UHGV virus genome: UHGV-0361696
Length of the DNA: 45,633 nt
Source of the DNA: a virus
Strand: one strand, 5' to 3'
A program made the translations under genes and the position numbers. The notes beneath the pieces were generated by a model. The model was given only the letters and a program-made list of their open reading frames with translations, ran no database searches and was not told the origin of the DNA. Positions within the stretch are counted from its first letter, which is position 1; every line of letters starts with the position of its first letter. Below, piece after piece: positions 1 through 45,633 of the stretch.

Positions 1-2
1 AT

Positions 3-122
3 GCGCTGACTGGCGAAGCACTTCGTGAAACCTATGCGCTCACCAGTAAAGCGGCTCCGATTTCCGGCGGGTTCCAGCCGAACCGTGCCGAAGAAGATTT
101 TGATATGGAGGCACCTGAATAA
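3..122 (+). CDS. 3' end of scaffold/prohead-protease-like ORF that begins at 44355 and wraps across the window junction (partial)
   Basis: The ORF running off the end at 45633 is 1 nt into a codon. Position 45633 plus positions 1-2 complete that codon, and the frame then runs to TAA at 120-122, overlapping the next ATG (TAATG). Confidence 0.45.
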
Positions 123-589
123 TGGCTACTATCCGTTATGGCACCATCATCGGCGGCCCGGCCCGCAAAAATGACCCGCAGTTGCGCGAAGGTCTGATGA
201 ACGTCGCTCTGCAACCGGGCGCGCTGGTAACTTTTAACGATGACGACAAAATCATCGCGCACGATACCGATGGCGGTCATGGTTTCCCTTACGTACTTCA
301 GCATAACTACCTCGGTGGTGGTGATGCATCTGAAGATGTTCCCGCTGGCGCTACTGGCATGGCTGTGCAGTGTGAATTTGGCGTCACCTATCACGCACTG
401 GTTGCTAAATCTTCCGAACTGAAGAAAGGCACTCCGCTGGCAAGCGATGGCGCAGGGGCGCTGAAAGTTGCCGCTAATAAGGATAATATCCTGTTCTATT
501 CCTGTGAAACTTACACCGTTGCCTCTGATGGCGCTGAACTCGTTGCAGTTCGTCGTGCCGGCAATGCTGCAATGCCTGCTGGAGCTTAA
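122..589 (+). CDS. head decoration protein (putative)
   Basis: 155-aa Gly/Ala-rich ORF immediately upstream of and translationally coupled to the major capsid gene. Assignment rests on synteny. Confidence 0.45.
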
Positions 590-591
590 TA

Positions 592-1665
592 ATGGAAAAG
601 ATTATTTTTACCAAAGACTTGGTAGCCAACTCCGCAGTGGTGGCTGACCAGTGGAAACATCTCACCATCGACCGTAAGGTGTTCTGCAATGCAGAAGCTG
701 AACTGGCGAAAACCTACGGTGTTAACGCCACCGCACTGGTAACGAAAGATTACTGGCGCGACGTGGATAACGTCACCACCCGCGTTTTCCGCAACGAAGC
801 TGGTCAGGATATGATGGCTGACCTGATGGGTATCGCGGCAAACATCAACATCGGTAAGACCGTGGCAATTAGTCGCATTGCTTCCGATGCTGGTAAGGTC
901 GTCCGCACCCTGTCTGGTCAGGAACCGGAAGATTTGGATAAAACTCGCTACGATTACACTGGCGATGTGATTCCAATCTTTAAGACTGGATACAGCCGCG
1001 AATGGCGCGAACTGCTGGGTATGCAATCTGAAGGTTTTGACCCGCTGCTGGATGACCAGGCTAACGTCACCTTCAACCTGCGTTCCGACATGGCGCAGTA
1101 CCTGCTGACCGGCGACCGGACTCTGAACGTGAACGGCGTGTACACTGGTTACGGTATCACCAACCACCCGAACACCATTCAGGTTAACCTGAGCACCGAT
1201 TCCCCCGGCCTGAATATCGACCTGCAAACCGCAACGCCAGATAAAATCGTGACCTTCTTCAATCAGGATTTCCAGGCTATTCTGGATGCGCAGAACGTAT
1301 TTGAGCAGGTGACTCTGTGGGTTTCCCCGGCAGTGCGCCGCAGCTTCATGCGTCCGTATTCTGATGCGGCCGGTTTCAAAGGCGGCACTGTTGAGCAGTA
1401 CATCACGCAGTTCGGCAATGGTCGCATCGGCAAGATTGGCACCAACTTCCTGCTGACTGGTAACCATTTCGTGGGCTACGTTCGTAACGAAATGTACATC
1501 CGTCCGCGCGTTGCTCAGCCTGTTTCCACCTATGCGGCAGCCCGTGACAATCCGCACGATAACTTTAACTTTATGGTGTGGTCAGCTTTCGGTTTGCAAA
1601 TCCGTAAGGATTTCAATGGTCGAAGCAAAGTTTTCAACGGCTACGGCACGCAAACTCCGCGGTAA
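592..1665 (+). CDS. major capsid protein (putative)
   Basis: 357-aa ORF between a scaffold-like gene and a strong intrinsic terminator. Position and size are typical of siphovirus MCPs. Confidence 0.6.
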   Translation: MEKIIFTKDLVANSAVVADQWKHLTIDRKVFCNAEAELAKTYGVNATALVTKDYWRDVDNVTTRVFRNEAGQDMMADLMGIAANINIGKTVAISRIASDAGKVVRTLSGQEPEDLDKTRYDYTGDVIPIFKTGYSREWRELLGMQSEGFDPLLDDQANVTFNLRSDMAQYLLTGDRTLNVNGVYTGYGITNHPNTIQVNLSTDSPGLNIDLQTATPDKIVTFFNQDFQAILDAQNVFEQVTLWVSPAVRRSFMRPYSDAAGFKGGTVEQYITQFGNGRIGKIGTNFLLTGNHFVGYVRNEMYIRPRVAQPVSTYAAARDNPHDNFNFMVWSAFGLQIRKDFNGRSKVFNGYGTQTPR

Positions 1666-1692
1666 TAAAAAAGGGGCGAAAGCCCCTTTATA
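1666..1692 (+). terminator. rho-independent terminator after capsid gene
   Basis: Hairpin GGGGCGAAAGCCCC followed by a T-rich tract. Confidence 0.6.
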
Positions 1693-1708
1693 ACCATTAG
1701 AGGCCACC

Positions 1709-2083
1709 ATGAGCAATAAAGACATCGAGCAGGAAATCCAAGACAAAGGATTAACAGCGCCACGCATCACTCCACAGCACATTCAGTCACTCATTGCTGG
1801 TGAGTATTATTTTACGGCGGCAGACGGCGTACAGCATTCGATGCACAAGCAGGATGAGCTAACCAGTCTCGTTGGTCCACATAGAGAAATTGAATTCCTT
1901 ACCTTTTGTGTCTTGGTATTGAAAAATGGATTCACAGTCACAGGTGAAAGCGCCTGCGCTAGCCCTGAAAATTTCGATGCTGAAATTGGTCGCAAGATTG
2001 CGCGCGAAAATGCGGTTAACAAAATTTGGATGCTGGAAGGATACCTACTTAAACAGCGTCTTTCGGAGGTAAATAATGGCTAA
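1709..2083 (+). CDS. hypothetical protein (124 aa)
   Basis: ORF with an RBS-like GGAGG context immediately after the capsid terminator. Confidence 0.5.
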   Translation: MSNKDIEQEIQDKGLTAPRITPQHIQSLIAGEYYFTAADGVQHSMHKQDELTSLVGPHREIEFLTFCVLVLKNGFTVTGESACASPENFDAEIGRKIARENAVNKIWMLEGYLLKQRLSEVNNG

Positions 2084-2273
2084 ATACGAAGTGATCGCAC
2101 GAGGAATCTTTGTAAAAGAGAAAGGCAAGATTCGTGAATTGCAGCTTGGCGAGGTGATTACCGAACCAGACGAGCATCTGCTACCAAAACTGCGCATCAT
2201 GCCAGAGCTGGAAAAGTCTTTTGAAGTCGCAACACCACAAGAAAAGACGACAAAGAAAAAGAAAGCAGAGTAA
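2076..2273 (+). CDS. hypothetical protein (65 aa), Lys-rich C-terminus
   Basis: Start overlaps the preceding ORF. A terminator follows. Confidence 0.45.
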   Translation: MAKYEVIARGIFVKEKGKIRELQLGEVITEPDEHLLPKLRIMPELEKSFEVATPQEKTTKKKKAE

Positions 2274-2280
2274 ACTATAA

Positions 2281-2303
2281 CCCGCAAATGTGCGGGTTTT
2301 TTA
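2281..2303 (+). terminator. rho-independent terminator
   Basis: CCCGCAAATGTGCGGG followed by TTTTTT. Confidence 0.55.
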
Positions 2304-2382
2304 TTGGGGTTTCTATGGACGCAAGATGCGACAAATTTACCGCGCGAAAGATGATGATGCTTATCTTCCGTGATAAAAGAAA

Positions 2383-2404
2383 AGCCCCGGAAGGGGCTTA
2401 TTTT
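2383..2404. terminator. bidirectional terminator closing the minus-strand operon 4675->2403
   Basis: AGCCCCGGAAGGGGCT hairpin flanked by T-runs on both strands. Confidence 0.5.
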
Positions 2405-2591
2405 AACATGCAGATGCGGTCCAGTAATCGCCATAATCATTTACGTAATACTTGGTTAAACCAACCCATCCGCCACGCCTACACATTGCTTTAAACCTTT
2501 TCATGACCTGACTTTTTGTCAGGGTTATTACGTTGCCGTTTCCATCTCTCACAAAATCACCGCCAGATTTGTATGGTTTCTTTTCCATCAA
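2403..2591 (-). CDS. hypothetical protein (62 aa)
   Basis: Last gene of the minus operon. Overlaps the upstream gene by 4 nt. Confidence 0.4.
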   Translation of the reverse strand: MMEKKPYKSGGDFVRDGNGNVITLTKSQVMKRFKAMCRRGGWVGLTKYYVNDYGDYWTASAC

Positions 2592-3127
2592 TCAATCCTC
2601 ATCGGCATAACAATAACTTTGACATTCTCGCCAGTAGGCGCACTGATGTTTGCGACGGCGGCGTTGATGTTGCCGTTCAGTTCAAAGCGCACGCTTTTAT
2701 ATTTAGGGTTAAACAGCTTCGCCAGCTTCTCTACGTCTGCCAGATATTTGGCGTTGAAGCCGATTTGCTCTGTTGCCGCTGTCTGCTTTGGGATGGCACT
2801 ATCAATGTCAGGGAATCGGCCATTAATCTCAGAGCAGATACCTGCGCCTACCATGATTTCATGCTCGTCATGGTAAGTAACAATACCTGTTTTGGTGTCC
2901 AGTAGAGCATACGCATAACGCTTAGTTGGCGACTTGCTGACAGAAACGATAACGTTATCTTTCAATTTATTTTCATGCTTACTGGCAATCATGGCGCGAT
3001 GACCGTCAGTAGCGGCAACTCGACCATCAGGCATAAAGCAAATGCCATTCAGGTAATAGCGAACATCCTGTTTGGCCTGGAACATCAACGCGCCTTCAAG
3101 AAGTAACTTGCTGATTTTTAATTTCAT
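2588..3127 (-). CDS. truncated DNA polymerase III beta-clamp (DnaN) homologue, domain II plus partial domain III, no domain I
   Basis: Translation contains QDVRYYLNG...ATDGHR, GRFPD, IGFN and C-terminal VIVMPMRI. These are near-identical to E. coli DnaN domain II/III segments (QDVRYYLNG, ATDGHRL, GRFPD, IGFN, VVMPMRL) as recalled from memory. The product is 179 aa from the ATG at 3127, against about 366 aa for a real clamp. Confidence 0.65.
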   Translation of the reverse strand: MKLKISKLLLEGALMFQAKQDVRYYLNGICFMPDGRVAATDGHRAMIASKHENKLKDNVIVSVSKSPTKRYAYALLDTKTGIVTYHDEHEIMVGAGICSEINGRFPDIDSAIPKQTAATEQIGFNAKYLADVEKLAKLFNPKYKSVRFELNGNINAAVANISAPTGENVKVIVMPMRID

Positions 3128-3300
3128 CACTTCACCTTTATCATGTGTTGCTTTGCAACCTTCAGGCATTCATCGAAAATCTTGCCTTTCTTTTCACTCT
3201 GGTTGCGCATGTAGTGGGTAATTGCAGCCTCTATGGCCGCGTTGTCGATGCCTGGCAGTTTTTCGCGCAGGTTTTTCTCTATGAATTGTTCGGGGTTCAT
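3127..3300 (-). CDS. hypothetical protein (57 aa)
   Basis: ATG at 3300. Its stop overlaps the ATG of the clamp-like gene (TGATG). Not in the ORF track because it is under 60 aa. Confidence 0.35.
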   Translation of the reverse strand: MNPEQFIEKNLREKLPGIDNAAIEAAITHYMRNQSEKKGKIFDECLKVAKQHMIKVK

Positions 3301-3436
3301 TATTTAACCTTTTTAGAATCATGATCGCAGCCAATCATTTGATGAAAAACCCACGGAGCAAATCGACCAAGACCTATTCCAGTGCGCTCGCTTATGCTCC
3401 ATACAGCAGCCCACAGCATGCGCCAGATGTTAATCA

Positions 3437-4252
3437 TCACAACTTCTCCAGAATAGCCAGAACTTCACTTAACTCAGCGGAAGGAAGGCGCAAAAATTCT
3501 TCTGTTTCCTGTGCCACGTGGCCCTCAGCGACAACCATGTGATCTGCTTCTTTCAGCAACTGAATCAGGCGGTCAATCGGTTTAACTTTTTTTGCCTTGA
3601 GCGTTTTCGCCGTCACCTTATCCTTGCCCTGCGCTTTCGCTTCCTCAACGGCAGCATCAATAACGTTAACGGCATCATCTCCATGCTCGCGCGCCACTGC
3701 AACAGCGTTGGCATAGCTGATTTGGCCTGCGTTGATACGTTGCTTGATGGCATCAGGTACGTCACCAAGTGACAGGTGCATCTGCACATCAGAAACTGAG
3801 CGACCGACCTTCCTGGCGATTTCTTCATTCGTCCACCCGAACCCTTTCAGGCGCACATACGCCTTTGCACGCTCAAGCGGGTCGAGTTGCTTACCCTGAC
3901 TGGATGACACCATGAAGGCGATTTTATCCGCTTCATCGCCGGTGAAGTCTTTGCACTCAATGCGCGCAATTGGTACGCCGCGCTCAATAGCTCGCAGCGC
4001 GCCAAGATAACGATGCTGGCCGTCAAGAATCTTAATGCGCTTTCCGGCAGCATCAGGAATAACAGTTAACGCCGGGATTGGCTGTCCTGATTCCCAGCAC
4101 TGCGCGAAGTATTCAACGTGCTGCTCATCGGCTTCGCGGATGTTGTACCCCGGCTCAAGATAAAGCTGGTCGACAGGAACCTGATAACCTTTGTTGACCA
4201 CGATTCCGCCGCGAGTTTCTTTGTCTGAGTAAATTTTTCCGAGAGATGTCAT
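3437..4252 (-). CDS. ParB-like nuclease domain protein
   Basis: ILDGQHRY motif (ParB/Srx fold) plus a helix-turn-helix-like middle region. Start chosen at MTSLG with a GAGGA RBS. Confidence 0.6.
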   Translation of the reverse strand: MTSLGKIYSDKETRGGIVVNKGYQVPVDQLYLEPGYNIREADEQHVEYFAQCWESGQPIPALTVIPDAAGKRIKILDGQHRYLGALRAIERGVPIARIECKDFTGDEADKIAFMVSSSQGKQLDPLERAKAYVRLKGFGWTNEEIARKVGRSVSDVQMHLSLGDVPDAIKQRINAGQISYANAVAVAREHGDDAVNVIDAAVEEAKAQGKDKVTAKTLKAKKVKPIDRLIQLLKEADHMVVAEGHVAQETEEFLRLPSAELSEVLAILEKL

Positions 4253-4372
4253 CTTTTCCTCACTTTGATAAACAGATTGCGCTGGCAATGGCGAATCCGA
4301 TAACGATTAATGCCAGCTTTATTTTGAACTTATCCCACGCTTTCAGGTCTTCTTTGCGGATTTCGTGGCGGA

Positions 4373-4675
4373 TCATTGTGATTCTCCGATGGCTTTAGCA
4401 ATTGCGGCATAAGCCTTGCTCAAAGCAGTGGCATTCCTTTTTGTTGGCGTAGTGAAGACTACAAGCATCTCCAGAGCCTCCAGCAATTCCGGTGCTGCGG
4501 CCATCATTCGTTGGTTGGCAATTTGAACCTCAACTTCAGGGTCAAACTCAACCCAGCCGACAGGAATAATCATTCCATAAGACTGGTCGTCCTCTGTTGA
4601 TTTTGGCCCTATTGCCCTGCCGTTATCTATAAACCACGGCCCCGGCGTACCTTTAAATTCTTTCATCTTCATCAC
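4373..4675 (-). CDS. hypothetical protein (100 aa), first gene of minus operon
   Basis: ORF directly downstream of a TTGACG-17-TATAGT promoter. Confidence 0.5.
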   Translation of the reverse strand: MMKMKEFKGTPGPWFIDNGRAIGPKSTEDDQSYGMIIPVGWVEFDPEVEVQIANQRMMAAAPELLEALEMLVVFTTPTKRNATALSKAYAAIAKAIGESQ

Positions 4676-4706
4676 CTATAAAATTTATTGTTGTTTCTAC
4701 GTCATC

Positions 4707-4735
4707 ACTATAGCGGCACCCTCAATCTACGTCAA
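4707..4735 (-). promoter_or_regulatory. sigma70-like promoter TTGACG-17 nt-TATAGT containing the recurring TTGACGTAGATTGAG motif
   Basis: Reverse complement of 4707-4735 reads TTGACGTAGATTGAGGGTGCCGCTATAGT. It is almost identical to the plus-strand promoter at 28296-28324. Confidence 0.5.
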
Positions 4736-4896
4736 CACTTTATGATAAAATTAAACCAACAACACTCAACCCGCGCTGTTCCGTCCTGAAAAACGTAAGG
4801 CGGCGAAATTGGATATAGCAATCGGCGTTATCGTCATGGCGCTTTCGCTGGTTCAGGTGTACAGATGCTGGAAGTTCATCATTCGGAGAATAATTA

Positions 4897-5184
4897 ATGA
4901 GAGACGCGCTTCAGCACGCCGCAAACCAGATAATTAGTGGCACTGTCGGCCAGGTAATCGACAAAGCCGGTTATACATCCATCGGTACAGGTCTTGGCCT
5001 GAAGGTGGCAGAGCAGACGCCGGTCGCACAATCATACATTGCCTCAATGATCCCCCATTCGATTACCGAGTGGGCAGCGGTAGCCTCTATACTTGGCGCA
5101 CTGTCACTGGTGACAAAAAACCTTTTTGAGATGTGGTGGAAGATTCGGGAGAGCAAAAAGAATGGCAGCACCGACAGCAAGTGA
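4897..5184 (+). CDS. hypothetical membrane protein (95 aa)
   Basis: C-terminal hydrophobic segment. First gene after the divergent promoter region. Confidence 0.45.
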   Translation: MRDALQHAANQIISGTVGQVIDKAGYTSIGTGLGLKVAEQTPVAQSYIASMIPHSITEWAAVASILGALSLVTKNLFEMWWKIRESKKNGSTDSK

Positions 5185-5554
5185 ACTTGTCGCCGCCATG
5201 GCGTCAAGAGGCGTAACTATCACCACGGCAGACGCAACGGGCATCCTGTGTCTGGTGGCGAGCATCACAGAGTGTCTTGAGCTTAATTACCCTGAAGACA
5301 CATGCAGGCAGGATGCAATTCTGCTATGGGCATCTATCCTGATCGCCTCAAACACCGCCGGGAGATACATCACCAGCCACCGTTCGCCATCTGGTGCCTC
5401 GCAGTCATTTGGCTATGGCAGTAAGCCGTGGATGGCTCTTTACAATCAGATGAAACTACTGGATACGGCAGACTGCACAGGCGACCTTGTGGAAGAGCCT
5501 GATGGGGCAGCAAAGCCGTGGTTTCGTGTTGTCACCGGGAGTAAGTGCAGATGA
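5162..5554 (+). CDS. hypothetical protein (head-tail joining region)
   Basis: ATG at 5162 with RBS GAGAGCAAAAAG. Overlaps the previous ORF. Confidence 0.4.
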   Translation: MAAPTASELVAAMASRGVTITTADATGILCLVASITECLELNYPEDTCRQDAILLWASILIASNTAGRYITSHRSPSGASQSFGYGSKPWMALYNQMKLLDTADCTGDLVEEPDGAAKPWFRVVTGSKCR

Positions 5555-5672
5555 AAACGTCAACATTAACTGTAAATATCGCAATCCGTAAATGGTGCAT
5601 GCCGTTGCTGGTTATTCTGGTATTGCTGCGCCTTCCTGTTCCGCGCTGGGTTTATACTCTTGAGGCCGCGCC

Positions 5673-6017
5673 ATGTCAGCAATAGCGAGATGGAGCTATA
5701 CGCAGCCATGCACAATCTGGCGGCTTACTGGCAAGGATAAGTATGGCAAGCCAACATTCGCCGCGCCAGAATCCATCATGTGTGATTATGGCTTCGATAA
5801 GAATCTGACCACCGGCACAGTTGGCAATGAGATTGCACAGAAAAACACATTCTGGACGGAATACCAGGATGCGTCTGTTGGCGACTTCATCATGCTTGGC
5901 ACCATTACCAGTGCTGACCCTTTGGCTGCCGGAGCTGACCAGATTAGAAACGTCGTGAATTACGGCAATACGCTGGACCGCAATGACCTGCCTGATTTTG
6001 CGCTAGTAACGGGGTAA
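5673..6017 (+). CDS. hypothetical structural protein (114 aa)
   Basis: Tightly packed ORF in the head-tail connector region. Confidence 0.45.
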   Translation: MSAIARWSYTQPCTIWRLTGKDKYGKPTFAAPESIMCDYGFDKNLTTGTVGNEIAQKNTFWTEYQDASVGDFIMLGTITSADPLAAGADQIRNVVNYGNTLDRNDLPDFALVTG

Positions 6018-6020
6018 TGT

Positions 6021-6437
6021 ATGGCCGCCAAAATGCGAGGTATCCAGCAGGCGATTAAGCGCACCCAGCAGATAGTCGGTGAGATTACTGGTGAGAAGGC
6101 GGTATCAGCAATAAAAGCCGCCAACTACATCATCAGGACTGAATCGGCCTCCATGACGCCAGTAGCCACGTCAACGCTGATAAATAGCCAGTATGACACC
6201 GTTGAGGTTAATGGCACTCGCATAACTGGCAAGATTGGGTATTCCGCTAATTACGCCCTGTATGTCCATAATGCACCAGGTAAACTGCTTGGCACGAATA
6301 CGCCGCGCACAGGGCGGCTCAAAGGAAAGGGCAACGTATGGGATAAGAGCGGCGAGCCCAAATTCCTTCTCAAGGCTGGCGAAAACACACGTGAACTTGT
6401 CGATCAGGTAATTAAAAAAGAGATGACGCTAAAATGA
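6021..6437 (+). CDS. hypothetical structural protein (138 aa), neck/tail-completion candidate
   Basis: Lies between head and tail genes. Translationally coupled to its neighbours. Confidence 0.45.
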   Translation: MAAKMRGIQQAIKRTQQIVGEITGEKAVSAIKAANYIIRTESASMTPVATSTLINSQYDTVEVNGTRITGKIGYSANYALYVHNAPGKLLGTNTPRTGRLKGKGNVWDKSGEPKFLLKAGENTRELVDQVIKKEMTLK

Positions 6438-6817
6438 GAGATATGCTTGAGCTTGTTGACCAGTACCTTAGCGATGCCGGTCTTTATGATGGGTGGACTT
6501 CTCAGCTTGAGTTCTGGAACGATACCGAAGTTGGCACAGATCGGTTTATGGTGCTGCAATCCAATGGCGGTACGAACGTAAGCAAAGACCTCAGCAATGA
6601 TTATTATTTTTCGCTCTATGTTGTCGGCCAGCAGGGTCAGTACAACATCGAGGAAACAAAAGCAAAAGCGCTTGATGTCATCGCATACATCAAAGAGCAT
6701 CCCGTTGATAGTTGTATTGGCATGATTCAGTTGCAGGCGCCGCTTGGTCGCCCTACGCTTACAACAGAGAAAAGGCCTGTTTATGAGTTGTTGCTGAGGG
6801 TTGTTTTTGGTGAATAA
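6434..6817 (+). CDS. hypothetical structural protein (127 aa)
   Basis: ATGA overlap with the previous gene. Followed by a terminator. Confidence 0.45.
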   Translation: MRDMLELVDQYLSDAGLYDGWTSQLEFWNDTEVGTDRFMVLQSNGGTNVSKDLSNDYYFSLYVVGQQGQYNIEETKAKALDVIAYIKEHPVDSCIGMIQLQAPLGRPTLTTEKRPVYELLLRVVFGE

Positions 6818-6818
6818 A

Positions 6819-6850
6819 AAAGGCCGCTGATGCGGCCCATTGTTTTTACT
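6819..6850. terminator. bidirectional terminator
   Basis: GGCCGCTGATGCGGCC hairpin with T-runs on both strands. Confidence 0.55.
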
Positions 6851-6944
6851 TAGGAAGAACTTTTTGCGCCTGTTCTTCCTTGATGAATCCCGCCTCAACC
6901 ATCTTGTTGAGGTCTTCCTTGATTGCTTTGAGAATGTTTGACAT
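6846..6944 (-). CDS. small peptide (32 aa) downstream of tRNAs
   Basis: Strong RBS GAGGTGAAAATG. Translation MSNILKAIKEDLNKMVEAGFIKEEQAQKVLPK. Ends at the bidirectional terminator. Confidence 0.35.
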   Translation of the reverse strand: MSNILKAIKEDLNKMVEAGFIKEEQAQKVLPK

Positions 6945-6963
6945 TTTCACCTCTTTTTAATGT

Positions 6964-7039
6964 TGGTTCCCGCGACAGGATTCGAACCTGTAATCATCCG
7001 ATTATGAGTCGGGTGCTTTAACCAGTTAAGCTAAACGGG
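6964..7039 (-). tRNA. tRNA-Met (anticodon CAT; could be tRNA-Ile2 if lysidinylated)
   Basis: Cloverleaf: acceptor TCCCGTT/CGCGGGA, D-stem GCTT/AAGC, anticodon loop CTCATAA, T-arm ACAGG-TTCGAAT-CCTGT, encoded CCA. Confidence 0.75.
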
Positions 7040-7043
7040 AATT

Positions 7044-7120
7044 TGGTGCACCATACTGGATTCGAACCAGTTACCGATTGCTTAGAAGGCAATTGCTCTA
7101 TCCTGATGAGCTAATGGTGC
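7044..7120 (-). tRNA. tRNA-Arg (anticodon TCT)
   Basis: Perfect 7-bp acceptor GCACCAT/ATGGTGC, D-stem GCTC/GAGC, anticodon stem ATTGC/GCAAT with loop CTTCTAA, T-arm ACTGG-TTCGAAT-CCAGT, encoded CCA. Confidence 0.8.
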
Positions 7121-7489
7121 GTTGTGTTGTGTTGCGGTGGCTGAAGTCGCGTTGTTGCCGTCCCCATATAACCCGGCTCAAGGGTTTTGATGTCCCCGAT
7201 TCATCAGTACTGTCATCTTGCACTTCACCACAACGGAAAGAGCACTTCCGCATTCGTCGTCTGGTGCGGTGCGGAGCTTTGTTAATCCAGTCAATGCTCT
7301 TACCTGTTGTGTGCCCTGATTTATTAATCACATCTCAGGGCCGCAATGCGCCGAATTCATTGACAAGGAGTCGGAAGACCTTGCTGGTGTTTAGCCGCTA
7401 GGCTACTGCCAGATACATTTCTTCGTTTGCATTTATCTTTGTGGTCAGTTTCTAAAAAAGCGCAAAGTCGCTTACGAAAACTATCTGCC

Positions 7490-7532
7490 ATTTAATCTAC
7501 ACTACCAACAAAACCTGTCAACATGATATAAT
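7490..7532 (+). promoter_or_regulatory. promoter with extended -10 (TGATATAAT) for the tail gene block
   Basis: AATCTACAC...CCTGTCAACATGATATAAT. Near-duplicate of the promoter at 9021-9062. Confidence 0.45.
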
Positions 7533-7566
7533 GCGATTGTTTAGCTAAACACAGAGGATTCTAAAC

Positions 7567-8325
7567 ATGGCTATTTGTGCAAATGATAACGGCATCATCA
7601 CAGGTCGCCAGTCGCTCATTGAGCTGGCTGATGGCTGCTGGGATGCTGTGCCAGCAGAGGAAGACTGGAAGTTTTTTGCTCCCATGACCTCAAAAGGCGT
7701 CGACTTCAGCCCAAGCACCACTACCTCAGAGGCTGATGATGGCGATGGCTTTGTTGCTACGCTGGTCACTACCGCAGACCTCACCATTTCTGGTGATTTT
7801 GAAGTTCGCAAGGCTGACAAGGCTGATGAGTATGGCGTGCACAACCTCATCAAATACTTTGCCACCGAAGTAAAAGCGCGTCGCCAGCCGTCACTGTGGG
7901 TTCGTCAGACAACCGGAAATACCGTTGTCGTGGCCTACTGCAACATCACCGCGCTAAGCTATGATGGCGGCACCAACGACATCATTACCGGCTCAGTTGA
8001 ATTCAAGCCTTATGATGGCTCTACCGTTGACGTGTCCAGCATCGAAGATTTGACGCTGACTACTGATATCAGCGAAACCAAAAGCGTTGCTACTGACGAC
8101 ACTCTGACGCTCGGTCCGGTGGTTGCGGCTGGCGGTGTCGAGCCTTATACCTACCAATGGTATAAAGGAACTTCGCCGATCAGCAGTGCTACTACCGACA
8201 CGTTCACCAAGGCCGCTGCCGCCGCAGGTGATGCTGGTACGTACTTCTGCCGCGTGATGGATTCGGCAACCAGTCCTGATTACGTTGACTCCACCAAGTG
8301 TGTTGTTACCGTTACGGCGTCATAA
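7567..8325 (+). CDS. major tail protein with C-terminal Ig-like domain
   Basis: 252-aa ORF. The C-terminal segment (PYTYQWYKG...GTYFCRV...) is Ig-like (Big_2/I-set-like), as in T1-like major tail proteins. Followed by a strong terminator. Confidence 0.6.
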   Translation: MAICANDNGIITGRQSLIELADGCWDAVPAEEDWKFFAPMTSKGVDFSPSTTTSEADDGDGFVATLVTTADLTISGDFEVRKADKADEYGVHNLIKYFATEVKARRQPSLWVRQTTGNTVVVAYCNITALSYDGGTNDIITGSVEFKPYDGSTVDVSSIEDLTLTTDISETKSVATDDTLTLGPVVAAGGVEPYTYQWYKGTSPISSATTDTFTKAAAAAGDAGTYFCRVMDSATSPDYVDSTKCVVTVTAS

Positions 8326-8327
8326 AG

Positions 8328-8356
8328 AAAACCCCCGAAAGGGGGTTTATTTTTTC
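8328..8356. terminator. bidirectional rho-independent terminator
   Basis: AAACCCCCGAAAGGGGGTTT followed by a T-run. Confidence 0.65.
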
Positions 8357-8405
8357 AGCAATGAAGATGCGCGGATTATTTAAAATGGTACCGGCATCAG
8401 TATCA

Positions 8406-8711
8406 TCAATGGTCATCACCATCCTCGCTTATTGCGGCATCCAGCTGGCGGCGCAGCATACACAGCGCGCCATGCGGCATAAACTGATTAGCCATGCCAT
8501 CGAATATCTGGCGGTTTAATTTATTATCAATGCGCGGCCTGATTGCTGACCAGCACGCGCGGATTGATTTGTTAACCTGACGACCTTCAATCATAGCCAG
8601 TTTTGCAGCCAACTCTACAGTCACAAGGGCATCTAAATATTGCTCGCATGCGTATCGGCTCTCGTCGCCAACTGACGCGCCATCATCTGAACCTGCAGAT
8701 TCAACACTCAT
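8406..8711 (-). CDS. hypothetical acidic protein (about 101 aa), minus-strand cassette inside the tail module
   Basis: ORF-track ORF. ATG at 8711 preceded by GAGGAAGG. Confidence 0.45.
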   Translation of the reverse strand: MSVESAGSDDGASVGDESRYACEQYLDALVTVELAAKLAMIEGRQVNKSIRACWSAIRPRIDNKLNRQIFDGMANQFMPHGALCMLRRQLDAAISEDGDDH

Positions 8712-8862
8712 CACGCCTTCCTCGTCTTGTTCTTGATGCCCACAAAATCAGATTGGCGATAAACTCAGCACGTCGCAGGTGAATTGCTATCGCGTAGTTT
8801 ATGTCGATGCGCTGGCCTGCATATGCAGATATGACATCTTCGTCGTCTTTGTTTACTGGCAT
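8701..8862 (-). CDS. hypothetical small protein (53 aa)
   Basis: ATG at 8862. Overlaps the downstream ORF start. Hand-translated. Confidence 0.35.
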   Translation of the reverse strand: MPVNKDDEDVISAYAGQRIDINYAIAIHLRRAEFIANLILWASRTRRGRRDEC

Positions 8863-8865
8863 TTT

Positions 8866-8994
8866 TAATCCTCCACCACTACGCCAATCTTAGCCAGCAA
8901 CAAAATCGCCTTTACGCGGGCCTCATCATAGGTAAACCCGCAATCAACGTACAGGTCGATGTAAAATCTCAAATCAGCATCAGTCTCGTTCATA
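8866..8994 (-). CDS. hypothetical small protein (42 aa)
   Basis: ATG at 8994 just inside the promoter region. Hand-translated as MNETDADLRFYIDLYVDCGFTYDEARVKAILLLAKIGVVVED. Confidence 0.3.
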
Positions 8995-9020
8995 TGTCAA
9001 ACCCTCAATCACCTTATGCT

Positions 9021-9062
9021 TTCAATCTACGTCAGTTTTGCTCCCCCTGTCAATGGTATAAT
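9021..9062 (+). promoter_or_regulatory. promoter with extended -10 (TGGTATAAT) plus upstream TTCAATCTACGTCA motif
   Basis: TTCAATCTACGTCA...CCTGTCAATGGTATAAT, about 30 nt upstream of the 9091 ATG. Confidence 0.45.
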
Positions 9063-9090
9063 TACGTCATTGTGAAAACAGGATTTAGAC

Positions 9091-9798
9091 ATGAGACAAC
9101 GCACACCGCTAACAGAAATCGGAGAGATGCGCATCTCCCTGGCTGACAAGTCTTTTTTCTTCAAACCATCATTTGCGGCGATGAATGGGCTTGGCTCACC
9201 GAAAGAAATTGTCGAGCTGTACGCTACGCTTAATGGATATGAATACGCAGCCATACTCGGCGCCATTCAGTCAATGCCGTATGGCTCGCAGATTCAGGTG
9301 GCAAAAATCCTGTCACGTCCTGCCTATGGTAAGAAAGTGCTCAGCGCCGCCTGCCTCATCATGCAGTCCTGTTGTGATGATGATATCTCGGTGCTCATTG
9401 GGTCATGGAAGCCGACTCCGCGCGGTGTGAAGTACGTCACCGGAAGAATGCCAGTAAATGACATTATTATTATTGCTCGCAACCTGATGGAGCATGGCAT
9501 CATCGGCAAGTCTCCACTCAAGGTTCCTCAGCGCTCGGAAAACCAAAAGCGCACAACAAGTGAGTTGAGAATGTCGGATTACATCATCTCAGCTCGCACC
9601 CATTTCGGAATCACCCGTGAGGAAGCTGAAGACCTGACCATGACCGAGTATCAGCAGATGATAAAATCAAAATACCCGGAACCGGAAGGCATGACGCGCG
9701 AGCAGTATGATGCGTCTTATGAGCGGGCCAAGCTGAATAAACAGAAACTGAAAGAGAAAGCCGCCAGAAAGGCCGCTAAAAGCAAAGGAGCAAAATAA
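9091..9798 (+). CDS. tail assembly chaperone (putative)
   Basis: 235-aa ORF immediately upstream of and coupled to the tape measure gene (ATAATG). Confidence 0.45.
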   Translation: MRQRTPLTEIGEMRISLADKSFFFKPSFAAMNGLGSPKEIVELYATLNGYEYAAILGAIQSMPYGSQIQVAKILSRPAYGKKVLSAACLIMQSCCDDDISVLIGSWKPTPRGVKYVTGRMPVNDIIIIARNLMEHGIIGKSPLKVPQRSENQKRTTSELRMSDYIISARTHFGITREEAEDLTMTEYQQMIKSKYPEPEGMTREQYDASYERAKLNKQKLKEKAARKAAKSKGAK

Positions 9799-12700
9799 TG
9801 GCAGAAACAGTTGGCGGCATTATCTATGAGGTTGGCATTGACACATCTCAGTTAGCAGCTGGTAGTCGTGAATTGCAGTCAATGCTAAATGGACTTAGCG
9901 GGAACATGGGGCGACTTGAGGCCAGTGTAAACAGGACAGAGCGCTCTATTGGATCGATGGAACGAACAATGTCCAGCCTTTCTGGCGTTGCCAAGGGATT
10001 GTTCGCGGCGCTTTCTGTGCAACAGGTTGCGAGTTACGCCGATGCCTGGACTGAACTAAATAACAAGGTAGCTAACTCGGTTCGTACTGGAGAGACGCAG
10101 ACCGAAGTTATGCAGCGGATCTTTGATGTTTCACAAGCAACCCAGTCATCCCTGAACGGCACGGCGACTCTTTACGCCAGACTTGAGCGAGGAACCAGGG
10201 CGTACAACACCAGCGCTGAAGATTTAGTCCGCCTGACCACTATTATCAACCAGGGGTTTGCAGTATCCGGTGCAACAGCTCAGGAAGCTGAGAACGCAAT
10301 CATTCAGCTATCACAGGGTATCGCTTCCGGCGTTCTGCGCGGCGAGGAGTTTAACTCAGTGTCAGAGCAAGGCAGCCGCCTCATGGTAGCTCTGGCTGAT
10401 TCGATGGGTGTTTCTATCGGTCAGTTGAGGGCTATGGCCGCTCAGGGGCAGCTAACAACAGACGTTGTAGTTAATGGGCTTCTATCACAAGGGGATGCAA
10501 TCGGCAAAGAATTTGCCAACACCACCGTCTCAATCGCCAAGGGATTGCAGGTAGCCGGTAACAACGTAACGAAGTTCTTTGGCGAAAACTCGACGGTTAA
10601 ATCATTTGCAGCAGGGTTCCGAGACTCTGTCATCACAATAAGTGAGAACCTTGAGACGCTGAGCGGCGCCCTTATCATTGTAGCTGGCATAATGGGAAGT
10701 CGGTATGTTGGCGCGCTGGCAATGTCCACTGCCGCGAAAATATCAGATATAGCGGCATCAAGACAGCAATTAATAGCTGAGAATCAGCAGGCACAATCAG
10801 CGCTTGTGGCTGCAAATTCCGCGCGGAGGAAGGCGCTGGCTGATAAAGAGGCGGCGCTATCATCTCTGGCGCTTGCTCAGGCTGAATATAACATAGCAAA
10901 AGGCAGCGCAGCCGAGATGCTGGCGCTTGATGCTCTGGTTGCGGCAAAATCAAGAGCGAGCGCCGCGTCACTATCCCTTGCTCAGGCTGAAAACGCACAG
11001 GCTGCCGCATCAGCGAGAGCAGCATCAGCGGCAAGGGCCGCATCGGTAGGGATTGGACTTGCCAGAGGTGCACTTTCATTGATAGGCGGCCCAGCTGGCG
11101 CGGCAATGTTAGCGGCGGGGGCAATATTTTACTTCTGGCAGAAAGCACAGCAAGCCAGAGAAGAAGCAATCCGCTTTGCCGATGGCCTGGATAAAGTTAA
11201 CGCCTCAATGAAGGCGATGAACAATACCCAACTCAGGGGGGCGATAGCTGACGCCAATGTTTCAATTAGGGCGCAAGAGGAAGCTATTAGCGATCTGAAG
11301 GACACCATTTCAGACCTGCAATCCGATTACGAGAAATATACAACGCTTGCAAGAAAGTACGGGGTTGCCGAAGATCAAAATAATGGGTTCGTGATTAAGG
11401 CAACGGATGCCGCAGACCAGTTAGCTAAAAAGCGTAGGGATTTAGCTGATGCTGAGGAAAAACTAGCAAGAACTCAGGAAACGGCAGCCGAAGCAAGCAG
11501 GACCCTTACAAACAACATGCTCACGTCCATGGGTGTGCATGATGGTCTGATTGAGAAAGGTTCGACCCTTGAGAGAGTGCAGGGCGCGGTGGCAAGAGCA
11601 TTCGGATTGACCGCCGATGAAATAAACCGAGCAAATCAGGCAGGACAAAACTTCAACCCCAAATCCTTGCAGGTATCAGCCCCAACAAAAGAAGCAGATA
11701 AGATGATTCTCAGCCTTGAGGAGCAGAATCAGCTTTTAAAAATACAGGATGAAAGACAAAGGGCGGTAACAAAAGCACGGCTGGAGGCTCAAAAGGTAAC
11801 TGATAACCCCAATCAGATAGCCAGAGCTGCTGAGCTTGCGGGTCAGATATATGATTTAAATGAGGCCGAGAAAGCAAGGGAAAAATCGCAAAATGATTCT
11901 CAATCAGCGGCCCAAAAAGCCGCCACAGAGCAGGAGAATATCGCTAATAAACTTGAGCAGTTACGACAAGAATCCTTATTAACAGCAGATAGCACAAAAG
12001 AGCTATCCCGCGAGCAAGCAATACTACAGGCTCAACAATCACTAGGAAAAGGCGCTACAGAGGAGCAAACAAGACTCGCTGGAGAGTACAAGGCTAAGGC
12101 ATGGGATAATGCCAACGCGATAAAGGCTCAGGCAGAGGCGGAGAAACAAAGGGTCGAAGCTGTAAAAGGATTCGCTGCATTAAAATCGCAGACATCACCA
12201 ATGTTTGCCGTTGAAACAAACTATCAGAAGGATTTAGCAGCGCTCAATGCTTATGCGGTGGCTTACCCGCAAAAGATAGCGGAGGTTGAGCAGGCCAGAG
12301 CAGCAATTGAGGAGCAATACCGCCAGCAGCGCCTCGATGCCATGTGGCAGGAGTGGAGCCAGCAGAACGCGGCCACACAAGCGGCCGCTGCTGCATTTGA
12401 TGCTTTTGGGCAAACCGCAAGCAACGCCTTAACTGGCGTTCTGACTGGCTCAATGTCTGTTAGCGAGGCGCTACAGTCAATAGGGAGTAATGTGTTAAAT
12501 GCGGTTATTAACTCCTTCGTTCAGATGGGCGTAGAGTGGCTTAAATCGGTAATTATGGGACAGGCAGGGATGACTGCGGCATCAGGGATGGCTGCAGCCC
12601 AAGCCCAAATAATCGCAGCGGCTATGGCGCCAGCAGCAGCGATGACATCACTTGCTACGGGTGGCGCTAACGCAGTACCTGCACAGGCTGGCATTGTTTC

Positions 12701-13079
12701 CACCGTCGGTGTGGCTAAAGCAATGTCTGTTGCCGGGGCATTAAAGAATGGCGGCCCTGCGCAGGCTGGATCAATGTATCAGGTCGGCGAGAACAACCTA
12801 CCTGAAATCTTCCAGGCCAGCAATGGCAATCAGTACATGATACCTGGCGACAATGGAAAGGTTATAAGCAACAAAGACCTTACCGGCGGTGGCAGTGGTA
12901 TCATTATTTATAATAATGTCACCAATAACAGCAGCGGAGCAACGGCCTCATCAACAGCAAGAGATAATGGTGACGGCTCTGTTACAATTGAGACTATCGT
13001 TGCCGACATAGAAAATGGCGGCCCTATTTCTCAGGCTATTACCAGCAACACTACTGCAACCAGAAGGGCAACAGAATAA
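9798..13079 (+). CDS. tail tape measure protein
   Basis: 1093 aa. Ala/Gln-rich and coiled-coil-like, with low-complexity AQAENAQAAASARAAS repeats. Sits at the canonical position. Confidence 0.85.
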   Translation: MAETVGGIIYEVGIDTSQLAAGSRELQSMLNGLSGNMGRLEASVNRTERSIGSMERTMSSLSGVAKGLFAALSVQQVASYADAWTELNNKVANSVRTGETQTEVMQRIFDVSQATQSSLNGTATLYARLERGTRAYNTSAEDLVRLTTIINQGFAVSGATAQEAENAIIQLSQGIASGVLRGEEFNSVSEQGSRLMVALADSMGVSIGQLRAMAAQGQLTTDVVVNGLLSQGDAIGKEFANTTVSIAKGLQVAGNNVTKFFGENSTVKSFAAGFRDSVITISENLETLSGALIIVAGIMGSRYVGALAMSTAAKISDIAASRQQLIAENQQAQSALVAANSARRKALADKEAALSSLALAQAEYNIAKGSAAEMLALDALVAAKSRASAASLSLAQAENAQAAASARAASAARAASVGIGLARGALSLIGGPAGAAMLAAGAIFYFWQKAQQAREEAIRFADGLDKVNASMKAMNNTQLRGAIADANVSIRAQEEAISDLKDTISDLQSDYEKYTTLARKYGVAEDQNNGFVIKATDAADQLAKKRRDLADAEEKLARTQETAAEASRTLTNNMLTSMGVHDGLIEKGSTLERVQGAVARAFGLTADEINRANQAGQNFNPKSLQVSAPTKEADKMILSLEEQNQLLKIQDERQRAVTKARLEAQKVTDNPNQIARAAELAGQIYDLNEAEKAREKSQNDSQSAAQKAATEQENIANKLEQLRQESLLTADSTKELSREQAILQAQQSLGKGATEEQTRLAGEYKAKAWDNANAIKAQAEAEKQRVEAVKGFAALKSQTSPMFAVETNYQKDLAALNAYAVAYPQKIAEVEQARAAIEEQYRQQRLDAMWQEWSQQNAATQAAAAAFDAFGQTASNALTGVLTGSMSVSEALQSIGSNVLNAVINSFVQMGVEWLKSVIMGQAGMTAASGMAAAQAQIIAAAMAPAAAMTSLATGGANAVPAQAGIVSTVGVAKAMSVAGALKNGGPAQAGSMYQVGENNLPEIFQASNGNQYMIPGDNGKVISNKDLTGGGSGIIIYNNVTNNSSGATASSTARDNGDGSVTIETIVADIENGGPISQAITSNTTATRRATE

Positions 13080-13549
13080 TGGCTATAGCTTATCCATCAT
13101 GGCTACCTCTTGCGCAGCGGGCTAGCAAGAACATGACGACTCAAACCCCATTCCGCAGCGATCAGCCTGCGGTTGGGGCGCCAATATTTCAAAAGTTAAC
13201 GACCGACGTTGCGGTAACATGGAGCCTTACGTGGGTCTTTACGCTCAGGCAGGAACGGGCATTTATGCAGTGGTTGAGAAGCCCAAACTATCTCAACAAG
13301 TGCAATGAATGGTTCACGATGGATATCGATCTTGGCGGCAGCGGATTACAGAATCAGACTTTACACTTTACTGATTACCCCGTACAGACAAGCATCAATG
13401 GAGGCATCGTCACATGGACTGGAAATGTCATCTGTAAAACTCTCAATAACTCCATGGATGAGTTTGATGATGTACTTGTTGAGCTTGATGAGCGCTGGTT
13501 TTCATGTATCGATGAAGTCGTTAACAGGGATTTACCGGAGTATCCATAA
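13079..13549 (+). CDS. minor tail protein (lambda gpM-like position)
   Basis: 156 aa, ATAATG-coupled after the tape measure gene. Confidence 0.5.
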
Positions 13550-14019
13550 TGCCAACATTGCGTGAATACCAGTCAAAAAGGCCAAACTGGAAGCTGTATG
13601 ACACCATAACCTTTTATCATTCTTCATTTGGTTACGTCCGGCTAGTTGGCAATGAGTTTTCTGATATTGTACTTGGCGGTCAGACTTACCAGCCAGTGCG
13701 TATGGATGTAACCAGGAGCCAGCAATCGAACACGCCGGTAATCAACGCCACGCTGAAGTTTGCGCGACTGGCTAATGACTTTAAGCAATATTTAAAGTTA
13801 TGGTCAGGCTCTGGACGTATTGAGCCTATCACTGCGCTATATCAACGATTTGATGAGACTGACAAAAACACACCATTAAAACCATATACGCTTTATGTAA
13901 ATGATGTGACGCTTGATCAGTCTGATGTAACCGTCTCCATCTCCATAAAAAACCCAATCAATGGTAACGTGGCAAAACTTTATGACATCACAGAATTCCC
14001 CGGACTGCGTACCGTTTGA
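13549..14019 (+). CDS. minor tail protein (lambda gpL-like position)
   Basis: 156 aa, coupled. Assignment rests on synteny. Confidence 0.5.
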
Positions 14020-14440
14020 CGATTTTGAGCGGCTGATGCTTGGCAAGCCATATGTCGACAGATGCTGTCACGTTGATGCAGTGGACTGCTGGGGTCTGGT
14101 GGTGCTGTTCTATCGCCTTTGCATGAATGTCAATGTTCATCACGATGATTCATATTCGAATGGTGGCGATTTTGTCACTTGCTTCAATGGGGAAGTATCA
14201 TTCTGGAAAGACACCGAACAGCCAAAAGTTGGCGATGTGGTGGTTGCCTATCGCGGGAGTCATCCGGTACATGTCGCGCTGTGGTGGGGTCGTGATAAAA
14301 TACTGCATGCGCGAGAGAAAACGGCAGTCAAGACAGACCGCCTTAAAACACTCGAAAAATTATCAACAAAATTAAGGTTCCTGACTTATGCCGGTTATTC
14401 ACATTCAGAAGATGCCAGGAGTTCCAAAAGAGACGGGTAA
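13961..14440 (+). CDS. tail tip assembly protein K-like (NlpC/P60 peptidase fold)
   Basis: DCWGLV (Cys) and HVALWWG (His) motifs typical of the NlpC/P60 gpK family. True start probably internal, near 14036. Confidence 0.55.
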
Positions 14441-16868
14441 TGTTCCTGCTGGCACTAATCTGTGGAGATGGCTGGAGAATTCCGGCCTTCCATCTGACAT
14501 CAGGATTGCGCTGAATGGCCGCATTTTTGGACCTGATGATGAATTATCGATATCGTTAAAGCAAAACGATATTGTTAACATTTACTGTCAGCCTCGCGGC
14601 GCCATTGGCGACCTTATCAGCACGATACTCAAGCCTGTAACTAAGGTTCTTTCTTTTCTGCTGCCAAAAGCATCAACGCCATCAACCAGCACTGGCGCGA
14701 CGGTTGAATCACCCAACAATAGCCTGAAATCGCAAACCAATATTGCGCGAAACGGAGAGGCAAGACCTGACAACTTCGGTCAGATAAGGGCATTCCCTGA
14801 CCTGATTCAGGAGTCACTTTTTGAATACATTGACGATCTGAAGTACGTCACTGAGTTCATGAACTTTGGCCTTGGGAAATACACCATTTCATCGGTTCGC
14901 TATGCGGAAACTAATCTTGGTTCTCTGCCAGGCGCCACTCATGTCATCTACAATCCAGGTGATGTGATCGGGCAAATCATTGAGCCTTACCAGTTCGACG
15001 GGCTTGATGGTCAGGAGGTTCCAGGGCTGAACGAGTCAGAGGACACCCCGATAGAGACAGCGACCACGACATCTGTTACCAGTGGCGATTATGCTGGCGG
15101 TCAGTTGTTAATAGTCATACCAAAAAACACTGATTTCGATTACTTCATGGGACTGTCTTTACCGCACTCTGTGTCATTAACAATAAATATCACCTACAAC
15201 TCCACATCCGGGCCAGTTACTGAAAATATTCAGCTTAGTGGCAACATCATTTCAGCTGAGGAAACTGAGACGGGAGTAATTCCTGATATTCAGTATTTCT
15301 ATAATTTTACCTTCAATAACCTGACCGGTGCAAATCTTGGCAACCTGACCGGCGCAACCATCAACGACACTTATTTCCAGATTGTGGATAATGAGGCGCT
15401 CGTTGTTGGCCCATATGTTGGAGCCGTGGAATCGACGCAGGTATGGGTTCATGTTCAGTCTGAACTTGGGCCTACCAGTGGCACGGCAGATTATCTGATC
15501 AAAGTATGGGCGGTTGATGATAATGGGGATGCCATTCCAGGAACCGAGGAGCAGCTCGCAGACAGTATTGACAACCCATTTAATCAGACAACAAAAACCT
15601 ATTATCGCACGTATAAATTAACTCCTGCTTATGGGCTGGCTAAGTATGCTATCAGCATTGAAAGGACAAACAACTCAAACTCTGGCAACCGCGTAACGTT
15701 GCAGGCGGCGCACGCTATCAACATCCGCGAGAATGTGGTTTATCCTGATGACACCCTTGTTAAAGTGACGGTGAAGGCCACGCTTCAGCCAACATCAGTT
15801 ACTGAGCGCAAATATAATGCGCTGATTACCCGCTGGACTATCGGATATAACAGAACAACCGGGACAGTCGACTATACGTTAACGCCATCAAGAAGTTTTG
15901 CAGATTCAGTGCTGCATAACTGGCTTATTACTGCTGGTCAGCCTGAAAGCACCATTGACGTGGGAAGGCTCTATGAAATAGCTGATGCGCTGCCTGACGC
16001 ACGTCTTGGGTACTTCGATTACACATTTGACGATGAGGATAAATCGATCGGTGAGCGAATTCAGACTATCTGTGATGCAGCGCGTGTAACCGTATTTTGG
16101 GATGATGGTGTTTTATCTTTTTCAAGAGATGAGCAAAAATCAACCCCTGAAACTGTGTTTAATACCAGAAACACGCAGGCTGATGGCTATAAAATGTCTT
16201 ATGACATGACTTTGCCGGGGTCATATGATGGCGTAAGCGTTCAGTACCGCGACCCAAACACCAACAAACAGGCTTACGTTTATTATAAAGTTGGCACTTC
16301 TGGTATAGAGCCTGGAGAACCAACTAAGCCGAAAAAATTCGACATGCTATACGTTCGAAATCTGTATCAGGCAACAGACAGAGCCATGCTTGAGTGCAAT
16401 CGTCTGATGTACTCACGCCGAGGGATGGAGATAAAGGCACTTGCTGATGGTGAGTGGGTGAACGTTGGCGATATGATTTCTGTTGTCGACATTTATGATT
16501 CTGTACAGCAGACAGGCGTTATCCGATCAAGGTCTGGAAACGTATTTACCACCAGTGAACAGCTTACGGCGGGAAGTGGCCTATTTGTGGTTATCACTGG
16601 CGCCAATGGGAATGTGTCAGAACGCCTGGCTTGCACCGTTACTGGATTGAATACATTCGAGTGCGCATTACCATCTGATTTCGAGTTAAACATTTTTGAC
16701 GGTGTTAATGTTCAGTCGGAATCAAGATATGCCATCTCTACAGAGATTGAACTTGATTCAACGTTATGGACAGTTAGCCAGAAAACTCCAGGTGCAGATG
16801 GCACAGTGTCTCTTACAGTAACTGAGTACAATGACGCCATGTACGCCTACACCAACCCTGTTGCGTGA
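14388..16868 (+). CDS. tail tip / host specificity protein: gpI-like N-terminus fused to a J-like central fibre protein
   Basis: 826 aa. The first 90 or so aa resemble the tail assembly protein I (ubiquitin-like) region. The rest is Thr/Asn-rich and beta-rich. Confidence 0.55.
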
Positions 16869-16906
16869 TACAATAGGGCAATTAATGATTATGGAGATTG
16901 CAGCTG

Positions 16907-19030
16907 ATGGCTACTACCCCAACTAATAAGCCAATCCCTTCTGAAGACCCGCGCGATCTGAAGTTTAACGCCGGAAAGGTTGATGAAGAGGTTAACGGAG
17001 GCGCTGATTACTACACCGACAGATTCGGCGTGCAGAGACTGACAAATACTGGTAGAAATAACCAGTTTCAGGATGCGCAAACTCAAAGGGAGTCTGATTT
17101 TCAGCAATTTCTCTTAAACTCTGGTTATCAGTTTTTAGGAGATTATGAAAATGGGCCTTATACAATTGCCGCTCGCAATCAGATTATTCGTTATCAGAAT
17201 GAGTTCTGGCGTTTAAATGCAGCTACTAATCCACCATATACAACAACTGGTGTTGATAACACCTCTTGGGCGGTAGACGTGACTCATCTTGTAAGCGTTG
17301 GCGATGCAAAATTAAGACAGGATTTAAGTTCAACTACTTTGCCTGGTTTATCATTAGTCGGTCTTTCTGGTAATGGTAATTTAAACCATCTGCTAGGCAA
17401 TCATACCTCTCCTGAGGCGTGGGGAGTGGTGCCAAATTCAGAAGCATCAGCTCATGCAAACTCTAGAAAGATGTTTGACATGTTTGAAAGTTTAAGATCG
17501 AAAGGCGGCGGTGTCGTATTCTTTACTCCTGGTAGAACATACTGGATTGACTTTATTCAGTTCGTACCAAGTAACGTTGTTATAATTGGCTACGGCGCTA
17601 CATTAAAGCAAATAAACCCTTTATCAATGTATGGACGCGGTGGTTTTGTGTTTGGTAGCAGTAGGGAATGGAACTATCAAAAAGCTAAAACGGCATATCT
17701 TGCAAACTCCTACCCTGCATCTGTATCTGATTCATCAATGCCTGAGTTGTCTTTAGGTTCATATTTAAGGGATAACCAATCATATTTACAGTGTGAAAGA
17801 TGTACTGTGTATGGTTTGCGTATGGAAACAAAATTTACAGATTCTACATATTGGGGTGGTTATGCATTTAATACAGTAAACGCGCAACACATCAGATTTT
17901 ACGATGTTAAAGGAAGTGGTTGGACACAGCTATTCAATTTCGGTAATGATAGTTCCGCATCATCACCATCTTGTGATGATGTATATGCATTCAACTCAAC
18001 AGTAGAAAGCGCAGATCTTGTTCGTTCTTACTATGCGATTGGTTTTATAGCCAACTCTACAAACTGTGGTTTTGATACAGCGGTTCTTCTAAAACCAATG
18101 ACAGTTGATAGCATTAATGGGTCTGGTGCAGCAACAAACTACACTGAAAACTGCGTAATCAGAAATATAAACATACCAGATTTAGGGTTAACTTCATCAT
18201 CTGAAGGTGTTTTATTAAATAACTCCAAAGGTTGTTTAATAGAAAATATTGATATCAGGAATTGTAAAAACGTAGTTAGTACATACTATACCGTCGGTTC
18301 ATACAATGACACTGCAAAACCTAATATTTTAAGGAATATTAGTGGTCAAGGCGTTAACATTATAGCAATCAGGTCTAAATATGCACACATTGAATCATTT
18401 GAAGGAGTAGGTACATACACGAATGAAGTTCAATTTGCAAACAACAATGCATCAGGCAATACCATAAATAAAAAACCAAAATCAATTGGTTTTGGTGGGA
18501 CTAACTTACAGTCATGGTTTTTAACAAAAAATACGGTAAAAGGATGGTCGCGAAAATATTTTTATATTCGGCCATCCGAAATTTTGTTGAACGATAAAGT
18601 AGACACTTTTTCATGGAATGAAAATAAACTTGTCGCAACAAAATCAGGAGTAAATCTTTACTTTATGTGGCGAGTTCCTGACGATATCAATGCAATTGAT
18701 GATATTCGCGCTTTTATTAGATTTAACACTGCCGTAGATCAAGATGCTTCTGTTGCTGGATCTACAGTAGAGGCAAGTTTGATACAAATGGTCGCTTTCG
18801 ATGGTAACATTGGTGAAACACCATATGTTGCTTTTTCAAACAGCAAGATTGCAACAGCGGGTGTAGAAGACACAACGGTAGTAACGAAAATGGGTAGCAA
18901 TGTACCAGGTTTGGTTTATATGGATGATACTACACATGGTTTATCCTATAGCTGGTATGTGCTGTTTAAAATGACAAATAATGTGAACAATAACTACATG
19001 AAAGAAATCAGAGTAGCGGGGTATAACTAA
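16907..19030 (+). CDS. tail fibre / receptor-binding protein with low-GC distal module
   Basis: About 708 aa. The N-terminal roughly 130 aa have genome-typical GC. The rest is AT-rich, Asn/Ser/Thr-rich and beta-structure-like. Confidence 0.6.
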   Translation: MATTPTNKPIPSEDPRDLKFNAGKVDEEVNGGADYYTDRFGVQRLTNTGRNNQFQDAQTQRESDFQQFLLNSGYQFLGDYENGPYTIAARNQIIRYQNEFWRLNAATNPPYTTTGVDNTSWAVDVTHLVSVGDAKLRQDLSSTTLPGLSLVGLSGNGNLNHLLGNHTSPEAWGVVPNSEASAHANSRKMFDMFESLRSKGGGVVFFTPGRTYWIDFIQFVPSNVVIIGYGATLKQINPLSMYGRGGFVFGSSREWNYQKAKTAYLANSYPASVSDSSMPELSLGSYLRDNQSYLQCERCTVYGLRMETKFTDSTYWGGYAFNTVNAQHIRFYDVKGSGWTQLFNFGNDSSASSPSCDDVYAFNSTVESADLVRSYYAIGFIANSTNCGFDTAVLLKPMTVDSINGSGAATNYTENCVIRNINIPDLGLTSSSEGVLLNNSKGCLIENIDIRNCKNVVSTYYTVGSYNDTAKPNILRNISGQGVNIIAIRSKYAHIESFEGVGTYTNEVQFANNNASGNTINKKPKSIGFGGTNLQSWFLTKNTVKGWSRKYFYIRPSEILLNDKVDTFSWNENKLVATKSGVNLYFMWRVPDDINAIDDIRAFIRFNTAVDQDASVAGSTVEASLIQMVAFDGNIGETPYVAFSNSKIATAGVEDTTVVTKMGSNVPGLVYMDDTTHGLSYSWYVLFKMTNNVNNNYMKEIRVAGYN

Positions 19031-19299
19031 TGACCGGTTCAGAATCAAGAAAAGCACAAGATCTCTTCTTTGGTATTATTGATTATTACGCTAATCTTTC
19101 AGGCACAGACATAACTGAAGATCAGTTGAAACAACGCGATGAAATAATAAAAAGTGGATCTATAGAATGTGATGATTCTTTAGATAGTGAAATCTTAGAT
19201 TTGCAAGATCAATTTCTTGCAAAAAAAGAAAGTAACATCATAAATAAAGATCAAATAGCGATAGTTGAAAAAGCACTATCGCTATTAAAAAAATCTTAA
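19030..19299 (+). CDS. hypothetical acidic protein (89 aa), possible fibre chaperone
   Basis: ATGA-coupled to the fibre gene. Shares the same AT-rich composition. Confidence 0.4.
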   Translation: MTGSESRKAQDLFFGIIDYYANLSGTDITEDQLKQRDEIIKSGSIECDDSLDSEILDLQDQFLAKKESNIINKDQIAIVEKALSLLKKS

Positions 19300-19315
19300 T
19301 TATCATACTGGTAGT

Positions 19316-19350
19316 AACGTGCATCTCATTTGATGCACGTTATATTTATT
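19316..19350. terminator. bidirectional terminator between convergent fibre and ssb genes
   Basis: AACGTGCATC...GATGCACGTT inverted repeat followed by T-rich tracts. Confidence 0.6.
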
Positions 19351-19358
19351 TAAATCAC

Positions 19359-19862
19359 TCAGAATGGGATATCATCATCAAAATCCATCGGCGGTTCGTT
19401 TGACGGTTGTTTTGACGTGTTTGATGGTTGCTGAGGTTTACCCCATCCTGATTGCTGATTACTTCCTGACTTTTGCCGCTGCTGTGACTGTTGGTTTCCA
19501 TTATCACTTGATTTACCACCAATCATTTGCATAACGCCGTTCATAGGCTGCAAGACGATTTCAGTAGTGTATTTTTCAACACCGCTTTGATCTGTCCATT
19601 TGCGAGTACGTAATTTTCCTTCTACATACACCTGAGAGCCTTTGCGCAGGTATTCGCCAGCCACCTCTGCCAGCTTTCCGAAGATAACCACGCGATGCCA
19701 TTCTGTCTGCTCTTTCTTTTCCCCTGTTGATTTATCGTTCCACTGCTCTGATGTTGCCAGAGACAGATTGCACACAGCGCCGCCAGAAGGCATATATTTA
19801 ACTTCCGGGTCTTGTCCGAGAGTGCCCAAAATGATTACTTTGTTGATTCCTCGAGATGCCAT
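19359..19862 (-). CDS. ssb: single-stranded DNA-binding protein
   Basis: [13 protein letters not shown]...TEWHRVV...RTRKWTD... plus the acidic tail [11 protein letters not shown]. Very close to E. coli SSB. Confidence 0.9.
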
Positions 19863-19871
19863 AATTTACCC

Positions 19872-20912
19872 TTAAAAGTTTTCGATGTTCTGTTGAGATG
19901 TTGATGGCTTCTCTTCGTTTGCAGATGACGTAGGCGCATCTGCTTTCTGGAGTTTTGCCGGGTTGAAATCGTCCTGCGGTGTGATAGTTACCGCTGCTGG
20001 CGATTCATCATTAATGAATGACTCAATGCGCTCATACTCTTCTGCTGATGCCTTCAATGTAGGCCAGATTGCGCGAATTTTTGCTTTCACTGAATCAGGC
20101 AAGTTAACTGCCTCGGCAGTTAGCGCAGCAACTCCTTTTGACGCCGTCATTTGAAGTTTAGAGCGCCAGTGCTCAAACTCTTCGTCGACCTTGACACCTG
20201 AATCCACCCATTTAATTAAACCTCGCCCATGAGCTTCGCCTAAGTATCCTTCGTGTACACTATCACGGCCTGAATCAAAGAAAATTGGGCGCAATTCTTC
20301 TGGTAGCTTGGTAAATTCCTGAATTTTTCCATTATCATACATCATCATGCTTACTGTCATTTCAAACATAAAATCTTTTTCGCATACAGCATGCAATCCG
20401 AGGGATTCAGGTTTCTTGGGGTTTTTAAAGCTCGTTTTCTCTCTGGCGCGTAAACATACAATGATATGCATATTGCTCTGCAAAAGAGCGCTCATGAATT
20501 TTTTATGTTCAGACTTAGCTCGCTTCCAGTCTGCCATTGCCTTACCCTGCAATAGTGGTTGCTCTGCAATATCATTGCATCCTCCTTCACCTTCCCATTC
20601 GTGCGATCCTGAATCAATAACCAGAACCTTAACGCCTGCCTCCTGAAATTCCTCGATAGCCTGGCGGTAACGAGCTGGACTAAATGGCGCATACAAATCA
20701 GCGTGCATAAATGGACCGTCAAGCTCTCCAGAATAAAGCCTGCCTCGACCATTTTCAGAGTCAAGAAATCCAATTTCTTCTGGTTTATTAACCATACCTC
20801 GCGCCATCTTTAGTGCCGTAAGTGTCTTTCCGCTACCAGACTGCCCTGAAATGCCAATCACTACGCGAGAACCTGAGCGCTCTGCTGGCTTAATGTTTAA
20901 AATACCCATCAC
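19872..20912 (-). CDS. RecA-like/AAA ATPase (Sak4-like recombination ATPase candidate)
   Basis: Walker A GISGQSGSGKT near the N-terminus. Sits between the ssb and exonuclease genes. Confidence 0.5.
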   Translation of the reverse strand: MMGILNIKPAERSGSRVVIGISGQSGSGKTLTALKMARGMVNKPEEIGFLDSENGRGRLYSGELDGPFMHADLYAPFSPARYRQAIEEFQEAGVKVLVIDSGSHEWEGEGGCNDIAEQPLLQGKAMADWKRAKSEHKKFMSALLQSNMHIIVCLRAREKTSFKNPKKPESLGLHAVCEKDFMFEMTVSMMMYDNGKIQEFTKLPEELRPIFFDSGRDSVHEGYLGEAHGRGLIKWVDSGVKVDEEFEHWRSKLQMTASKGVAALTAEAVNLPDSVKAKIRAIWPTLKASAEEYERIESFINDESPAAVTITPQDDFNPAKLQKADAPTSSANEEKPSTSQQNIENF

Positions 20913-20932
20913 TTCACCTCATTTACTATAAA

Positions 20933-21892
20933 TTACAGGTTAAATTGCTTTTTGAACCATTCTGGCGTTTCCATTTCGATGACCGGATTACCCATTGAGT
21001 AACCTGGCCATGAATTGGCTTTTTTGCATGCCTTATAGATTTCCATCGCGCTGCGCAGCTGAATACGACCAATTAGTAACTGCTCATCCGTCAGGCGAAT
21101 CAGCGCAGGGATGAATGGCGATTTCTTCTCCTGCACCAGGAGGTTTACAGATCGAGGTGCATGCCCATAAGCCTCGACAAACATGTCGTGCTGCATTGCC
21201 ATCTTCATAAAGTACCCGAGCCTCGCTGCATGGCGGAAAAACTCATCAGGCTTGGCGCTCACCGCTGTTTTGTAGTCGATGATGTCGCCACCGCGAGTAA
21301 GGCAGTCAAATCGCACCTTTGATGGTTCGCCAAGCAAATCACCGAGAATTGACACCTCGGAATAAGCACCAGAAAGAAGGCTGCTGTAATAGCTGTTTGC
21401 ATGGATTACGGCGCGCATCTGCATGATGGCGTCATAGTCATCACCTTCCAGCATTGATTTACCAGTAGCGGCCTTCTCTGCTTCTTCACGTATAACATCG
21501 TAAATCTGCGCTGTATCGCCAGTGGCCTGAATAATTTTAATCACTTCGGCTTTAGTCTTACCTGAAAGCCCTTTAATGCCGCGCTCTTTCGCCCATGAGT
21601 TCATGTCGGAAGCTGTCACCAGCACCGTGCGATTGCCATCTTTGTCTTTTGGAAAATCTTCGACAACTGGCATGCGGGCATATTCTGCTTCAAAGCGCTC
21701 AGGCTCAAGCAGAGCGGTATGGCTACCAGTACCAAATATCATAGCCTTTGACTGCTCATCTTCTTCGTCTTTATAGCGCCATGCTGCCGGGCAGCGGTCT
21801 AATATATTCCAGAGACCAGACCCATTAATATGCTCTGTATCAGCATGATATTCCTGATTGCTTAATTCGTTATTTAAATAAACTTTCATCAT
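20933..21892 (-). CDS. PD-(D/E)XK family exonuclease (Cas4/RecB-like)
   Basis: GDIIDYKT...motif of PD-(D/E)XK nucleases. Start chosen at MMKVY with a GGAGAGTG RBS. Confidence 0.55.
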   Translation of the reverse strand: MMKVYLNNELSNQEYHADTEHINGSGLWNILDRCPAAWRYKDEEDEQSKAMIFGTGSHTALLEPERFEAEYARMPVVEDFPKDKDGNRTVLVTASDMNSWAKERGIKGLSGKTKAEVIKIIQATGDTAQIYDVIREEAEKAATGKSMLEGDDYDAIMQMRAVIHANSYYSSLLSGAYSEVSILGDLLGEPSKVRFDCLTRGGDIIDYKTAVSAKPDEFFRHAARLGYFMKMAMQHDMFVEAYGHAPRSVNLLVQEKKSPFIPALIRLTDEQLLIGRIQLRSAMEIYKACKKANSWPGYSMGNPVIEMETPEWFKKQFNL

Positions 21893-22518
21893 CACTCTCC
21901 GTGGTTGCAAAAATTTTTGTGCATTTTTTCTCTAAAATTCATAACAGCAACCTTTGCTTTCTCAATATCATGGAACAACCCAATGCTGTATCTTCTACCG
22001 CTTACATCGCAGTATGCCTGCCATTTCTTGCATTGCTTATGCCAGTAAACGCCTTTAACTCCAGATGTATTGTTTTTTGGCTTTTTCGCGTTGTACTGGT
22101 TCTGCATGTTTGTTGCAATTCTTAAGTTACTAATCCGGTTGTCATCACGAACACCATTGATATGATCGATCTGGTGTTCAGGCCAGAAACCGTAATGCAT
22201 GAGCCATGCAAGACGATGCGCATAATATCTCGTATTGTTTATGCTTATTTCTATATATCCGTTATGCTTTTTCCTTCCAGCTACACTTCCTTTCTTGACT
22301 CCTCCACCAGTCTTATTTCTGAAGAAAAGTCCTGTTTCATGGTTGTAAGTTAAGTTATGCAAAACGACATCAAGAGGTATTCTTTTTGTTTTTCCTGTGG
22401 TTTTTGACTCTACATCTCCCAGAGCAGAATTTTGCTTTTGCAGTTCCGATGAACTCATTTCCGCAAACCTCGCATTTCTTAACGGTGATAGCCATTTCTT
22501 ACTCTCTATTGTAATCAT
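21892..22518 (-). CDS. HNH homing endonuclease with AP2 DNA-binding domain (paralogue 1 of 3)
   Basis: HRLAWLMHYGFWPEHQIDHINGVRDDNRISNLR (HNH_3 motif) plus NTSGVKGVYWHKQCKKWQA (AP2). AT-rich. The start is ambiguous, either 22518 or 22458. Confidence 0.8.
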   Translation of the reverse strand: MITIESKKWLSPLRNARFAEMSSSELQKQNSALGDVESKTTGKTKRIPLDVVLHNLTYNHETGLFFRNKTGGGVKKGSVAGRKKHNGYIEISINNTRYYAHRLAWLMHYGFWPEHQIDHINGVRDDNRISNLRIATNMQNQYNAKKPKNNTSGVKGVYWHKQCKKWQAYCDVSGRRYSIGLFHDIEKAKVAVMNFREKMHKNFCNHGE

Positions 22519-22563
22519 TCAGCGTTACATTGCAAGTAACTTTTACCTGTTACTAACAATGCA

Positions 22564-22989
22564 TCAATCCACATCCAAAGGCAAGCCAAAGTAGAAAAGA
22601 GTCGCTCTTTTTATCTCCTCAAGACCATAAGCAATGGCGCCAAAGTGACCATCTGCAATGGCGCACTCAAGAACCTCAATCTGCGATGGTGATACTTTTG
22701 ATTTTGTCTTATCACGCCTCTTCAGCTCAATCAGGCCGCATTTATGATTAATGCCGTGAGTTAGTATCACATTGTCGCTTACTCCGCTCCTGACGCCCAT
22801 TTTGCGGCGTTTCTCGACGAATTGAGGGCCGCTCTTTGTTCCAGTTTCGTTAGGCACATGAAACCACAGGACTTCAGGAAATCTGTATTGCATCCACATA
22901 CCATAGGCCATCTGGTCAGATTCCTCCCTTGGACACTCCCCGCGATAACCGCTATCAAATACCCATATTCCACTATCAAGCTGCTTCAA
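22564..22989 (-). CDS. VRR-NUC domain nuclease
   Basis: 141 aa with VRR-NUC-like HVPNE...G...ELK...K motifs. Adjacent to the helicase, as in T1/T5-like phages. Confidence 0.55.
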   Translation of the reverse strand: MKQLDSGIWVFDSGYRGECPREESDQMAYGMWMQYRFPEVLWFHVPNETGTKSGPQFVEKRRKMGVRSGVSDNVILTHGINHKCGLIELKRRDKTKSKVSPSQIEVLECAIADGHFGAIAYGLEEIKRATLFYFGLPLDVD

Positions 22990-24934
22990 TTTGTTCTCCT
23001 ATGAAATCCTTGCGGTGGATGATATCTCGGCCTTTATCGTTAAAACGATGCGTAATGCGTTTAGGCGCGCGGATTAAACCGGCGTAATGCATGAAAGTCT
23101 TCGCATCATGACAGTCCATCATTTTCTTCAGCATGGACTTATCTTCAAGATGAGGAAGCAGAGCCTTCATTTTAAACATATCGCGCAGATGCTTTGGCTT
23201 GCCTCCGAACGGATAAAACACCTCATTTGCCCAGCCGGTCTTGCCATCAGCTTTTACCACCAGGTAACGATAAAGAACCCCCTCAGCGTCTTTGGTCAAC
23301 TCGACTTTAAAATCTTGTACATCTGTCCATTCTTTATCGGTATAAGCACGCTCATTAAGCGCCGCATTAGGGTCGCGCAAAACGTGATCGCATTGACGGC
23401 AATAACGAGCTGTCGGATCGTTCTTTGTTCCACATCCATCATCAAAAATGCGGATGCCGTGCTTGTCGAAACCACAGCGAATGAAGCTGAAAAACTCTTC
23501 GCATCGTCCATCTGGAGACGTTGAGTCTTTACCGATGCAGCGCCGTGCATATGGGCTGTTCATCGTCTGGCATTTAGGGCATGGAACTTGCTCTCCGCTG
23601 CGTTTGGCGCGCTGTGCTTCTGCTTCCTCAAGAATAGGGTCTTCGTACAGACCGCCAAGCTCAAACATGGTTCCGGTGAAGTCAAGGCAAAGATGGTTTT
23701 CTTTCACCAGACCTGCGGCAATCTGGTCTGGCTTCAATAATCGCATTGGTCGGCCAAGTAACTGCGTCAGAAGAGTCAGGGACATGATTTTTCTCAGGAT
23801 GACAGACGTGTCCCAATATGGGATGTTGACGCCAGTCGTCAGGCAACCGATTTGCAGCGTGTATTTTTTGCGCCCGGTTGCCGCATCTTTCAGAGCTTTC
23901 CGTCTGGCTTTCTGCCCCATATCCTCGGTAACAATGGAATAACTGCCTTCTGGTAAATATTTTGCAGCCTCCTTGCAATGTTTTTTACCTGCGCAGGTAA
24001 TGAGTACACCAAGTCTGTCGCGCGTAAGCTCCATGACTTTGAGCATTATTTTTTGCGTCAATGTACCCTGCTTGAGGATTTCTTCCTGCATCTCTTTTAG
24101 CTGGCTATCAGTGAAGTCCTGCACTCCGTCAACGTCACTACTGGCAAACTCATGCAGATCGTATTGCAAGTCCTCGATATCCTGCCCGCCAAAGATGGTA
24201 GGGACAAGAAACCCAAGATCGACAAGGTATTTAGTGCTGATGTTGACGATTTCATGTTTCCAGTAAGCCCCTTTTATCGACTCAACGCCGCGAAATGGGC
24301 TGCCGGTGTAGCCAATGACAATCACCTCATGCCCGTACTTGGATTTGCAGCGCCGGTTAAGTTCATTCATGATGACACCGTACTGCGTCTCTGGCTGATC
24401 TGATATTATGTCCTGCCAGTTAACCTGGTGACATTCATCGACAAGGATGTAGCGAGGGGTAAAGTCCGAAAGCAAAGATTTTGTCACTGTGCCATCGTCT
24501 GCCGTCTTATCAAAAAGACCATTTATTATTGTGCCCTCTGTTCCCGCGATAAGCGGATAGGCATAAGCCTTACGCCCAAGTGAAGCGCTAAACAAAGAGT
24601 TTTTTACGCTCAGGTTCCAAAGCTCCTCAGCATCCTGCTCAATAATTTCGCCTTGTCTTGCGATGACAAGCCCCTCCCACCCCATATCCTGAAACCGACG
24701 GGCAATCATGGCTATCATGATGGTCTTACCGGCGCCAACTGATGCGGTAACATAACTTGGTTTAGGTTCTCTACCAAACTTGCGGATAACCTCCGCTGTC
24801 TTTTCATACACTAGCCACTGATATGGGCGAGGTTCAATTTCCCCGGTATGGATGCTGGCACGCAGCTTATCCATATCCAGCTCAGCAATCATTGCATCAA
24901 TTTTTTGCACTTCATCCACCTTTGTGTTGCTCAA
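22976..24934 (-). CDS. SF2 (DEAD/DEAH-like) DNA helicase with C-terminal zinc ribbons, TTG start
   Basis: Motif I SVGAGKT and motif II VDECHQV. C-terminal CPKC...C and CRQC clusters. The start codon is TTG at 24934-24932. Confidence 0.7.
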   Translation of the reverse strand: MSNTKVDEVQKIDAMIAELDMDKLRASIHTGEIEPRPYQWLVYEKTAEVIRKFGREPKPSYVTASVGAGKTIMIAMIARRFQDMGWEGLVIARQGEIIEQDAEELWNLSVKNSLFSASLGRKAYAYPLIAGTEGTIINGLFDKTADDGTVTKSLLSDFTPRYILVDECHQVNWQDIISDQPETQYGVIMNELNRRCKSKYGHEVIVIGYTGSPFRGVESIKGAYWKHEIVNISTKYLVDLGFLVPTIFGGQDIEDLQYDLHEFASSDVDGVQDFTDSQLKEMQEEILKQGTLTQKIMLKVMELTRDRLGVLITCAGKKHCKEAAKYLPEGSYSIVTEDMGQKARRKALKDAATGRKKYTLQIGCLTTGVNIPYWDTSVILRKIMSLTLLTQLLGRPMRLLKPDQIAAGLVKENHLCLDFTGTMFELGGLYEDPILEEAEAQRAKRSGEQVPCPKCQTMNSPYARRCIGKDSTSPDGRCEEFFSFIRCGFDKHGIRIFDDGCGTKNDPTARYCRQCDHVLRDPNAALNERAYTDKEWTDVQDFKVELTKDAEGVLYRYLVVKADGKTGWANEVFYPFGGKPKHLRDMFKMKALLPHLEDKSMLKKMMDCHDAKTFMHYAGLIRAPKRITHRFNDKGRDIIHRKDFIGEQIEAA

Positions 24935-24984
24935 TCTACGTCACAATAGTAGACTGAATCTACGGCAATAATCAAGGTTAAATT

Positions 24985-25878
24985 ATGCGATACGACTGGA
25001 AGGATATAGAGCCTTTAATGATAGGGAATTGGGAGGCTGCACTACTGTCAATAGTCAACATAGACAGGAAGATTTTTTCTGGAAAACATCAGCCATGCCC
25101 TCATTGCATGGGGGTTGACCGGTTTCGTTGGGATAATCACTTCGAAACAAAAGGCGATGGCGGAGCAATCTGCAATCAGTGCGGTTCCGGCAGCGGAATC
25201 ACCTGGCTAATGAAGCTGTCAGGAATGACGTTTCCAGAGTCAATGGAGGCACTGGCCGGATTTCTTAACATGCACCCGCGCGAAAAACTTGAGGCGATTA
25301 GAAAGCAGCTCCCGAAGGTCAACCATGCTTCTGACTACCTGACAGAGGCAGAAGTGGCGGCAATCATGGAAAAAGCAGGAGGCGACACCATAACCGGCAA
25401 AACCGGTGAACTGGTGGCGATACCGCTCTATATGGCTGGAACCATGACGCCATGCAATGTGGCATTCATTGCTGACGATGAAAGTGTGTCATTTCGCGCT
25501 GGCTTTAGCCATGAGTACACTCGCGGAAGACTTACGCGCGGCGCAGTGACACCCATCGGCGATAAGACTGAATGGACATATCTGGTTGCGGATTACTTCG
25601 ATGCCTGGCGAGCACACCGGCTTACTGGTGCTCATGTCTGGTGTTGCTGGTCGCCGGAAAATATGTGGGAAGTTGTGCGCAATGTGAGCGATGCACATCG
25701 AAATAAACTGCGCTGCATCATTAATAATAATTTCTATGAGGTATGCGCCGCCGAGAACGCAGCTCTTCCGATACTGATTACTGATGATGGTCAGGATATC
25801 CGTTACAGCGGAGCCATCAGAAAAAGGCTGTATAAACCAGAAGAGCTATTTGAAGCACTAAAAAATAAACCCTCCTGA
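24985..25878 (+). CDS. primase-like protein with P4/T7-type zinc ribbon
   Basis: CPHCMGVDRFRWD...GGAICNQCG matches the primase zinc-ribbon pattern. Encoded on the plus strand inside the minus-strand replication block. Confidence 0.5.
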   Translation: MRYDWKDIEPLMIGNWEAALLSIVNIDRKIFSGKHQPCPHCMGVDRFRWDNHFETKGDGGAICNQCGSGSGITWLMKLSGMTFPESMEALAGFLNMHPREKLEAIRKQLPKVNHASDYLTEAEVAAIMEKAGGDTITGKTGELVAIPLYMAGTMTPCNVAFIADDESVSFRAGFSHEYTRGRLTRGAVTPIGDKTEWTYLVADYFDAWRAHRLTGAHVWCCWSPENMWEVVRNVSDAHRNKLRCIINNNFYEVCAAENAALPILITDDGQDIRYSGAIRKRLYKPEELFEALKNKPS

Positions 25879-25892
25879 TGGAGGGTTTTTTA
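25870..25892. terminator. bidirectional terminator
   Basis: CCCTCCTGATGGAGGG hairpin with T-runs on both strands. Confidence 0.6.
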
Positions 25893-25942
25893 TTACTCAA
25901 TATTGCGTTTTTTGACGACGGCAGTAACGCGAGTGTTGAAAT

Positions 25943-27598
25943 TCATTTCAGACCTCTCATAAATTTCATCCTGTTAACGGCGGCTGAAAGTATGTTTCTC
26001 ACCGAGGCATTCATTCGCAGTCCAGACCATGAACCCTCGTCCCTGAATACGATTTTTGACCCGCCATTAATGGCTGACGCCTCAATGTCGATGGGTGAGT
26101 GTCGGTTTTCTGTAATGGAAACCAGAACCTCAGAAATGAATCTATCCGGTGTCACCTGTAGATGATTTGAGTTTGCCGCCTTGATGATTGTCTCGATTCG
26201 ACCACGGCACAATCCGCTTTTCAGTACGGAAGTATAAGGCTTGTTAATGAATTTTTTACCAGCCATCACCTTTCTCATTTTGGCTATGATGTTTTCCCAC
26301 TCATCTTCTTCAAGACCGCTGAATGCAACATCACCTTCTATATAATCACGAAGTGATCGCAGGTGGTTAATCACTGTCATATAAGCCCATTCAAGATGCC
26401 GATCGCACAAAACTGGCGTCATTCCATTGCGACTAGAAAGGTCTGCAAATGCGCATATCGAGGCAAGGTCTACAATCATCTGCCCGGCACGTGGGACAAC
26501 ATCTCCAATTACACCATCCACATTTCCAAGACACTTCTCAAGGTGGCACGTAAGCTCATAACGCCTGTCGTTTACCTTTTCGCTTTCAAATTCAACACGT
26601 GTTATTGAGCGCAGGATTCTTTGCTTCCATTCATTTACTATCCTCCTGTTTACCTCACCTGTCGGCTGTTCTCTTTTGAGCAATGGCATTTCCTCATCAT
26701 CGCCATGACCAAGAATGAACAACGTCCTGCCCATGCCGCCATCCTTCTGCCATGACCTGACTGCATCAATACCCTGAACCGGAGTTACAGTGATGAGAGG
26801 AATAAATCGCGCGTTCTCAATGCCTCCATCACGCGTGCATAATTCATGCTCCGCCATCACTTTTTTCAGGTTTCTGCCGACACTGTGATCCATCTGAGCC
26901 AGTCTTTTATAATCAATCATCCCGTCCTGCGCACCGCCAATACGCGGAACAATCCAGCCTTCCGCCATAGCAACACTAACTATCGTCTTGGGGTTCATGG
27001 CTTTAGCCATATTCTCCTCAATATCCCTGATTATTGTCCTGGTTGGAACCCACCCACCTTCATCAGTCAAACTGCGATACCACGGCGCAGTTCCGCCAAG
27101 ATATGCGCTTCTCGGGTCATTCCATGAGTCAATATGCTGTTTGTCATCGTTTACGACGTAAAGCAGAGAGCCATCACCTTCAATCATGCTAGTCTGTATC
27201 TGCTTTAATGATGTAGCAGTAGTGGTGCAAAGGCGGTCGCTTATCATCAGGGCTTCGGCATATTGCTTTATAAAATTAACTGGCGCCTGCTTGCCAGCTC
27301 CAGAACGTGCCACGAGGAAAATTCCAGTTGAGCACTTACTTCCTGTTGGGCCGATAATAAATCTACCCGCCATTATCTGAGCAAGACCAAGCGCGCCAAC
27401 AAGTCGATATTTTTCGCCATCATCACGGCGCTCGAAATTTTTCTCTATCTCCTCGATGAACTCCCCAAGTGAACCGGGTGGGATCTTGTATTTATCCCTG
27501 AACTCAGGAATGTCAGCCTCATCGAGAGGGTCTATTGATGAATCCGCTTTCCCGACGGATTTTTTCATGGCGATAATTTCGTATGTATTCATCAGCAA
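25943..27598 (-). CDS. large early protein (551 aa) with degenerate P-loop, putative replication protein
   Basis: ARSGAGKQ is a Walker-A-like segment. No confident family assignment. Confidence 0.4.
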   Translation of the reverse strand: MLMNTYEIIAMKKSVGKADSSIDPLDEADIPEFRDKYKIPPGSLGEFIEEIEKNFERRDDGEKYRLVGALGLAQIMAGRFIIGPTGSKCSTGIFLVARSGAGKQAPVNFIKQYAEALMISDRLCTTTATSLKQIQTSMIEGDGSLLYVVNDDKQHIDSWNDPRSAYLGGTAPWYRSLTDEGGWVPTRTIIRDIEENMAKAMNPKTIVSVAMAEGWIVPRIGGAQDGMIDYKRLAQMDHSVGRNLKKVMAEHELCTRDGGIENARFIPLITVTPVQGIDAVRSWQKDGGMGRTLFILGHGDDEEMPLLKREQPTGEVNRRIVNEWKQRILRSITRVEFESEKVNDRRYELTCHLEKCLGNVDGVIGDVVPRAGQMIVDLASICAFADLSSRNGMTPVLCDRHLEWAYMTVINHLRSLRDYIEGDVAFSGLEEDEWENIIAKMRKVMAGKKFINKPYTSVLKSGLCRGRIETIIKAANSNHLQVTPDRFISEVLVSITENRHSPIDIEASAINGGSKIVFRDEGSWSGLRMNASVRNILSAAVNRMKFMRGLK

Positions 27599-27930
27599 AC
27601 CTTCCAGATGTACAGGAATTTACCCATCGGGCCGTTTTTGGTCTTAATGTTCATGTTATGCGCAATGGCAATCTTTGCAGCATAAGAGCGGAACATGTTT
27701 CTGTTCATTCGGTACTCTGGCGGGATATCAGATAAGCTGCATTCCTCTTTGTAGCCCCTGACTACTGAATCTGATATATCATTTTCGAAATGGACGGATA
27801 TCACCTCCCCGCTATTCATGGTGGCAAGGTGGTCATAAACGAACTTCATCTTTGAACCTTCTGCGTGCATCACTTCCTCCTTCTTGCGTTGTGCAAATTG
27901 TACTGAACAATCTGCACTCGCGCAAACCAT
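27592..27930 (-). CDS. hypothetical protein (start uncertain)
   Basis: ORF-track ORF. Several in-frame ATGs. Confidence 0.35.
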   Translation of the reverse strand: MVCASADCSVQFAQRKKEEVMHAEGSKMKFVYDHLATMNSGEVISVHFENDISDSVVRGYKEECSLSDIPPEYRMNRNMFRSYAAKIAIAHNMNIKTKNGPMGKFLYIWKVC

Positions 27931-27984
27931 TTAATCAACATAAACACCCAGCATCGACGTAATATGTGCAATGGCCAATTTTTA

Positions 27985-28256
27985 ACCAGTTCCCAAGAGT
28001 TCCCGCGCATTTGGGAACTCGCAGGCCGCTCGCACCAAGGCTTGCAGAGGAGTTCCCGAGTTCCCGGGGAATTCCTCTAGTAAAAAAGTAATATATACCT
28101 TTAATAGATGTTGTTGTTTTTATTAGTAAAAATGGAGTTTCTAATTTTTTGGAAAATTCATTTCTAAGGAAAAAGCTGGGAACTCGGGAACTCGTTGATA
28201 TATAACAATAAATTCCGGGAACTCGTCCGGGAACAGTTGGGAATTATGGGAACACT
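27985..28256. repeat. iteron-like array: about 10 copies of GGGAACTCG (and its inverse CGAGTTCCC) arranged symmetrically around a roughly 100-bp AT-rich core. Candidate origin or operator region.
   Basis: Left arm has CGAGTTCCC at 27997, 28050, 28058 and GGGAACTCG at 28013. Right arm has GGGAACTCG at 28178, 28186, 28218 and GGGAAC at 28229, 28248. Core 28081-28170 is over 75% AT. Confidence 0.55.
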
Positions 28257-28295
28257 GAATGAATATACAGTGTTATATTTATTTTCACCATCATA

Positions 28296-28324
28296 TTGAC
28301 GTAGATTGAGCGCCATCGTATAGT
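28296..28324 (+). promoter_or_regulatory. sigma70-like promoter TTGACG-17-TATAGT for the early plus-strand cluster
   Basis: TTGACGTAGATTGAGCGCCATCGTATAGT, 30 nt upstream of the 28356 ATG. Confidence 0.55.
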
Positions 28325-28355
28325 TACCACACCAACAACAAAGAGGTGATGAAGA

Positions 28356-28577
28356 ATGAAAAAAGGACAAATTGTTACAGCAACAAAAGTAAGCATTGGG
28401 TCGGATAGTTATCTTACAGAGGGTAAGTCTTATGAGATCGTTTCTGGTATTGGAGATGAATGCCAGTACGGAAAAATAAAAACAGAATTTGGATTCGAAA
28501 TAGTAAATGATATGGGTACGAAAAGCTTCTGCCTGTACCCAGAATGCCTTCACGCTAAATGGAGTATCTCAGAATGA
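28356..28577 (+). CDS. hypothetical early protein (73 aa)
   Basis: RBS AAGAGGTGATGAAGAATG. Confidence 0.5.
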   Translation: MKKGQIVTATKVSIGSDSYLTEGKSYEIVSGIGDECQYGKIKTEFGFEIVNDMGTKSFCLYPECLHAKWSISE

Positions 28578-28759
28578 CCAAAGCAATCTACACGCGCACT
28601 CAACTTGAACCAGAAATGGGCGCGGTGAAAGCGCAAAACTTCATGATGGCACAGGCAATGCATTCATACAGCAACGGTAAGCGCGTCTGTCGCGTTTTTA
28701 GTGGCGAAGGCAAGCATAGAGTGCTTGAACAGGTTATCGTGTCATCTGGTGGAAACTAA
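28559..28759 (+). CDS. hypothetical early protein (66 aa)
   Basis: ORF track. Overlaps its neighbour. Confidence 0.4.
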   Translation: MEYLRMTKAIYTRTQLEPEMGAVKAQNFMMAQAMHSYSNGKRVCRVFSGEGKHRVLEQVIVSSGGN

Positions 28760-28774
28760 ACCGGTTTAGCAGCG

Positions 28775-29053
28775 ATGAATAAATTACTTGCAGTGGTTTT
28801 ACTGGTTATCGCTAACGCAGCAATCGCTGAGACTATATGGGTTACGAAGTATGCATTGACCCGTGGCATTCAGAAGTACGAAAGCGCGCAGCTATTTGCT
28901 GATGGTCAGGTGGCTGTAGTTGGCGATGTTTACTTTAAACGTGGTGAATACTGGCTTGATGAGCAGCAGGCAAAAGAGCATGCAGAGACTTTGCGGCAAC
29001 GCCGTGTATCTGCACTGATGCGTGAGCTTGAGCGTTTACAGGCGGTTAAGTGA
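28775..29053 (+). CDS. secreted protein with signal peptide (92 aa)
   Basis: N-terminal MNKLLAVVLLVIANAAIA-ETIW resembles an SPase I signal peptide. Confidence 0.45.
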   Translation: MNKLLAVVLLVIANAAIAETIWVTKYALTRGIQKYESAQLFADGQVAVVGDVYFKRGEYWLDEQQAKEHAETLRQRRVSALMRELERLQAVK

Positions 29054-29059
29054 GGATTT

Positions 29060-29482
29060 ATGGATGTAGAAATTAACGAAGTTCAGGAAATTATTAAAAA
29101 TCTTGAGAGCGGTGGTGAACTCTCAATCAAAGAGGAAAAATACCTCAAAGTTGCAAAGCTATGCGCTCATCTGGCTGCGGAGAATGTGGCGCTGAAGGCT
29201 ACGAGTGATGACCGTCGCATGTTCATCATGAATGGGGTGCAGTTGGGTTATATCAAGGTACCAACAGTTGAAACAGACCCGGCCCTTGAAACCATTCGTA
29301 TTGCTGTATCTCCGCAAGAGCCAACCCCAGCCACCGATCGCATCGTAGCCTGGGTTAAGGCTGATGCCATTGATGAAGCCGCGGTAGAGCTCGACCGGGT
29401 CGATACTGTGGCAAGTACCAAAGTAATCGGGTTCAAACTCCGTGAGTTTGCCAAGCAGCTGCGCGAGGTGGACGGCAAATGA
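29060..29482 (+). CDS. hypothetical early protein (140 aa)
   Basis: ORF track. Confidence 0.45.
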   Translation: MDVEINEVQEIIKNLESGGELSIKEEKYLKVAKLCAHLAAENVALKATSDDRRMFIMNGVQLGYIKVPTVETDPALETIRIAVSPQEPTPATDRIVAWVKADAIDEAAVELDRVDTVASTKVIGFKLREFAKQLREVDGK

Positions 29483-29685
29483 GCAATCGCATCCCTAATT
29501 TCGGCTGGAACCGCCTGAAACTGGCAACGCTCACCTATGAGCAACTGGCTCAACTGGAAGAGCAAGTGAAGGCCGAGCATGCCTGCAAAAACGGCATTCA
29601 CCTCTTCGACAAAGCCGGTCAGCGCAAACTCGATGCCCTTAGCTGGGCCGTATACAACAAGCAGAAGGCGGAGCGTGCAGCATGA
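29479..29685 (+). CDS. hypothetical early protein (68 aa)
   Basis: ATGA-coupled. Confidence 0.4.
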   Translation: MSNRIPNFGWNRLKLATLTYEQLAQLEEQVKAEHACKNGIHLFDKAGQRKLDALSWAVYNKQKAERAA

Positions 29686-30086
29686 CAACTGATATCACCG
29701 AACTGGCGCTACTCGTCAGTAAAGCGAAAGCGTCTGTATTTACCCTGGAATATATCTCGCAGTTTGAGCCTGCTGATATCGACTCCGATGACGTTGATTT
29801 GCGGTTTGAGGTAGATGGCCGAGATACCGGCACCAACGTTTCTATCGTCGATGAGTGCGGGCAAGCTGCAAAGGTTATTGGCACGCTGGTAGAGGCGCTG
29901 GAGAAGGCGCAGCAGCAGATTACTCAGCTGGAGTCCCGCGCCGTGAAGCTGCCAGATATCAATGAGTACCTTGCAGAGGTTCACGATAAAACGCTAAATC
30001 GGGCCTTCCGGCTACTGGCTGAAGGTGTGCGTGCTGGTGATGTCGCTGCTATGCGCGCCGCTGGCATCAAGGTGGAGGCTGAGTGA
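29682..30086 (+). CDS. hypothetical early protein (134 aa)
   Basis: Coupled. Confidence 0.45.
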   Translation: MTTDITELALLVSKAKASVFTLEYISQFEPADIDSDDVDLRFEVDGRDTGTNVSIVDECGQAAKVIGTLVEALEKAQQQITQLESRAVKLPDINEYLAEVHDKTLNRAFRLLAEGVRAGDVAAMRAAGIKVEAE

Positions 30087-30466
30087 TGGCACTGACCAAA
30101 AAACAACGCACTGAACTGCGCATGAAGTTCGGCGGCCGCTGCGCTTACTGCGGCTGTGAGCTTGGCGATAAATGGCACGCTGACCACGTCGAAGCAGTAC
30201 GAAGGAATATCAGTAACGGCTACGCAATGGACAGACCAGAAAACGACACGGTCAGCAACATGGTTCCGGCATGCATACCCTGCAACCTGTTCAAAATGTG
30301 CAGCACGGTTGAGGATTTTCGTAATCGCATTGCAACTCAGGTTGATGTGACTCGCCGGGCATCGAGAAGCTACCGCACAGCGGAATCATTCGGCCTGGTT
30401 CAACCAACTAACGCGCCGGTAGTGTTCTGGCCCGAAAAGTATCAGGCAGAAGGGGTCAACCAATGA
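30083..30466 (+). CDS. small HNH endonuclease (127 aa)
   Basis: CAYCG...WHADHVEAV...N...PACIPCN matches the HNH zinc-finger nuclease signature. Confidence 0.7.
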   Translation: MMALTKKQRTELRMKFGGRCAYCGCELGDKWHADHVEAVRRNISNGYAMDRPENDTVSNMVPACIPCNLFKMCSTVEDFRNRIATQVDVTRRASRSYRTAESFGLVQPTNAPVVFWPEKYQAEGVNQ

Positions 30467-30900
30467 CCAGCAAATTAACCAGAGAGCAGCTGGAAGAATG
30501 GGTTGCACAATTTGATGAAGATGGCGGCTGTGATGCCACTGACCGGCAGTTAGAGGCTCTCATTCGTCAATCGCTGTCCGCAATGGACAGCGAGTCAGTG
30601 GGCACTCTCAGCGTTAGACACATGAGCTACAGCGGCAAGAAAATAGGCAATCAGTTTGGCTTCGTCCATAGCGATGCTGCGATGACGATTGCCGAGGGTG
30701 ATTACCCGCTCTATCGCCACGTGCAGCCAGCGTCGGTAGTTCCGCTGCCGGATGTGGTCAGCGTGTTGCTTAATCACCTTGAAGATGTGCTTCCGGATGA
30801 TGCTTTTAACTTAATCGACGTGAAGGCGTGGAATGCCGTGTCAATGCTGACATGCCCTGACGCTTGCCGCGCTGCCATGCTCAACGGAGGTAAGCCATGA
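30463..30900 (+). CDS. hypothetical protein (145 aa)
   Basis: Coupled ORF. Confidence 0.45.
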   Translation: MTSKLTREQLEEWVAQFDEDGGCDATDRQLEALIRQSLSAMDSESVGTLSVRHMSYSGKKIGNQFGFVHSDAAMTIAEGDYPLYRHVQPASVVPLPDVVSVLLNHLEDVLPDDAFNLIDVKAWNAVSMLTCPDACRAAMLNGGKP

Positions 30901-31307
30901 AACCCTACATCATCCGCAGGCTTATTGCTGTAGCGTGCGTTGCATTCTGGATTGTTGTTGCATTAGCCGCCTACTTTATCGTGAGGTGATTCATGCTGTG
31001 GAGCGACATTCAGGCTGCATGCGAAGAGGCTGATTTTCTTTATGAGGATACCGGAAAGCATCATGCCGTCATTCAGGTTGGCAGTATGATGATGGTGGTT
31101 GAGCATAACAGCATGCTTCGGCATATGTACTCAACGACGAGGTATCAGTGATGCCGCAAAAATCAAAGCAGGAGGTGTGGCAGAAGGCTCGGCTCGAAGG
31201 TGTTGACCACTTCATATCAGCAATAGCAAAAGCCTTCCCTGATGCTATTGAGGTGGTTCACGTTAAATCCCCACGCAATGATTTGTGGTGCAGGAGCGGT
31301 AAGTGTG

Positions 31308-31793
31308 ATGAAAAGAATAGACTGGAATGAGCTGTTTGAATACGACAACGGAAATCTGATATGGCGGGAGGATACTGGCCGCAAGGCAAGAAAAGGTGAG
31401 GTTGCAGGTCACTCAGGGACAAAAGGATATACGTCGATTTGGTGCTATGGACGAAAATACTTTGCGCATAGAATTATATGGGAAATGCATAATGGCCCTA
31501 TAACTGGCGGGCTGGAGATTGACCATATAAACCATAACCCTGGAGATAACAGGATTGAAAATCTCAGACTGACAAATAGGGGAGGGAATCTAAAAAACAA
31601 ATCTAAGTACTCCAGCAATAGTAGCGGAGTAACTGGCGTACACTGGAGGAAGGATAAGCGAAAGTGGCAAGCAAAAATAAGGGTTAACAAGAAGTTCATA
31701 CATCTTGGATATTTCAACGACATACTTGACGCGGAGCTGGCAAGAAAGAAAGCAGAAGAAGAGTATGGGTTTCACGATAATCATGGTGTATAA
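31308..31793 (+). CDS. HNH-AP2 homing endonuclease (paralogue 2 of 3)
   Basis: AHRIIWEMHNGPITGGLEIDHINHNPGDNRIENLR plus SGVTGVHWRKDKRKWQAKI. AT-rich. Overlaps the 3' end of the upstream 60-aa ORF. Followed by a terminator. Confidence 0.8.
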   Translation: MKRIDWNELFEYDNGNLIWREDTGRKARKGEVAGHSGTKGYTSIWCYGRKYFAHRIIWEMHNGPITGGLEIDHINHNPGDNRIENLRLTNRGGNLKNKSKYSSNSSGVTGVHWRKDKRKWQAKIRVNKKFIHLGYFNDILDAELARKKAEEEYGFHDNHGV

Positions 31794-31827
31794 TAGTTTC
31801 ATTGATCATCACCTCACCACCCTTTAA

Positions 31828-31853
31828 GCCAGCATCGCGCTGGCTTCTTTTTT
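31828..31853 (+). terminator. rho-independent terminator after the HNH gene
   Basis: GCCAGCATCGCGCTGGC followed by TTCTTTTTT. Confidence 0.55.
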
Positions 31854-31874
31854 ATCTACGCCATGTGGTAAGAT

Positions 31875-32351
31875 ATGTCCTATGTGAGTTACTCAAAGGA
31901 CACATATAAAATGGCAAATCCTAACCCTAAGCACAAATTTTCATCCAGCAATCAGCCTCCACCAAGAGGAAAAAGCTACAGAACAGTGCTTCTTGAAGCA
32001 TTACGAGCTGCAAATACACCGATGAATGAGATTGAATTCGTCACGTACTACATCAACAAGGCGATGACATGCGAAGACGCTCAGGCTACCGGAATGCTGC
32101 GTGAGATATTCCTGCGACTGAACCCAATTCCAAAGCCTGTAGCTCCCCCTGTTGAGTTTGATTTCCCTGCTGACGGTACGCCTGTGCAGAAGATGGATGC
32201 GATTATCAAGGGCGTCTCTACTGGCGTTGTTCCAGCCGATATTGGCAAGATGATGGCGGACATTCTGAAGGCAGGGCTTGATATCGAAGAGGTAACAGAG
32301 CTTGCGGCGCGCCTTGAGCGACTGGAGAAATTACTGGAGCAGCAACAGTAA
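31875..32351 (+). CDS. terminase small subunit (putative; true start likely 31911)
   Basis: Immediately upstream of terL. C-terminal coiled-coil LAARLERLEKLLEQQQ. An extended -10 promoter TGGTAAGAT at 31866-31874 implies the start is the downstream ATG. Confidence 0.45.
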   Translation: MSYVSYSKDTYKMANPNPKHKFSSSNQPPPRGKSYRTVLLEALRAANTPMNEIEFVTYYINKAMTCEDAQATGMLREIFLRLNPIPKPVAPPVEFDFPADGTPVQKMDAIIKGVSTGVVPADIGKMMADILKAGLDIEEVTELAARLERLEKLLEQQQ

Positions 32352-32450
32352 CTGATTTATAATAATCAATGCGGCTAGGGGGCACCCGAAAAGCGACTCA
32401 TCACCGCCTGCCGCATTCACTTCAATGATGCCCTGATGAGGAATCTATAT

Positions 32451-34970
32451 ATGGCACGCAAAAGACTCTCAGCACCAGCAATTGAAAAACTCGAAGAGAT
32501 TATTGGCGATGGCGTGATTGATGCGCCTGAATCTGCGGTGTTCGGTGTTGTTAATACAGATAAGCAGATTGTTCGCAAACTAAAAATGACGCAAAGCGGA
32601 GTTGATGACGTTAGCGACTCTGATATTGGCGTTGATCACCTGATACCAGAAAAGCTGGAAAAGCTACTTTACCCCAAGCGTAATAAGATTGTGTTTGGCG
32701 GGCGCGGATGCTTAGCCATCGGCACGATGGTGAGGATGTTTGATGGTAGCCTAAAACGCGTAGAGGATATCGTTGTTGGCGATAAGGTTATGGGTCCAGA
32801 CAGTAAACCACGAAATGTTTTAAACATCTGTCGGGGGTTTGATGACATGTATACGGTTCATCAAAAATATGCTGATGACTACACTGTCAACTCAAGTCAC
32901 ATACTGTCATTACGAAAGATTCCATCGGCTATCAGTGACGAGACAAAAACACCGGATGGTAAAAGAATTTATCGTTATTACCCGAATGAACCTGAAATAC
33001 TGAATATTGGTGTTTCAGAATATTTGTCGCGCGCAACTTCCAAAAAGTTCCGCCATGTCTTTAAAGGGTGGCGAACAGGATGGGATTTTAATGACCAAAG
33101 CGTCCCAGTTGACCCGTACTTTCTTGGTTTATGGTTAGGTGATGGTTCATCTCGTGGTGTTGAAGTGTGCACGCCTGATCCAGAGATAGTTGACTACATT
33201 CACAACGTGGCAAGCCAATACGGGATGCAGGTAAAGGTTCGCGACGATGATAGATGCCCTGTCTATGCGATAACTAATGGTCGAGCTGCTGGCATGGGGA
33301 AGAACACCAACCCGTTACTAACTAAAATGCAGCAGCTTGGGGTGATTAATAATAAACACATACCTGACTGCTATATCAAAAACAGCAGAGAGGTAAGACT
33401 TCAGATTCTGGCTGGGCTATTGGATACTGATTCGCATTATGACCAGAAAAAGAAAAGCTATTCTTTCACATCAATAAATAAAGAAATGGCCTTCTCTTTG
33501 ATGGATGTGGCAAGATCGCTTGGCTTCAAGTCAAGCATAATCAAAAAGACTGATGTCACCTTTGAATATAAAGGTGAGAAAAGAATATACGAAAAGGACG
33601 TATGGGAGGTGTTCGTTAGCGGGGACATTCACACAATCCCATGCCGAGTAAAAAGAAAGATAGCAGAGAAAACCAAGTCAACACGAGGAAAGATGACTGA
33701 GGTGTCATTGTCTTATGCCGGGCATGGTGAATACGCTGGGTTCACTCTTGATGGCGATCATCTTTTCTTGCTTGCTGATGGCACGGTTACACACAACAGC
33801 GGAAAAACAAGGACAGTAACAACGATACTTACGGAGCGTGCACGCTTTAAGCCTGACAGGATAGCTTGTTTTCGTGAGATTCAGCAGTCCATTGAAGATA
33901 GCTCATATCAGGAACTGAAGGACGAAATTGATCGCAAGGGAGAAACGAAAGAGTTTCGCGTCATCAATAATGAGATAACCCACAAAGGCACGAAGGCAAA
34001 ATTCAGATTTAAGGGGCTGTATCGCAACCAGACGACCGTTAAAGGCTTCGCTGGCATTACAGTAGCTTGGGTCGAGGAGGCGGAAAACGTCAGCCAGACA
34101 AGCTGGGAAATCCTCACCCCAACAGTCCGCGCTGAAGGGTCAGAGATATGGGTGACTTTCAACCCAAATAAAGAGCATGACCCGACGTGGAAAATATGGG
34201 TTGAGCCTTTTTATAATAAATTGCGCGAAAATGGCGGCATCTATGAGGATGATGAAAACCTGATTATCGAGTGTAATTACTCAGACAATCCGTGGTTCTG
34301 GGATACTCCCCTACCCAGCCAAATGCAACGCATGAAAGAGACCGACTTCGACCGCTATCAATGGGTGTGGGGCGGTCGCTTTAACAAGCGTAATGATGAG
34401 CAGGTATTTGGCGGTAAGTGGCGCGTTGCTGATTTCGAGGTTAAGCCGGAATGGCATGGGCCTTACTTTGGCATCGACTTTGGATTCTCGCAGGACGCAA
34501 CGGCGATGGTTGAGGTTTACATTGAGAAACTTCCTGATGACCGCCGCAACCTTTACGTCGCGCGCGAATACGGCCGTGTAGGCCTTGAGATTACCGACAC
34601 ACCTACAGCGATGGAGCAATCATTCCCACTCTCCAGGAAGGCAAGATGGTATGGGGACTGCTCTCGGCCAGAAACAATCAGTCACATCAAACGCGCAGGA
34701 TTTGATATCCATCCATGCAATAAGTGGCCCGGGAGCGTGGAGGAGGGTGTAACCTGGCTCAGGGGTTGCGACAGCATCATCATTCATGACCGCTGCACAC
34801 AGACTCAGGAAGAGTTCACTATGTACAGTTACAAGGTGGACAAGCTGACGGGTAACGTGCTCACAAATATTGTGGATGCGTGGAACCACTTCATTGACGC
34901 AATAAGATATGCATGCAACGATCACATCGTACAGCGTGGCTCTGGATGGATTAGAAGGAGCAGGAGATGA
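32451..34970 (+). CDS. terL: terminase large subunit interrupted by an intein
   Basis: Extein Walker A reconstitutes as GGRG|SGKT once residues C92-N454 are removed. Terminase nuclease-like C-terminal half. RBS GAGG 9 nt upstream of the ATG at 32451. Confidence 0.85.
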   Translation: MARKRLSAPAIEKLEEIIGDGVIDAPESAVFGVVNTDKQIVRKLKMTQSGVDDVSDSDIGVDHLIPEKLEKLLYPKRNKIVFGGRGCLAIGTMVRMFDGSLKRVEDIVVGDKVMGPDSKPRNVLNICRGFDDMYTVHQKYADDYTVNSSHILSLRKIPSAISDETKTPDGKRIYRYYPNEPEILNIGVSEYLSRATSKKFRHVFKGWRTGWDFNDQSVPVDPYFLGLWLGDGSSRGVEVCTPDPEIVDYIHNVASQYGMQVKVRDDDRCPVYAITNGRAAGMGKNTNPLLTKMQQLGVINNKHIPDCYIKNSREVRLQILAGLLDTDSHYDQKKKSYSFTSINKEMAFSLMDVARSLGFKSSIIKKTDVTFEYKGEKRIYEKDVWEVFVSGDIHTIPCRVKRKIAEKTKSTRGKMTEVSLSYAGHGEYAGFTLDGDHLFLLADGTVTHNSGKTRTVTTILTERARFKPDRIACFREIQQSIEDSSYQELKDEIDRKGETKEFRVINNEITHKGTKAKFRFKGLYRNQTTVKGFAGITVAWVEEAENVSQTSWEILTPTVRAEGSEIWVTFNPNKEHDPTWKIWVEPFYNKLRENGGIYEDDENLIIECNYSDNPWFWDTPLPSQMQRMKETDFDRYQWVWGGRFNKRNDEQVFGGKWRVADFEVKPEWHGPYFGIDFGFSQDATAMVEVYIEKLPDDRRNLYVAREYGRVGLEITDTPTAMEQSFPLSRKARWYGDCSRPETISHIKRAGFDIHPCNKWPGSVEEGVTWLRGCDSIIIHDRCTQTQEEFTMYSYKVDKLTGNVLTNIVDAWNHFIDAIRYACNDHIVQRGSGWIRRSRR
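32709..33797 (+). mobile_element. intein (363 aa) with LAGLIDADG homing endonuclease domain, inserted in the terL P-loop
   Basis: Begins with Cys (CLAIGTMV), ends with THN followed by Ser. Two LAGLIDADG motifs (LGLWLGDG and ILAGLLDTDS). The interior is AT-rich. Confidence 0.8.
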
Positions 34971-34990
34971 GATGAGACCCCAGCAGGGGT

Positions 34991-35281
34991 CTATTTATAA
35001 AGCCAGCAATGAATCCCCGCGTTGCGCATGGCGGCATAAATCACGTCATTAGACACGACCGCAATCGCCACCCTTTCTGCATCAATCTGCTGGTGCGAAG
35101 CCATGATGTCATCATAGAATACATCGTTAGCATGCAGCCATTCATACGCATGCTTTGCCCTCATGATAAGCACGTCATGCCCGGCAGAGTAGAGCGACTT
35201 AGCCAGCGCAACGTTGCCAGCAATGGCATTACCCTCAGCATCGCGCAGCACGCCATCAAGCTCGAAAATGACACATTTCAT
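34991..35281 (-). CDS. hypothetical protein with HAD-like motif I (96 aa), minus-strand moron
   Basis: N-terminal FELDGVL. Own promoter TTGACG-17-TAGATT at 35308-35336 on the minus strand. Confidence 0.4.
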   Translation of the reverse strand: MKCVIFELDGVLRDAEGNAIAGNVALAKSLYSAGHDVLIMRAKHAYEWLHANDVFYDDIMASHQQIDAERVAIAVVSNDVIYAAMRNAGIHCWLYK

Positions 35282-35307
35282 AAGATTTCTCCGAGAGGTT
35301 TCATTTT

Positions 35308-35337
35308 AATCTACGCCATGCTAGAATCTACGTCAAG
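35308..35337. promoter_or_regulatory. divergent promoter pair built on two copies of the AATCTACG(Y)CA motif
   Basis: Plus strand has AATCTACGCCA followed by TGCTAGAAT (extended -10). Minus strand has TTGACG-17-TAGATT. Confidence 0.45.
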
Positions 35338-35369
35338 GCGCATTGACATAACTACATCACCGGGGCATC

Positions 35370-35609
35370 ATGAAGGCATACTCATCTTTTTCGTGGGAGC
35401 AGAAGGAAAAAATATATTCACTCGCAAGAGCTGGTGTATCAGATGCAGCTCTGTGCGAAAGGTACGATGTGGATGAGGCTATCCTGCTGCGCATGTATGA
35501 TGAAGTGCTGTGTGAGTTGCAGCGGCGCCGTGGTTATAGTGGCCTGAAGACGATTAATGATTTCTTTCGGAATGTTGAGCTAAATAACGATGAGGGTGGT
35601 GATTTATGA
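35370..35609 (+). CDS. hypothetical protein (79 aa)
   Basis: ORF track. Confidence 0.4.
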   Translation: MKAYSSFSWEQKEKIYSLARAGVSDAALCERYDVDEAILLRMYDEVLCELQRRRGYSGLKTINDFFRNVELNNDEGGDL

Positions 35610-35761
35610 TTATTGAAGAAACAGAAAACGCATATGACATGCACGTAACTGAGCAAGAGCTTGATGATGGAACTCCTGTCGTGGAGTTGTATCAAGTGAA
35701 TGGCTCCGGTGTCGAGTCATTTATTGGCATCGACAAACACCAGGCCGCGCAGCTTATCTAA
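35606..35761 (+). CDS. hypothetical acidic protein (51 aa)
   Basis: RBS GAGGGTGGTGA-ATG. Hand-translated. Coupled to the previous ORF. Confidence 0.3.
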   Translation: MIIEETENAYDMHVTEQELDDGTPVVELYQVNGSGVESFIGIDKHQAAQLI

Positions 35762-35796
35762 GTCCTGCAACGCTGGATTGATGGCGAGGAGATTGA

Positions 35797-36018
35797 GTGA
35801 TGAAAGCCGTCAAAACAATCCTGTTCTGCATCATCAATCCGCACCTGATTGTGATGCTGGTATTCGCTGCCATGCTTCTTGGAGCAAGGAAGTCACTTTA
35901 TTATCTTTCCGGCAAGCTGAATGATGCTGCACGTTACATTCAGAGTGTTGACTATAAACTCGCTGCGAAGTCGCACCCAGCATGGTTCAGATCGCTGGTT
36001 GATGATGAGGTGAAGTGA
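35797..36018 (+). CDS. small membrane protein (73 aa)
   Basis: One clear hydrophobic helix (ILFCIINPHLIVMLVFAAMLL). Confidence 0.4.
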   Translation: MMKAVKTILFCIINPHLIVMLVFAAMLLGARKSLYYLSGKLNDAARYIQSVDYKLAAKSHPAWFRSLVDDEVK

Positions 36019-36200
36019 TGTCGTATTTATTCCTGATATTCGTAATCACAAGCAACACGTCCAATATGCAGGTGGTGCCGATGCAAAGCATGGAGCAGTG
36101 CAGGGCGGCCATTACGGCAATGAAAATCGCTGAGGAAAAGCGGACGTGGCATGATGTAAGTCCAAATGTTGACAATTTGCAATGCGTTGAGGTGAAGTGA
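36015..36200 (+). CDS. small membrane/secreted protein (61 aa)
   Basis: N-terminal hydrophobic segment. Coupled. Confidence 0.35.
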   Translation: MMSYLFLIFVITSNTSNMQVVPMQSMEQCRAAITAMKIAEEKRTWHDVSPNVDNLQCVEVK

Positions 36201-36397
36201 TGACAAGAAAACAGATTCATGATGTTGAGGTTGGTTGCAGGAAGTGGATTGAGGAGATATGGTTTAAGCCTGGATTCAGTGGAAAGCGCTATAAATTGTA
36301 CGCCAAATGTCGCGGTTTGGTTCTTGGGGATAGAATAGAGCTTGCTATATTCCATAACAATGACCAGGCTCTTCAAGAGAGAGCCTTTGGTGACTGA
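36197..36397 (+). CDS. hypothetical protein (66 aa)
   Basis: Coupled. Followed by a terminator. Confidence 0.35.
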   Translation: MMTRKQIHDVEVGCRKWIEEIWFKPGFSGKRYKLYAKCRGLVLGDRIELAIFHNNDQALQERAFGD

Positions 36398-36432
36398 TAC
36401 CATGCTATAATCCCATCCATGCGATGGGATTT
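36398..36432 (+). terminator. rho-independent terminator
   Basis: ATCCCATCCATGCGATGGGAT followed by TTTTT. Confidence 0.55.
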
Positions 36433-36446
36433 TTTATGGTGACGAA

Positions 36447-37895
36447 ATGTCAAAGTTAGAGGCGGTAAACGCCTATATTCAGCAGCGAGTGGCGAACAAT
36501 AACAGACTCATAGAGCGGCAGCGCCGGGAGTTTGGCGGTAAGAACATCGACCACAAACACGATCGTCTTTGGGTCGAATGTGGCTATCCTGAAGAAATCA
36601 CCGCCGAGATGTTCCGCTATGCTTACGAGCGCTATGCACCGGCAACTGCTGGCGTCAATCGCGTACTCGATAAGTGCTGGCAGACTCCGCCGCAAATCCT
36701 CGAAGAAGGCGCCGATGATAAAGCAAGCACCCCGTGGGAGAAGGCCGCCAACAAGCTGTTTAAGCGCGCTGCGCCGTTCATTAAGGATGCAGACCGCCGC
36801 AACCTCATCAACCGCTATTCCGGTCTCATCCTGCAAATCCGTGATGGAAAACAGTGGAATGAGCCTGTAGACACCACAAAAACAAGACGCATCAAGGATG
36901 CTGCCATTGTCCGTTACATTCCGGCATGGGAAGAGCAGCTTCGCGTTAGTGAGTGGGAAAATGATGAAGCCAGCGAGGACTATGGTCAACCGAAGATGTA
37001 CGAATATCAGGAGTCGGTAGTCGGCGCCTGCAACAGCGACGGCAAACCAACGCGCTCACTGAGCATTCATCCCGATCGCATTATCGTATTTGCCGAGGGC
37101 GCGATGGATGGCTCTATTTATTCCGGCGTTCCGCTTCTGCGTGCCGGATATAACCACCTCATCGACATGGCGAAAGTCACCGGCTCAAGCGCCGAGGGCT
37201 TCCTGAAAAATGCCAGTCGGCAGCTCAACGTTAATTATAATAAAGACAGCGTTTCCACTCAGTCTCTGGCTCAGCAAATGGGCGTGCCGCTGGAAGAACT
37301 GGCTGATGTGCTCAATGAGGATGTAGCGCGTCTGAATGAGGCAATTGACGCGGCGATGTTCACGATGGGCGCTGATGTCAAAGTGCTCTCGGTGACGCCA
37401 GCCGACCCAGAGCCAACGTGGACTATTGCAGCTAACCAGTTTGCAGCATCCATCAAGAAGCCATTCACCATCCTGTTTGGTCAGCAAACTGGCCGCCTTG
37501 CATCCGATGAAGATAAAACCGACGACGCCATGAGCGCCAAACAGCGCCGTGAGGACTGGCTGGACTACATCATCTCGGTATTCATTGACCGGATGATTTC
37601 CTTTGGCATTCTGGACAAGGCGCCAGAGAGCGGTTATTACTGCAAATGGGATGACCTGCTTGCACCTTCCGAGCTGAACAAGGCCGAGCTGCTGGTTAAG
37701 CTGGCCACTGCAAACAAATCCGTATTCGACGCAGGCCAGATGGCCCTGATGACCGCTGATGAGATGCGTGGCATTGTTGGTATGGAGCCTCTGGAAGAGC
37801 AGCTTCCTGAAGGATTGCAGGAAGGTCAGCAGCAGGACCGGCAATCGCAGCAGGACCAACAGCAGGGCCAAACCGATGCGCCTCCTCAAAATTAA
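36447..37895 (+). CDS. portal protein
   Basis: 482 aa with an acidic, Gln-rich C-terminus. Lies between the terminase and head morphogenesis genes. Confidence 0.65.
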
Positions 37896-37923
37896 TGCCC
37901 GGCTTCCGCAGCCAAAATTAAGC

Positions 37924-38820
37924 ATGAGCCTGACAGACCCACTCGGTGCAGTGGGTCGCGTCAATAAGATGGTGCGCGATGTTGACGCCAGGTATGTGAC
38001 GCTAAAATCCCAGGTTGCCGAACTGTTCCGCGCCATTCCTGTGGCGACTGGTAACGCAGAGGCTGGAAATTATTATTATGATTTCTCTGCCTACCGTGCG
38101 TCGACATTCTTTGATGAACTTCAGCGCATTCTTGATAGTCAGCTGCTGGAGGCCGATGATTTCACGCATGGCAGGATGTGGGCATCATCCTATGTCAGCG
38201 ACGCCATGTATGCTGGTACGCAGAAGGCAAACTCAGACCTGAGTGACCTGTCGTCGGCATACAAAGACAGCAGGCCGCTTGCTGAAATCCTGTACTCTCA
38301 GCCGTATCTCGACAGGCTTCAACTTGCGTACACGCGCACGTATAACGACTGGGGTGGCCTCTCTGATTACACGCGGCAACAGGTGGCAGAGGTCATCACT
38401 GCTGGCATTGCAAATGGCGATGCTCCGGGAGTGGTTGAGCAAAACATCGTTAACCGCATGGATGTGTCAAGGAGCTATGCGCGGTCAATTGCTCAGACTG
38501 AAATCACCAACACCCTGCGCGAGGCTAACAGGCGCGAAGTGAAAGAGGCGCAGGTCACGCTGGGTATGGATACCATCATGCTCTGGCAGTCGGCGTTGAT
38601 TAAGACCACCCGCGTTACTCATGCCGCGCGTCATGGGAAATATTACACCCCGGAAGAGATTGATGAGTTCTACAGCGAAGGCGCAAACCGCCGTAACTGC
38701 CACTGTGCGCAAACCCCAGCACTGGTGATGGATGGCAAGCCTGTGATACTTGAAAAAACGCAGGAAAGACTCGATAAGCAGCGTGAAGCATGGCAGGATA
38801 CACACAAGAAAGCCGCCTGA
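37924..38820 (+). CDS. head morphogenesis protein (Mu F / SPP1 gp7-like); start uncertain (37876 or 37924)
   Basis: Position after the portal and size (about 300 aa). The track ORF's long 5' overlap with the portal gene is probably not translated. Confidence 0.5.
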   Translation: MSLTDPLGAVGRVNKMVRDVDARYVTLKSQVAELFRAIPVATGNAEAGNYYYDFSAYRASTFFDELQRILDSQLLEADDFTHGRMWASSYVSDAMYAGTQKANSDLSDLSSAYKDSRPLAEILYSQPYLDRLQLAYTRTYNDWGGLSDYTRQQVAEVITAGIANGDAPGVVEQNIVNRMDVSRSYARSIAQTEITNTLREANRREVKEAQVTLGMDTIMLWQSALIKTTRVTHAARHGKYYTPEEIDEFYSEGANRRNCHCAQTPALVMDGKPVILEKTQERLDKQREAWQDTHKKAA

Positions 38821-38858
38821 TGGCGGCTTAATTTCATCTAAGCATCATATTGCTTTAA

Positions 38859-39032
38859 TCATCCGGCGTTCATAGTTAGCGGCACCCAACCTTCTTTGAT
38901 TGCCATATCAATGCACTCAGAAAGAGTCGATGCCTTGATTGGGTTGCCCACCTCAGCATCATCGTAGGTGCGTTGAATCTGGTATCCATCAACAACGTAC
39001 AGTATTTCAACTTTACCGTGAAGGGTGTGCAT
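38859..39032 (-). CDS. hypothetical small protein (57 aa)
   Basis: Hand-translated as MHTLHGKVEILYVVDGYQIQR... Third gene of a minus cassette. Confidence 0.3.
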   Translation of the reverse strand: MHTLHGKVEILYVVDGYQIQRTYDDAEVGNPIKASTLSECIDMAIKEGWVPLTMNAG

Positions 39033-39036
39033 AGAC

Positions 39037-39177
39037 TCAAGTCATTCTATTTTGTTCATTTAAATAAACCTCTCTAAGCTCACCCATCACACTCAGCCAT
39101 GCTGCATGCTCATCCATGCCGCGCATCACCAGCTTAACGTAGCGATTGCGAGCCTTAAACATCAGGCGCGGGCACAT
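39037..39177 (-). CDS. hypothetical small protein (46 aa)
   Basis: ATG overlaps the stop of the upstream gene (TAATG). Confidence 0.3.
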   Translation of the reverse strand: MCPRLMFKARNRYVKLVMRGMDEHAAWLSVMGELREVYLNEQNRMT

Positions 39178-39467
39178 TATTTGTCGCCCATCGTTGACAG
39201 GCAGACTTCACGGGCGACAGCGGCCACTTCTTTCGGTGTCTTGTCTGTCATTTTGTATGCCCCATCAACGATGGCCTTGCTGAGTTGGTTAAATTCAGCG
39301 CTATACTGGCCTCCAAAAGAAACAATCAGCGCGAGCTGCTTTGATACGCCAGCATCACGGGCTTCTGCTACCGCTTCACCGAACTCACCAACTGCATTGC
39401 AAAACTCGCCAGCCGACGCACCAAATGAAGCCATTGCGAATACTGCTGCTGCGATTAATTTTTTCAT
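39177..39467 (-). CDS. secreted/periplasmic protein with signal peptide (96 aa)
   Basis: MKKLIAAAVFAMASFGASA-GEF resembles an SPase I signal peptide. Driven by a motif promoter near 39500-39526. Confidence 0.5.
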   Translation of the reverse strand: MKKLIAAAVFAMASFGASAGEFCNAVGEFGEAVAEARDAGVSKQLALIVSFGGQYSAEFNQLSKAIVDGAYKMTDKTPKEVAAVAREVCLSTMGDK

Positions 39468-39510
39468 TTTTTACTCTCCTGTGTTTGTGTATCTACATCA
39501 TCGCTTACGA

Positions 39511-39542
39511 TTCAATCTACGTCAAGACTATTGTGATAAAAT
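39511..39542. promoter_or_regulatory. divergent promoter region: TTCAATCTACGTCAAG motif plus extended -10 TGATAAAAT for the endolysin gene
   Basis: Motif at 39511-39526. TGATAAAAT at 39534-39542, 25 nt before the endolysin ATG. Confidence 0.45.
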
Positions 39543-39566
39543 AATCTGCATCACCGGAGGTAACAA

Positions 39567-40001
39567 ATGAAACTATCGCAGCGTGGCATTGATTTAATTA
39601 AACAATTCGAGGGTTACAGCTCGAAGGCATATCCAGACCCAGCCACTGGCGGAGCGCCGTGGACTATCGGTTACGGCACAATCAAAGGCGTTAAGCCAGG
39701 CATGATTATCACCGCTGAACAAGCGGAAAAGATGCTGCGTGACGACGTAGCGAAATTTGAAAGCGGCGTCTCATCACTCATCACCGCCCCAACCACTCAG
39801 GGCCAGTTTGATGCAATGGTGTCGCTGGCCTACAACATTGGCCTTGGTAACTTTGGTAAATCAACTCTGCTGAAAAAGCATAATGCCCGCTGCTACACCT
39901 GTGCCGCCGACCAGTTCCGGGTATGGAATCGCGCTAATGGCAAGGTCATGAACGGACTCACAAAGCGCCGCGCAGCAGAACGTCAGGTTTACATGTCATG
40001 A
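39567..40001 (+). CDS. endolysin (T4-type lysozyme, GH24)
   Basis: FEGYSSKAYPDPATGGAPWTIGYGT signature. Confidence 0.8.
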   Translation: MKLSQRGIDLIKQFEGYSSKAYPDPATGGAPWTIGYGTIKGVKPGMIITAEQAEKMLRDDVAKFESGVSSLITAPTTQGQFDAMVSLAYNIGLGNFGKSTLLKKHNARCYTCAADQFRVWNRANGKVMNGLTKRRAAERQVYMS

Positions 40002-40231
40002 GGCGCCTCAGTAACTGGCTTATCGGCATTTGGGCGTCATTCTGCTCGCTGATTCAGCTCTGGCCTGATGCTATGGTTCATGTTTGGGCTTTCATGCCGG
40101 AAGACCTCAAATCTGCCATTCCACCGATTGCGGTCAAGGCAATCAGCTACAGCATCCTTCTTGCCTCGCTGTTTGGGAAAATGCACGGCATGAAGAAAGA
40201 GATTAAGGCGCTGAAAAATGACCAGAATTAA
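39998..40231 (+). CDS. holin (two predicted TM helices)
   Basis: 77 aa with WLIGIWASFCSLIQLW and AISYSILLASLFG segments. Coupled to the endolysin gene. Confidence 0.5.
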   Translation: MRRLSNWLIGIWASFCSLIQLWPDAMVHVWAFMPEDLKSAIPPIAVKAISYSILLASLFGKMHGMKKEIKALKNDQN

Positions 40232-40598
40232 GTTAATTCTAATCGCCATGGGCGTCGCGGTAATCATCGCTGCATCTGGTTATGGCGCTGGATACCTGAA
40301 AGGATGGTATGCGCACAGCGAAAAAGTTAATCGTGACGCAGAAAAGCGCAGGCAGGTGGTGCAAAGCAAGCAGGCTAAGTCCACGACACAATCTCAGCAG
40401 GTGCGCGTTGTGACTGAAACCAAATACAAAACCATTTACCGTGACGTGGTGAAATATGTCTCCGACCCGAATCGTAATGTGTGTGTTTTTGATGACAACT
40501 ATCAGCGGTTGCGCCAACAATCCCTCGACGCCGACGCCTCCATCAGCAGAGATGCTGGGTCAGGTGTGCGAATTGTCGAAAGTGGCGCCAAAAAATAG
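40218..40598 (+). CDS. i-spanin (Rz-like)
   Basis: N-terminal TM (ILIAMGVAVIIAASGY) followed by a charged, coiled-coil-like periplasmic region. Confidence 0.6.
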   Translation: MTRIKLILIAMGVAVIIAASGYGAGYLKGWYAHSEKVNRDAEKRRQVVQSKQAKSTTQSQQVRVVTETKYKTIYRDVVKYVSDPNRNVCVFDDNYQRLRQQSLDADASISRDAGSGVRIVESGAKK

Positions 40599-40704
40599 CG
40601 ATGAAAGTATCGTTATGGAGAACCAGAACACGGAGTGCGCCACAAAAAGAAAGATGACGATTTACGACTGGCAGGATTGGTATCGTGACAATTTTGGTAA
40701 GTGA
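40456..40704 (+). CDS. o-spanin (Rz1-like lipoprotein), overlapped with the i-spanin gene
   Basis: Lipobox TISG|C, Pro-rich. Starts in the +1 frame inside the i-spanin gene and extends past it. Confidence 0.6.
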   Translation: MSPTRIVMCVFLMTTISGCANNPSTPTPPSAEMLGQVCELSKVAPKNSDESIVMENQNTECATKRKMTIYDWQDWYRDNFGK

Positions 40705-40857
40705 GATGATATGAAAGAAGGAATCGCAAAGCAAAAATACAACAAGATGGCGTCTAATGTGGCGTTAGGAAGGGCTGGCTATCAACCAGCGCGCAAAAGC
40801 CGGTATAGCAAGTCGGCAAAAGATGAATATGGCCCCGCGCCACAATTACTGTAGCAA

Positions 40858-40888
40858 TAAAAAAGCCCCGTAAAGGGGCTTTGTTTTA
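40858..40888. terminator. bidirectional terminator
   Basis: AGCCCCGTAAAGGGGCT flanked by A-run and T-run. Confidence 0.6.
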
Positions 40889-40907
40889 ACCTTCTCCGTA
40901 TCCAATG

Positions 40908-41123
40908 TCACGCATAAAGCGCCTCCATTTTGTACCCAAACATGATTGCGTTTTGATGCTCAACACTACCAGTAAACGCCAGATATCGGCGCCCACGATT
41001 GCTGGTGATGATGTAGGCTGCTGGTTCGCTGATCCTCGGAATGTGGTAATCACGCTGAGCAGGCTCCTGTAACTCTACCATATCAATTTCAATGCGCGGC
41101 ACGGGGTCTTGTATTGGCATCAC
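40908..41123 (-). CDS. hypothetical protein (71 aa)
   Basis: Last gene of a minus cassette. Confidence 0.4.
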   Translation of the reverse strand: MMPIQDPVPRIEIDMVELQEPAQRDYHIPRISEPAAYIITSNRGRRYLAFTGSVEHQNAIMFGYKMEALYA

Positions 41124-41593
41124 TTTACCTCCCCATTCAGTTCATTAACAATTAATGTTGCATAGCCAGCAATGTCTTTCCAGCTATCGTCATATGTCGG
41201 GTCGCCATTCAGGATGCGACCGATTTTATGCTGAATCATGTCGAGCGCTTCCTTCTGGCTCGCCGTCAGTTTGTTCCAGCCGTCAACGTCTCGCATGGTG
41301 TCTTTCAGTGACTGCATGATTTCTGCGCCGTCTTTGAATTTGCCATAACGGTTGCCGCGCTCGGTGATGAGGGCTTCTGTTGAGATGGTGCGCCAATTCA
41401 AGTCATCATCAGTTACTGGCTCACGATGGGCGATAACAATATCGCCAGCCTTTTCGATATCCTTATCTCGCCCTGCATAATCCGCGCTGAGGTAGTGGAT
41501 TTTGCCACTGGTTGCTGACTTCACAGCAAGAACGGCATCTTCATGACCATTAAAATAATCAGCACTTCCTTTCAGGTATTTGTATTTCATCAC
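41120..41593 (-). CDS. hypothetical protein (157 aa)
   Basis: ORF track. ATGA-coupled. No family recognised. Confidence 0.45.
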   Translation of the reverse strand: MMKYKYLKGSADYFNGHEDAVLAVKSATSGKIHYLSADYAGRDKDIEKAGDIVIAHREPVTDDDLNWRTISTEALITERGNRYGKFKDGAEIMQSLKDTMRDVDGWNKLTASQKEALDMIQHKIGRILNGDPTYDDSWKDIAGYATLIVNELNGEVK

Positions 41594-41790
41594 TCCACCC
41601 TCAACGTAACTTTGTTTTTCTCATCCACGCTGAAGTGCTCACGCACAAACGCATACATTTCTTCAGCGCTCCATTCCCGCATTGCTACATAGCAGTGCGC
41701 GTAATATCTGACATCTCGCAGGCTTAACGGCTGGCGCTTAGCGATAATATCAGTCAGTACTTCCAGTGGTTCTTTGCGTTGTCTCGCCAT
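41590..41790 (-). CDS. hypothetical protein (66 aa)
   Basis: First gene after the motif-containing promoter region 41815-41860. Confidence 0.4.
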   Translation of the reverse strand: MARQRKEPLEVLTDIIAKRQPLSLRDVRYYAHCYVAMREWSAEEMYAFVREHFSVDEKNKVTLRVE

Positions 41791-41885
41791 TGCCTCTCTC
41801 CTGTGAAATCATCTTGACTAATCTACGTCAATTAGTCAATACTAGGTGTTGTAGATTGTATCATAGTTGCTAGGAGTGGTGTGGA

Positions 41886-42101
41886 ATGAAAAAGTGGCAG
41901 GAGGTGACAGAAGTTCATAAGCGCGATTGCAGGGAGACTCTGCAAATGCTTAATGTGCCAGAGTCAATCATTAAATCTATCGAGCAGCGCATTGATCTGG
42001 CTGCTATGGAGGCCGCCCATGAAGCCGAGGAAGCGCAAATGTTGTCATGGATGGACAGAACTTTACCGGGCGTTTTGCATCGTGGTAAGACTACCGATTG
42101 A
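41886..42101 (+). CDS. hypothetical protein (71 aa)
   Basis: RBS AGGAGTGGTG. ORF track. Confidence 0.4.
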   Translation: MKKWQEVTEVHKRDCRETLQMLNVPESIIKSIEQRIDLAAMEAAHEAEEAQMLSWMDRTLPGVLHRGKTTD

Positions 42102-42184
42102 AGATGATGACGGGTATCTGCACAACCATAGTCAGGTGCTCAAATATTATGGCGTTCACTACAAAGTGCTGATGGAGAGAAAAA

Positions 42185-42376
42185 ATGAATACTGATCAGG
42201 TGTACGAAAAAGAATTGCTGAACAAGCTGGAAGAACTCGACCGCACTCGCGCCTGGGTTGAAAGCGAATTGCGCGAAGTTCGCAACCGCATGCAGCGGAA
42301 GGTTAACCGCGAAATTATCGAATGGCGCGAAGGGCGCCCGCATTTCAGCAATATTGGTGAATGGGTGGCGAAATGA
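42185..42376 (+). CDS. hypothetical protein (63 aa), coiled-coil
   Basis: ORF track. Confidence 0.35.
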   Translation: MNTDQVYEKELLNKLEELDRTRAWVESELREVRNRMQRKVNREIIEWREGRPHFSNIGEWVAK

Positions 42377-42603
42377 AACCAATGATGAATGATGAGAAAT
42401 TACTAGAGTGTCCGTTTTGCGGTAGTGAAAATTCCATGCGGAACAAGGAGGGGCAATGGCATTTTGTAGTATGCCAGGATTGCGGATGCCGTACTGATGA
42501 TTGGATGGTTGCGGCGACAGCAATCATTAAATGGAATACAAGAGGTGGGTTTGTTTATAGTAATTCTGATTACGAGGATATCAATGATGAAGTGCGATCT
42601 TAA
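42361..42603 (+). CDS. Lar-family restriction alleviation-like zinc-ribbon protein
   Basis: CPFCGSE...17 aa...CQDCGC pattern and small size (80 aa), as in Lar/Ral-type proteins. Confidence 0.45.
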   Translation: MGGEMKPMMNDEKLLECPFCGSENSMRNKEGQWHFVVCQDCGCRTDDWMVAATAIIKWNTRGGFVYSNSDYEDINDEVRS

Positions 42604-43108
42604 TCATGAGGTTGTTTTGTCGTTAATCAATTATAACCCAGAGTCTGGGGAATTCACCAGAAAGAATGGAAAGCAATGCGGTACAAAAACAACGAAGGGG
42701 TACATCCATGTGCGATTGCTTGGTAAAAAGCGTCTTGCGCATCGTTTGGCTTGGTTTTATGTCTACGGCGAATGGCCAGAGCATGAAATTGACCATATTA
42801 ACGGAGTAAAGGATGACAACAGGATATGCAATCTAAGGAAGGCAACAAGACAACAAAATGAATGGAACAAGCCGCAGCCAAGCACCAACACGTCTGGCGT
42901 CAAGGGTGTGCGGTTTATGTCAAGTAGAGGAAAATGGCGTGCTGATTGCGTGAGAAAAACACTTGGTTACTTTGACACAAAGCAAGATGCTATTAATGCG
43001 TTAATTAAGCACAGGAGTGAAAAACAAGGGGAATTCAAAAATCACGGCCACCTCTACACCGCTGACGACTACAAGCAAGATGCAATGGAGCGCGCAAATG
43101 GACTTTAA
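42584..43108 (+). CDS. HNH-AP2 homing endonuclease (paralogue 3 of 3)
   Basis: AHRLAWFYVYGEWPEHEIDHINGVKDDNRICNLR plus NTSGVKGVRFMSSRGKWRA. Start chosen at MMKCD (GAGG RBS). Overlaps the 3' end of the Lar-like gene. AT-rich. Confidence 0.8.
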   Translation: MMKCDLNHEVVLSLINYNPESGEFTRKNGKQCGTKTTKGYIHVRLLGKKRLAHRLAWFYVYGEWPEHEIDHINGVKDDNRICNLRKATRQQNEWNKPQPSTNTSGVKGVRFMSSRGKWRADCVRKTLGYFDTKQDAINALIKHRSEKQGEFKNHGHLYTADDYKQDAMERANGL

Positions 43109-43568
43109 AACACAAATACTCACGGTGATAGAGCGCTGCGGCGGCGCAACCAATGCCATGATACGCAAGCAGACTGGCATGACAAACCGAGCCAGCGTTA
43201 CTGGTTATCTGATTGAGCTTGAGGGCATGGGATTTATTATTAAAGAGGAAAGCGTAAGCCATGGCAGGCGCTGCTTTAAGTATTTCCTCAATCCCGATAA
43301 TACTGCGCTTGACCTGGCAATTCAGACCTATCTTGAGGCGAACCCGGGACGCAAGAGCAAGCAGATAGCAGAGGCTGTAGGCGTCAATTACACCATCCTC
43401 AAGGCGCGCATGCGCTATCTGGCAAGCATTGGTCAGGTTGACCGTGAAATGCTTCCCGGCGGAGCATGGAAATATTACTGGCAGGAAATCATTCCGTTTG
43501 GAATGAGTCGTGACAGGATGATGTTTGAAAAGCTACTTGCCGGGGCGCGTCAGTCATGTGGGCGGTAA
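43098..43568 (+). CDS. winged-helix DNA-binding protein (MarR-like), possible transcription regulator
   Basis: NAMIRKQTGMTNRASVTGYLIELEGMGFI resembles a wHTH recognition region. Start overlaps the HNH gene end. Confidence 0.45.
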   Translation: MDFKTQILTVIERCGGATNAMIRKQTGMTNRASVTGYLIELEGMGFIIKEESVSHGRRCFKYFLNPDNTALDLAIQTYLEANPGRKSKQIAEAVGVNYTILKARMRYLASIGQVDREMLPGGAWKYYWQEIIPFGMSRDRMMFEKLLAGARQSCGR

Positions 43569-43831
43569 AGCATAAATCAGGAACCGTGCTGTTTGTCACC
43601 AGCTGTGAGCGCACGGCCAGTAATCGCAGAGAGATGGGGTGGATAGTGGAACAAAGAAAATGCAGAGTAACAATTGAGTGGCTAAACGGAAAGAAAAGCA
43701 CCTTCTTCGCTGATGGATGCGCGGAGATGGATAACAGCATCATGCTGTCAGTTAATGGCACTGATTTGCATATTCCATGGCAAAACATGATCGATGGCGA
43801 GATTAAGTATTTTGATGAGGGTGAGAAATGA
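43556..43831 (+). CDS. hypothetical protein (91 aa)
   Basis: ORF track. Confidence 0.4.
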   Translation: MWAVKHKSGTVLFVTSCERTASNRREMGWIVEQRKCRVTIEWLNGKKSTFFADGCAEMDNSIMLSVNGTDLHIPWQNMIDGEIKYFDEGEK

Positions 43832-44172
43832 AACTACAACTTAACGAAATCATGGAAGCAACAATTAGCGAGCTGGATGACATTGATATGACGCTTGCCT
43901 TTGAGATTGAGGCTATCGAGCGTCAGCTTGCTGGCAATCAGAATGGAAATAAGGTATGGAGAGAGAAGGCCATGAAGGCAAAGGGACATATGCAGCGCAC
44001 CCGCGCGCTGGTTCGCACTCGCCTTGATAAGCTCTACTACGGCGAAGAAAGAATGTTGCACGGCGCCATTCTGGCTGAAATCCGCAAAACGATGCCTGTC
44101 GGGAAATTCATGGATGCCGTAAACCGCGCAAAAGTTAACTGCGGAATGTTAAATAAGAATGGTCCTCAATAA
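43828..44172 (+). CDS. hypothetical protein (114 aa)
   Basis: ORF track. Coupled. Confidence 0.4.
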   Translation: MKLQLNEIMEATISELDDIDMTLAFEIEAIERQLAGNQNGNKVWREKAMKAKGHMQRTRALVRTRLDKLYYGEERMLHGAILAEIRKTMPVGKFMDAVNRAKVNCGMLNKNGPQ

Positions 44173-44216
44173 ATTCTCTTCCGTGGCTGTTACCTTGCAC
44201 TCAGGAGGTAGCAGCC

Positions 44217-44339
44217 ATGCCAATCATACTGATATCATTCTTTGCTACTCTTTTCGCTTTTACCGCATCTCCGCTTTACCTTCTCGCGTCCGTTTCGTGG
44301 TGCATATTCATGGTGTGTTATAATCCGGGCATAAAGTAA
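44217..44339 (+). CDS. small hydrophobic peptide (40 aa)
   Basis: Strong RBS CAGGAGGTAGCAGCC-ATG. Translation MPIILISFFATLFAFTASPLYLLASVSWCIFMVCYNPGIK. Its 3' end contains the extended -10 TGTTATAAT (44316-44326). Confidence 0.3.
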   Translation: MPIILISFFATLFAFTASPLYLLASVSWCIFMVCYNPGIK

Positions 44340-44354
44340 GCGCGGAGAAAGGTC

Positions 44355-45633
44355 ATGATTGTCAAAATTGGCGACAAGTGGGTCGTTAAATCTAAGGATG
44401 GCTCGCACCAGTTTGGCGAGTACGACACCGAAGAGGCGGCGAAAAAGCGCCTTGCTGAGGTGGAGGCATTCAAGCACATGAATAATAAATTACAGGTTAA
44501 CATCCTGTATACCATCAACTCAGCCAGCAATATCAGTGAAAAAGTCATTGATGGCGACCCGCATTATGTCATCAAGAATGTTGTGCCGGTTGTGGATGAC
44601 ATTGTCATGAATGGCGGCCTGTACCCTGGCGATGAGATTAAAAAATCATTCCATGGGCTTGACGGGAAGCCAGCGCCATATGGCCACCCAAAGATTGACG
44701 GCAAATATGTGTCGGCCAACATGACGCGAGCCGCCAACCAGTTCAGTGTTGGCGCATGGATTGAGAACTCATCTCATGACGGCAGCAAGGCGCTGGTCGA
44801 CCTTTATATTAATAAGGTGGTGGCTGAGCGCTCTGATAAAGGCAAAGAATTGCTGTCGCGCATTGACGGACTCAAAGTTAATAGCGCCGATGCCGAACCT
44901 GTTCAGGTGTCTACCGGCCTGTTACTCAACCGTGAGCAGGCATCAGGAACTTCCAAGGGTAAAAAATATTCATGGATTGCCAGGAATATGGAATGGGATC
45001 ACCTCGCAATTCTTCCGCCTGGCATTCCCGGTGCTGGCGGCCCTGCTGATGGTGTCGGTATCTTTGCTGCTAACGGCGAAGAAATTGAGCGCGTTGTAGT
45101 CAACCTTGAGGAATCGGCAATGACCGACGAAAGTGCAAACAAAATCAAATGGTGGCAGCGCGCCATCAATCGCCTGACTGGCAACCAGCTGTCATTCACC
45201 GATATTACGGAGCAGCTTCGCAATATCATCAAGGCAGAGACTCAGGCTGATGTATGGCCCTATATCGTCGCTGTTTATGATAATTACTTCGGAGTTGAGA
45301 TTGACGGCACCATTTATATGCAGTCCTACATCGTCCGCGAGGATATGGTAGAATTAGTCGGTGAACGGGTTAAGGCTGTTTATAAGACAGAGCTTGAACC
45401 GGTAAAAACAACTCAAGGGGAAATCTCAATGACTAACGAGGAATTACAGGCTGTATTAGCCGATGCCCTCAAACCGGTTCAGGAATCGTTGACCGCAGTC
45501 AACCAGAAACTGGCCGATGTGGAGGCGCAAAACAAAACCCTGCGCGACCAGCTGCAAGCCAATGCCGCACAGGAAGAAACCGCAATGCGCGCCGCCATTA
45601 TGGCTGAGCTGAAGTTGCCGGAATCTGCTGTTA
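44355..45633 (+). CDS. scaffold / prohead protease-like protein (5' part; continues at window start)
   Basis: Long ORF with no stop before the window end. The C-terminal half is coiled-coil (LQAVLADALKPVQESLTAVNQKLADVEAQNKTLRDQLQ). Located immediately upstream of the decoration and capsid genes on the circular map. Confidence 0.5.
   Translation, partial: MIVKIGDKWVVKSKDGSHQFGEYDTEEAAKKRLAEVEAFKHMNNKLQVNILYTINSASNISEKVIDGDPHYVIKNVVPVVDDIVMNGGLYPGDEIKKSFHGLDGKPAPYGHPKIDGKYVSANMTRAANQFSVGAWIENSSHDGSKALVDLYINKVVAERSDKGKELLSRIDGLKVNSADAEPVQVSTGLLLNREQASGTSKGKKYSWIARNMEWDHLAILPPGIPGAGGPADGVGIFAANGEEIERVVVNLEESAMTDESANKIKWWQRAINRLTGNQLSFTDITEQLRNIIKAETQADVWPYIVAVYDNYFGVEIDGTIYMQSYIVREDMVELVGERVKAVYKTELEPVKTTQGEISMTNEELQAVLADALKPVQESLTAVNQKLADVEAQNKTLRDQLQANAAQEETAMRAAIMAELKLPESAV

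Follow-up and report, generated by a model that had tools for sequence, protein, structure and literature searches.

In the 45,633-nt stretch analysed here (UHGV virus genome UHGV-0361696, "the window"), the minus-strand cassette between the capsid and head-tail genes is a conserved, functionally unstudied part of its phage group, not a recent add-on. Its two largest products are an orphan protein of the ParB/KorB type and a half-size β sliding clamp (mini-clamp). The explanation that we favour joins an orphan KorB-like DNA organiser or regulator with a non-ring, pocket-adaptor clamp in a conserved, non-late unit. Taken jointly, these elements make a tentative reading, the probability of which seems to lie somewhat below even.

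Seven minus-strand ORFs, from 4675/4666 to 2403 in the ORF list of the window, make up the cassette (Table 1). The genes overlap by 1–4 nt (ATGA or TGATG) at five of the six junctions, with a 7-nt gap at the remaining one, and Shine-Dalgarno sequences are found upstream of the gene starts (AGGTGA before the ATG at 4666 for g97). The seven genes are thus predicted to be translationally coupled on one message closed by a hairpin terminator. The original prediction had described a five-gene operon at 2403–4735; the operon is retained, with seven ORFs instead of five. The promoter, the terminator at the operon end and the location between capsid and head-tail genes, which it had also proposed, were all found, in agreement with an antisense transcription unit that is self-contained and lies among the structural genes. 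Within the head-tail flank, the orthologue of 6021–6437 is annotated as "HK97 gp10 family protein" in relatives.

Table 1. Coordinates of the cassette, its signals and its flanks in the window
Feature	Position	Strand	Remarks
Major capsid gene, one flank	592-1665	+	
Intrinsic terminator ending capsid operon	2279-2298	+	convergent with cassette terminator
GC-rich hairpin terminator ending cassette operon	2382-2399	both?	7-bp stem; A-tract and T-tract flanks
g61, last gene, 61-aa basic protein	2403-2588	-	variable slot
Mini β-clamp, 179 aa	2588-3127	-	DnaN-derived
g57, 57-aa basic protein	3127-3300	-	PHROG 4439
g45, 45-aa hydrophobic or basic peptide	3300-3437	-	start overlaps ParB stop (TGATG); variable slot
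ParB/KorB-type protein, 271 aa	3437-4252	-	orphan; N-terminal ParB/Srx NTPase fold, HTH, small C-terminal domain
g38, 38-aa basic peptide	4260-4376	-	one hydrophobic helix; overlaps g97 stop (ATGA)
g97, first gene, 97 aa	4373-4666	-	acidic, PHROG 1273; alternative GTG start 4675
Second half-site GACGTAGA	4696-4703	-	just downstream of -10
σ70-type promoter	4707-4735	-	-35 TTGACG 4735-4730, 17-nt spacer, -10 TATAGT 4712-4707
14-mer TTGACGTAGATTGA	4722-4735	-	contains promoter -35
Head-tail genes, other flank	5673-6817	+	

The hairpin closing the operon is predicted to fold on both strands. On the minus strand its energy is −13.9 kcal/mol (z −2.9), and it is followed by UUUUCUUUU; on the plus strand the values are −17.7 kcal/mol and −4.2, with a weaker U-tract. 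This terminator may be active on the plus strand too. In the record of Salmonella phage Skate, terminators on both strands are annotated at the same junction.

By DNA and protein similarity, the phage is closest to Roufvirus (pIS4-A, pYD38-A), to unclassified Klebsiella phages and to Skatevirus, not to the T1-like phages named in the original prediction. From these matches, the phage is classed as a virulent Klebsiella siphovirus of the Roufvirus/Skatevirus type. The phage group is called lytic in published descriptions. Primase, helicases, recombinase and SSB are encoded, and no polymerase gene was found in the window. None of the seven cassette proteins matched any anti-phage defence system in the PADLOC models.

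The cassette promoter agrees with the consensus at 10 of 12 positions, although matches of this type alone are not above chance (8 against 9.2 expected in a scan of 8 kb). Its −35 element lies within a phage-specific repeat, GACGTAGATTGA, which also marks six other promoter regions. The 14-mer occurs eight times in the genome (0.23 expected), and CGTAGATT nine times (1.0 expected). The 14-mer sites fall in seven promoter regions, those of this cassette, of another antisense island, of the helicase-exonuclease-SSB operon and of four more units, and this sharing places the cassette in a non-late regulon. The cassette would therefore be a non-late transcription unit, a timing deduced solely from the promoter type, and its consensus-like σ70 promoter should be read by the host RNA polymerase. 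An identical 14-mer is located upstream of the cassette in eight relatives (ZC2, pIS4-A, pYD38-A, Skate, YX3973, BUCT610, DP01 and KP591P1). Variants of the motif are present in distant contigs; in contig L019, the variant TTGACGCAGATATTG is paired with TATAGT. Together with the second half-site, the 14-mer forms an operator-like repeat. Similar extra copies of GTAGAT (the second or third) are found 19–29 nt from the main site at the promoters at 24944, 35336 and 39525.

The original prediction had assigned the 271-aa product as a "ParB/Srx-fold nuclease". The fold was confirmed, whereas the nuclease was not: no nuclease domain was detected in domain and family searches, and the protein shows the complete KorB/ParB/Noc domain arrangement, HTH motif included. 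"ParB-like nuclease" is a historical label for the fold. In Pfam, HTH_ParB (PF17762, 7e-11) and KorB (PF08535, 9e-6) were both above cutoff, and the protein belongs to PHROG 1033 (1.6e-86). Sequence matches in the PDB were Spo0J, ParB, Noc and KorB, with both domains covered. With the AF2 model (pLDDT 84), Foldseek gave KorB first (8qa9; TMt 0.71, rmsd 3.2), followed by Noc and ParB, at E values of 2e-9 to 2e-7. The ParB/Srx N-terminal domain followed by the ParB HTH is the arrangement that defines the ParB/KorB/Noc superfamily. The dN/dS values versus relatives were 0.03–0.10.

A ParB of a canonical ParABS partition system is not supported, on account of the missing ParA, the missing GERR and ENLQR boxes and the missing ParA-binding motif. 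No cognate ParA was found in the cassette, and none is annotated across the genome of the 95%-identical relative pYD38-A. In place of the GERR(x)RA CTP-binding box and the ENLQR box, DGQHRYLGA and SSSQGK are present, and DG[QH]HR is invariant within the family; the score for TIGR00180 was 40.8, against a cutoff of 58.45. Since the GERR motif is replaced, the use of CTP by this protein is uncertain. The ParA-binding motif [LIF]G[KR]G[LIF], as defined in bioRxiv 10.1101/2025.10.10.680097, is missing from the N-terminus, which reads MTSLGKIYSDKE. A search for a recurrent parS-like palindrome found none; as it was made without a known sequence specificity, it could miss a site. The ParB-like protein is probably neither a partition protein nor a nuclease.

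Its three-part build is the same as that of KorB (plasmid RK2), Noc, VirB, BisD and HerB. Like KorB and other orphan ParB regulators, it resides on a mobile element without a ParA partner. In addition, as is the case with KorB operators, a short repeated motif lies at several promoters, including its own; the sequence does not decide which protein binds this motif, and another conserved regulator, for example the winged-helix protein at 43017–43568, could be the binder of the GTAGATT repeats. It should be mentioned that the phage protein differs from the KorB group in the DG[QH]HR that replaces the GERR phosphate motif and in the SSSQGK that replaces ENLQR. Furthermore, the GTAGATT repeats are mostly direct, whereas typical ParB/KorB sites are palindromic, no KorA-like partner is known for the phage protein, and its carrier is a virulent phage.

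The mini-clamp is, by its sequence and predicted fold, a single-chain remnant of the host β sliding clamp. A phmmer search of the PDB matched β clamps (1e-12), with alignment to residues 136–295 and 311–366, and the hhalign probability was 99.1. The AF2 model (pLDDT 96.7) showed TMq values of 0.65–0.69 with E. coli β in Foldseek, and all fold matches were β clamps. The protein corresponds to domain II and one half-domain of domain III of E. coli β and ends in the C-terminal MPMR tail. Domain I is missing, and the retained half of domain III carries the second-half motifs IGFN..Y and MPMR. A Pfam scan (E up to 0.1) found two DNA_pol3_beta domains and no other family; the TIGR00663 score was 37.7 (cutoff 137.65), and the protein is a full-length member of PHROG 3007 (2.2e-57). 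The name RusA-like Holliday junction resolvase, given in RefSeq and PHROG 3007, was rejected, as both sequence and fold are those of a β clamp. The ORF has an alternative upstream ATG at 3169, but pIS4-A, pYD38-A, YX3973 and Skate all use the coupled start at 3127. The original prediction had spoken of a "DnaN fragment": the derivation from DnaN holds, but a decayed fragment is ruled out by the dN/dS of 0.11–0.22 versus relatives, which indicates purifying selection, by the high pLDDT and by the large phage family.

The pocket for clamp-binding motifs (subsites I and II) is conserved in the sequence of the mini-clamp. Pocket residues occupy 12 of the 28 best-conserved family positions: R152, Y154, L155, T172, G174, H175, P242, N320, Y323, M362, P363 and R365. 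All of these except Y154 are in the pocket residue list of PMC11139829, and the equivalents of these eleven are 77–100% conserved among 84 family members. The mean conservation was 0.75 at the 19 pocket-region positions (the 17 listed pocket residues, Y154 and L366), compared with 0.41 overall. Like DnaN, the mini-clamp keeps the pocket motifs QDVRYYLNG, ATDGHR, GRFPD, IGFN..Y and VMPMR in the same fold. Unlike DnaN, it has 179 rather than 366 residues and no dimer interface: the I272/L273 region, which belongs to the β dimer interface (PMC11139829), is missing. Loss of domain I and of half of domain III means that the mini-clamp cannot close the canonical ring. In contrast to the acidic DnaN, it is basic (pI 9.1); the family median pI is 8.5, against a computed 5.25 for E. 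coli β. The pocket was kept under strong selection, and the mini-clamp became basic.

In the explanation that we favour, the mini-clamp would bind DNA directly, without a clamp loader, and its pocket would hold clamp-binding-motif proteins on the phage DNA. Candidate partners are the α and ε subunits of host Pol III and further polymerase or repair factors; among the phage proteins, none showed a clamp-binding motif in an exposed part. The ParB-like protein would be a dimer on phage DNA, with the GTAGATT repeats as possible binding sites. In the manner of KorB, VirB or Noc, it might organise DNA or regulate the early regulon under the control of an NTP switch. The small genes would be accessory passengers in swap-prone slots.

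Alternatively, the mini-clamp might be a soluble decoy of the β pocket, which soaks up host clamp-binding-motif proteins such as Hda, Pol III subunits, clamp-loader δ, MutS/MutL, Pol IV/V and ligase. Host replication, mismatch repair or translesion synthesis would then be shut down or deregulated to the benefit of the phage. We regard this as unlikely, though a serious possibility. The pocket is the most conserved part of the family and the ring-forming parts are gone, which fits a soluble decoy as well as an adaptor. The gene is accessory in close relatives and not essential, and it also occurs in phages with their own polymerase (Dhillonvirus EP23 and Guernseyvirinae SE1). Furthermore, host β is a known point of phage intervention: the C protein of phage Mu docks on it via a clamp-binding motif (PMC12867686). 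However, a phage without a polymerase must keep host Pol III working, and the basic character of the family, unlike that of β, suggests contact with nucleic acid rather than a free decoy. The clamp gene also often adjoins replication initiators, helicases or primases, as in the gene orders ParB-clamp-helicase (Serratia phage Eta), cII, clamp, O-like, P-like (lambdoid Hafnia phage yong1), helicase-nuclease-clamp (LIET2) and primase-Dam-clamp (Lumpael).

The adaptor explanation may be extended by comparison with herpesvirus UL42, a monomeric processivity factor with a clamp fold, which is basic, does not encircle DNA and binds it directly. UL42 holds the polymerase through a pocket near the inter-domain connector; it has two full domains, and its partner is a virus-encoded polymerase. 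The mini-clamp shares the basic viral clamp fold, known here from sequence and prediction, with no sequence relationship. Short phage β clamps (PHROG 3007 and structural relatives) might form a new class of processivity or recruitment factors that need no loader and do not encircle DNA, the bacterial-virus counterpart of UL42. The basic face would lie on DNA and the pocket would recruit host Pol III or other proteins with clamp-binding motifs; here, such a clamp would be paired with a ParB/KorB-type slider that is switched by NTP and loaded at the GTAGATT repeats, the two together diverting the host replisome to phage DNA. This wider proposal is speculative and decidedly unlikely.

The original prediction had regarded the cassette as moron-like. 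As a moron, the whole cassette would be a horizontally acquired, dispensable element inserted between late genes and unrelated to the core programme of the phage, which is very unlikely. At 60% identity or more, 194 phage records contain a ParB orthologue and 203 contain the matching capsid protein. Skate has the cassette at this position too, as does contig L019, in which the identity of ParB drops to 54%. g38 is intact in seven of eight relatives (89–100% identity; dN/dS 0–0.31) and is annotated in the BUCT610, DP01 and KP591P1 records, and g57 is present in all eight (70–98%; dN/dS 0.09–0.16), always directly upstream of the clamp wherever the clamp occurs. The position and the core of g38, ParB and g57 are thus near-universal in relatives, and the GC content (47.8%) equals that of the genome (47.5%), so that the cassette is not a classic moron. 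The comparison with relatives, for which universal conservation with a housekeeping role had been named as the outcome speaking against a moron, yielded the conservation; no housekeeping role is known.

What resembles morons of the lambda/HK97 type is the predicted promoter and terminator of its own between late genes, in the opposite orientation, and distal genes that come and go, so that the internal gene content differs between relatives. Presence or absence among close relatives is seen only for the clamp, g45, g61 and a methylase insert, and these behave as mobile accessories. The mini-clamp was found at 60% identity or more in 146 records; it is missing from about 28% of close relatives, including BUCT610 and KP591P1, which indicates that it is dispensable. 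g45 (PHROG 20955, 2.6e-7) is present in one of eight relatives, BUCT610 (100% identity), and its place is taken in others by ORFs of 85 or 115 aa or by the insert, a C5-methylase and endonuclease VII between ParB and g57 in YX3973, ZX4, KpV2811 and BUCT541. g61 had no match among the eight relatives, and its homologues (73% identity) occur only in four other, unrelated Klebsiella phages of ~50 kb. g97 is fast-evolving (27–93% identity). Unlike lambda/HK97-type morons, the cassette has a group-conserved core, native composition and a promoter motif that is also found at the replication/recombination operon and at five further units; as the phage group is lytic, a moron would have no prophage state in which to be of use.

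It is highly improbable that late-gene transcription is linked to DNA replication or to DNA ends through the clamp-fold protein, possibly with the ParB-like slider. Such a link would account for the repeated siting of the clamp gene among head genes: it forms an antisense island adjoining capsid or scaffold genes in three siphovirus groups (the window phage, EP23 and SE1), and in EP23 and SE1 it is not beside replication genes. Precedents are the T4 gp45 clamp with gp33/gp55 and Mu C with host β (PMC2988020, PMC12867686), and KorB, the first structural match of the ParB-like protein, belongs to a type of sliding transcription regulators. However, no late-promoter element or clamp-binding-motif partner was found, the clamp gene lies in replication modules of other phages, and clamp-less relatives still produce virions.

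The least probable proposal is that the two proteins target or assist methyltransferases or base-modifying enzymes on phage DNA: the methylase insert, the neighbourhood of the mini-clamp (Dam or another methyltransferase in Lumpael and R19R, Nmad5 in EP23) and the frequent ParB-methyltransferase fusions of phages (bioRxiv 10.1101/2025.10.10.680097) agree with it, but domain and family searches found no DNA modification enzyme in the cassette of the window, and the association may merely be co-location of early DNA-metabolism genes.

Sequenced phages with a half-size β clamp number in the hundreds, and their hosts include enterobacteria, vibrios and Burkholderia. Databases name the protein "DNA polymerase III beta subunit" or "RusA-like resolvase", the latter wrongly; a literature search found no published function for it. 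The clamp pocket is the docking site of all clamp partners, and this hub of the replisome is also an antibiotic target. As the pocket is kept precisely, the mini-clamp would lend itself naturally to probing or attacking the replisome hub of the host. In lytic phages, the clamp is recurrently paired with an orphan protein of the ParB/KorB type, one more case of the ParB fold beyond partition. Finally, the common promoter/operator motif would define a testable early regulon in Klebsiella phages that are candidates for therapy.

The cassette lies on the minus strand between the capsid and head-tail genes, and is both real and conserved. An antisense operon of five genes with its own promoter and terminator had been predicted; the operon and both signals are present where they were placed, but the number of genes is seven, not five. 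In addition to the ParB-like gene and the clamp-like gene, there are five small ORFs (g97, g38, g45, g57, and g61, named by their lengths in residues). Overlaps of 1-4 nt (ATGA or TGATG) are found at five of the six gene junctions, which is a signature of translational coupling. The terminator hairpin also folds on the plus strand, with an A-tract on its other side.

Coordinates of the cassette, its flanks, the regions with the promoter motif, and two clamp loci in other phages
Feature	Position	Strand	Remark
Major capsid gene	592-1665	+	Flank of cassette
Separate terminator	2279-2298	+	Closes capsid operon
Intrinsic-terminator hairpin of cassette	2382-2399		U-run on minus strand; -13.9 kcal/mol, z -2.9
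Cassette ORF block	4675 to 2403	-	Starts, stops, ribosome-binding sites
g61	2403-2588	-	
Clamp-like gene	2588-3127	-	179 aa
g57	3127-3300	-	
g45	3300-3437	-	
ParB-like gene	3437-4252	-	271 aa
g38	4260-4376	-	
g97	4373-4666	-	
Cassette promoter	4735-4707	-	TTGACG-17-TATAGT
Head-tail genes	5673-6817	+	Other flank of cassette
Motif region 1	4722-4735		Cassette promoter
Motif region 2	9022-9035		Second antisense island promoter
Motif region 3	24931-24968		Start of helicase-exonuclease-SSB operon
Motif region 4	28296-28309		Small-gene unit
Motif region 5	35308-35336		Small-gene unit
Motif region 6	39512-39525		Small-gene unit
Motif region 7	41818-41831		Small-gene unit
Dhillonvirus EP23 (L004)	3998-5356		Antisense island beside scaffold gene, with Nmad5 protein
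Guernseyvirinae SE1 (L010)	3971-4486		Lone antisense clamp gene beside capsid genes

The clamp-like protein (mini-clamp) aligns to beta clamps of the E. coli type at residues 136-295 and 311-366 (1e-12; hhalign probability 99). Its model has a pLDDT of 96.7 and a pTM of 0.90, and its fold matches in the PDB are beta clamps only (TMq 0.65-0.69). The protein is made up of domain II, lacking its second helix, and a single half-domain bearing IGFN..Y and the C-terminal VMPMR; neither domain I nor the other half of domain III is present. In beta, one side of the head-to-tail dimer interface is provided by domain I. Mutation of the domain III residues I272/L273 makes beta monomeric (PMC11139829). 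Because of the missing domain I and half of domain III, a canonical ring is excluded for the protein as modelled.

The pocket for clamp-binding motifs is retained. In 84 family members of 25-49% identity, the 28 positions with the highest conservation include 12 that correspond to R152, Y154, L155, T172, G174, H175, P242, N320, Y323, M362, P363, and R365, all of which except Y154 are listed among the residues of pocket subsites I and II (PMC11139829). Conservation averaged 0.75 over 19 positions of the pocket region (17 residues from that list plus Y154 and L366) versus 0.41 overall. The family is large, with 293 phage records; clustered at 50% identity, its members of 170-200 aa form over 100 clusters. 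Many structural twins were seen in viral protein predictions, with Pantoea, Serratia, Burkholderia, and Rhodococcus phages among the sources. The original prediction regarded this gene as a fragment of DnaN. A decayed dnaN fragment or pseudogene is ruled out by the dN/dS values, which indicate purifying selection, by the large family, and by the confident model. The assignment as a "RusA-like Holliday junction resolvase" (RefSeq, PHROG 3007) is likewise rejected, since sequence and fold are those of a truncated beta clamp; this label looks like a propagated mis-annotation, seen in RefSeq relatives such as NC_071151, NC_042037, and NC_016566.

The ParB-like protein had been taken for a nuclease, and no sign of nuclease activity was found: the match is to the KorB/ParB/Noc fold with an HTH. 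Both HTH_ParB (7e-11) and KorB (9e-6) of Pfam were matched above cutoff, there is a match to PHROG 1033, and sequence matches to solved Spo0J, ParB, Noc, and KorB span the N-terminal domain and the HTH. The AlphaFold model (pLDDT 84) is nearest to KorB of RK2 (8qa9; TMt 0.71, rmsd 3.2 Å), followed by Noc and ParB, and has an extra C-terminal domain of helix-strand-strand-helix topology. In comparison with ParB, the family's invariant DG[QH]HR replaces GERR, and SSSQGK replaces ENLQR. The scores were under the curated cutoffs for parB_part and for the DGQHR domain model. No ParA is annotated in the genome of pYD38-A, a near-identical relative, and the ParB-like protein has no ParA-binding motif. 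Divergent ParB folds of this kind are common as plasmid or phage orphans and can have ATP or GTP in place of CTP as their nucleotide (bioRxiv 10.1101/2025.10.10.680097); VirB, BisD, and HerB are described as orphan ParB-like proteins acting as DNA-loaded regulators. The ParB-like protein may have a KorB-like role, binding phage DNA under the control of an NTP switch and organising or regulating it. A family member with 47% identity (82% of the query aligned) is encoded at 10001-10813 of a 64-kb ENA contig (L021). The gene belongs to a lambdoid prophage; it lies downstream of a CI-like repressor gene, and a lambda-P-type replication gene is on the other strand. The same gene run contains Rad52-type recombinase, exonuclease, CsrA, SSB, and Dam genes. 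The family is therefore not restricted to lytic phages.

The two proteins can be combined in a tentative model, which we hold at somewhat below an even chance. The mini-clamp would be a non-encircling, DNA-bound pocket adaptor that holds proteins with clamp-binding motifs on phage DNA, and the ParB-like protein would act in the manner of KorB, as organiser or regulator. The ligand would most plausibly be host Pol III, since the phage is polymerase-less: the window, a nearly complete genome, encodes an SF2 helicase, a second helicase, a primase, an AAA_24 recombinase, a PDDEXK exonuclease, and an SSB, and no DNA polymerase. The mini-clamp is basic, with a pI of 9.1 (family median 8.5), versus a computed value of about 5.25 for E. 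coli beta. Alternatively, the mini-clamp might be a soluble decoy whose pocket ties up clamp partners of the host; this main rival seems rather doubtful. No clamp-binding motif is exposed on any phage protein, and only two loose matches were seen. One of them, QMHLSL, lies inside a structured HTH helix of the ParB-like protein and is thus not credible.

The cassette is a conserved unit of the phage, and its internal slots are prone to swapping. At 60% identity or more, orthologues of the capsid protein, the ParB-like protein, and the mini-clamp are present in 203, 194, and 146 phage records, respectively. The position is kept in Skate and in a distant contig (L019), the GC content (0.478 versus 0.475 for the genome) shows no anomaly pointing to foreign origin, and all testable cassette genes are under purifying selection (dN/dS 0.03-0.31). 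This combination is the ground for regarding the cassette as conserved. Comparison with eight relatives shows a core of g38 (intact in seven), ParB, and g57 (both in all eight). The clamp is present in six, being missing in BUCT610 and KP591P1, and g45 occurs in BUCT610 only. The moron-like character first proposed thus applies to the anatomy and the distal genes and not to the unit in its entirety, and a true moron, in which the cassette would be an acquired add-on, is unlikely. None of the cassette proteins gave a PADLOC-type defence-system match. In YX3973-type phages, genes for a C5-methylase and endonuclease VII are inserted between ParB and g57. No counterpart of g61 was found in the eight relatives; it has 73% identity to hypothetical proteins of only four Klebsiella phages of about 50 kb (KW1, KW1.1, KW1.2, and RCIP0004), which suggests that a recent exchange brought it into the distal slot.

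The nearest relatives of the phage are Vibrio phage pYD38-A and Aeromonas phage pIS4-A (genus Roufvirus) and many unclassified Klebsiella siphoviruses, with Skatevirus more distant; the T1-like affiliation was abandoned, since no search returned a relative from T1 or Drexlerviridae. For the Klebsiella relatives a "Roufvirinae" cluster has been proposed (PMC11769527), and members of their group are described as lytic. The genome is mosaic: the capsid protein has 95-97% identity to that of Skate-type Salmonella and E. coli phages and 78-80% to the pIS4-A type, and ParB has 98-99% identity to Klebsiella Roufvirus-like phages and 81% to Skate.

A single promoter consensus match is not significant, since a scan of 8 kb found 8 promoter-like sites versus 9.2 expected. 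The -35 element of the cassette, however, is part of the 14-mer TTGACGTAGATTGA, of which the genome holds 8 copies versus 0.23 expected; the core CGTAGATT has 9 copies versus 1.0 expected. These sites fall in seven promoter regions, that of the cassette and six others (GACGTAGATTGA promoters). Second or third copies of GTAGAT lie 19-29 nt off in several of them, that of the cassette being at 4696-4703. The identical 14-mer is found 5' of the cassette in the eight relatives, including Salmonella phage Skate. In L019, whose ParB is 54% identical, TTGACGCAGATATTG occurs with the same TATAGT, and another contig has the inverted pair AATCTAC-N5-GTAGATT. These motifs place the cassette in a conserved regulon whose promoters are of the host-polymerase type and carry an operator-like element. 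Because this regulon is common to replication and recombination genes, the cassette is considered non-late, and its timing would be early. A coupler of replication to late transcription, with precedents in T4 and Mu (PMC2988020, PMC12867686), is very improbable. The GTAGATT repeats are a candidate site for the ParB-like protein; scans for perfect and one-mismatch palindromes gave no recurrent parS-like palindrome.

Several other elements were observed in the genome. At 27989-28253, between the helicase operon and the 28296 promoter, 10 of the 14 genomic GGGAAC/GTTCCC hexamers (9-mer GGGAACTCG) form two inverted blocks flanking an AT-rich stretch; 200 shuffles gave clusters of 5 at most. This is probably a replication origin with iterons. 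It is rejected as a ParB site, since pYD38-A has other repeats (GGGTTA/TAACCC) at the matching place despite a 93%-identical ParB, and the iterons look to co-vary with a protein other than ParB. A second antisense island (8406-8993; ORFs of 42, 53, and 102 aa) with the same promoter motif separates the major tail gene from the tail-assembly genes; in this spot, relatives have genes for "immunity to superinfection" and for an HNH endonuclease. Within the structural region, minus-strand genes for tRNA-Met(CAT) and tRNA-Arg(TCT) are located at 6964-7120, downstream of a strong promoter-like site, TTGACA-16-TAGATT, at 7521-7494.

The contexts of the mini-clamp in annotated records of other phages have DNA replication or modification as a general theme. 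The clamp gene of Serratia phage Eta comes directly after a ParB-like homologue (31% identity, 1e-20) and is itself followed by helicase and primase genes, so that the ParB-clamp pairing is found in two lineages. The paper on Eta notes only an orphan ParB without ParA or parS, and a literature search for truncated or DnaN-like phage clamps or a ParB-clamp pair found nothing relevant. The clamp lies between cII and O/P-like replication genes in lambdoid Hafnia phage yong1, and after a helicase and a VRR-NUC nuclease in LIET2. In Lumpael it is situated between a Dam-type methyltransferase, downstream of the primase, and a second methyltransferase; in Vibrio phage R19R the genes after it encode a hypothetical protein, Dam, and SSB. 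A helper of DNA-modification enzymes, which such neighbours might suggest, is the least probable of the rivals. Shigella phage EP23 and Salmonella phage SE1 encode their own polymerases, so that dependence of the mini-clamp on a polymerase-less phage is not a general rule. The Nmad5 family, represented beside the EP23 clamp, has been reported as a trigger-related gene for the Tmn defence system (PMC11846954).

The cassette is already annotated, and in part mis-annotated, in about 200 phage genomes. Its pocket-only mini beta-clamp, the ParB/KorB-type companion, and the promoter/operator regulon are worth pursuing.

Follow-up and report, generated by a model that had tools for sequence, protein, structure and literature searches.

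A gene on the minus strand of the 45,633-nucleotide virus genome UHGV-0361696 (the whole stretch analyzed, called the window here) encodes a beta-clamp homolog that is only one and a half domains long. The 179-residue product, which we call the mini-clamp, comprises three consecutive motifs of the bacterial sliding clamp DnaN (beta), about a quarter of the ring, and its most conserved part across a large phage family is the pocket for clamp-binding motifs (CBMs). In bacterial beta, this pocket is a hub for polymerases, the clamp loader, mismatch repair, and Hda and is an antibiotic target; here it is carried by a natural, small, apparently monomer-sized protein that selection has maintained in hundreds of phages and prophages. 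The mini-clamp points to an unstudied phage route to tap or jam the host replisome, offers a compact scaffold on which to study or screen pocket ligands, and shows that the clamp fold can persist when reduced to 1.5 domains. Its homology to DnaN is not new, as many phage records already say "DNA polymerase III beta subunit." Our literature searches turned up no functional or structural work on such short clamps, and the pocket-centered 1.5-domain architecture and its breadth in phages appear to be undescribed.

The mini-clamp is a homolog of DnaN

A phmmer search of the PDB with the mini-clamp returned beta clamps as the only matches (best E value, 1.3e-12). The best alignment pairs query residues 7 to 160 with beta residues 136 to 295, and a second one pairs residues 117 to 178 with 311 to 366. 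A profile of the family matched E. coli beta, for which we used a reference sequence identical to that of PDB entries 1mmi and 2pol, with an E value of 1e-33. The sequence family of the mini-clamp is PHROG 3007 (E value, 1.6e-57), and the phage DnaN family, phrog_947, matches it at 7e-11. Curated models of DnaN gave scores below their thresholds: 19.3 and 18.2 bits for Pfam DNA_pol3_beta_2 and beta_3, with a cut-off of 27, and 37.7 bits for TIGR00663, with a threshold of 137.65.

An AlphaFold2 monomer model, made with an alignment of 107 diverse relatives, has a pLDDT of 96.9 and a pTM of 0.90 and displays the DNA-clamp fold of beta-alpha-beta-beta-beta motifs. Its top Foldseek matches are E. 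coli beta, and all significant structural matches are clamps. The preliminary description had read the protein as a DnaN derivative made of domain II and the C-terminal part of domain III. Motif mapping, the phmmer match, and the profile agree with that reading; all five motifs on which it relied (QDVRYYLNG, ATDGHR, GRFPD, IGFN, and IVMPMRI) are present when offsets are compared with those of E. coli beta, and the profile search and structure prediction that it had proposed gave a significant alignment to DnaN and a confident clamp fold. The mini-clamp is a beta-clamp homolog, far beyond chance.

Three of six clamp motifs are kept

The order of the motifs locates the missing segments. QDVRYYLNG, beginning at residue 20, corresponds to E. 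coli residues 149 to 157; ATDGHR (from residue 39) to 171 to 176; GRFPD (from 103) to 239 to 243; IGFN (from 122) to 317 to 320; and IVMPMRI (172 to 178) to 360 to 366. Relative to the query, E. coli numbering is shifted by +136 at GRFPD and by +195 at IGFN; the change falls between residues 107 and 122, and therefore about 60 residues (E. coli ∼250 to 309), one whole motif, are missing. A subprofile of the C-terminal unit scored 31.4 bits on E. coli residues 305 to 366, the second motif of domain III, versus 9.2 bits on residues 245 to 309, the first motif; the latter match arises only through LFNPKYKSVRF, which resembles LSNEKFRGVRL. Thus, domain II is present, as had been proposed, but what follows is a full motif, about half of domain III and not its C-terminal third. 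Within domain II, the second inner, channel-lining helix is replaced by a basic loop, SKSPTKRY (residues 64 to 71); DSSP assigns no helix to residues 64 to 72 of the model, and P67 in this loop is kept in 77% of the family.

The CBM pocket of beta is built from residues 152 to 177 and 242 to 247 of domain II and 320 to 365 of domain III, and the dimer interface uses I78 and F106 of domain I and I272 and L273 of domain III (PMC11139829). Both interface segments are absent from the mini-clamp, which has three motifs in place of the three domains and six motifs of a beta protomer. From the published pocket and interface residues, we infer that the three retained motifs are neighbors in the ring and carry the complete pocket-bearing sheet. 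Motif offsets, interface residues, and the profile all bear out the earlier statement that domain I and the dimerization elements of domain III are missing. A canonical head-to-tail dimer ring is impossible because domain I and the first motif of domain III are missing, but the blanket claim that the protein cannot be a sliding clamp was too strong, as a noncanonical oligomer might conceivably form.

The CBM pocket is the most conserved part of the family

We compared the 18 pocket residues listed in the published work (PMC11139829) with their counterparts in the mini-clamp. Thirteen are identical to those of E. coli beta, three are changed conservatively (L177A, V247A, and V360I), and two differ (R246S and V344A). 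In an alignment of 107 diverse relatives of ∼180 residues, which share 25 to 49% identity with the query, mean conservation is 0.74 at pocket positions versus 0.36 elsewhere. R152, L155, T172, G174, H175, P242, M362, and P363 are kept in at least 90% of the family; conservation reaches 70% or more at 25 positions, of which 11 belong to the pocket and most of the rest lie beside pocket residues. Outside the pocket, moderate conservation is limited to K19, K134, and the P67 loop, and no second surface is clearly conserved. The CBM pocket has been retained, as first suggested; part of the signal is inherited, since full-length DnaN is likewise most conserved in its pocket.

Three subsite I changes, L177A, R246S, and V247A, are fixed in the clade of the window phage. 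They are a feature of this clade, because the family consensus restores R/K at position 246 and V/L/I at position 247, and ligand specificity may differ from that of host beta because these three positions are changed.

The mini-clamp has a pI of 9.1 and its family a median of 8.4, with 42% of members not basic; in E. coli, the pI is 5.25 for beta and 5.8 for the corresponding fragment of it. The basic pI and the basic loop in place of the channel helix are pointers to DNA binding.

Short clamps are widespread in phages and are mislabeled

In an exhaustive search of 1.84 billion cluster representatives, 138 matches had E values of ≤1e-10; nearly all are 170 to 210 residues long and align end to end, and full-length DnaN enters that search only from about 5e-14. 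By tblastn, the gene is found in 273 of 50,697 phage records, and the carriers include phages of Salmonella, Escherichia, Vibrio, Klebsiella, Proteus, Burkholderia, and Pantoea. Large plasmids have it as well, in prophage-like regions, under the PGAP label "hypothetical protein." Complete E. coli genomes gave no DNA-level match. A degenerate DNA pattern for DVRYYLNG recovered 118 open reading frames (ORFs) from IMG/VR, most encoding 170 to 230 residues and about a dozen encoding full-length proteins. In BFVD, many full-length structural matches of 160 to 250 residues (TMq up to 0.89) include proteins of Actinobacteria and Bacillus phages; across BFVD and IMG/VR, phage clamp-like proteins range from 160 to 400 residues. 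One 1004-residue protein with 11 matched stretches (P0238) proved to be a WD40-repeat false positive.

Two labels for this family mislead genome annotation. GenBank depositors usually write "DNA polymerase III beta subunit," and one paper used the gene as a "DNA polymerase" phylogenetic marker. By homology, the mini-clamp belongs to the beta-clamp superfamily, but we assign it to a distinct short-clamp family and not to the Pol III beta subunit, because it lacks the three domains and the dimer interface and falls below the curated thresholds. RefSeq and PHROG 3007 give "RusA-like Holliday junction resolvase" instead. No RusA family appeared in a Pfam scan at E values of ≤10, and the significant structural matches are all clamps; the RusA label is apparently a misannotation that has propagated among phage entries in RefSeq.

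The mini-clamp gene lies in a minus-strand operon

The window, a siphophage genome of Roufvirus-like, Klebsiella-type character, is 92.6% identical to phage pIS4-A (NC_042037) across 88% of the first 25 kb. The clamp operon lies within the head/tail (late structural) gene cluster, in the opposite orientation (Table 1). The mini-clamp ORF exists as first described. Its ATG at position 3127 overlaps the stop codon of the 57-codon ORF upstream (TGATG) and is preceded by a Shine-Dalgarno-like run, AAGGTGAAG. An alternative start at 3169, which would give 193 residues, is disfavored; the 179-residue reading is right because distant homologs share the MK(L/I)K start. TGATG overlaps of stop and start codons join the 57-, 179-, and 61-codon ORFs.

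TABLE 1 Features of the mini-clamp operon and of its product in the window
Feature	Position	Strand	Remarks
Intrinsic-terminator-like hairpin, then T run	2382..2399	-	Closes the operon
61-aa ORF	2403..2588	-	ATG overlaps clamp stop (TGATG)
Mini-clamp CDS, 179 aa plus stop codon	2588..3127	-	Stop at 2588-2590
Residues 122-179, one beta-alpha-beta-beta-beta unit	2591..2764	-	E. coli ∼314-366, second motif of domain III
IVMPMRI (V360-L366)	2594-2614	-	
IGFNAKY (N320, Y323)	2744-2764	-	
Residues 108-121, short helix and linker	2765..2806	-	E. coli 244-∼250, then deletion junction; secondary structure of model
Residues 1-107, domain II equivalent	2807..3127	-	E. coli beta ∼130-243; alignments, motif offsets
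Pocket block GRFPD	2807-2821	-	
Pocket block ATDGHR	2996-3013	-	
Pocket block QDVRYYLNG	3044-3070	-	
57-aa ORF, phrog_4439	3127..3300	-	Function unknown; directly upstream of clamp gene
ParB/KorB-like DNA-binding protein, phrog_1033	3437..4288	-	HTH_ParB, KorB, DGQHR motif; Pfam, PHROG, NCBIfam
38-aa hydrophobic small ORF	4260..4376	-	Between 100-aa gene and ParB-like gene; read from the sequence
First operon gene, 100 aa, phrog_1273	4373..4675	-	Function unknown
Sigma-70-like promoter TTGACG-17-TATAGT	4707..4735	-	Upstream of the operon; consensus scan, 10/12 matches

A minus-strand operon was correctly recognized in the preliminary description, but its count of exactly five genes does not hold, as we counted five to seven ORFs. 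The hydrophobic 38-codon ORF is kept in relatives, with tblastn matches in 27 loci, whereas the 61-codon ORF had no tblastn match in 147 related loci and is therefore doubtful or window specific. The promoter-like site is present as reported; its position is what speaks for it, since the regional count of such sites is not above that in shuffled sequence. The neighbor called a ParB-like nuclease is a ParB/KorB-type helix-turn-helix (HTH) protein with a DGQHR motif, for which nuclease activity is at most putative; its start is ambiguous, at a TTG at 4288 or at an ATG 12 codons downstream.

By tblastn, the 57-codon ORF adjoins the clamp gene in nearly all relatives whose clamp is at least 69% identical, at a constant offset of 173 nt wherever the ORF is found; in one short locus among these relatives (L129), no operon gene was matched. 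We considered whether the 57-residue product could be the missing motif of ∼60 residues and rejected this, as by eye it does not resemble E. coli residues 250 to 309 and looks helix prone.

Gene neighbors differ between carriers

In Roufvirus/Skatevirus-type phages, the clamp gene follows the ParB/KorB-like and 57-codon genes, with fixed spacing wherever they are found. The proposed association with ParB holds in this clade only; other carriers have other neighbors. In the Dhillonvirus EP23, the mini-clamp gene occupies a comparable place in the head module but adjoins the gene for Nmad5, a toxic predicted DNA modification protein whose point mutants escape Tmn defense (PMC11846954). Elsewhere, we found Dam or C5 methyltransferases, VRR-NUC, SF2 or DnaB helicases, RecT, ArdA, and SSB, as well as Lar-like proteins, CI/LexA-like repressors, and integrases. 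No shared partner emerged from 529 neighboring ORFs of 43 clusters, where the commonest family occurred in only 4 of the 43, and a Pfam scan of 113 neighbors found no family in more than two. The common denominator of these contexts is the early region, with functions in DNA replication, recombination, modification, and host interaction. PADLOC returned no match, which carries little weight because it lists defense systems and not anti-defense proteins. Among close relatives, clamps share 72 to 93% identity, versus 98 to 100% for the adjacent ParB-like proteins of the same genomes.

The replication and recombination genes of the window phage encode SSB, a Sak4-like ATPase, a PDDEXK exonuclease, an SF2 helicase, a T7-type primase, and a 551-residue primase/helicase-like protein with no PDB relative. 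A scan of replication genes in the window revealed no DNA polymerase, and none is annotated in pIS4-A. This absence is not general among carriers, because Dhillonviruses carry their own family A polymerase; that of EP23, in which no CBM-like motif was found, rules out the idea that carriers always lack one. Among 1447 neighboring phage ORFs, a single N-terminal QLTMF was the only terminal CBM-like match, and a scan of the window proteome gave no convincing CBM; QMHLSL of the ParB-like protein was rejected because it lies inside the HTH domain.

Comparison with known clamps

Bacterial beta (PDB 2pol/1mmi) has 366 residues and is acidic, whereas the mini-clamp has 179, is basic, and has one channel helix fewer; beta also has domain I and the first motif of domain III, and with them I78, F106, I272, and L273, all missing here. 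Among phage proteins, T4 gp45 and phage DnaN (phrog_947) are likewise phage-encoded clamp folds, but they form closed rings served by a clamp loader and a phage or host polymerase, and the mini-clamp has neither the interfaces nor a loader.

By analogy, the nearest functional likenesses are the non-ring processivity factors of herpesviruses and an engineered monomeric beta. Herpesvirus UL42 adopts the clamp fold as a monomer; it makes direct contact with DNA and holds its polymerase. UL42, UL44, BMRF1, and PF-8 differ from the mini-clamp in having two full domains and a virus-encoded polymerase partner, while the window phage has no polymerase; they show no detectable sequence relationship to the mini-clamp, whose pocket is the bacterial CBM pocket. 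The engineered monomer, beta I272A/L273A, is reported to retain DNA binding and to bind delta ∼50 times as tightly as the dimer does, but to be unable to tether Pol III for processive synthesis (PMC11139829). It presents a pocket without a ring, as the mini-clamp probably does; unlike the mini-clamp, it is a laboratory mutant with all three domains, and the mini-clamp is a natural, much shorter form kept by selection.

Possible roles of the mini-clamp

The fold, the 1.5-domain architecture, and the concentration of conservation on the pocket are established; judged from these, the mini-clamp is probably a free-standing receptor for CBM-bearing proteins. Its ligands are most probably host proteins, because no phage partner or phage CBM is shared among carriers and the pocket stays host-like. 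The pocket would take CBM peptides of the QLxLF or QLxLxF type, and candidate ligands are Pol III alpha and epsilon, the clamp-loader subunit delta, Hda, MutS/L, and translesion polymerases. We slightly favor, as a tentative reading well short of an even chance, a DNA-bound tether that needs no clamp loader. The mini-clamp would rest its basic concave face on the phage DNA but not surround it, much as UL42 does, and hold CBM-bearing host enzymes there, above all the host replicase, because the phage has no DNA polymerase to accompany its helicases, primase, SSB, and recombination proteins. The polymerase of EP23 and the 42% of family members that are not basic argue against such a tether, as does the moderate conservation seen where a second conserved surface would be expected. 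The same free pocket might instead compete with host beta for CBM proteins and so disable a harmful or useless host process, a possible but somewhat unlikely role as decoy or inhibitor whose targets would be delta, Hda, MutS/MutL, translesion polymerases, or a clamp-dependent mobile-element or defense factor. This corresponds to the sequestration or clamp-poison idea of the preliminary description, whose further suggestion of a host-replication takeover or anti-defense module is speculative and finds no support in the present results. A decoy predicts what is seen, conservation centered on the pocket and no second interface that is clearly conserved, and the faster divergence of the clamp than of the ParB-like protein fits a constraint on the pocket alone or an arms race. 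Early operons beside ArdA, Lar-like proteins, methyltransferases, and repressor/integrase regions, which suggest anti-restriction and host interaction, point the same way, as does the tighter binding of delta to monomeric beta (PMC11139829). A phage without a polymerase, however, should need the host clamp, loader, and Pol III, and therefore blanket competition would hurt it; nor would a decoy need the family's shift to a basic pI.

We consider it doubtful that the pocket serves a phage DNA-transaction enzyme as an accessory subunit, coupling it to DNA or to replication, with the ParB/KorB-like protein as partner here, Nmad5 in Dhillonvirus, and methyltransferases, nucleases, or helicases elsewhere. 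The conserved ParB-like adjacency and the translationally coupled 57-codon ORF in Roufvirus/Skatevirus-type phages would suit this role, as would Nmad5 next to the clamp in EP23 and Dam or C5 methyltransferases nearby in several phages; yet no partner family is common to the 43 clusters or to the 113 neighbors scanned with Pfam, the termini of neighboring proteins carry no CBM-like motif, the ParB-like QMHLSL is buried in its HTH domain, and the pocket stays host-like without covarying with the different partners. Higher-order assembly seems improbable. Two protomers could pair their orphan half-domains into a pseudo-domain III and form a three-domain arc, possibly placed on DNA without a loader, and two such dimers could, with similarly low probability, close a 12-motif D2 ring (4 × 3, where beta is 2 × 6 and PCNA and gp45 are 3 × 4). 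Twelve motifs divide evenly by three, the retained motifs, to judge by which residues are published as forming the pocket and the interface, are contiguous along the ring, the pseudo-dyads within the clamp fold should topologically permit head-to-head and tail-to-tail pairing, and phage clamp-like proteins come in many sizes. Such an assembly would be a new way to build a DNA clamp, with docking pockets on both faces, and could let a phage run the host replicase on its own private clamp. Across the subfamily, however, one of three channel-lining helices is lost to a Pro-containing loop, neither free end has conserved residues, the protein has an overall basic character that sliding rings lack, a lone monomer is modeled with confidence, and no clamp loader is encoded. 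That the gene is a decaying, functionless remnant of a captured dnaN, as truncation and scores below the curated Pfam and TIGRFAM thresholds might suggest, is very improbable: hundreds of phages, and more than 130 clusters at 50% identity, have an intact ORF whose length is constant, with strong position-specific conservation and a confidently predicted fold.

Divergence of the clamp gene

Among close relatives of the window phage (L003-L020, L096, and further loci, set against window 2588-4288), the identity of the mini-clamp protein, at 72-93%, falls far below that of the products of its operon neighbors: the ParB-like protein is nearly invariant (98-100%) and the 57-aa protein is 89-98% identical. 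In locus L096, identity drops abruptly, from 95% in the 57-aa gene to 72% in the clamp. Since this boundary is sharp, the divergence of the clamp suggests either allele replacement or faster evolution. The conserved ParB-like protein combines a DGQHR motif, HTH_ParB, and KorB domains; the DGQHR motif region corresponds to a DndB/DpdB-type ParB N-terminal domain, with a weak match to TIGR03187.

On the other side of the clamp, similarity to relatives begins exactly at its stop codon, and thus 2076-2587 constitutes a variable segment. The 61-aa open reading frame (ORF) here had a tblastn match in 0 of the 147 fetched loci. A Phage_gp49_66 gene lies just upstream of the segment on the opposite strand. 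Two tRNA genes are placed amid head/tail genes, as they are in the close relative pIS4-A.

Features of the window and of loci from other phages
Feature	Location	Strand	Remarks
Phage_gp49_66 family protein (N4 gp49/Sf6 gp66)	Window 1709-2083	+	E 1e-35
61-aa ORF	Window 2403-2588	-	Coupled to clamp stop codon
Mini-clamp	Window 2588-3127	-	179 aa
57-aa gene	Window 3127-3300	-	
ParB-like gene	Window 3437-4288	-	
tRNA-Met (CAT) and tRNA-Arg (TCT)	Window 6964-7040 and 7044-7120	-	
Nmad5-domain gene EP23p07	L002 (Shigella phage EP23) 6592-7356		PF18757, E 2e-58
Family A DNA polymerase EP23p36	L147 (EP23) 17111-20299		1,062 aa
326-aa phage clamp class	L031 700-1680; L084 9171-10151		

Other phage clamps and their annotation

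In other subfamilies of short clamps (IMG/VR loci L036, L026, L028, L063, and L087), tails of 10-45 residues extend beyond the MPxR end, for example, ...DDAFKVVREHLA and ...GLPDFLGLKAKKVA; one is of low complexity and rich in Ala, Pro, and Glu. These C-terminal tails might be peptides for binding to a partner or to the clamp itself. Members of the 326-aa class have domains I and II, and their domain III is shorter by ∼30 residues, suggesting that phage clamps form a series of intermediate lengths.

In PHROG 3007 and RefSeq phage records, the clamp-fold protein (the mini-clamp, L001 21530-22066, and others) is labeled "RusA-like Holliday junction resolvase." A Pfam scan, a PDB search, and fold searches gave no support for this label on the mini-clamp, and it looks like a propagated annotation error.

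In Dhillonvirus, which includes EP23, the mini-clamp gene is followed by the Nmad5-domain gene. Cloning of Nmad5 was toxic in a 2025 study, in which phages escaped Tmn defense via a single K-to-E change in Nmad5 (PMC11846954). Read by eye, the translation of EP23p36, the family A DNA polymerase of EP23, seems to contain an intein-like insertion that spans roughly CLHRHTQVL to VAHN.

Follow-up and report, generated by a model that had tools for sequence, protein, structure and literature searches.

A short asymmetric repeat forms a common core of predicted -35/-10 promoters in Roufvirus/Skatevirus-type siphoviruses and may double as an operator

Background

At positions 4707-4735 of the stretch of DNA analysed here (virus genome UHGV-0361696, 45,633 nucleotides, hereafter the window), a promoter-like pair of hexamers overlaps a short sequence that returns at many other intergenic sites. 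The question raised by this locus is what the repeat is for: is it only a favoured version of the host promoter, or is it also the site of a regulator? A first-pass annotation, made from the letters alone, had proposed a phage-specific regulator binding site that co-ordinates accessory cassettes and early and late units, with a winged-helix (wHTH) protein encoded at 43098-43568 as the candidate binder.

The phage and its relatives

The window is a Roufvirus/Skatevirus-type siphovirus, a Klebsiella-type phage, with about 90% coding and 10% non-coding sequence. Aeromonas phage pIS4-A (genus Roufvirus) and Klebsiella phages such as KpnS_VR6602 and BUCT541 match it at 90-97% identity over long stretches, and the Skatevirus/Segzyvirus cluster, with phages of Salmonella and E. 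coli, contains its farther relatives. Gene order is common to the whole group: early, packaging, head, lysis and tail genes follow one another in a long plus-strand series, into which short minus-strand cassettes and a replication/recombination block, also on the minus strand, are set. For most proteins of the early operon, no conservation across the group was seen. Neither the annotation of four relatives nor Pfam and PHROG scans of the window proteins revealed an integrase or a CI-like repressor gene.

Several features of this layout were recorded on the way. In the product of the terL gene (32451-34970, 839 aa), the Terminase_3 domains are preceded by an intein whose Hint and LAGLIDADG homing-endonuclease domains occupy residues 87-370, and several relatives have an intein-free terL of 474 aa. 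Just upstream, 31911-32351 encodes a protein of 146 aa without a Pfam family, which is 96-98% identical group-wide, matching the major capsid protein and far above terL, and which could represent the small terminase. In the interval 27960-28260, which separates the early operon from the leftward helicase/primase unit, at least ten GGGAAC(T)/GTTCCC repeats are densely arranged in both orientations around an AT-rich stretch and look like replication-origin iterons; the repeat at this place differs in relatives, being ACCC-rich (TTAACCCA/TAACCC) in pIS4-A and TTTTTTATAC in Segz_1.

Sequence and enrichment of the motif

Read along the direction of transcription, the 14 copies of the window share the unit T-G-A-Y-G-T-A-G-A-T, usually followed by T, any base and A. 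Positions T0, G4, T5, A6, G7 and A8 are invariant in these 14 sites and the unit amounts to about 17 bits. Its 5' half, with the preceding T, gives the -35-like hexamer TTGACG and its 3' half the -10-like TAGATT. The count matrix is asymmetric, the invariant GTAGA having no symmetric partner.

The motif is clearly enriched. Searches with the 13-mer TCAATCTACGTCA, allowing up to two mismatches, gave nine matches against 0.78 expected (none of 100 shuffles reached nine), and the 10-mer ATCTACGTCA, with at most one mismatch, gave 15 against 1.8. A position matrix built in a single pass from strict seeds returned 12 non-coding and 2 coding matches of 12 bits or more, against 1.1 in shuffles; the overall range quoted for this matrix is 12-15 non-coding matches and 2 coding ones. 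These numbers bear out the previous claim of at least ten intergenic sites. Iterating the matrix at a low threshold made it drift into coding GATGA-rich sequence, with 306 "sites", and this version was discarded.

Nine of the ten near-identical copies formerly reported were recovered (4722-4734, 9022-9034, 24931-24943, 24955-24967, 28297-28309, 31854-31863, 35306-35318, 35323-35335 and 39512-39524). The tenth, placed at 41828-41842, reads TCAATTAGTCAATAC and is not a copy; the real one lies at 41818-41830, accompanied by a degenerate inverted copy, TGTTGTAGATTG, at 41847-41858. Among the reported variants, those at 7494-7506 and 39491-39500 were retained, whereas 27954-27966 (TCGACGTAATATG) was rejected because relatives do not conserve it and its score stays under 8.5 bits. 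An additional copy, 4695-4704, had been used in the first-pass annotation only as a flank.

Twelve copies point leftward, one or two of them for every leftward unit except one, and two rightward, the latter before the early operon (28356 onward) and before the plus-strand unit from 41886. The statement that every antisense cassette is marked holds for seven of the eight leftward units, which have a good copy; the remaining unit (25943-27870) has only a weak GTGCAGATTG within a TTGCGC-17-TACAAT promoter-like sequence. Distances between neighbouring copies are 10, 17, 24, 25 and 30-31 bp for direct pairs, and inverted pairs are separated by gaps of 9-28 bp, a heterogeneity that does not suggest a simple cooperative dimer.

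Other readings of the letters were set aside. Hidden palindromy, a TTGA-N6-TTGA direct repeat and MetJ, FNR, CRP, DnaA and IHF sites did not fit the conserved columns. Strand-specific nick sites of the T5 or phiKMV type were rejected because the motif is oriented with transcription on either strand. Weak matches at start codons (TGATGAAGAT at 4665, TGATGAAGAA at 28347 and TGGTGTGGAA at 41877) are Shine-Dalgarno/start-codon contexts and not copies; the first genes of two units (4660-4675 and 28343-28358) have in common the start context GGTGATGAAGA(A)TG, a weak mimic of the motif (TGATGAAGAT).

Copies, registers and predicted promoters

The copies of the window and the promoters predicted around them are as follows.

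4725-4734, minus strand: copy in -35 register, with syntenic copies in loci L001-L004, L125 and L127
4735-4707, minus strand: predicted promoter TTGACG (4735-4730), 17 nt, TATAGT (4712-4707), toward the leftward cassette 4666-2403 with ParB-like and RusA-like genes
4695-4704, minus strand: second copy, TGACGTAGAA, 2 nt past the TATAGT -10 and 28 nt before the start codon at 4666
7495-7504, minus strand: variant TAGTGTAGAT in -10 register (7494-7506 scores 12.0 bits)
7521-7494, minus strand: predicted promoter TTGACA (7521-7516), 16 nt, TAGATT (7499-7494), toward tRNA-Arg and tRNA-Met (7120-6964)
9025-9034, minus strand: copy in -10 register
9053-9024, minus strand: predicted promoter TTGACA (9053-9048), 18 nt, TAGATT (9029-9024), toward the leftward small-gene cassette 8993-8312
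24958-24967, minus strand: variant TGCCGTAGAT, in the spacer of a weak predicted TTGATT-18-TACTAT promoter of the leftward replication/recombination module (helicase 24934-22976 onward)
24934-24943, minus strand: copy TGACGTAGAT, 2 nt past the TACTAT -10 and 23 nt before the likely GTG start of the helicase
28297-28306, plus strand: copy TGACGTAGAT in -35 register, matrix score 22.5 bits, conserved in relatives
28296-28324, plus strand: predicted promoter TTGACG (28296-28301), 17 nt, TATAGT (28319-28324), toward the plus-strand early operon that starts at 28356
31854-31863, minus strand: orphan copy TGGCGTAGAT, with no leftward gene
35326-35335, minus strand: copy in -35 register, TTGACG (35336-35331), its predicted -10 being the TAGATT of the next copy, 17 nt away
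35309-35318, minus strand: copy TGGCGTAGAT in -10 register, TAGATT (35313-35308), 27 nt before the leftward gene 35281-34991
39515-39524, minus strand: copy in -35 register, predicted promoter TTGACG (39525-39520), 17 nt, GATGAT (39502-39497), toward the leftward cassette 39467-38859
39491-39500, minus strand: second copy, TGATGTAGAT, 18.6 bits, overlapping the -10 and predicted start of the 39515 promoter, 23 nt before the start codon at 39467
41821-41830, minus strand: copy between TTGACT (41841-41836) and the leftward cassette 41790-40908
41847-41856, plus strand: degenerate copy TGTTGTAGAT, 29 nt before the plus-strand unit from 41886 (Lar-like, HNH, wHTH and others)

With respect to sigma70-type hexamers, at least four registers of the motif can be distinguished: (i) as the -35, with a -10 located 17 nt downstream (28297, 4725, 39515 and 35326); (ii) as the -10, preceded at a spacing of 16-18 nt by TTGACA or TTGACG (9025, 7495 and 35309, as well as many sites of Segz_1, Bas81 and seszw and the tRNA promoter of KpnS_VR6602); (iii) within the spacer (24958, 41821 and the pIS4-A promoter upstream of an HNH endonuclease gene, locus L001, which reads TTGACG-A-TGATGTAGAT-TCATTG-TAATTT) and (iv) right after the -10, around the predicted start (4695, 24934, 39491 and 41847). 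Since the motif fuses TTGACG to TAGATT, a single copy can be used as a -35 or as a -10, and two copies offset by 17 bp make up a complete predicted promoter. The -35 role had been noticed before, and the pairs of TTGACG with TATAGT or TAGATT at a 17-nt spacing were confirmed at 4707-4735, 28296-28324 and 35308-35336; the -10 role of the 3' half, seen at many sites, had been missed.

A sigma70 hexamer pair at 16-18 nt spacing is present at 28296, 4735, 35336, 39525, 9053 and 7521, and is weak or ambiguous at 24958/24934 and 41821; equivalents of these geometries are numerous in Segz_1, Bas81 and seszw. The promoter at 28296 is the best sigma70-like match of the scanned region (10/12). Sigma70-like matches as such are not over-represented in that region (16 found, 18.5 expected), so that our promoter calls rest on context and not on statistics. 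In five genomes, 51 of the 67 non-coding sites point to a gene start on the same strand within 90 nt. Proximal copies gather at 23-36 nt from the start and -35-register copies at 44-60 nt, as one would expect if copies near the -10 and copies in the -35 register were followed by short leaders.

Some sites deserve a closer description. The 4695 copy is kept as TGRCGTAGAAACAACAATAAAT in all relatives and, lying 2 nt past the -10, is therefore around the predicted transcription start, an operator-like position. The two-copy layout of the helicase promoter (24958 and 24934) is similar in seszw. Perfect 9-bp inverted arms, TTGACTAAT (41814-41822) and ATTAGTCAA (41831-41839), 8 bp apart, enclose the 41821 copy and supply divergent TTGACT -35-like hexamers, an arrangement kept in 17 unique relatives; 13 unique relatives keep the 41847 copy, just past a TTGACT-18-AATACT match, in the form TG..GTAGATT. 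At 31854, the orphan copy adjoins the terminator of the early operon (31826-31846 plus a T-run) on one side, and on the other only 2 nt separate it from the extended -10 TGGTAAGAT (31866-31874) that belongs to the terS/terL unit.

Two observations on leaders were made. The minus-strand tRNAs at 6964-7120 are tRNA-Met (CAT) and tRNA-Arg (TCT); their predicted motif promoter is about 375 nt upstream in the window and only 18 nt upstream in KpnS_VR6602; the orthologue of the 7495 copy in L002 is 18 nt upstream of the tRNA. In pIS4-A (L001 44453-44600), TTGACG-17-TAATTT is followed by ACTCAC and then by ATG, and the HNH endonuclease gene concerned, upstream of the helicase, appears from this arrangement to be leaderless.

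Conservation across the phage group

The genome-wide search and the conservation check recommended by the first-pass annotation gave concordant results, the motif being enriched and kept at syntenic sites in Klebsiella, Salmonella and E. coli phages. It occurs at syntenic intergenic positions in pIS4-A, KpnS_VR6602, Segz_1 (Salmonella), Bas81 (E. coli), the Logan contig L125, seszw and the more distant subgroup formed by L198 and L199. The terL DNA of phages with syntenic copies is only about 65-70% identical to that of the window over the part that aligns. In clusters of orthologous sites, conservation is 0.90-1.00 in the columns of the motif and 0.56-0.99 in the flanks; an exact 14-mer had served to retrieve many of the relatives, which inflates the figures of those clusters, and the clusters retrieved otherwise show the same pattern. 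The site density of in-group loci is about 0.39 per kb (0.28 without the selecting match), compared with about 0.03 extra sites per kb in out-group loci. No enrichment was found in unrelated viral contigs that hold the 14-mer.

Conservation extends to the copies that are not hexamers of a promoter. Those at about +1 (4695, 24934 and 39491) and in spacers (24958 and 41821) are conserved, a partner copy is inverted at L003 43/71 and L004 8555/8583, the copy at the 39491 position is inverted in Skate-like relatives, and each of the five genomes retains the 31854 orphan, even where, as in Skate-like phages, a usable -35 is missing at this site.

Although most of their early proteins are not conserved, phages of Klebsiella, Salmonella and E. 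coli have an identical motif, as would be expected if a DNA-binding protein of the host (Enterobacteriaceae) read it and the phages recruited this protein to time or boost their early promoters. We consider this very unlikely, however, as the enterobacterial consensuses considered (CRP, FNR, MetJ, DnaA, IHF, OmpR-type repeats) do not match, and the only non-phage occurrence noticed is within chance expectation. This occurrence is an E. coli island at thrW-proA, beside a serine recombinase gene (L022 8500-8550, also L008, L067 and L128), where an inverted pair, ATCTACATCA-N9-TTGACGTAGATTGAGG, is followed by TAGACT at the -10 position in a promoter-like setting. The pair is found in about 630 of 5426 E. 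coli genomes, outside the phage group; the two-copy out-group loci of IMG/VR all represent this one island and were dropped.

Relatives keep the promoter, and in some cases the first gene, but carry very different cassette cargo behind it. Such a pattern could suggest that the repeats are mainly recombination linkers used in cassette swapping between phages, their promoter activity being incidental. Units of 10-13 bp are nevertheless too short for efficient homologous exchange, their orientation and their distance of 23-36 nt to start codons are promoter-like, and copies also precede conserved core genes (helicase, tRNAs and the ParB-like cassette). We therefore regard linkers as an extremely improbable explanation.

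RNA polymerase alone or an additional protein

A more serious alternative is that RNA polymerase is the only reader. The motif would then be an extended consensus for the host sigma70 holoenzyme, whose region 4 would contact TTGACG and whose region 2 would contact TAGATT; copies just past the -10 would act as -10-like elements and cause sigma70-dependent promoter-proximal pausing, and the extra bases would reflect promoter strength or shared descent of the cassettes, with no dedicated DNA-binding protein. Indeed, both halves are good hexamer mimics at the correct 16-18 nt spacings. Elements resembling a -10 act in pausing just past the start, as in lambda PR'-type pausing, and the copies at 4695, 24934 and 39491 place TAGAA or TAGAT a few bases past the predicted start. 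The putative wHTH regulator, moreover, can be deleted and the phage is still viable. This account leaves unexplained the conservation of TAGAT right after the -35 hexamer and of T-17, G-16 and G-13 before the -10, as well as the spacer copies, the inverted partners and the 31854 orphan. A -35 needs no TAGAT after it and a -10 needs no T-17, G-16 or G-13 before it, although these three bases are conserved in the -10-register sites; sigma70 is not known to read them. This suggests that the motif is contacted by more than RNA polymerase, and polymerase as sole reader is in our opinion possible but doubtful.

The conservation of the whole 10-bp unit, together with the copies in spacers, at starts and at one site without a gene, points instead to an operator, and the several registers and the orphan site favour a lineage-specific protein as its reader. 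The motif probably doubles as a docking site for a regulator. Such a binder would act as a repressor of early and accessory promoters, since its sites cover a -35, a -10 or a start.

A second predicted promoter class

The motif had also been described as lying, in its other orientation, immediately upstream of extended -10 elements. Such elements (TGnTAnnAT) do occur and lack a -35; they number 23 on the plus strand and 6 on the minus strand. The following were considered as a predicted class of late promoters.

4743-4751, plus strand: extended -10 TGnTAnnAT, taken as the example of the class
7524-7532, plus strand: extended -10
9054-9062, plus strand: extended -10
16866-16874, plus strand: extended -10
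31866-31874, plus strand: extended -10
35319-35327, plus strand: extended -10
36403-36411, plus strand: extended -10
39534-39542, plus strand: extended -10
44316-44324, plus strand: extended -10

Eight intergenic elements of this type are located 24-57 nt upstream of structural or lysis genes. Their tie to the motif was not upheld: the gap between the two varies from 0 to 19 nt, and no motif was found near the extended -10 sites at 16866, 36403 and 44316. The extended -10 promoters are back-to-back partners of the leftward motif promoters and the motif is no element of them; the gap varies because the leftward partners use the motif in different registers. Two classes of promoters are thus predicted, namely -35/-10 promoters built on the motif for non-structural genes and extended -10 promoters for late genes. 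The idea of a phage-specific regulator site stands in part, as conservation beyond the sigma70 hexamers plausibly indicates a phage-specific DNA-binding protein, but without the link to extended -10 promoters.

Candidate binding proteins

Two proteins encoded in the window were considered.

3437-4252, minus strand: candidate binder of the ParB/Spo0J/KorB family with an HTH (Pfam HTH_ParB 7.9e-11, KorB 1e-5; PDB matches Spo0J 3.8e-11, KorB 2.5e-4)
43098-43568, plus strand: candidate binder of 156 aa with two tandem winged-helix domains (sub-threshold HTH_24 and MarR in Pfam; phrog_1687; AlphaFold pLDDT 74)

That the motif is the operator of the winged-helix protein, co-ordinating the cassettes and the early/late units, and also part of extended -10 promoters, has some attractions. 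Two tandem winged-helix domains in one chain of 156 aa would suit an asymmetric site bound by a monomer, the gene sits in a unit preceded by motif copies, and protein family and motif are both confined to this phage group: only six relatives were detected among 1.84 billion representative proteins, all apparently from the group, and homologue and profile searches returned nothing outside it. The recognition helix of the second domain (Y-x-I-x-K-x-R-x-R), read by eye, is similar in the divergent homologue P0025. The protein is, however, a poor fit for the distribution of the sites. Its identity between phages of the Roufvirus type and of the Skate type, which have an unchanged motif, is only 38-44%; it is absent from seszw_290S, a viable genome-reduced Skatevirus mutant that keeps 17 motif sites, and it is undetectable in the motif-bearing loci L198 and L199. 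The motif-free extended -10 promoters and their variable spacing to the motif argue against this proposal as well. A fold search gave only generic winged-helix matches (TM about 0.4), from which no specificity can be read. The label "MarR-like", with the corresponding operator, was rejected: the protein does not reach the Pfam cut-offs for MarR and consists of two wHTH domains in tandem, the site is asymmetric, and the regulator is missing where the sites persist. Overall, we hold the winged-helix protein to be quite unlikely as the reader in this role.

The ParB-like protein co-occurs with the sites. It is about 80% identical across the group and retained in seszw_290S; it is 66-100% identical in motif-bearing phages, and 43%-identical homologues are found in motif-free loci, prophage-like loci carrying such a homologue having zero motif sites. 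It is, however, a core gene of the group anyway, which limits the weight of this co-occurrence. Proteins of the ParB/KorB family normally read palindromes, and the motif, being asymmetric, is not a palindromic site of 13-16 bp as known for them. In the alignment with the PDB match, the CTP-binding arginine patch is apparently degenerate (GQHRY instead of GERRY).

Proposed function

We propose that the motif is the common core of the -35/-10 host-sigma70 promoters of the group and, at the same time, the operator of a lineage-specific protein that would shut early and accessory transcription. We give this reading a probability of about 0.5. Briefly, motif promoters would drive the plus-strand early operon, the unit from 41886, the tRNAs, the replication/recombination module and each minus-strand accessory cassette. 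A lineage-restricted, sequence-specific protein would read the 10-bp unit and, once bound, would occlude the -35, the -10 or the start site, so that early and accessory transcription would be shut down. Structural and lysis genes would run from the extended -10 promoters, which would need no -35. As several of the latter sit in the same short divergent regions as leftward promoters, relief from these overlapping promoters could in addition favour the late extended -10 promoters.

A bolder version would have a ParB/KorB-like or other lineage-specific factor read the asymmetric operator in every early and accessory promoter, as a plasmid-style global regulator in a virulent siphovirus that switches overlapping back-to-back promoters from -35-dependent early to extended -10 late units; we find this version unlikely.

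Roufvirus/Skatevirus-type siphoviruses are common phages of Klebsiella, Salmonella and E. coli, and collections of them are being built with therapy and genome reduction in mind. For them the motif provides a testable transcription map, with probable early and accessory units, probable late units and probable regulator sites, which can serve annotation, the promoter-safe design of reduced or engineered genomes and the finding of accessory "moron" cassettes. Current ideas on phage gene control are not overturned by it.

Comparison with known systems

The motif strings were not found in a phage context in the searchable literature, where full-text matches were unrelated primer sequences only, and neither a promoter analysis nor a TSS map was found in the Roufvirus/Skatevirus papers. 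Known systems nevertheless offer partial parallels. In T4 (AsiA) and Thermus phage P23-45 (gp39), there is a similar division between -35/-10 promoters for non-structural genes and TGnTAnnAT promoters without a -35 for structural and lysis genes. No AsiA- or gp39-like factor was identified here, and these phages have no counterpart of the conserved 10-bp unit inside their early promoters.

Extra conserved sequence at or next to the -35 recalls the T4 MotA box and the lambda CII site TTGC-N6-TTGC, and the -35-register copies of the motif contain TTGA-N6-TTGA. MotA boxes and CII sites, however, have one fixed position and replace a poor -35, whereas the motif has at least four registers and a near-consensus -35. 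It is not confined, as the MotA box is, to a single position centred at -30 in place of the -35, and the CII-like second TTGA is not conserved in the -10-register copies.

The KorB operators (OB) of RK2 and the dispersed centromere sites bound by N15 SopB are similar in that a ParB/KorB-family HTH protein is encoded here and a dozen sites are spread over promoter regions. OB, parS and sopC are nonetheless palindromes bound by dimers, unlike the asymmetric phage motif.

Closest in behaviour are the stoperators bound by gp71 of mycobacteriophage L5, asymmetric sites of about 13 bp repeated in many intergenic regions, with an orientation tied to transcription and a -35-like TTGAC overlapping the early promoter. 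The motif is likewise short, asymmetric, intergenic, orientation-tied and overlapping a -35; as repressor operators or stoperators do, it forms intergenic repeats that are conserved beyond the hexamers and overlap the -35, the -10 or +1. The sequences are unrelated, and the motif here also supplies the -10. L5 is moreover temperate and its binder is the immunity repressor, whereas no integrase or CI-like repressor is seen here and the window does not correspond to an L5-like temperate phage with an immunity repressor. The motif is thus new to the literature searched but familiar in kind, a promoter core doubling as an operator, to which its use as either a -35 or a -10 adds a neat twist.

What the first reader, a model, noticed from the sequence alone, without database searches (positions are those of the whole stretch)
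32709..33797. Intein with LAGLIDADG homing endonuclease splitting the terminase Walker A motif
Removing C92-N454 rejoins GGRG and SGKT into a canonical P-loop (GGRGSGKT). The 363-aa insert has Cys1, a TxxH-like block (SSH), two LAGLIDADG motifs and a terminal HN followed by Ser. The interior is AT-rich. Terminase function therefore depends on protein splicing. The intein carries an active-looking homing endonuclease.
Basis: partly seen in the sequence, partly recalled or inferred. Interest (0 to 1): 0.55.

Follow-up and report, generated by a model that had tools for sequence, protein, structure and literature searches.

The report
Intein splitting a phage terminase P-loop
The DNA-packaging motor gene of this phage is interrupted, inside its ATP-binding loop, by a self-splicing protein element (an intein) that carries its own DNA-cutting enzyme; this is real and looks recently mobile, but it is a well-known kind of selfish element.

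Summary
Confirmed. The terL ORF (32436/32451..34970, +) carries an in-frame 363-aa insert at exactly 32709..33797. Intein-less orthologues (KP591P1, MK54) lack precisely these residues. Removing them rejoins GGRG|SGKT.

The insert passes the Pfam cut-offs for Hom_end_hint, Hom_end and LAGLIDADG_3. It matches yeast PI-SceI by sequence (E 1.6e-20) and by predicted fold (pLDDT 93.6, TM 0.74). It has Cys1, N61-x-x-H64, His362-Asn363 and Ser+1, plus the endonuclease residues D145, K216 and D241.

It belongs to a large intein family (35-44% identity) found in the P-loops of many unrelated NTPases.

There is a clear footprint of homing. All intein-bearing phages share about 32300..33900 at 95-100% identity, whatever their flanks look like. 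Against Segz_1, dS is 0.07 (N-extein), 0.20 (intein) and 1.71 (C-extein). dN/dS of the endonuclease domain is about 0.11-0.15.

Caveats:
- S242 replaces a Gly that is nearly invariant in the family.
- No cognate empty site was found.
- Splicing and cleavage are inferred, not shown.

Terminase P-loop inteins are already well documented. This is a new, unannotated member of a known kind, so interest is low to moderate.

The parts
32451..34970 (+). terL precursor gene (839 aa from ATG 32451; the longest ORF starts at ATG 32436). PBSX/Terminase_3-type large terminase interrupted by an intein.
   Evidence: Terminase_3, Terminase_3C, TIGR01547 at 131.1 bits (cut-off 105.05). Start site.
32451..32708 (+). 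N-extein (86 aa), ending in the first half of the Walker A motif, GGRG (32697..32708).
32709..33797 (+). Intein, 363 aa, class-1 type, with an embedded double-motif LAGLIDADG homing endonuclease (PI-SceI-like).
32709..33098 (+). N-terminal Hint (splicing) part, aa 1-130. Block A is CLAIGTMVRMFDG (32709..32747). Block B is N61-S-S-H64, within 32871..32912.
   Evidence: C1 and H64 are invariant in 92/92 relatives.
33099..33668 (+). LAGLIDADG endonuclease domain, aa 131-320. Motif 1 is at 33117..33146 (D145). K216 lies in 33348..33365. Motif 2 is at 33405..33434 (D241, with an atypical S242).
   Evidence: (D145/K216/D241 align with PI-SceI residues 218/301/326).
33669..33797 (+). C-terminal Hint part, aa 321-363. 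Block F is YAGFTLDGDHLFLLAD (33732..33779). Block G is GTVTHN (33780..33797).
33798..34970 (+). C-extein (390 aa plus stop). It begins with the nucleophile Ser+1 and the second half of Walker A, SGKT (33798..33809), followed by the rest of the ATPase domain and the RNaseH-like nuclease domain.
32300..33900 (.). Approximate tract shared at 95-100% by all intein-bearing phages regardless of flank divergence: the intein, about 360-420 nt on the 5' side and about 100 nt on the 3' side. Interpreted as a co-conversion tract of homing.

Best explanation
This is a class-1 intein with an embedded PI-SceI-type LAGLIDADG homing endonuclease. It sits in the Walker A (P-loop) motif of a PBSX/Terminase_3-family large terminase, between Gly and Ser of GGRG|SGKT.

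Inferred protein-level mechanism. The gene is translated as an 839-aa precursor whose ATP-binding loop is split, so it cannot work as a packaging ATPase. The intein then excises itself by the standard four-step route: an N-S acyl shift at Cys1 assisted by block-B His64, transesterification to Ser+1, cyclisation of Asn363 assisted by His362, then an O-N shift. The products are a 476-aa TerL with an intact GGRGSGKT loop and a free 363-aa endonuclease.

Inferred DNA-level mechanism. In a co-infection, the free intein cuts an intein-less terL allele at or near the insertion site. Repair from the intein-bearing genome copies in the intein together with flanking extein sequence.

Shown here: the precise in-frame insertion, the full set of family-defining residues, the fold, and the evolutionary footprint of recent lateral spread with co-converted flanks.

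Inferred only: actual splicing, actual cleavage, and the target sequence.
For: - Exact indel relative to intein-less orthologues.
- Pfam Hom_end_hint, Hom_end and LAGLIDADG_3 all score above their cut-offs. TIGR01443 is above its cut-off on the full ORF.
- PI-SceI matches by phmmer at E 1.6e-20, covering both the splicing and the endonuclease parts.
- The AF2 model has pLDDT 93.6 and pTM 0.90. Its best PDB match is PI-SceI, E 2e-27, TM 0.74, followed by archaeal VMA inteins, PI-PfuI, Prp8 inteins and I-DmoI.
- Among 92 complete relatives, C1, H64, D145 and N363 are invariant, and N61, K216, D241 and H362 are nearly so. The window has all of them.
- The spliced product scores better on Terminase_3 and regains the P-loop region.
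- Homing footprint: the tract about 32300-33900 is 95-100% identical in pIS4-A, KpV2811, Segz_1 and ST46. Meanwhile the upstream gene falls to about 45-67% (KpV2811, ST46) and the C-extein falls to 58-80% (Segz_1, ST46). Intein-less KP591P1 is mostly 85-100% identical on both sides but only 38-77% from -360 to +60 of the site.
- dS against Segz_1 is 0.07 (N-extein), 0.20 (intein) and 1.71 (C-extein). dN/dS of the endonuclease domain is 0.11-0.15 against Segz_1 and ST46.
- A metagenomic phage (P0187, L011) carries the same intein at the same site. Its intein is 79% identical, while its exteins are only 44% and 66% identical.
Against: - No experiment: splicing and cleavage are inferred from sequence.
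- S242 replaces the terminal Gly of LAGLIDADG motif 2 (Gly in 91/92 relatives), and I256 replaces a Lys found in 81/92. Both are fixed in all terL copies. They might weaken or retune the nuclease.
- No intein-less allele with the cognate flanks was found. The N-extein haplotype occurs only in the 11 intein-bearing records of the phage collection. IMG/VR hits to the core junction sequence are all in unrelated genes.
- The nearest intein-less alleles differ at 11 of the 24 nt around the site, so present-day targets are unknown.
- The long shared 5' tract could partly reflect ordinary module exchange at the gene boundary rather than co-conversion.
Confidence: 0.93

Rival explanations
1. The intein still splices, but its endonuclease is decaying or already inactive. 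It would then be a vertically inherited passenger late in the homing cycle, and the shared tract would reflect past events only.
For: S242 (Gly in 91/92 relatives) and I256 (Lys in 81/92) deviate at nearly invariant endonuclease positions. No cognate empty allele is seen, so the intein looks fixed on its N-extein haplotype.
Against: D145, K216 and D241 are retained. dN/dS of the endonuclease domain is 0.11-0.15 across copies that differ at dS of about 0.17-0.20. The domain is full length and modelled with high confidence. The S/A substitution at position 242 is shared with the 79%-identical P0187 copy, so it is old and compatible with the element's persistence across lineages.
Confidence: 0.25
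2. The insert is a non-splicing domain or a degenerate intein retained inside TerL, or the gene is a pseudogene.
For: None beyond the lack of experimental data.
Against: All splicing residues are intact. The insert splits the Walker A loop of an essential ATPase. Seven isolated, plaque-forming phages carry the same arrangement with an intact reading frame. There is purifying selection on both Hint halves.
Confidence: 0.02
3. The apparent insertion is an assembly artefact, or is really a group I intron or a free-standing endonuclease gene read through by chance.
For: Mildly lower GC than its surroundings.
Against: It is a continuous 844-codon ORF with no stop. The junctions are identical in independently sequenced genomes from different laboratories and hosts. 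Hint-domain blocks sit at both ends.
Confidence: 0.01

Closest known systems
PI-SceI, the Saccharomyces cerevisiae VMA1 intein (PDB 1VDE, 1LWS, 1DFA; Pfam Hom_end_hint/Hom_end)
   Same: It is the best match by sequence (E 1.6e-20; the N-terminal 55 residues align without gaps with many identities) and by fold (TM 0.74). It has the same architecture: a Hint domain split by a double-LAGLIDADG nuclease. The window's D145, K216 and D241 align with PI-SceI residues 218, 301 and 326. Both have Cys1 and a terminal His-Asn.
   Different: This intein is 363 aa against 454 aa; the region between block B and the nuclease is about 75 residues shorter. Its +1 residue is Ser, not Cys. Its host is a phage terminase, not the V-ATPase A subunit. 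Its insertion site is inside Walker A, whereas the yeast site reads VG|CGER (PDB 9cop_A). My recollection that VMA1 is split in its P-loop was wrong.
Terminase large-subunit inteins of mycobacteriophages and other actinophages (Kelley et al. 2016, PMC5050341; bioRxiv 10.1101/2025.01.02.630785)
   Same: They are inteins in the TerL ATPase domain, and the commonest sites lie in the Walker A P-loop. Those inteins were shown to splice, and two of them cut intein-less partner alleles. Splicing is argued to be required before the active site and the pentamer can form (PMC5050341).
   Different: Their hosts are Terminase_1 and Terminase_6 families in actinophages. The 'classic' site there is between Lys and Thr (GK|T). 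Here the host is a Terminase_3/PBSX TerL of an enterobacterial-type siphophage, and the site is two residues upstream (G|SGKT).
The P-loop intein family seen: helicase inteins of Klebsiella Jedunavirus and Salmonella Jerseyvirus phages, plus metagenomic DnaB, thymidine kinase, PhoH, ABC ATPase, RecA, dTMP kinase and Terminase_3 inteins
   Same: They are 35-44% identical over the whole 363 aa, with the same conserved residues. All are inserted in Walker A loops. A minority use the same G|[ST]GK[ST] position, for example PhoH-like ...GLWG|SGKT.
   Different: Most, including the other Terminase_3 hosts (P0006, P0020, P0025, P0029) and the phage helicases, sit at GK|[ST]. This terL lineage has S or A instead of G at the end of LAGLIDADG motif 2.
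PBSX (XtmB)-type terminase inteins listed by Novikova et al. 2016 (PMC4760082, Table 3)
   Same: Inteins are already catalogued in the COG1783/PBSX terminase family, and P-loop insertion is described as a general intein preference.
   Different: Those five are in Bacteroidetes, Firmicutes and Synergistetes prophages. The paper text I read does not give their insertion sites, so identity of site was not tested.

Membership tests
Intein (Hint-fold protein-splicing element, class 1) | In-frame insertion in a host protein that is absent, with precise boundaries, from orthologues | tested here: met
   The gap in KP591P1 and MK54 TerL coincides exactly with C92..N454. Most TerL homologues are 459-489 aa.
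Intein (Hint-fold protein-splicing element, class 1) | N-terminal nucleophile (Cys/Ser) at position 1 and block B (T/N)xxH | tested here: met
   C1 is invariant in 92/92 relatives. The window has N61-S-S-H64, with H64 in 92/92 and N61 in 85/92.
Intein (Hint-fold protein-splicing element, class 1) | C-terminal His-Asn followed by a Ser/Thr/Cys +1 extein residue | tested here: met
   The junction reads GTVTHN|S. TIGR01443 scores 16.2 bits against a cut-off of 15.6 on the full ORF, but 14.9 (below the cut-off) on the insert alone without Ser+1.
Intein (Hint-fold protein-splicing element, class 1) | Hint fold | tested here: met
   Pfam Hom_end_hint scores 77.1 bits against a cut-off of 32.1. The AF2 model has pLDDT 93.6. 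Foldseek finds PI-SceI at E 2e-27 and Prp8 mini-inteins with target-normalised TM 0.80-0.89.
Intein (Hint-fold protein-splicing element, class 1) | Autocatalytic protein splicing that yields ligated exteins | not testable with these tools
   Needs expression with SDS-PAGE or mass spectrometry. It is inferred from the intact catalytic residues and from an essential host gene in viable phages.
LAGLIDADG homing endonuclease (double-motif, PI-SceI type) | Two LAGLIDADG helices, each carrying a catalytic acidic residue | tested here: met
   The motifs are YFLGLWLGD145G and ILAGLLDTD241S. Hom_end scores 41.3 and LAGLIDADG_3 scores 33.3, both above their cut-offs.
LAGLIDADG homing endonuclease (double-motif, PI-SceI type) | Full conservation of the motif, including the terminal Gly of motif 2 and the other nearly invariant family positions | tested here: not met
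   S242 stands where 91/92 relatives have Gly. I256 stands where 81/92 have Lys. The functional consequence is unknown.
LAGLIDADG homing endonuclease (double-motif, PI-SceI type) | Site-specific cleavage of the intein-less allele | not testable with these tools
   Indirect support only: co-conversion-like tracts, the dS contrast, and dN/dS of about 0.11-0.15 in the nuclease domain.
PBSX/Terminase_3 large terminase (host protein) | N-terminal ATPase with Walker A, plus a C-terminal RNaseH-like nuclease | tested here: met
   On the spliced product, Terminase_3 scores 126.9 bits and Terminase_3C scores 53.3 bits. On the precursor, TIGR01547 scores 131.1 against a cut-off of 105.05. GGRGSGKT is the commonest P-loop among 120 homologues, at 67/120.

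The most novel reading that the evidence does not exclude
The intein may do more than act as a passenger. Each homing event would drag about 360-420 nt of 5' flank with it: the intergenic region plus the whole 86-aa TerL N-terminus. The intein would then drive modular replacement of the terminase N-terminal region across phage genera that infect Klebsiella and Salmonella. This would explain why that N-extein haplotype is found only together with the intein. A further, weaker possibility is that splicing is conditional and times the activation of the packaging ATPase.
Probability: 0.12. Interest if true: 0.5.

Novelty: new member of a known kind. Interest (0 to 1): 0.27.

Why it matters
For annotation: the public records of the nearest relatives (pIS4-A, pYD38-A, KpV2811, Segz_1, ST44/46/65) label this 839-aa product simply 'terminase'. 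TerL phylogenies or size comparisons for these therapeutic-candidate Klebsiella and Salmonella phages will be distorted unless the intein is removed.

For biology: it is a clean natural example of a P-loop-targeting intein family moving between phage genera with visible co-conversion tracts. It also offers a compact (363 aa) PI-SceI-like intein/endonuclease that could be tested for splicing and for a new cleavage specificity.

It does not open a new question. Terminase P-loop inteins, their splicing and their homing activity have been described before.

Tried and rejected
1. I recalled that the yeast VMA1 intein occupies the same Walker A position (GAFG|CGKT). The alignment to PDB 9cop_A shows its flanks are VG|C...HN|CGER, so the claim was dropped.

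2. I considered that the nearest intein-less alleles escape cleavage through non-canonical P-loops (GGRGSSKT, GGRASTKT, GGRGSAKS). In the wider family, intein-less GGRGSGKT is the commonest form (67/120). Loop sequence alone therefore does not separate intein-bearing from intein-less alleles, and the idea remains untested speculation.

3. A multiple nucleotide alignment of intein-bearing and intein-less terL genes misplaced the intein-less N-exteins. It was replaced by pairwise global alignments and a codon-register comparison.

4. I searched for an empty cognate homing site. A blastn search with the spliced junction found none in the phage collection. A degenerate junction pattern in IMG/VR gave 32 uninterrupted GGRG|SGKT sites, all in unrelated genes (at most 36 of 60 nt identical).

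5. Literature searches for this specific intein (phage names; 'Klebsiella phage' with intein and terminase) found no description of it.

6. The protein database search with the intein did not return the full-length 839-aa precursor of close relatives, only fragments (P0001, P0010). Close copies were taken from the phage GenBank collection instead.

Full report
**The observation**

The window carries a single long ORF at 32436..34970 (+), 844 codons. Cys92 begins at nt 32709 and Asn454 ends at nt 33797.

ATG 32451 is preceded by GAGGA about 8 nt upstream. The orthologues in GenBank are annotated from MARKRL. The real precursor is therefore probably 839 aa, with the Cys at residue 87.

The insert is only mildly AT-rich. 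It is 43.2% GC against 47.5% for the window, which is the 10th percentile of same-length windows. The lowest 300-nt window is 37% GC, in the endonuclease part.

**What it is**

Pfam gives the following on the insert alone:
- Hom_end_hint: 77.1 bits (cut-off 32.1)
- Hom_end: 41.3 bits (cut-off 21.1)
- LAGLIDADG_3: 33.3 bits (cut-off 22.5)

The flanks give Terminase_3 and Terminase_3C. NCBIfam names the host a PBSX-family terminase large subunit (TIGR01547, 131.1 bits against 105.05). It also detects the intein C-terminal splicing block on the full ORF (TIGR01443, 16.2 against 15.6).

After in-silico splicing, the Terminase_3 score rises from 110.1 to 126.9 bits. The match extends from profile positions 12-201 to 3-201, so it regains the P-loop.

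Against solved structures, the best sequence match is yeast PI-SceI (E 1.6e-20). The alignment covers the first 55 residues and residues 133-363.

An AlphaFold2 model built on 72 relatives has mean pLDDT 93.6 and pTM 0.90. Its best PDB matches, in order, are PI-SceI (E 2e-27, TM 0.74), archaeal VMA inteins, PI-PfuI, Prp8 mini-inteins and the LAGLIDADG enzyme I-DmoI.

**Orthologues without the insert**

The TerL proteins of Klebsiella phages KP591P1 (476 aa) and MK54 (474 aa) align end to end with the window protein. The only gap equals C92..N454.

**Catalytic residues**

I extracted 91 complete relatives from a protein search and aligned them with the window intein.
- Invariant among these positions: C1, H64, D145 and N363.
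- Nearly invariant: N61 (85/92), K216 (91/92), D241 (90/92) and H362 (89/92).

The window has all of them, followed by Ser+1. D145, K216 and D241 align with PI-SceI residues 218, 301 and 326. From my own knowledge of the PI-SceI literature, these are its two catalytic aspartates and an active-site lysine.

Two departures stand out. S242 stands where 91/92 relatives have the last Gly of LAGLIDADG motif 2. I256 stands where 81/92 have Lys. Both are fixed in every terL copy examined. The more distant copy, P0187, has Ala at 242.

**The family and the insertion site**

Relatives at 35-44% identity sit in many host proteins: thymidine kinase, DnaB, PhoH, ABC ATPases, RecA, dTMP kinase, AAA proteins, other Terminase_3 proteins, and the helicases of Klebsiella Jedunavirus and Salmonella Jerseyvirus phages.

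In nearly all of them the intein interrupts a Walker A loop.
- Most sit at GK|[ST]. This group includes the phage helicases and the other Terminase_3 hosts.
- A minority sit at G|[ST]GK[ST], the position used here.

P-loop preference and terminase hosts are established in the literature (PMC4760082). In mycobacteriophage TerL the commonest sites are in Walker A, and those inteins splice and cut partner alleles (PMC5050341).

I had recalled that yeast VMA1 is split at the same P-loop position. The alignment to PDB 9cop_A shows VG|C...HN|CGER instead, so that parallel is withdrawn.

**Evidence of mobility**

The intein occurs at 95-99% amino-acid identity in 11 records from 7 phages:
- pIS4-A and pYD38-A (Roufvirus)
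- KpV2811
- Segz_1 (Segzyvirus)
- ST44, ST46 and ST65 (Macdonaldcampvirus)

Pairwise sliding identity shows that all of them share about 32300..33900 with the window at 95-100%. Outside that tract the picture changes:
- The upstream gene drops to about 45-67% in KpV2811 and ST46.
- The C-extein decays to 58-80% in Segz_1 and ST46.

The intein-less KP591P1 shows the reverse pattern. It is mostly 85-100% identical on both sides, but only 38-77% from -360 to +60 of the insertion point.

Nei-Gojobori estimates against Segz_1:

| Segment | dS |
|---|---|
| N-extein | 0.07 |
| Intein | 0.20 |
| C-extein | 1.71 |

dN/dS is 0.11-0.15 in the endonuclease domain, measured against Segz_1 and ST46.

A metagenomic phage contig (P0187, L011) has the same intein at the same site. 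Its intein is 79% identical, while its exteins are 44% and 66% identical.

Together these results indicate lateral spread of the intein with co-converted flanks, and selection maintaining the nuclease.

**Limits**

- The N-extein haplotype is found only with the intein.
- No empty cognate allele appeared in the phage collection, or in IMG/VR with a degenerate junction pattern.
- The nearest intein-less alleles differ at 11 of 24 nt around the site, including a different Ser codon family (AGC against TCA). Current targets are therefore unknown.
- The long 5' tract may partly be ordinary module exchange at the gene boundary.
- Splicing and cleavage were not, and cannot be, tested here.

**Verdict**

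This is an unannotated but typical member of a well-described class: a P-loop intein with a LAGLIDADG homing endonuclease in a phage large terminase. It has a clear evolutionary footprint of homing. Its value lies mainly in annotation and as a tidy example, so interest is low to moderate.

Noticed in passing
window 31242..31793 (+): A 183-aa free-standing HNH endonuclease gene (Pfam HNH_3, 2.1e-18; PHROG 99, 4e-65) lies two genes upstream of terL. It is cleanly absent from pIS4-A, KpV2811 and KP591P1, which show a gap of about 530 nt at 31269-31800. It is present at 90-100% identity in MK54 and VR6602, where it is annotated as a homing endonuclease. This is a second, independent mobile endonuclease in the terminase neighbourhood.
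   Followed up: partly
L007 1956..2468 (Klebsiella phage KpnS_VR6602): This intein-less relative has yet another HNH-motif ORF inserted directly 5' of terL, overlapping its start. The terL 5' boundary therefore looks like a hotspot for different selfish nucleases.
   Followed up: no
window 1..25000 versus 32000..35400: The window is mosaic. The terL region is 99.8% identical to Aeromonas phage pIS4-A and Vibrio phage pYD38-A. The first 24 kb is only about 92.6% identical to pIS4-A and about equally close to several Klebsiella phages. The region 30489-30908 is much lower against pIS4-A, at about 23-65%.
   Followed up: partly
window 31875..32351 (+): The 158-aa ORF immediately upstream of terL sits in the position of a small terminase. 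It has no Pfam hit and matches only PHROG 9747 (unknown function). Intein-bearing phages carry two very different versions of it, about 45-67% nt identical.
   Followed up: partly
window 34991..35281 (-): A small ORF on the opposite strand just after terL matches PHROG 415 (polynucleotide kinase, 2e-12) over only part of the profile. RefSeq annotates the equivalent gene in relatives as polynucleotide kinase.
   Followed up: no
L009 1..1309 (Salmonella phage PIZ SAE-01E2): The Jerseyvirus genome that carries the related helicase P-loop intein is also annotated with an intein-containing DNA polymerase precursor next door. Multiple inteins per small phage genome occur in this group.
   Followed up: no
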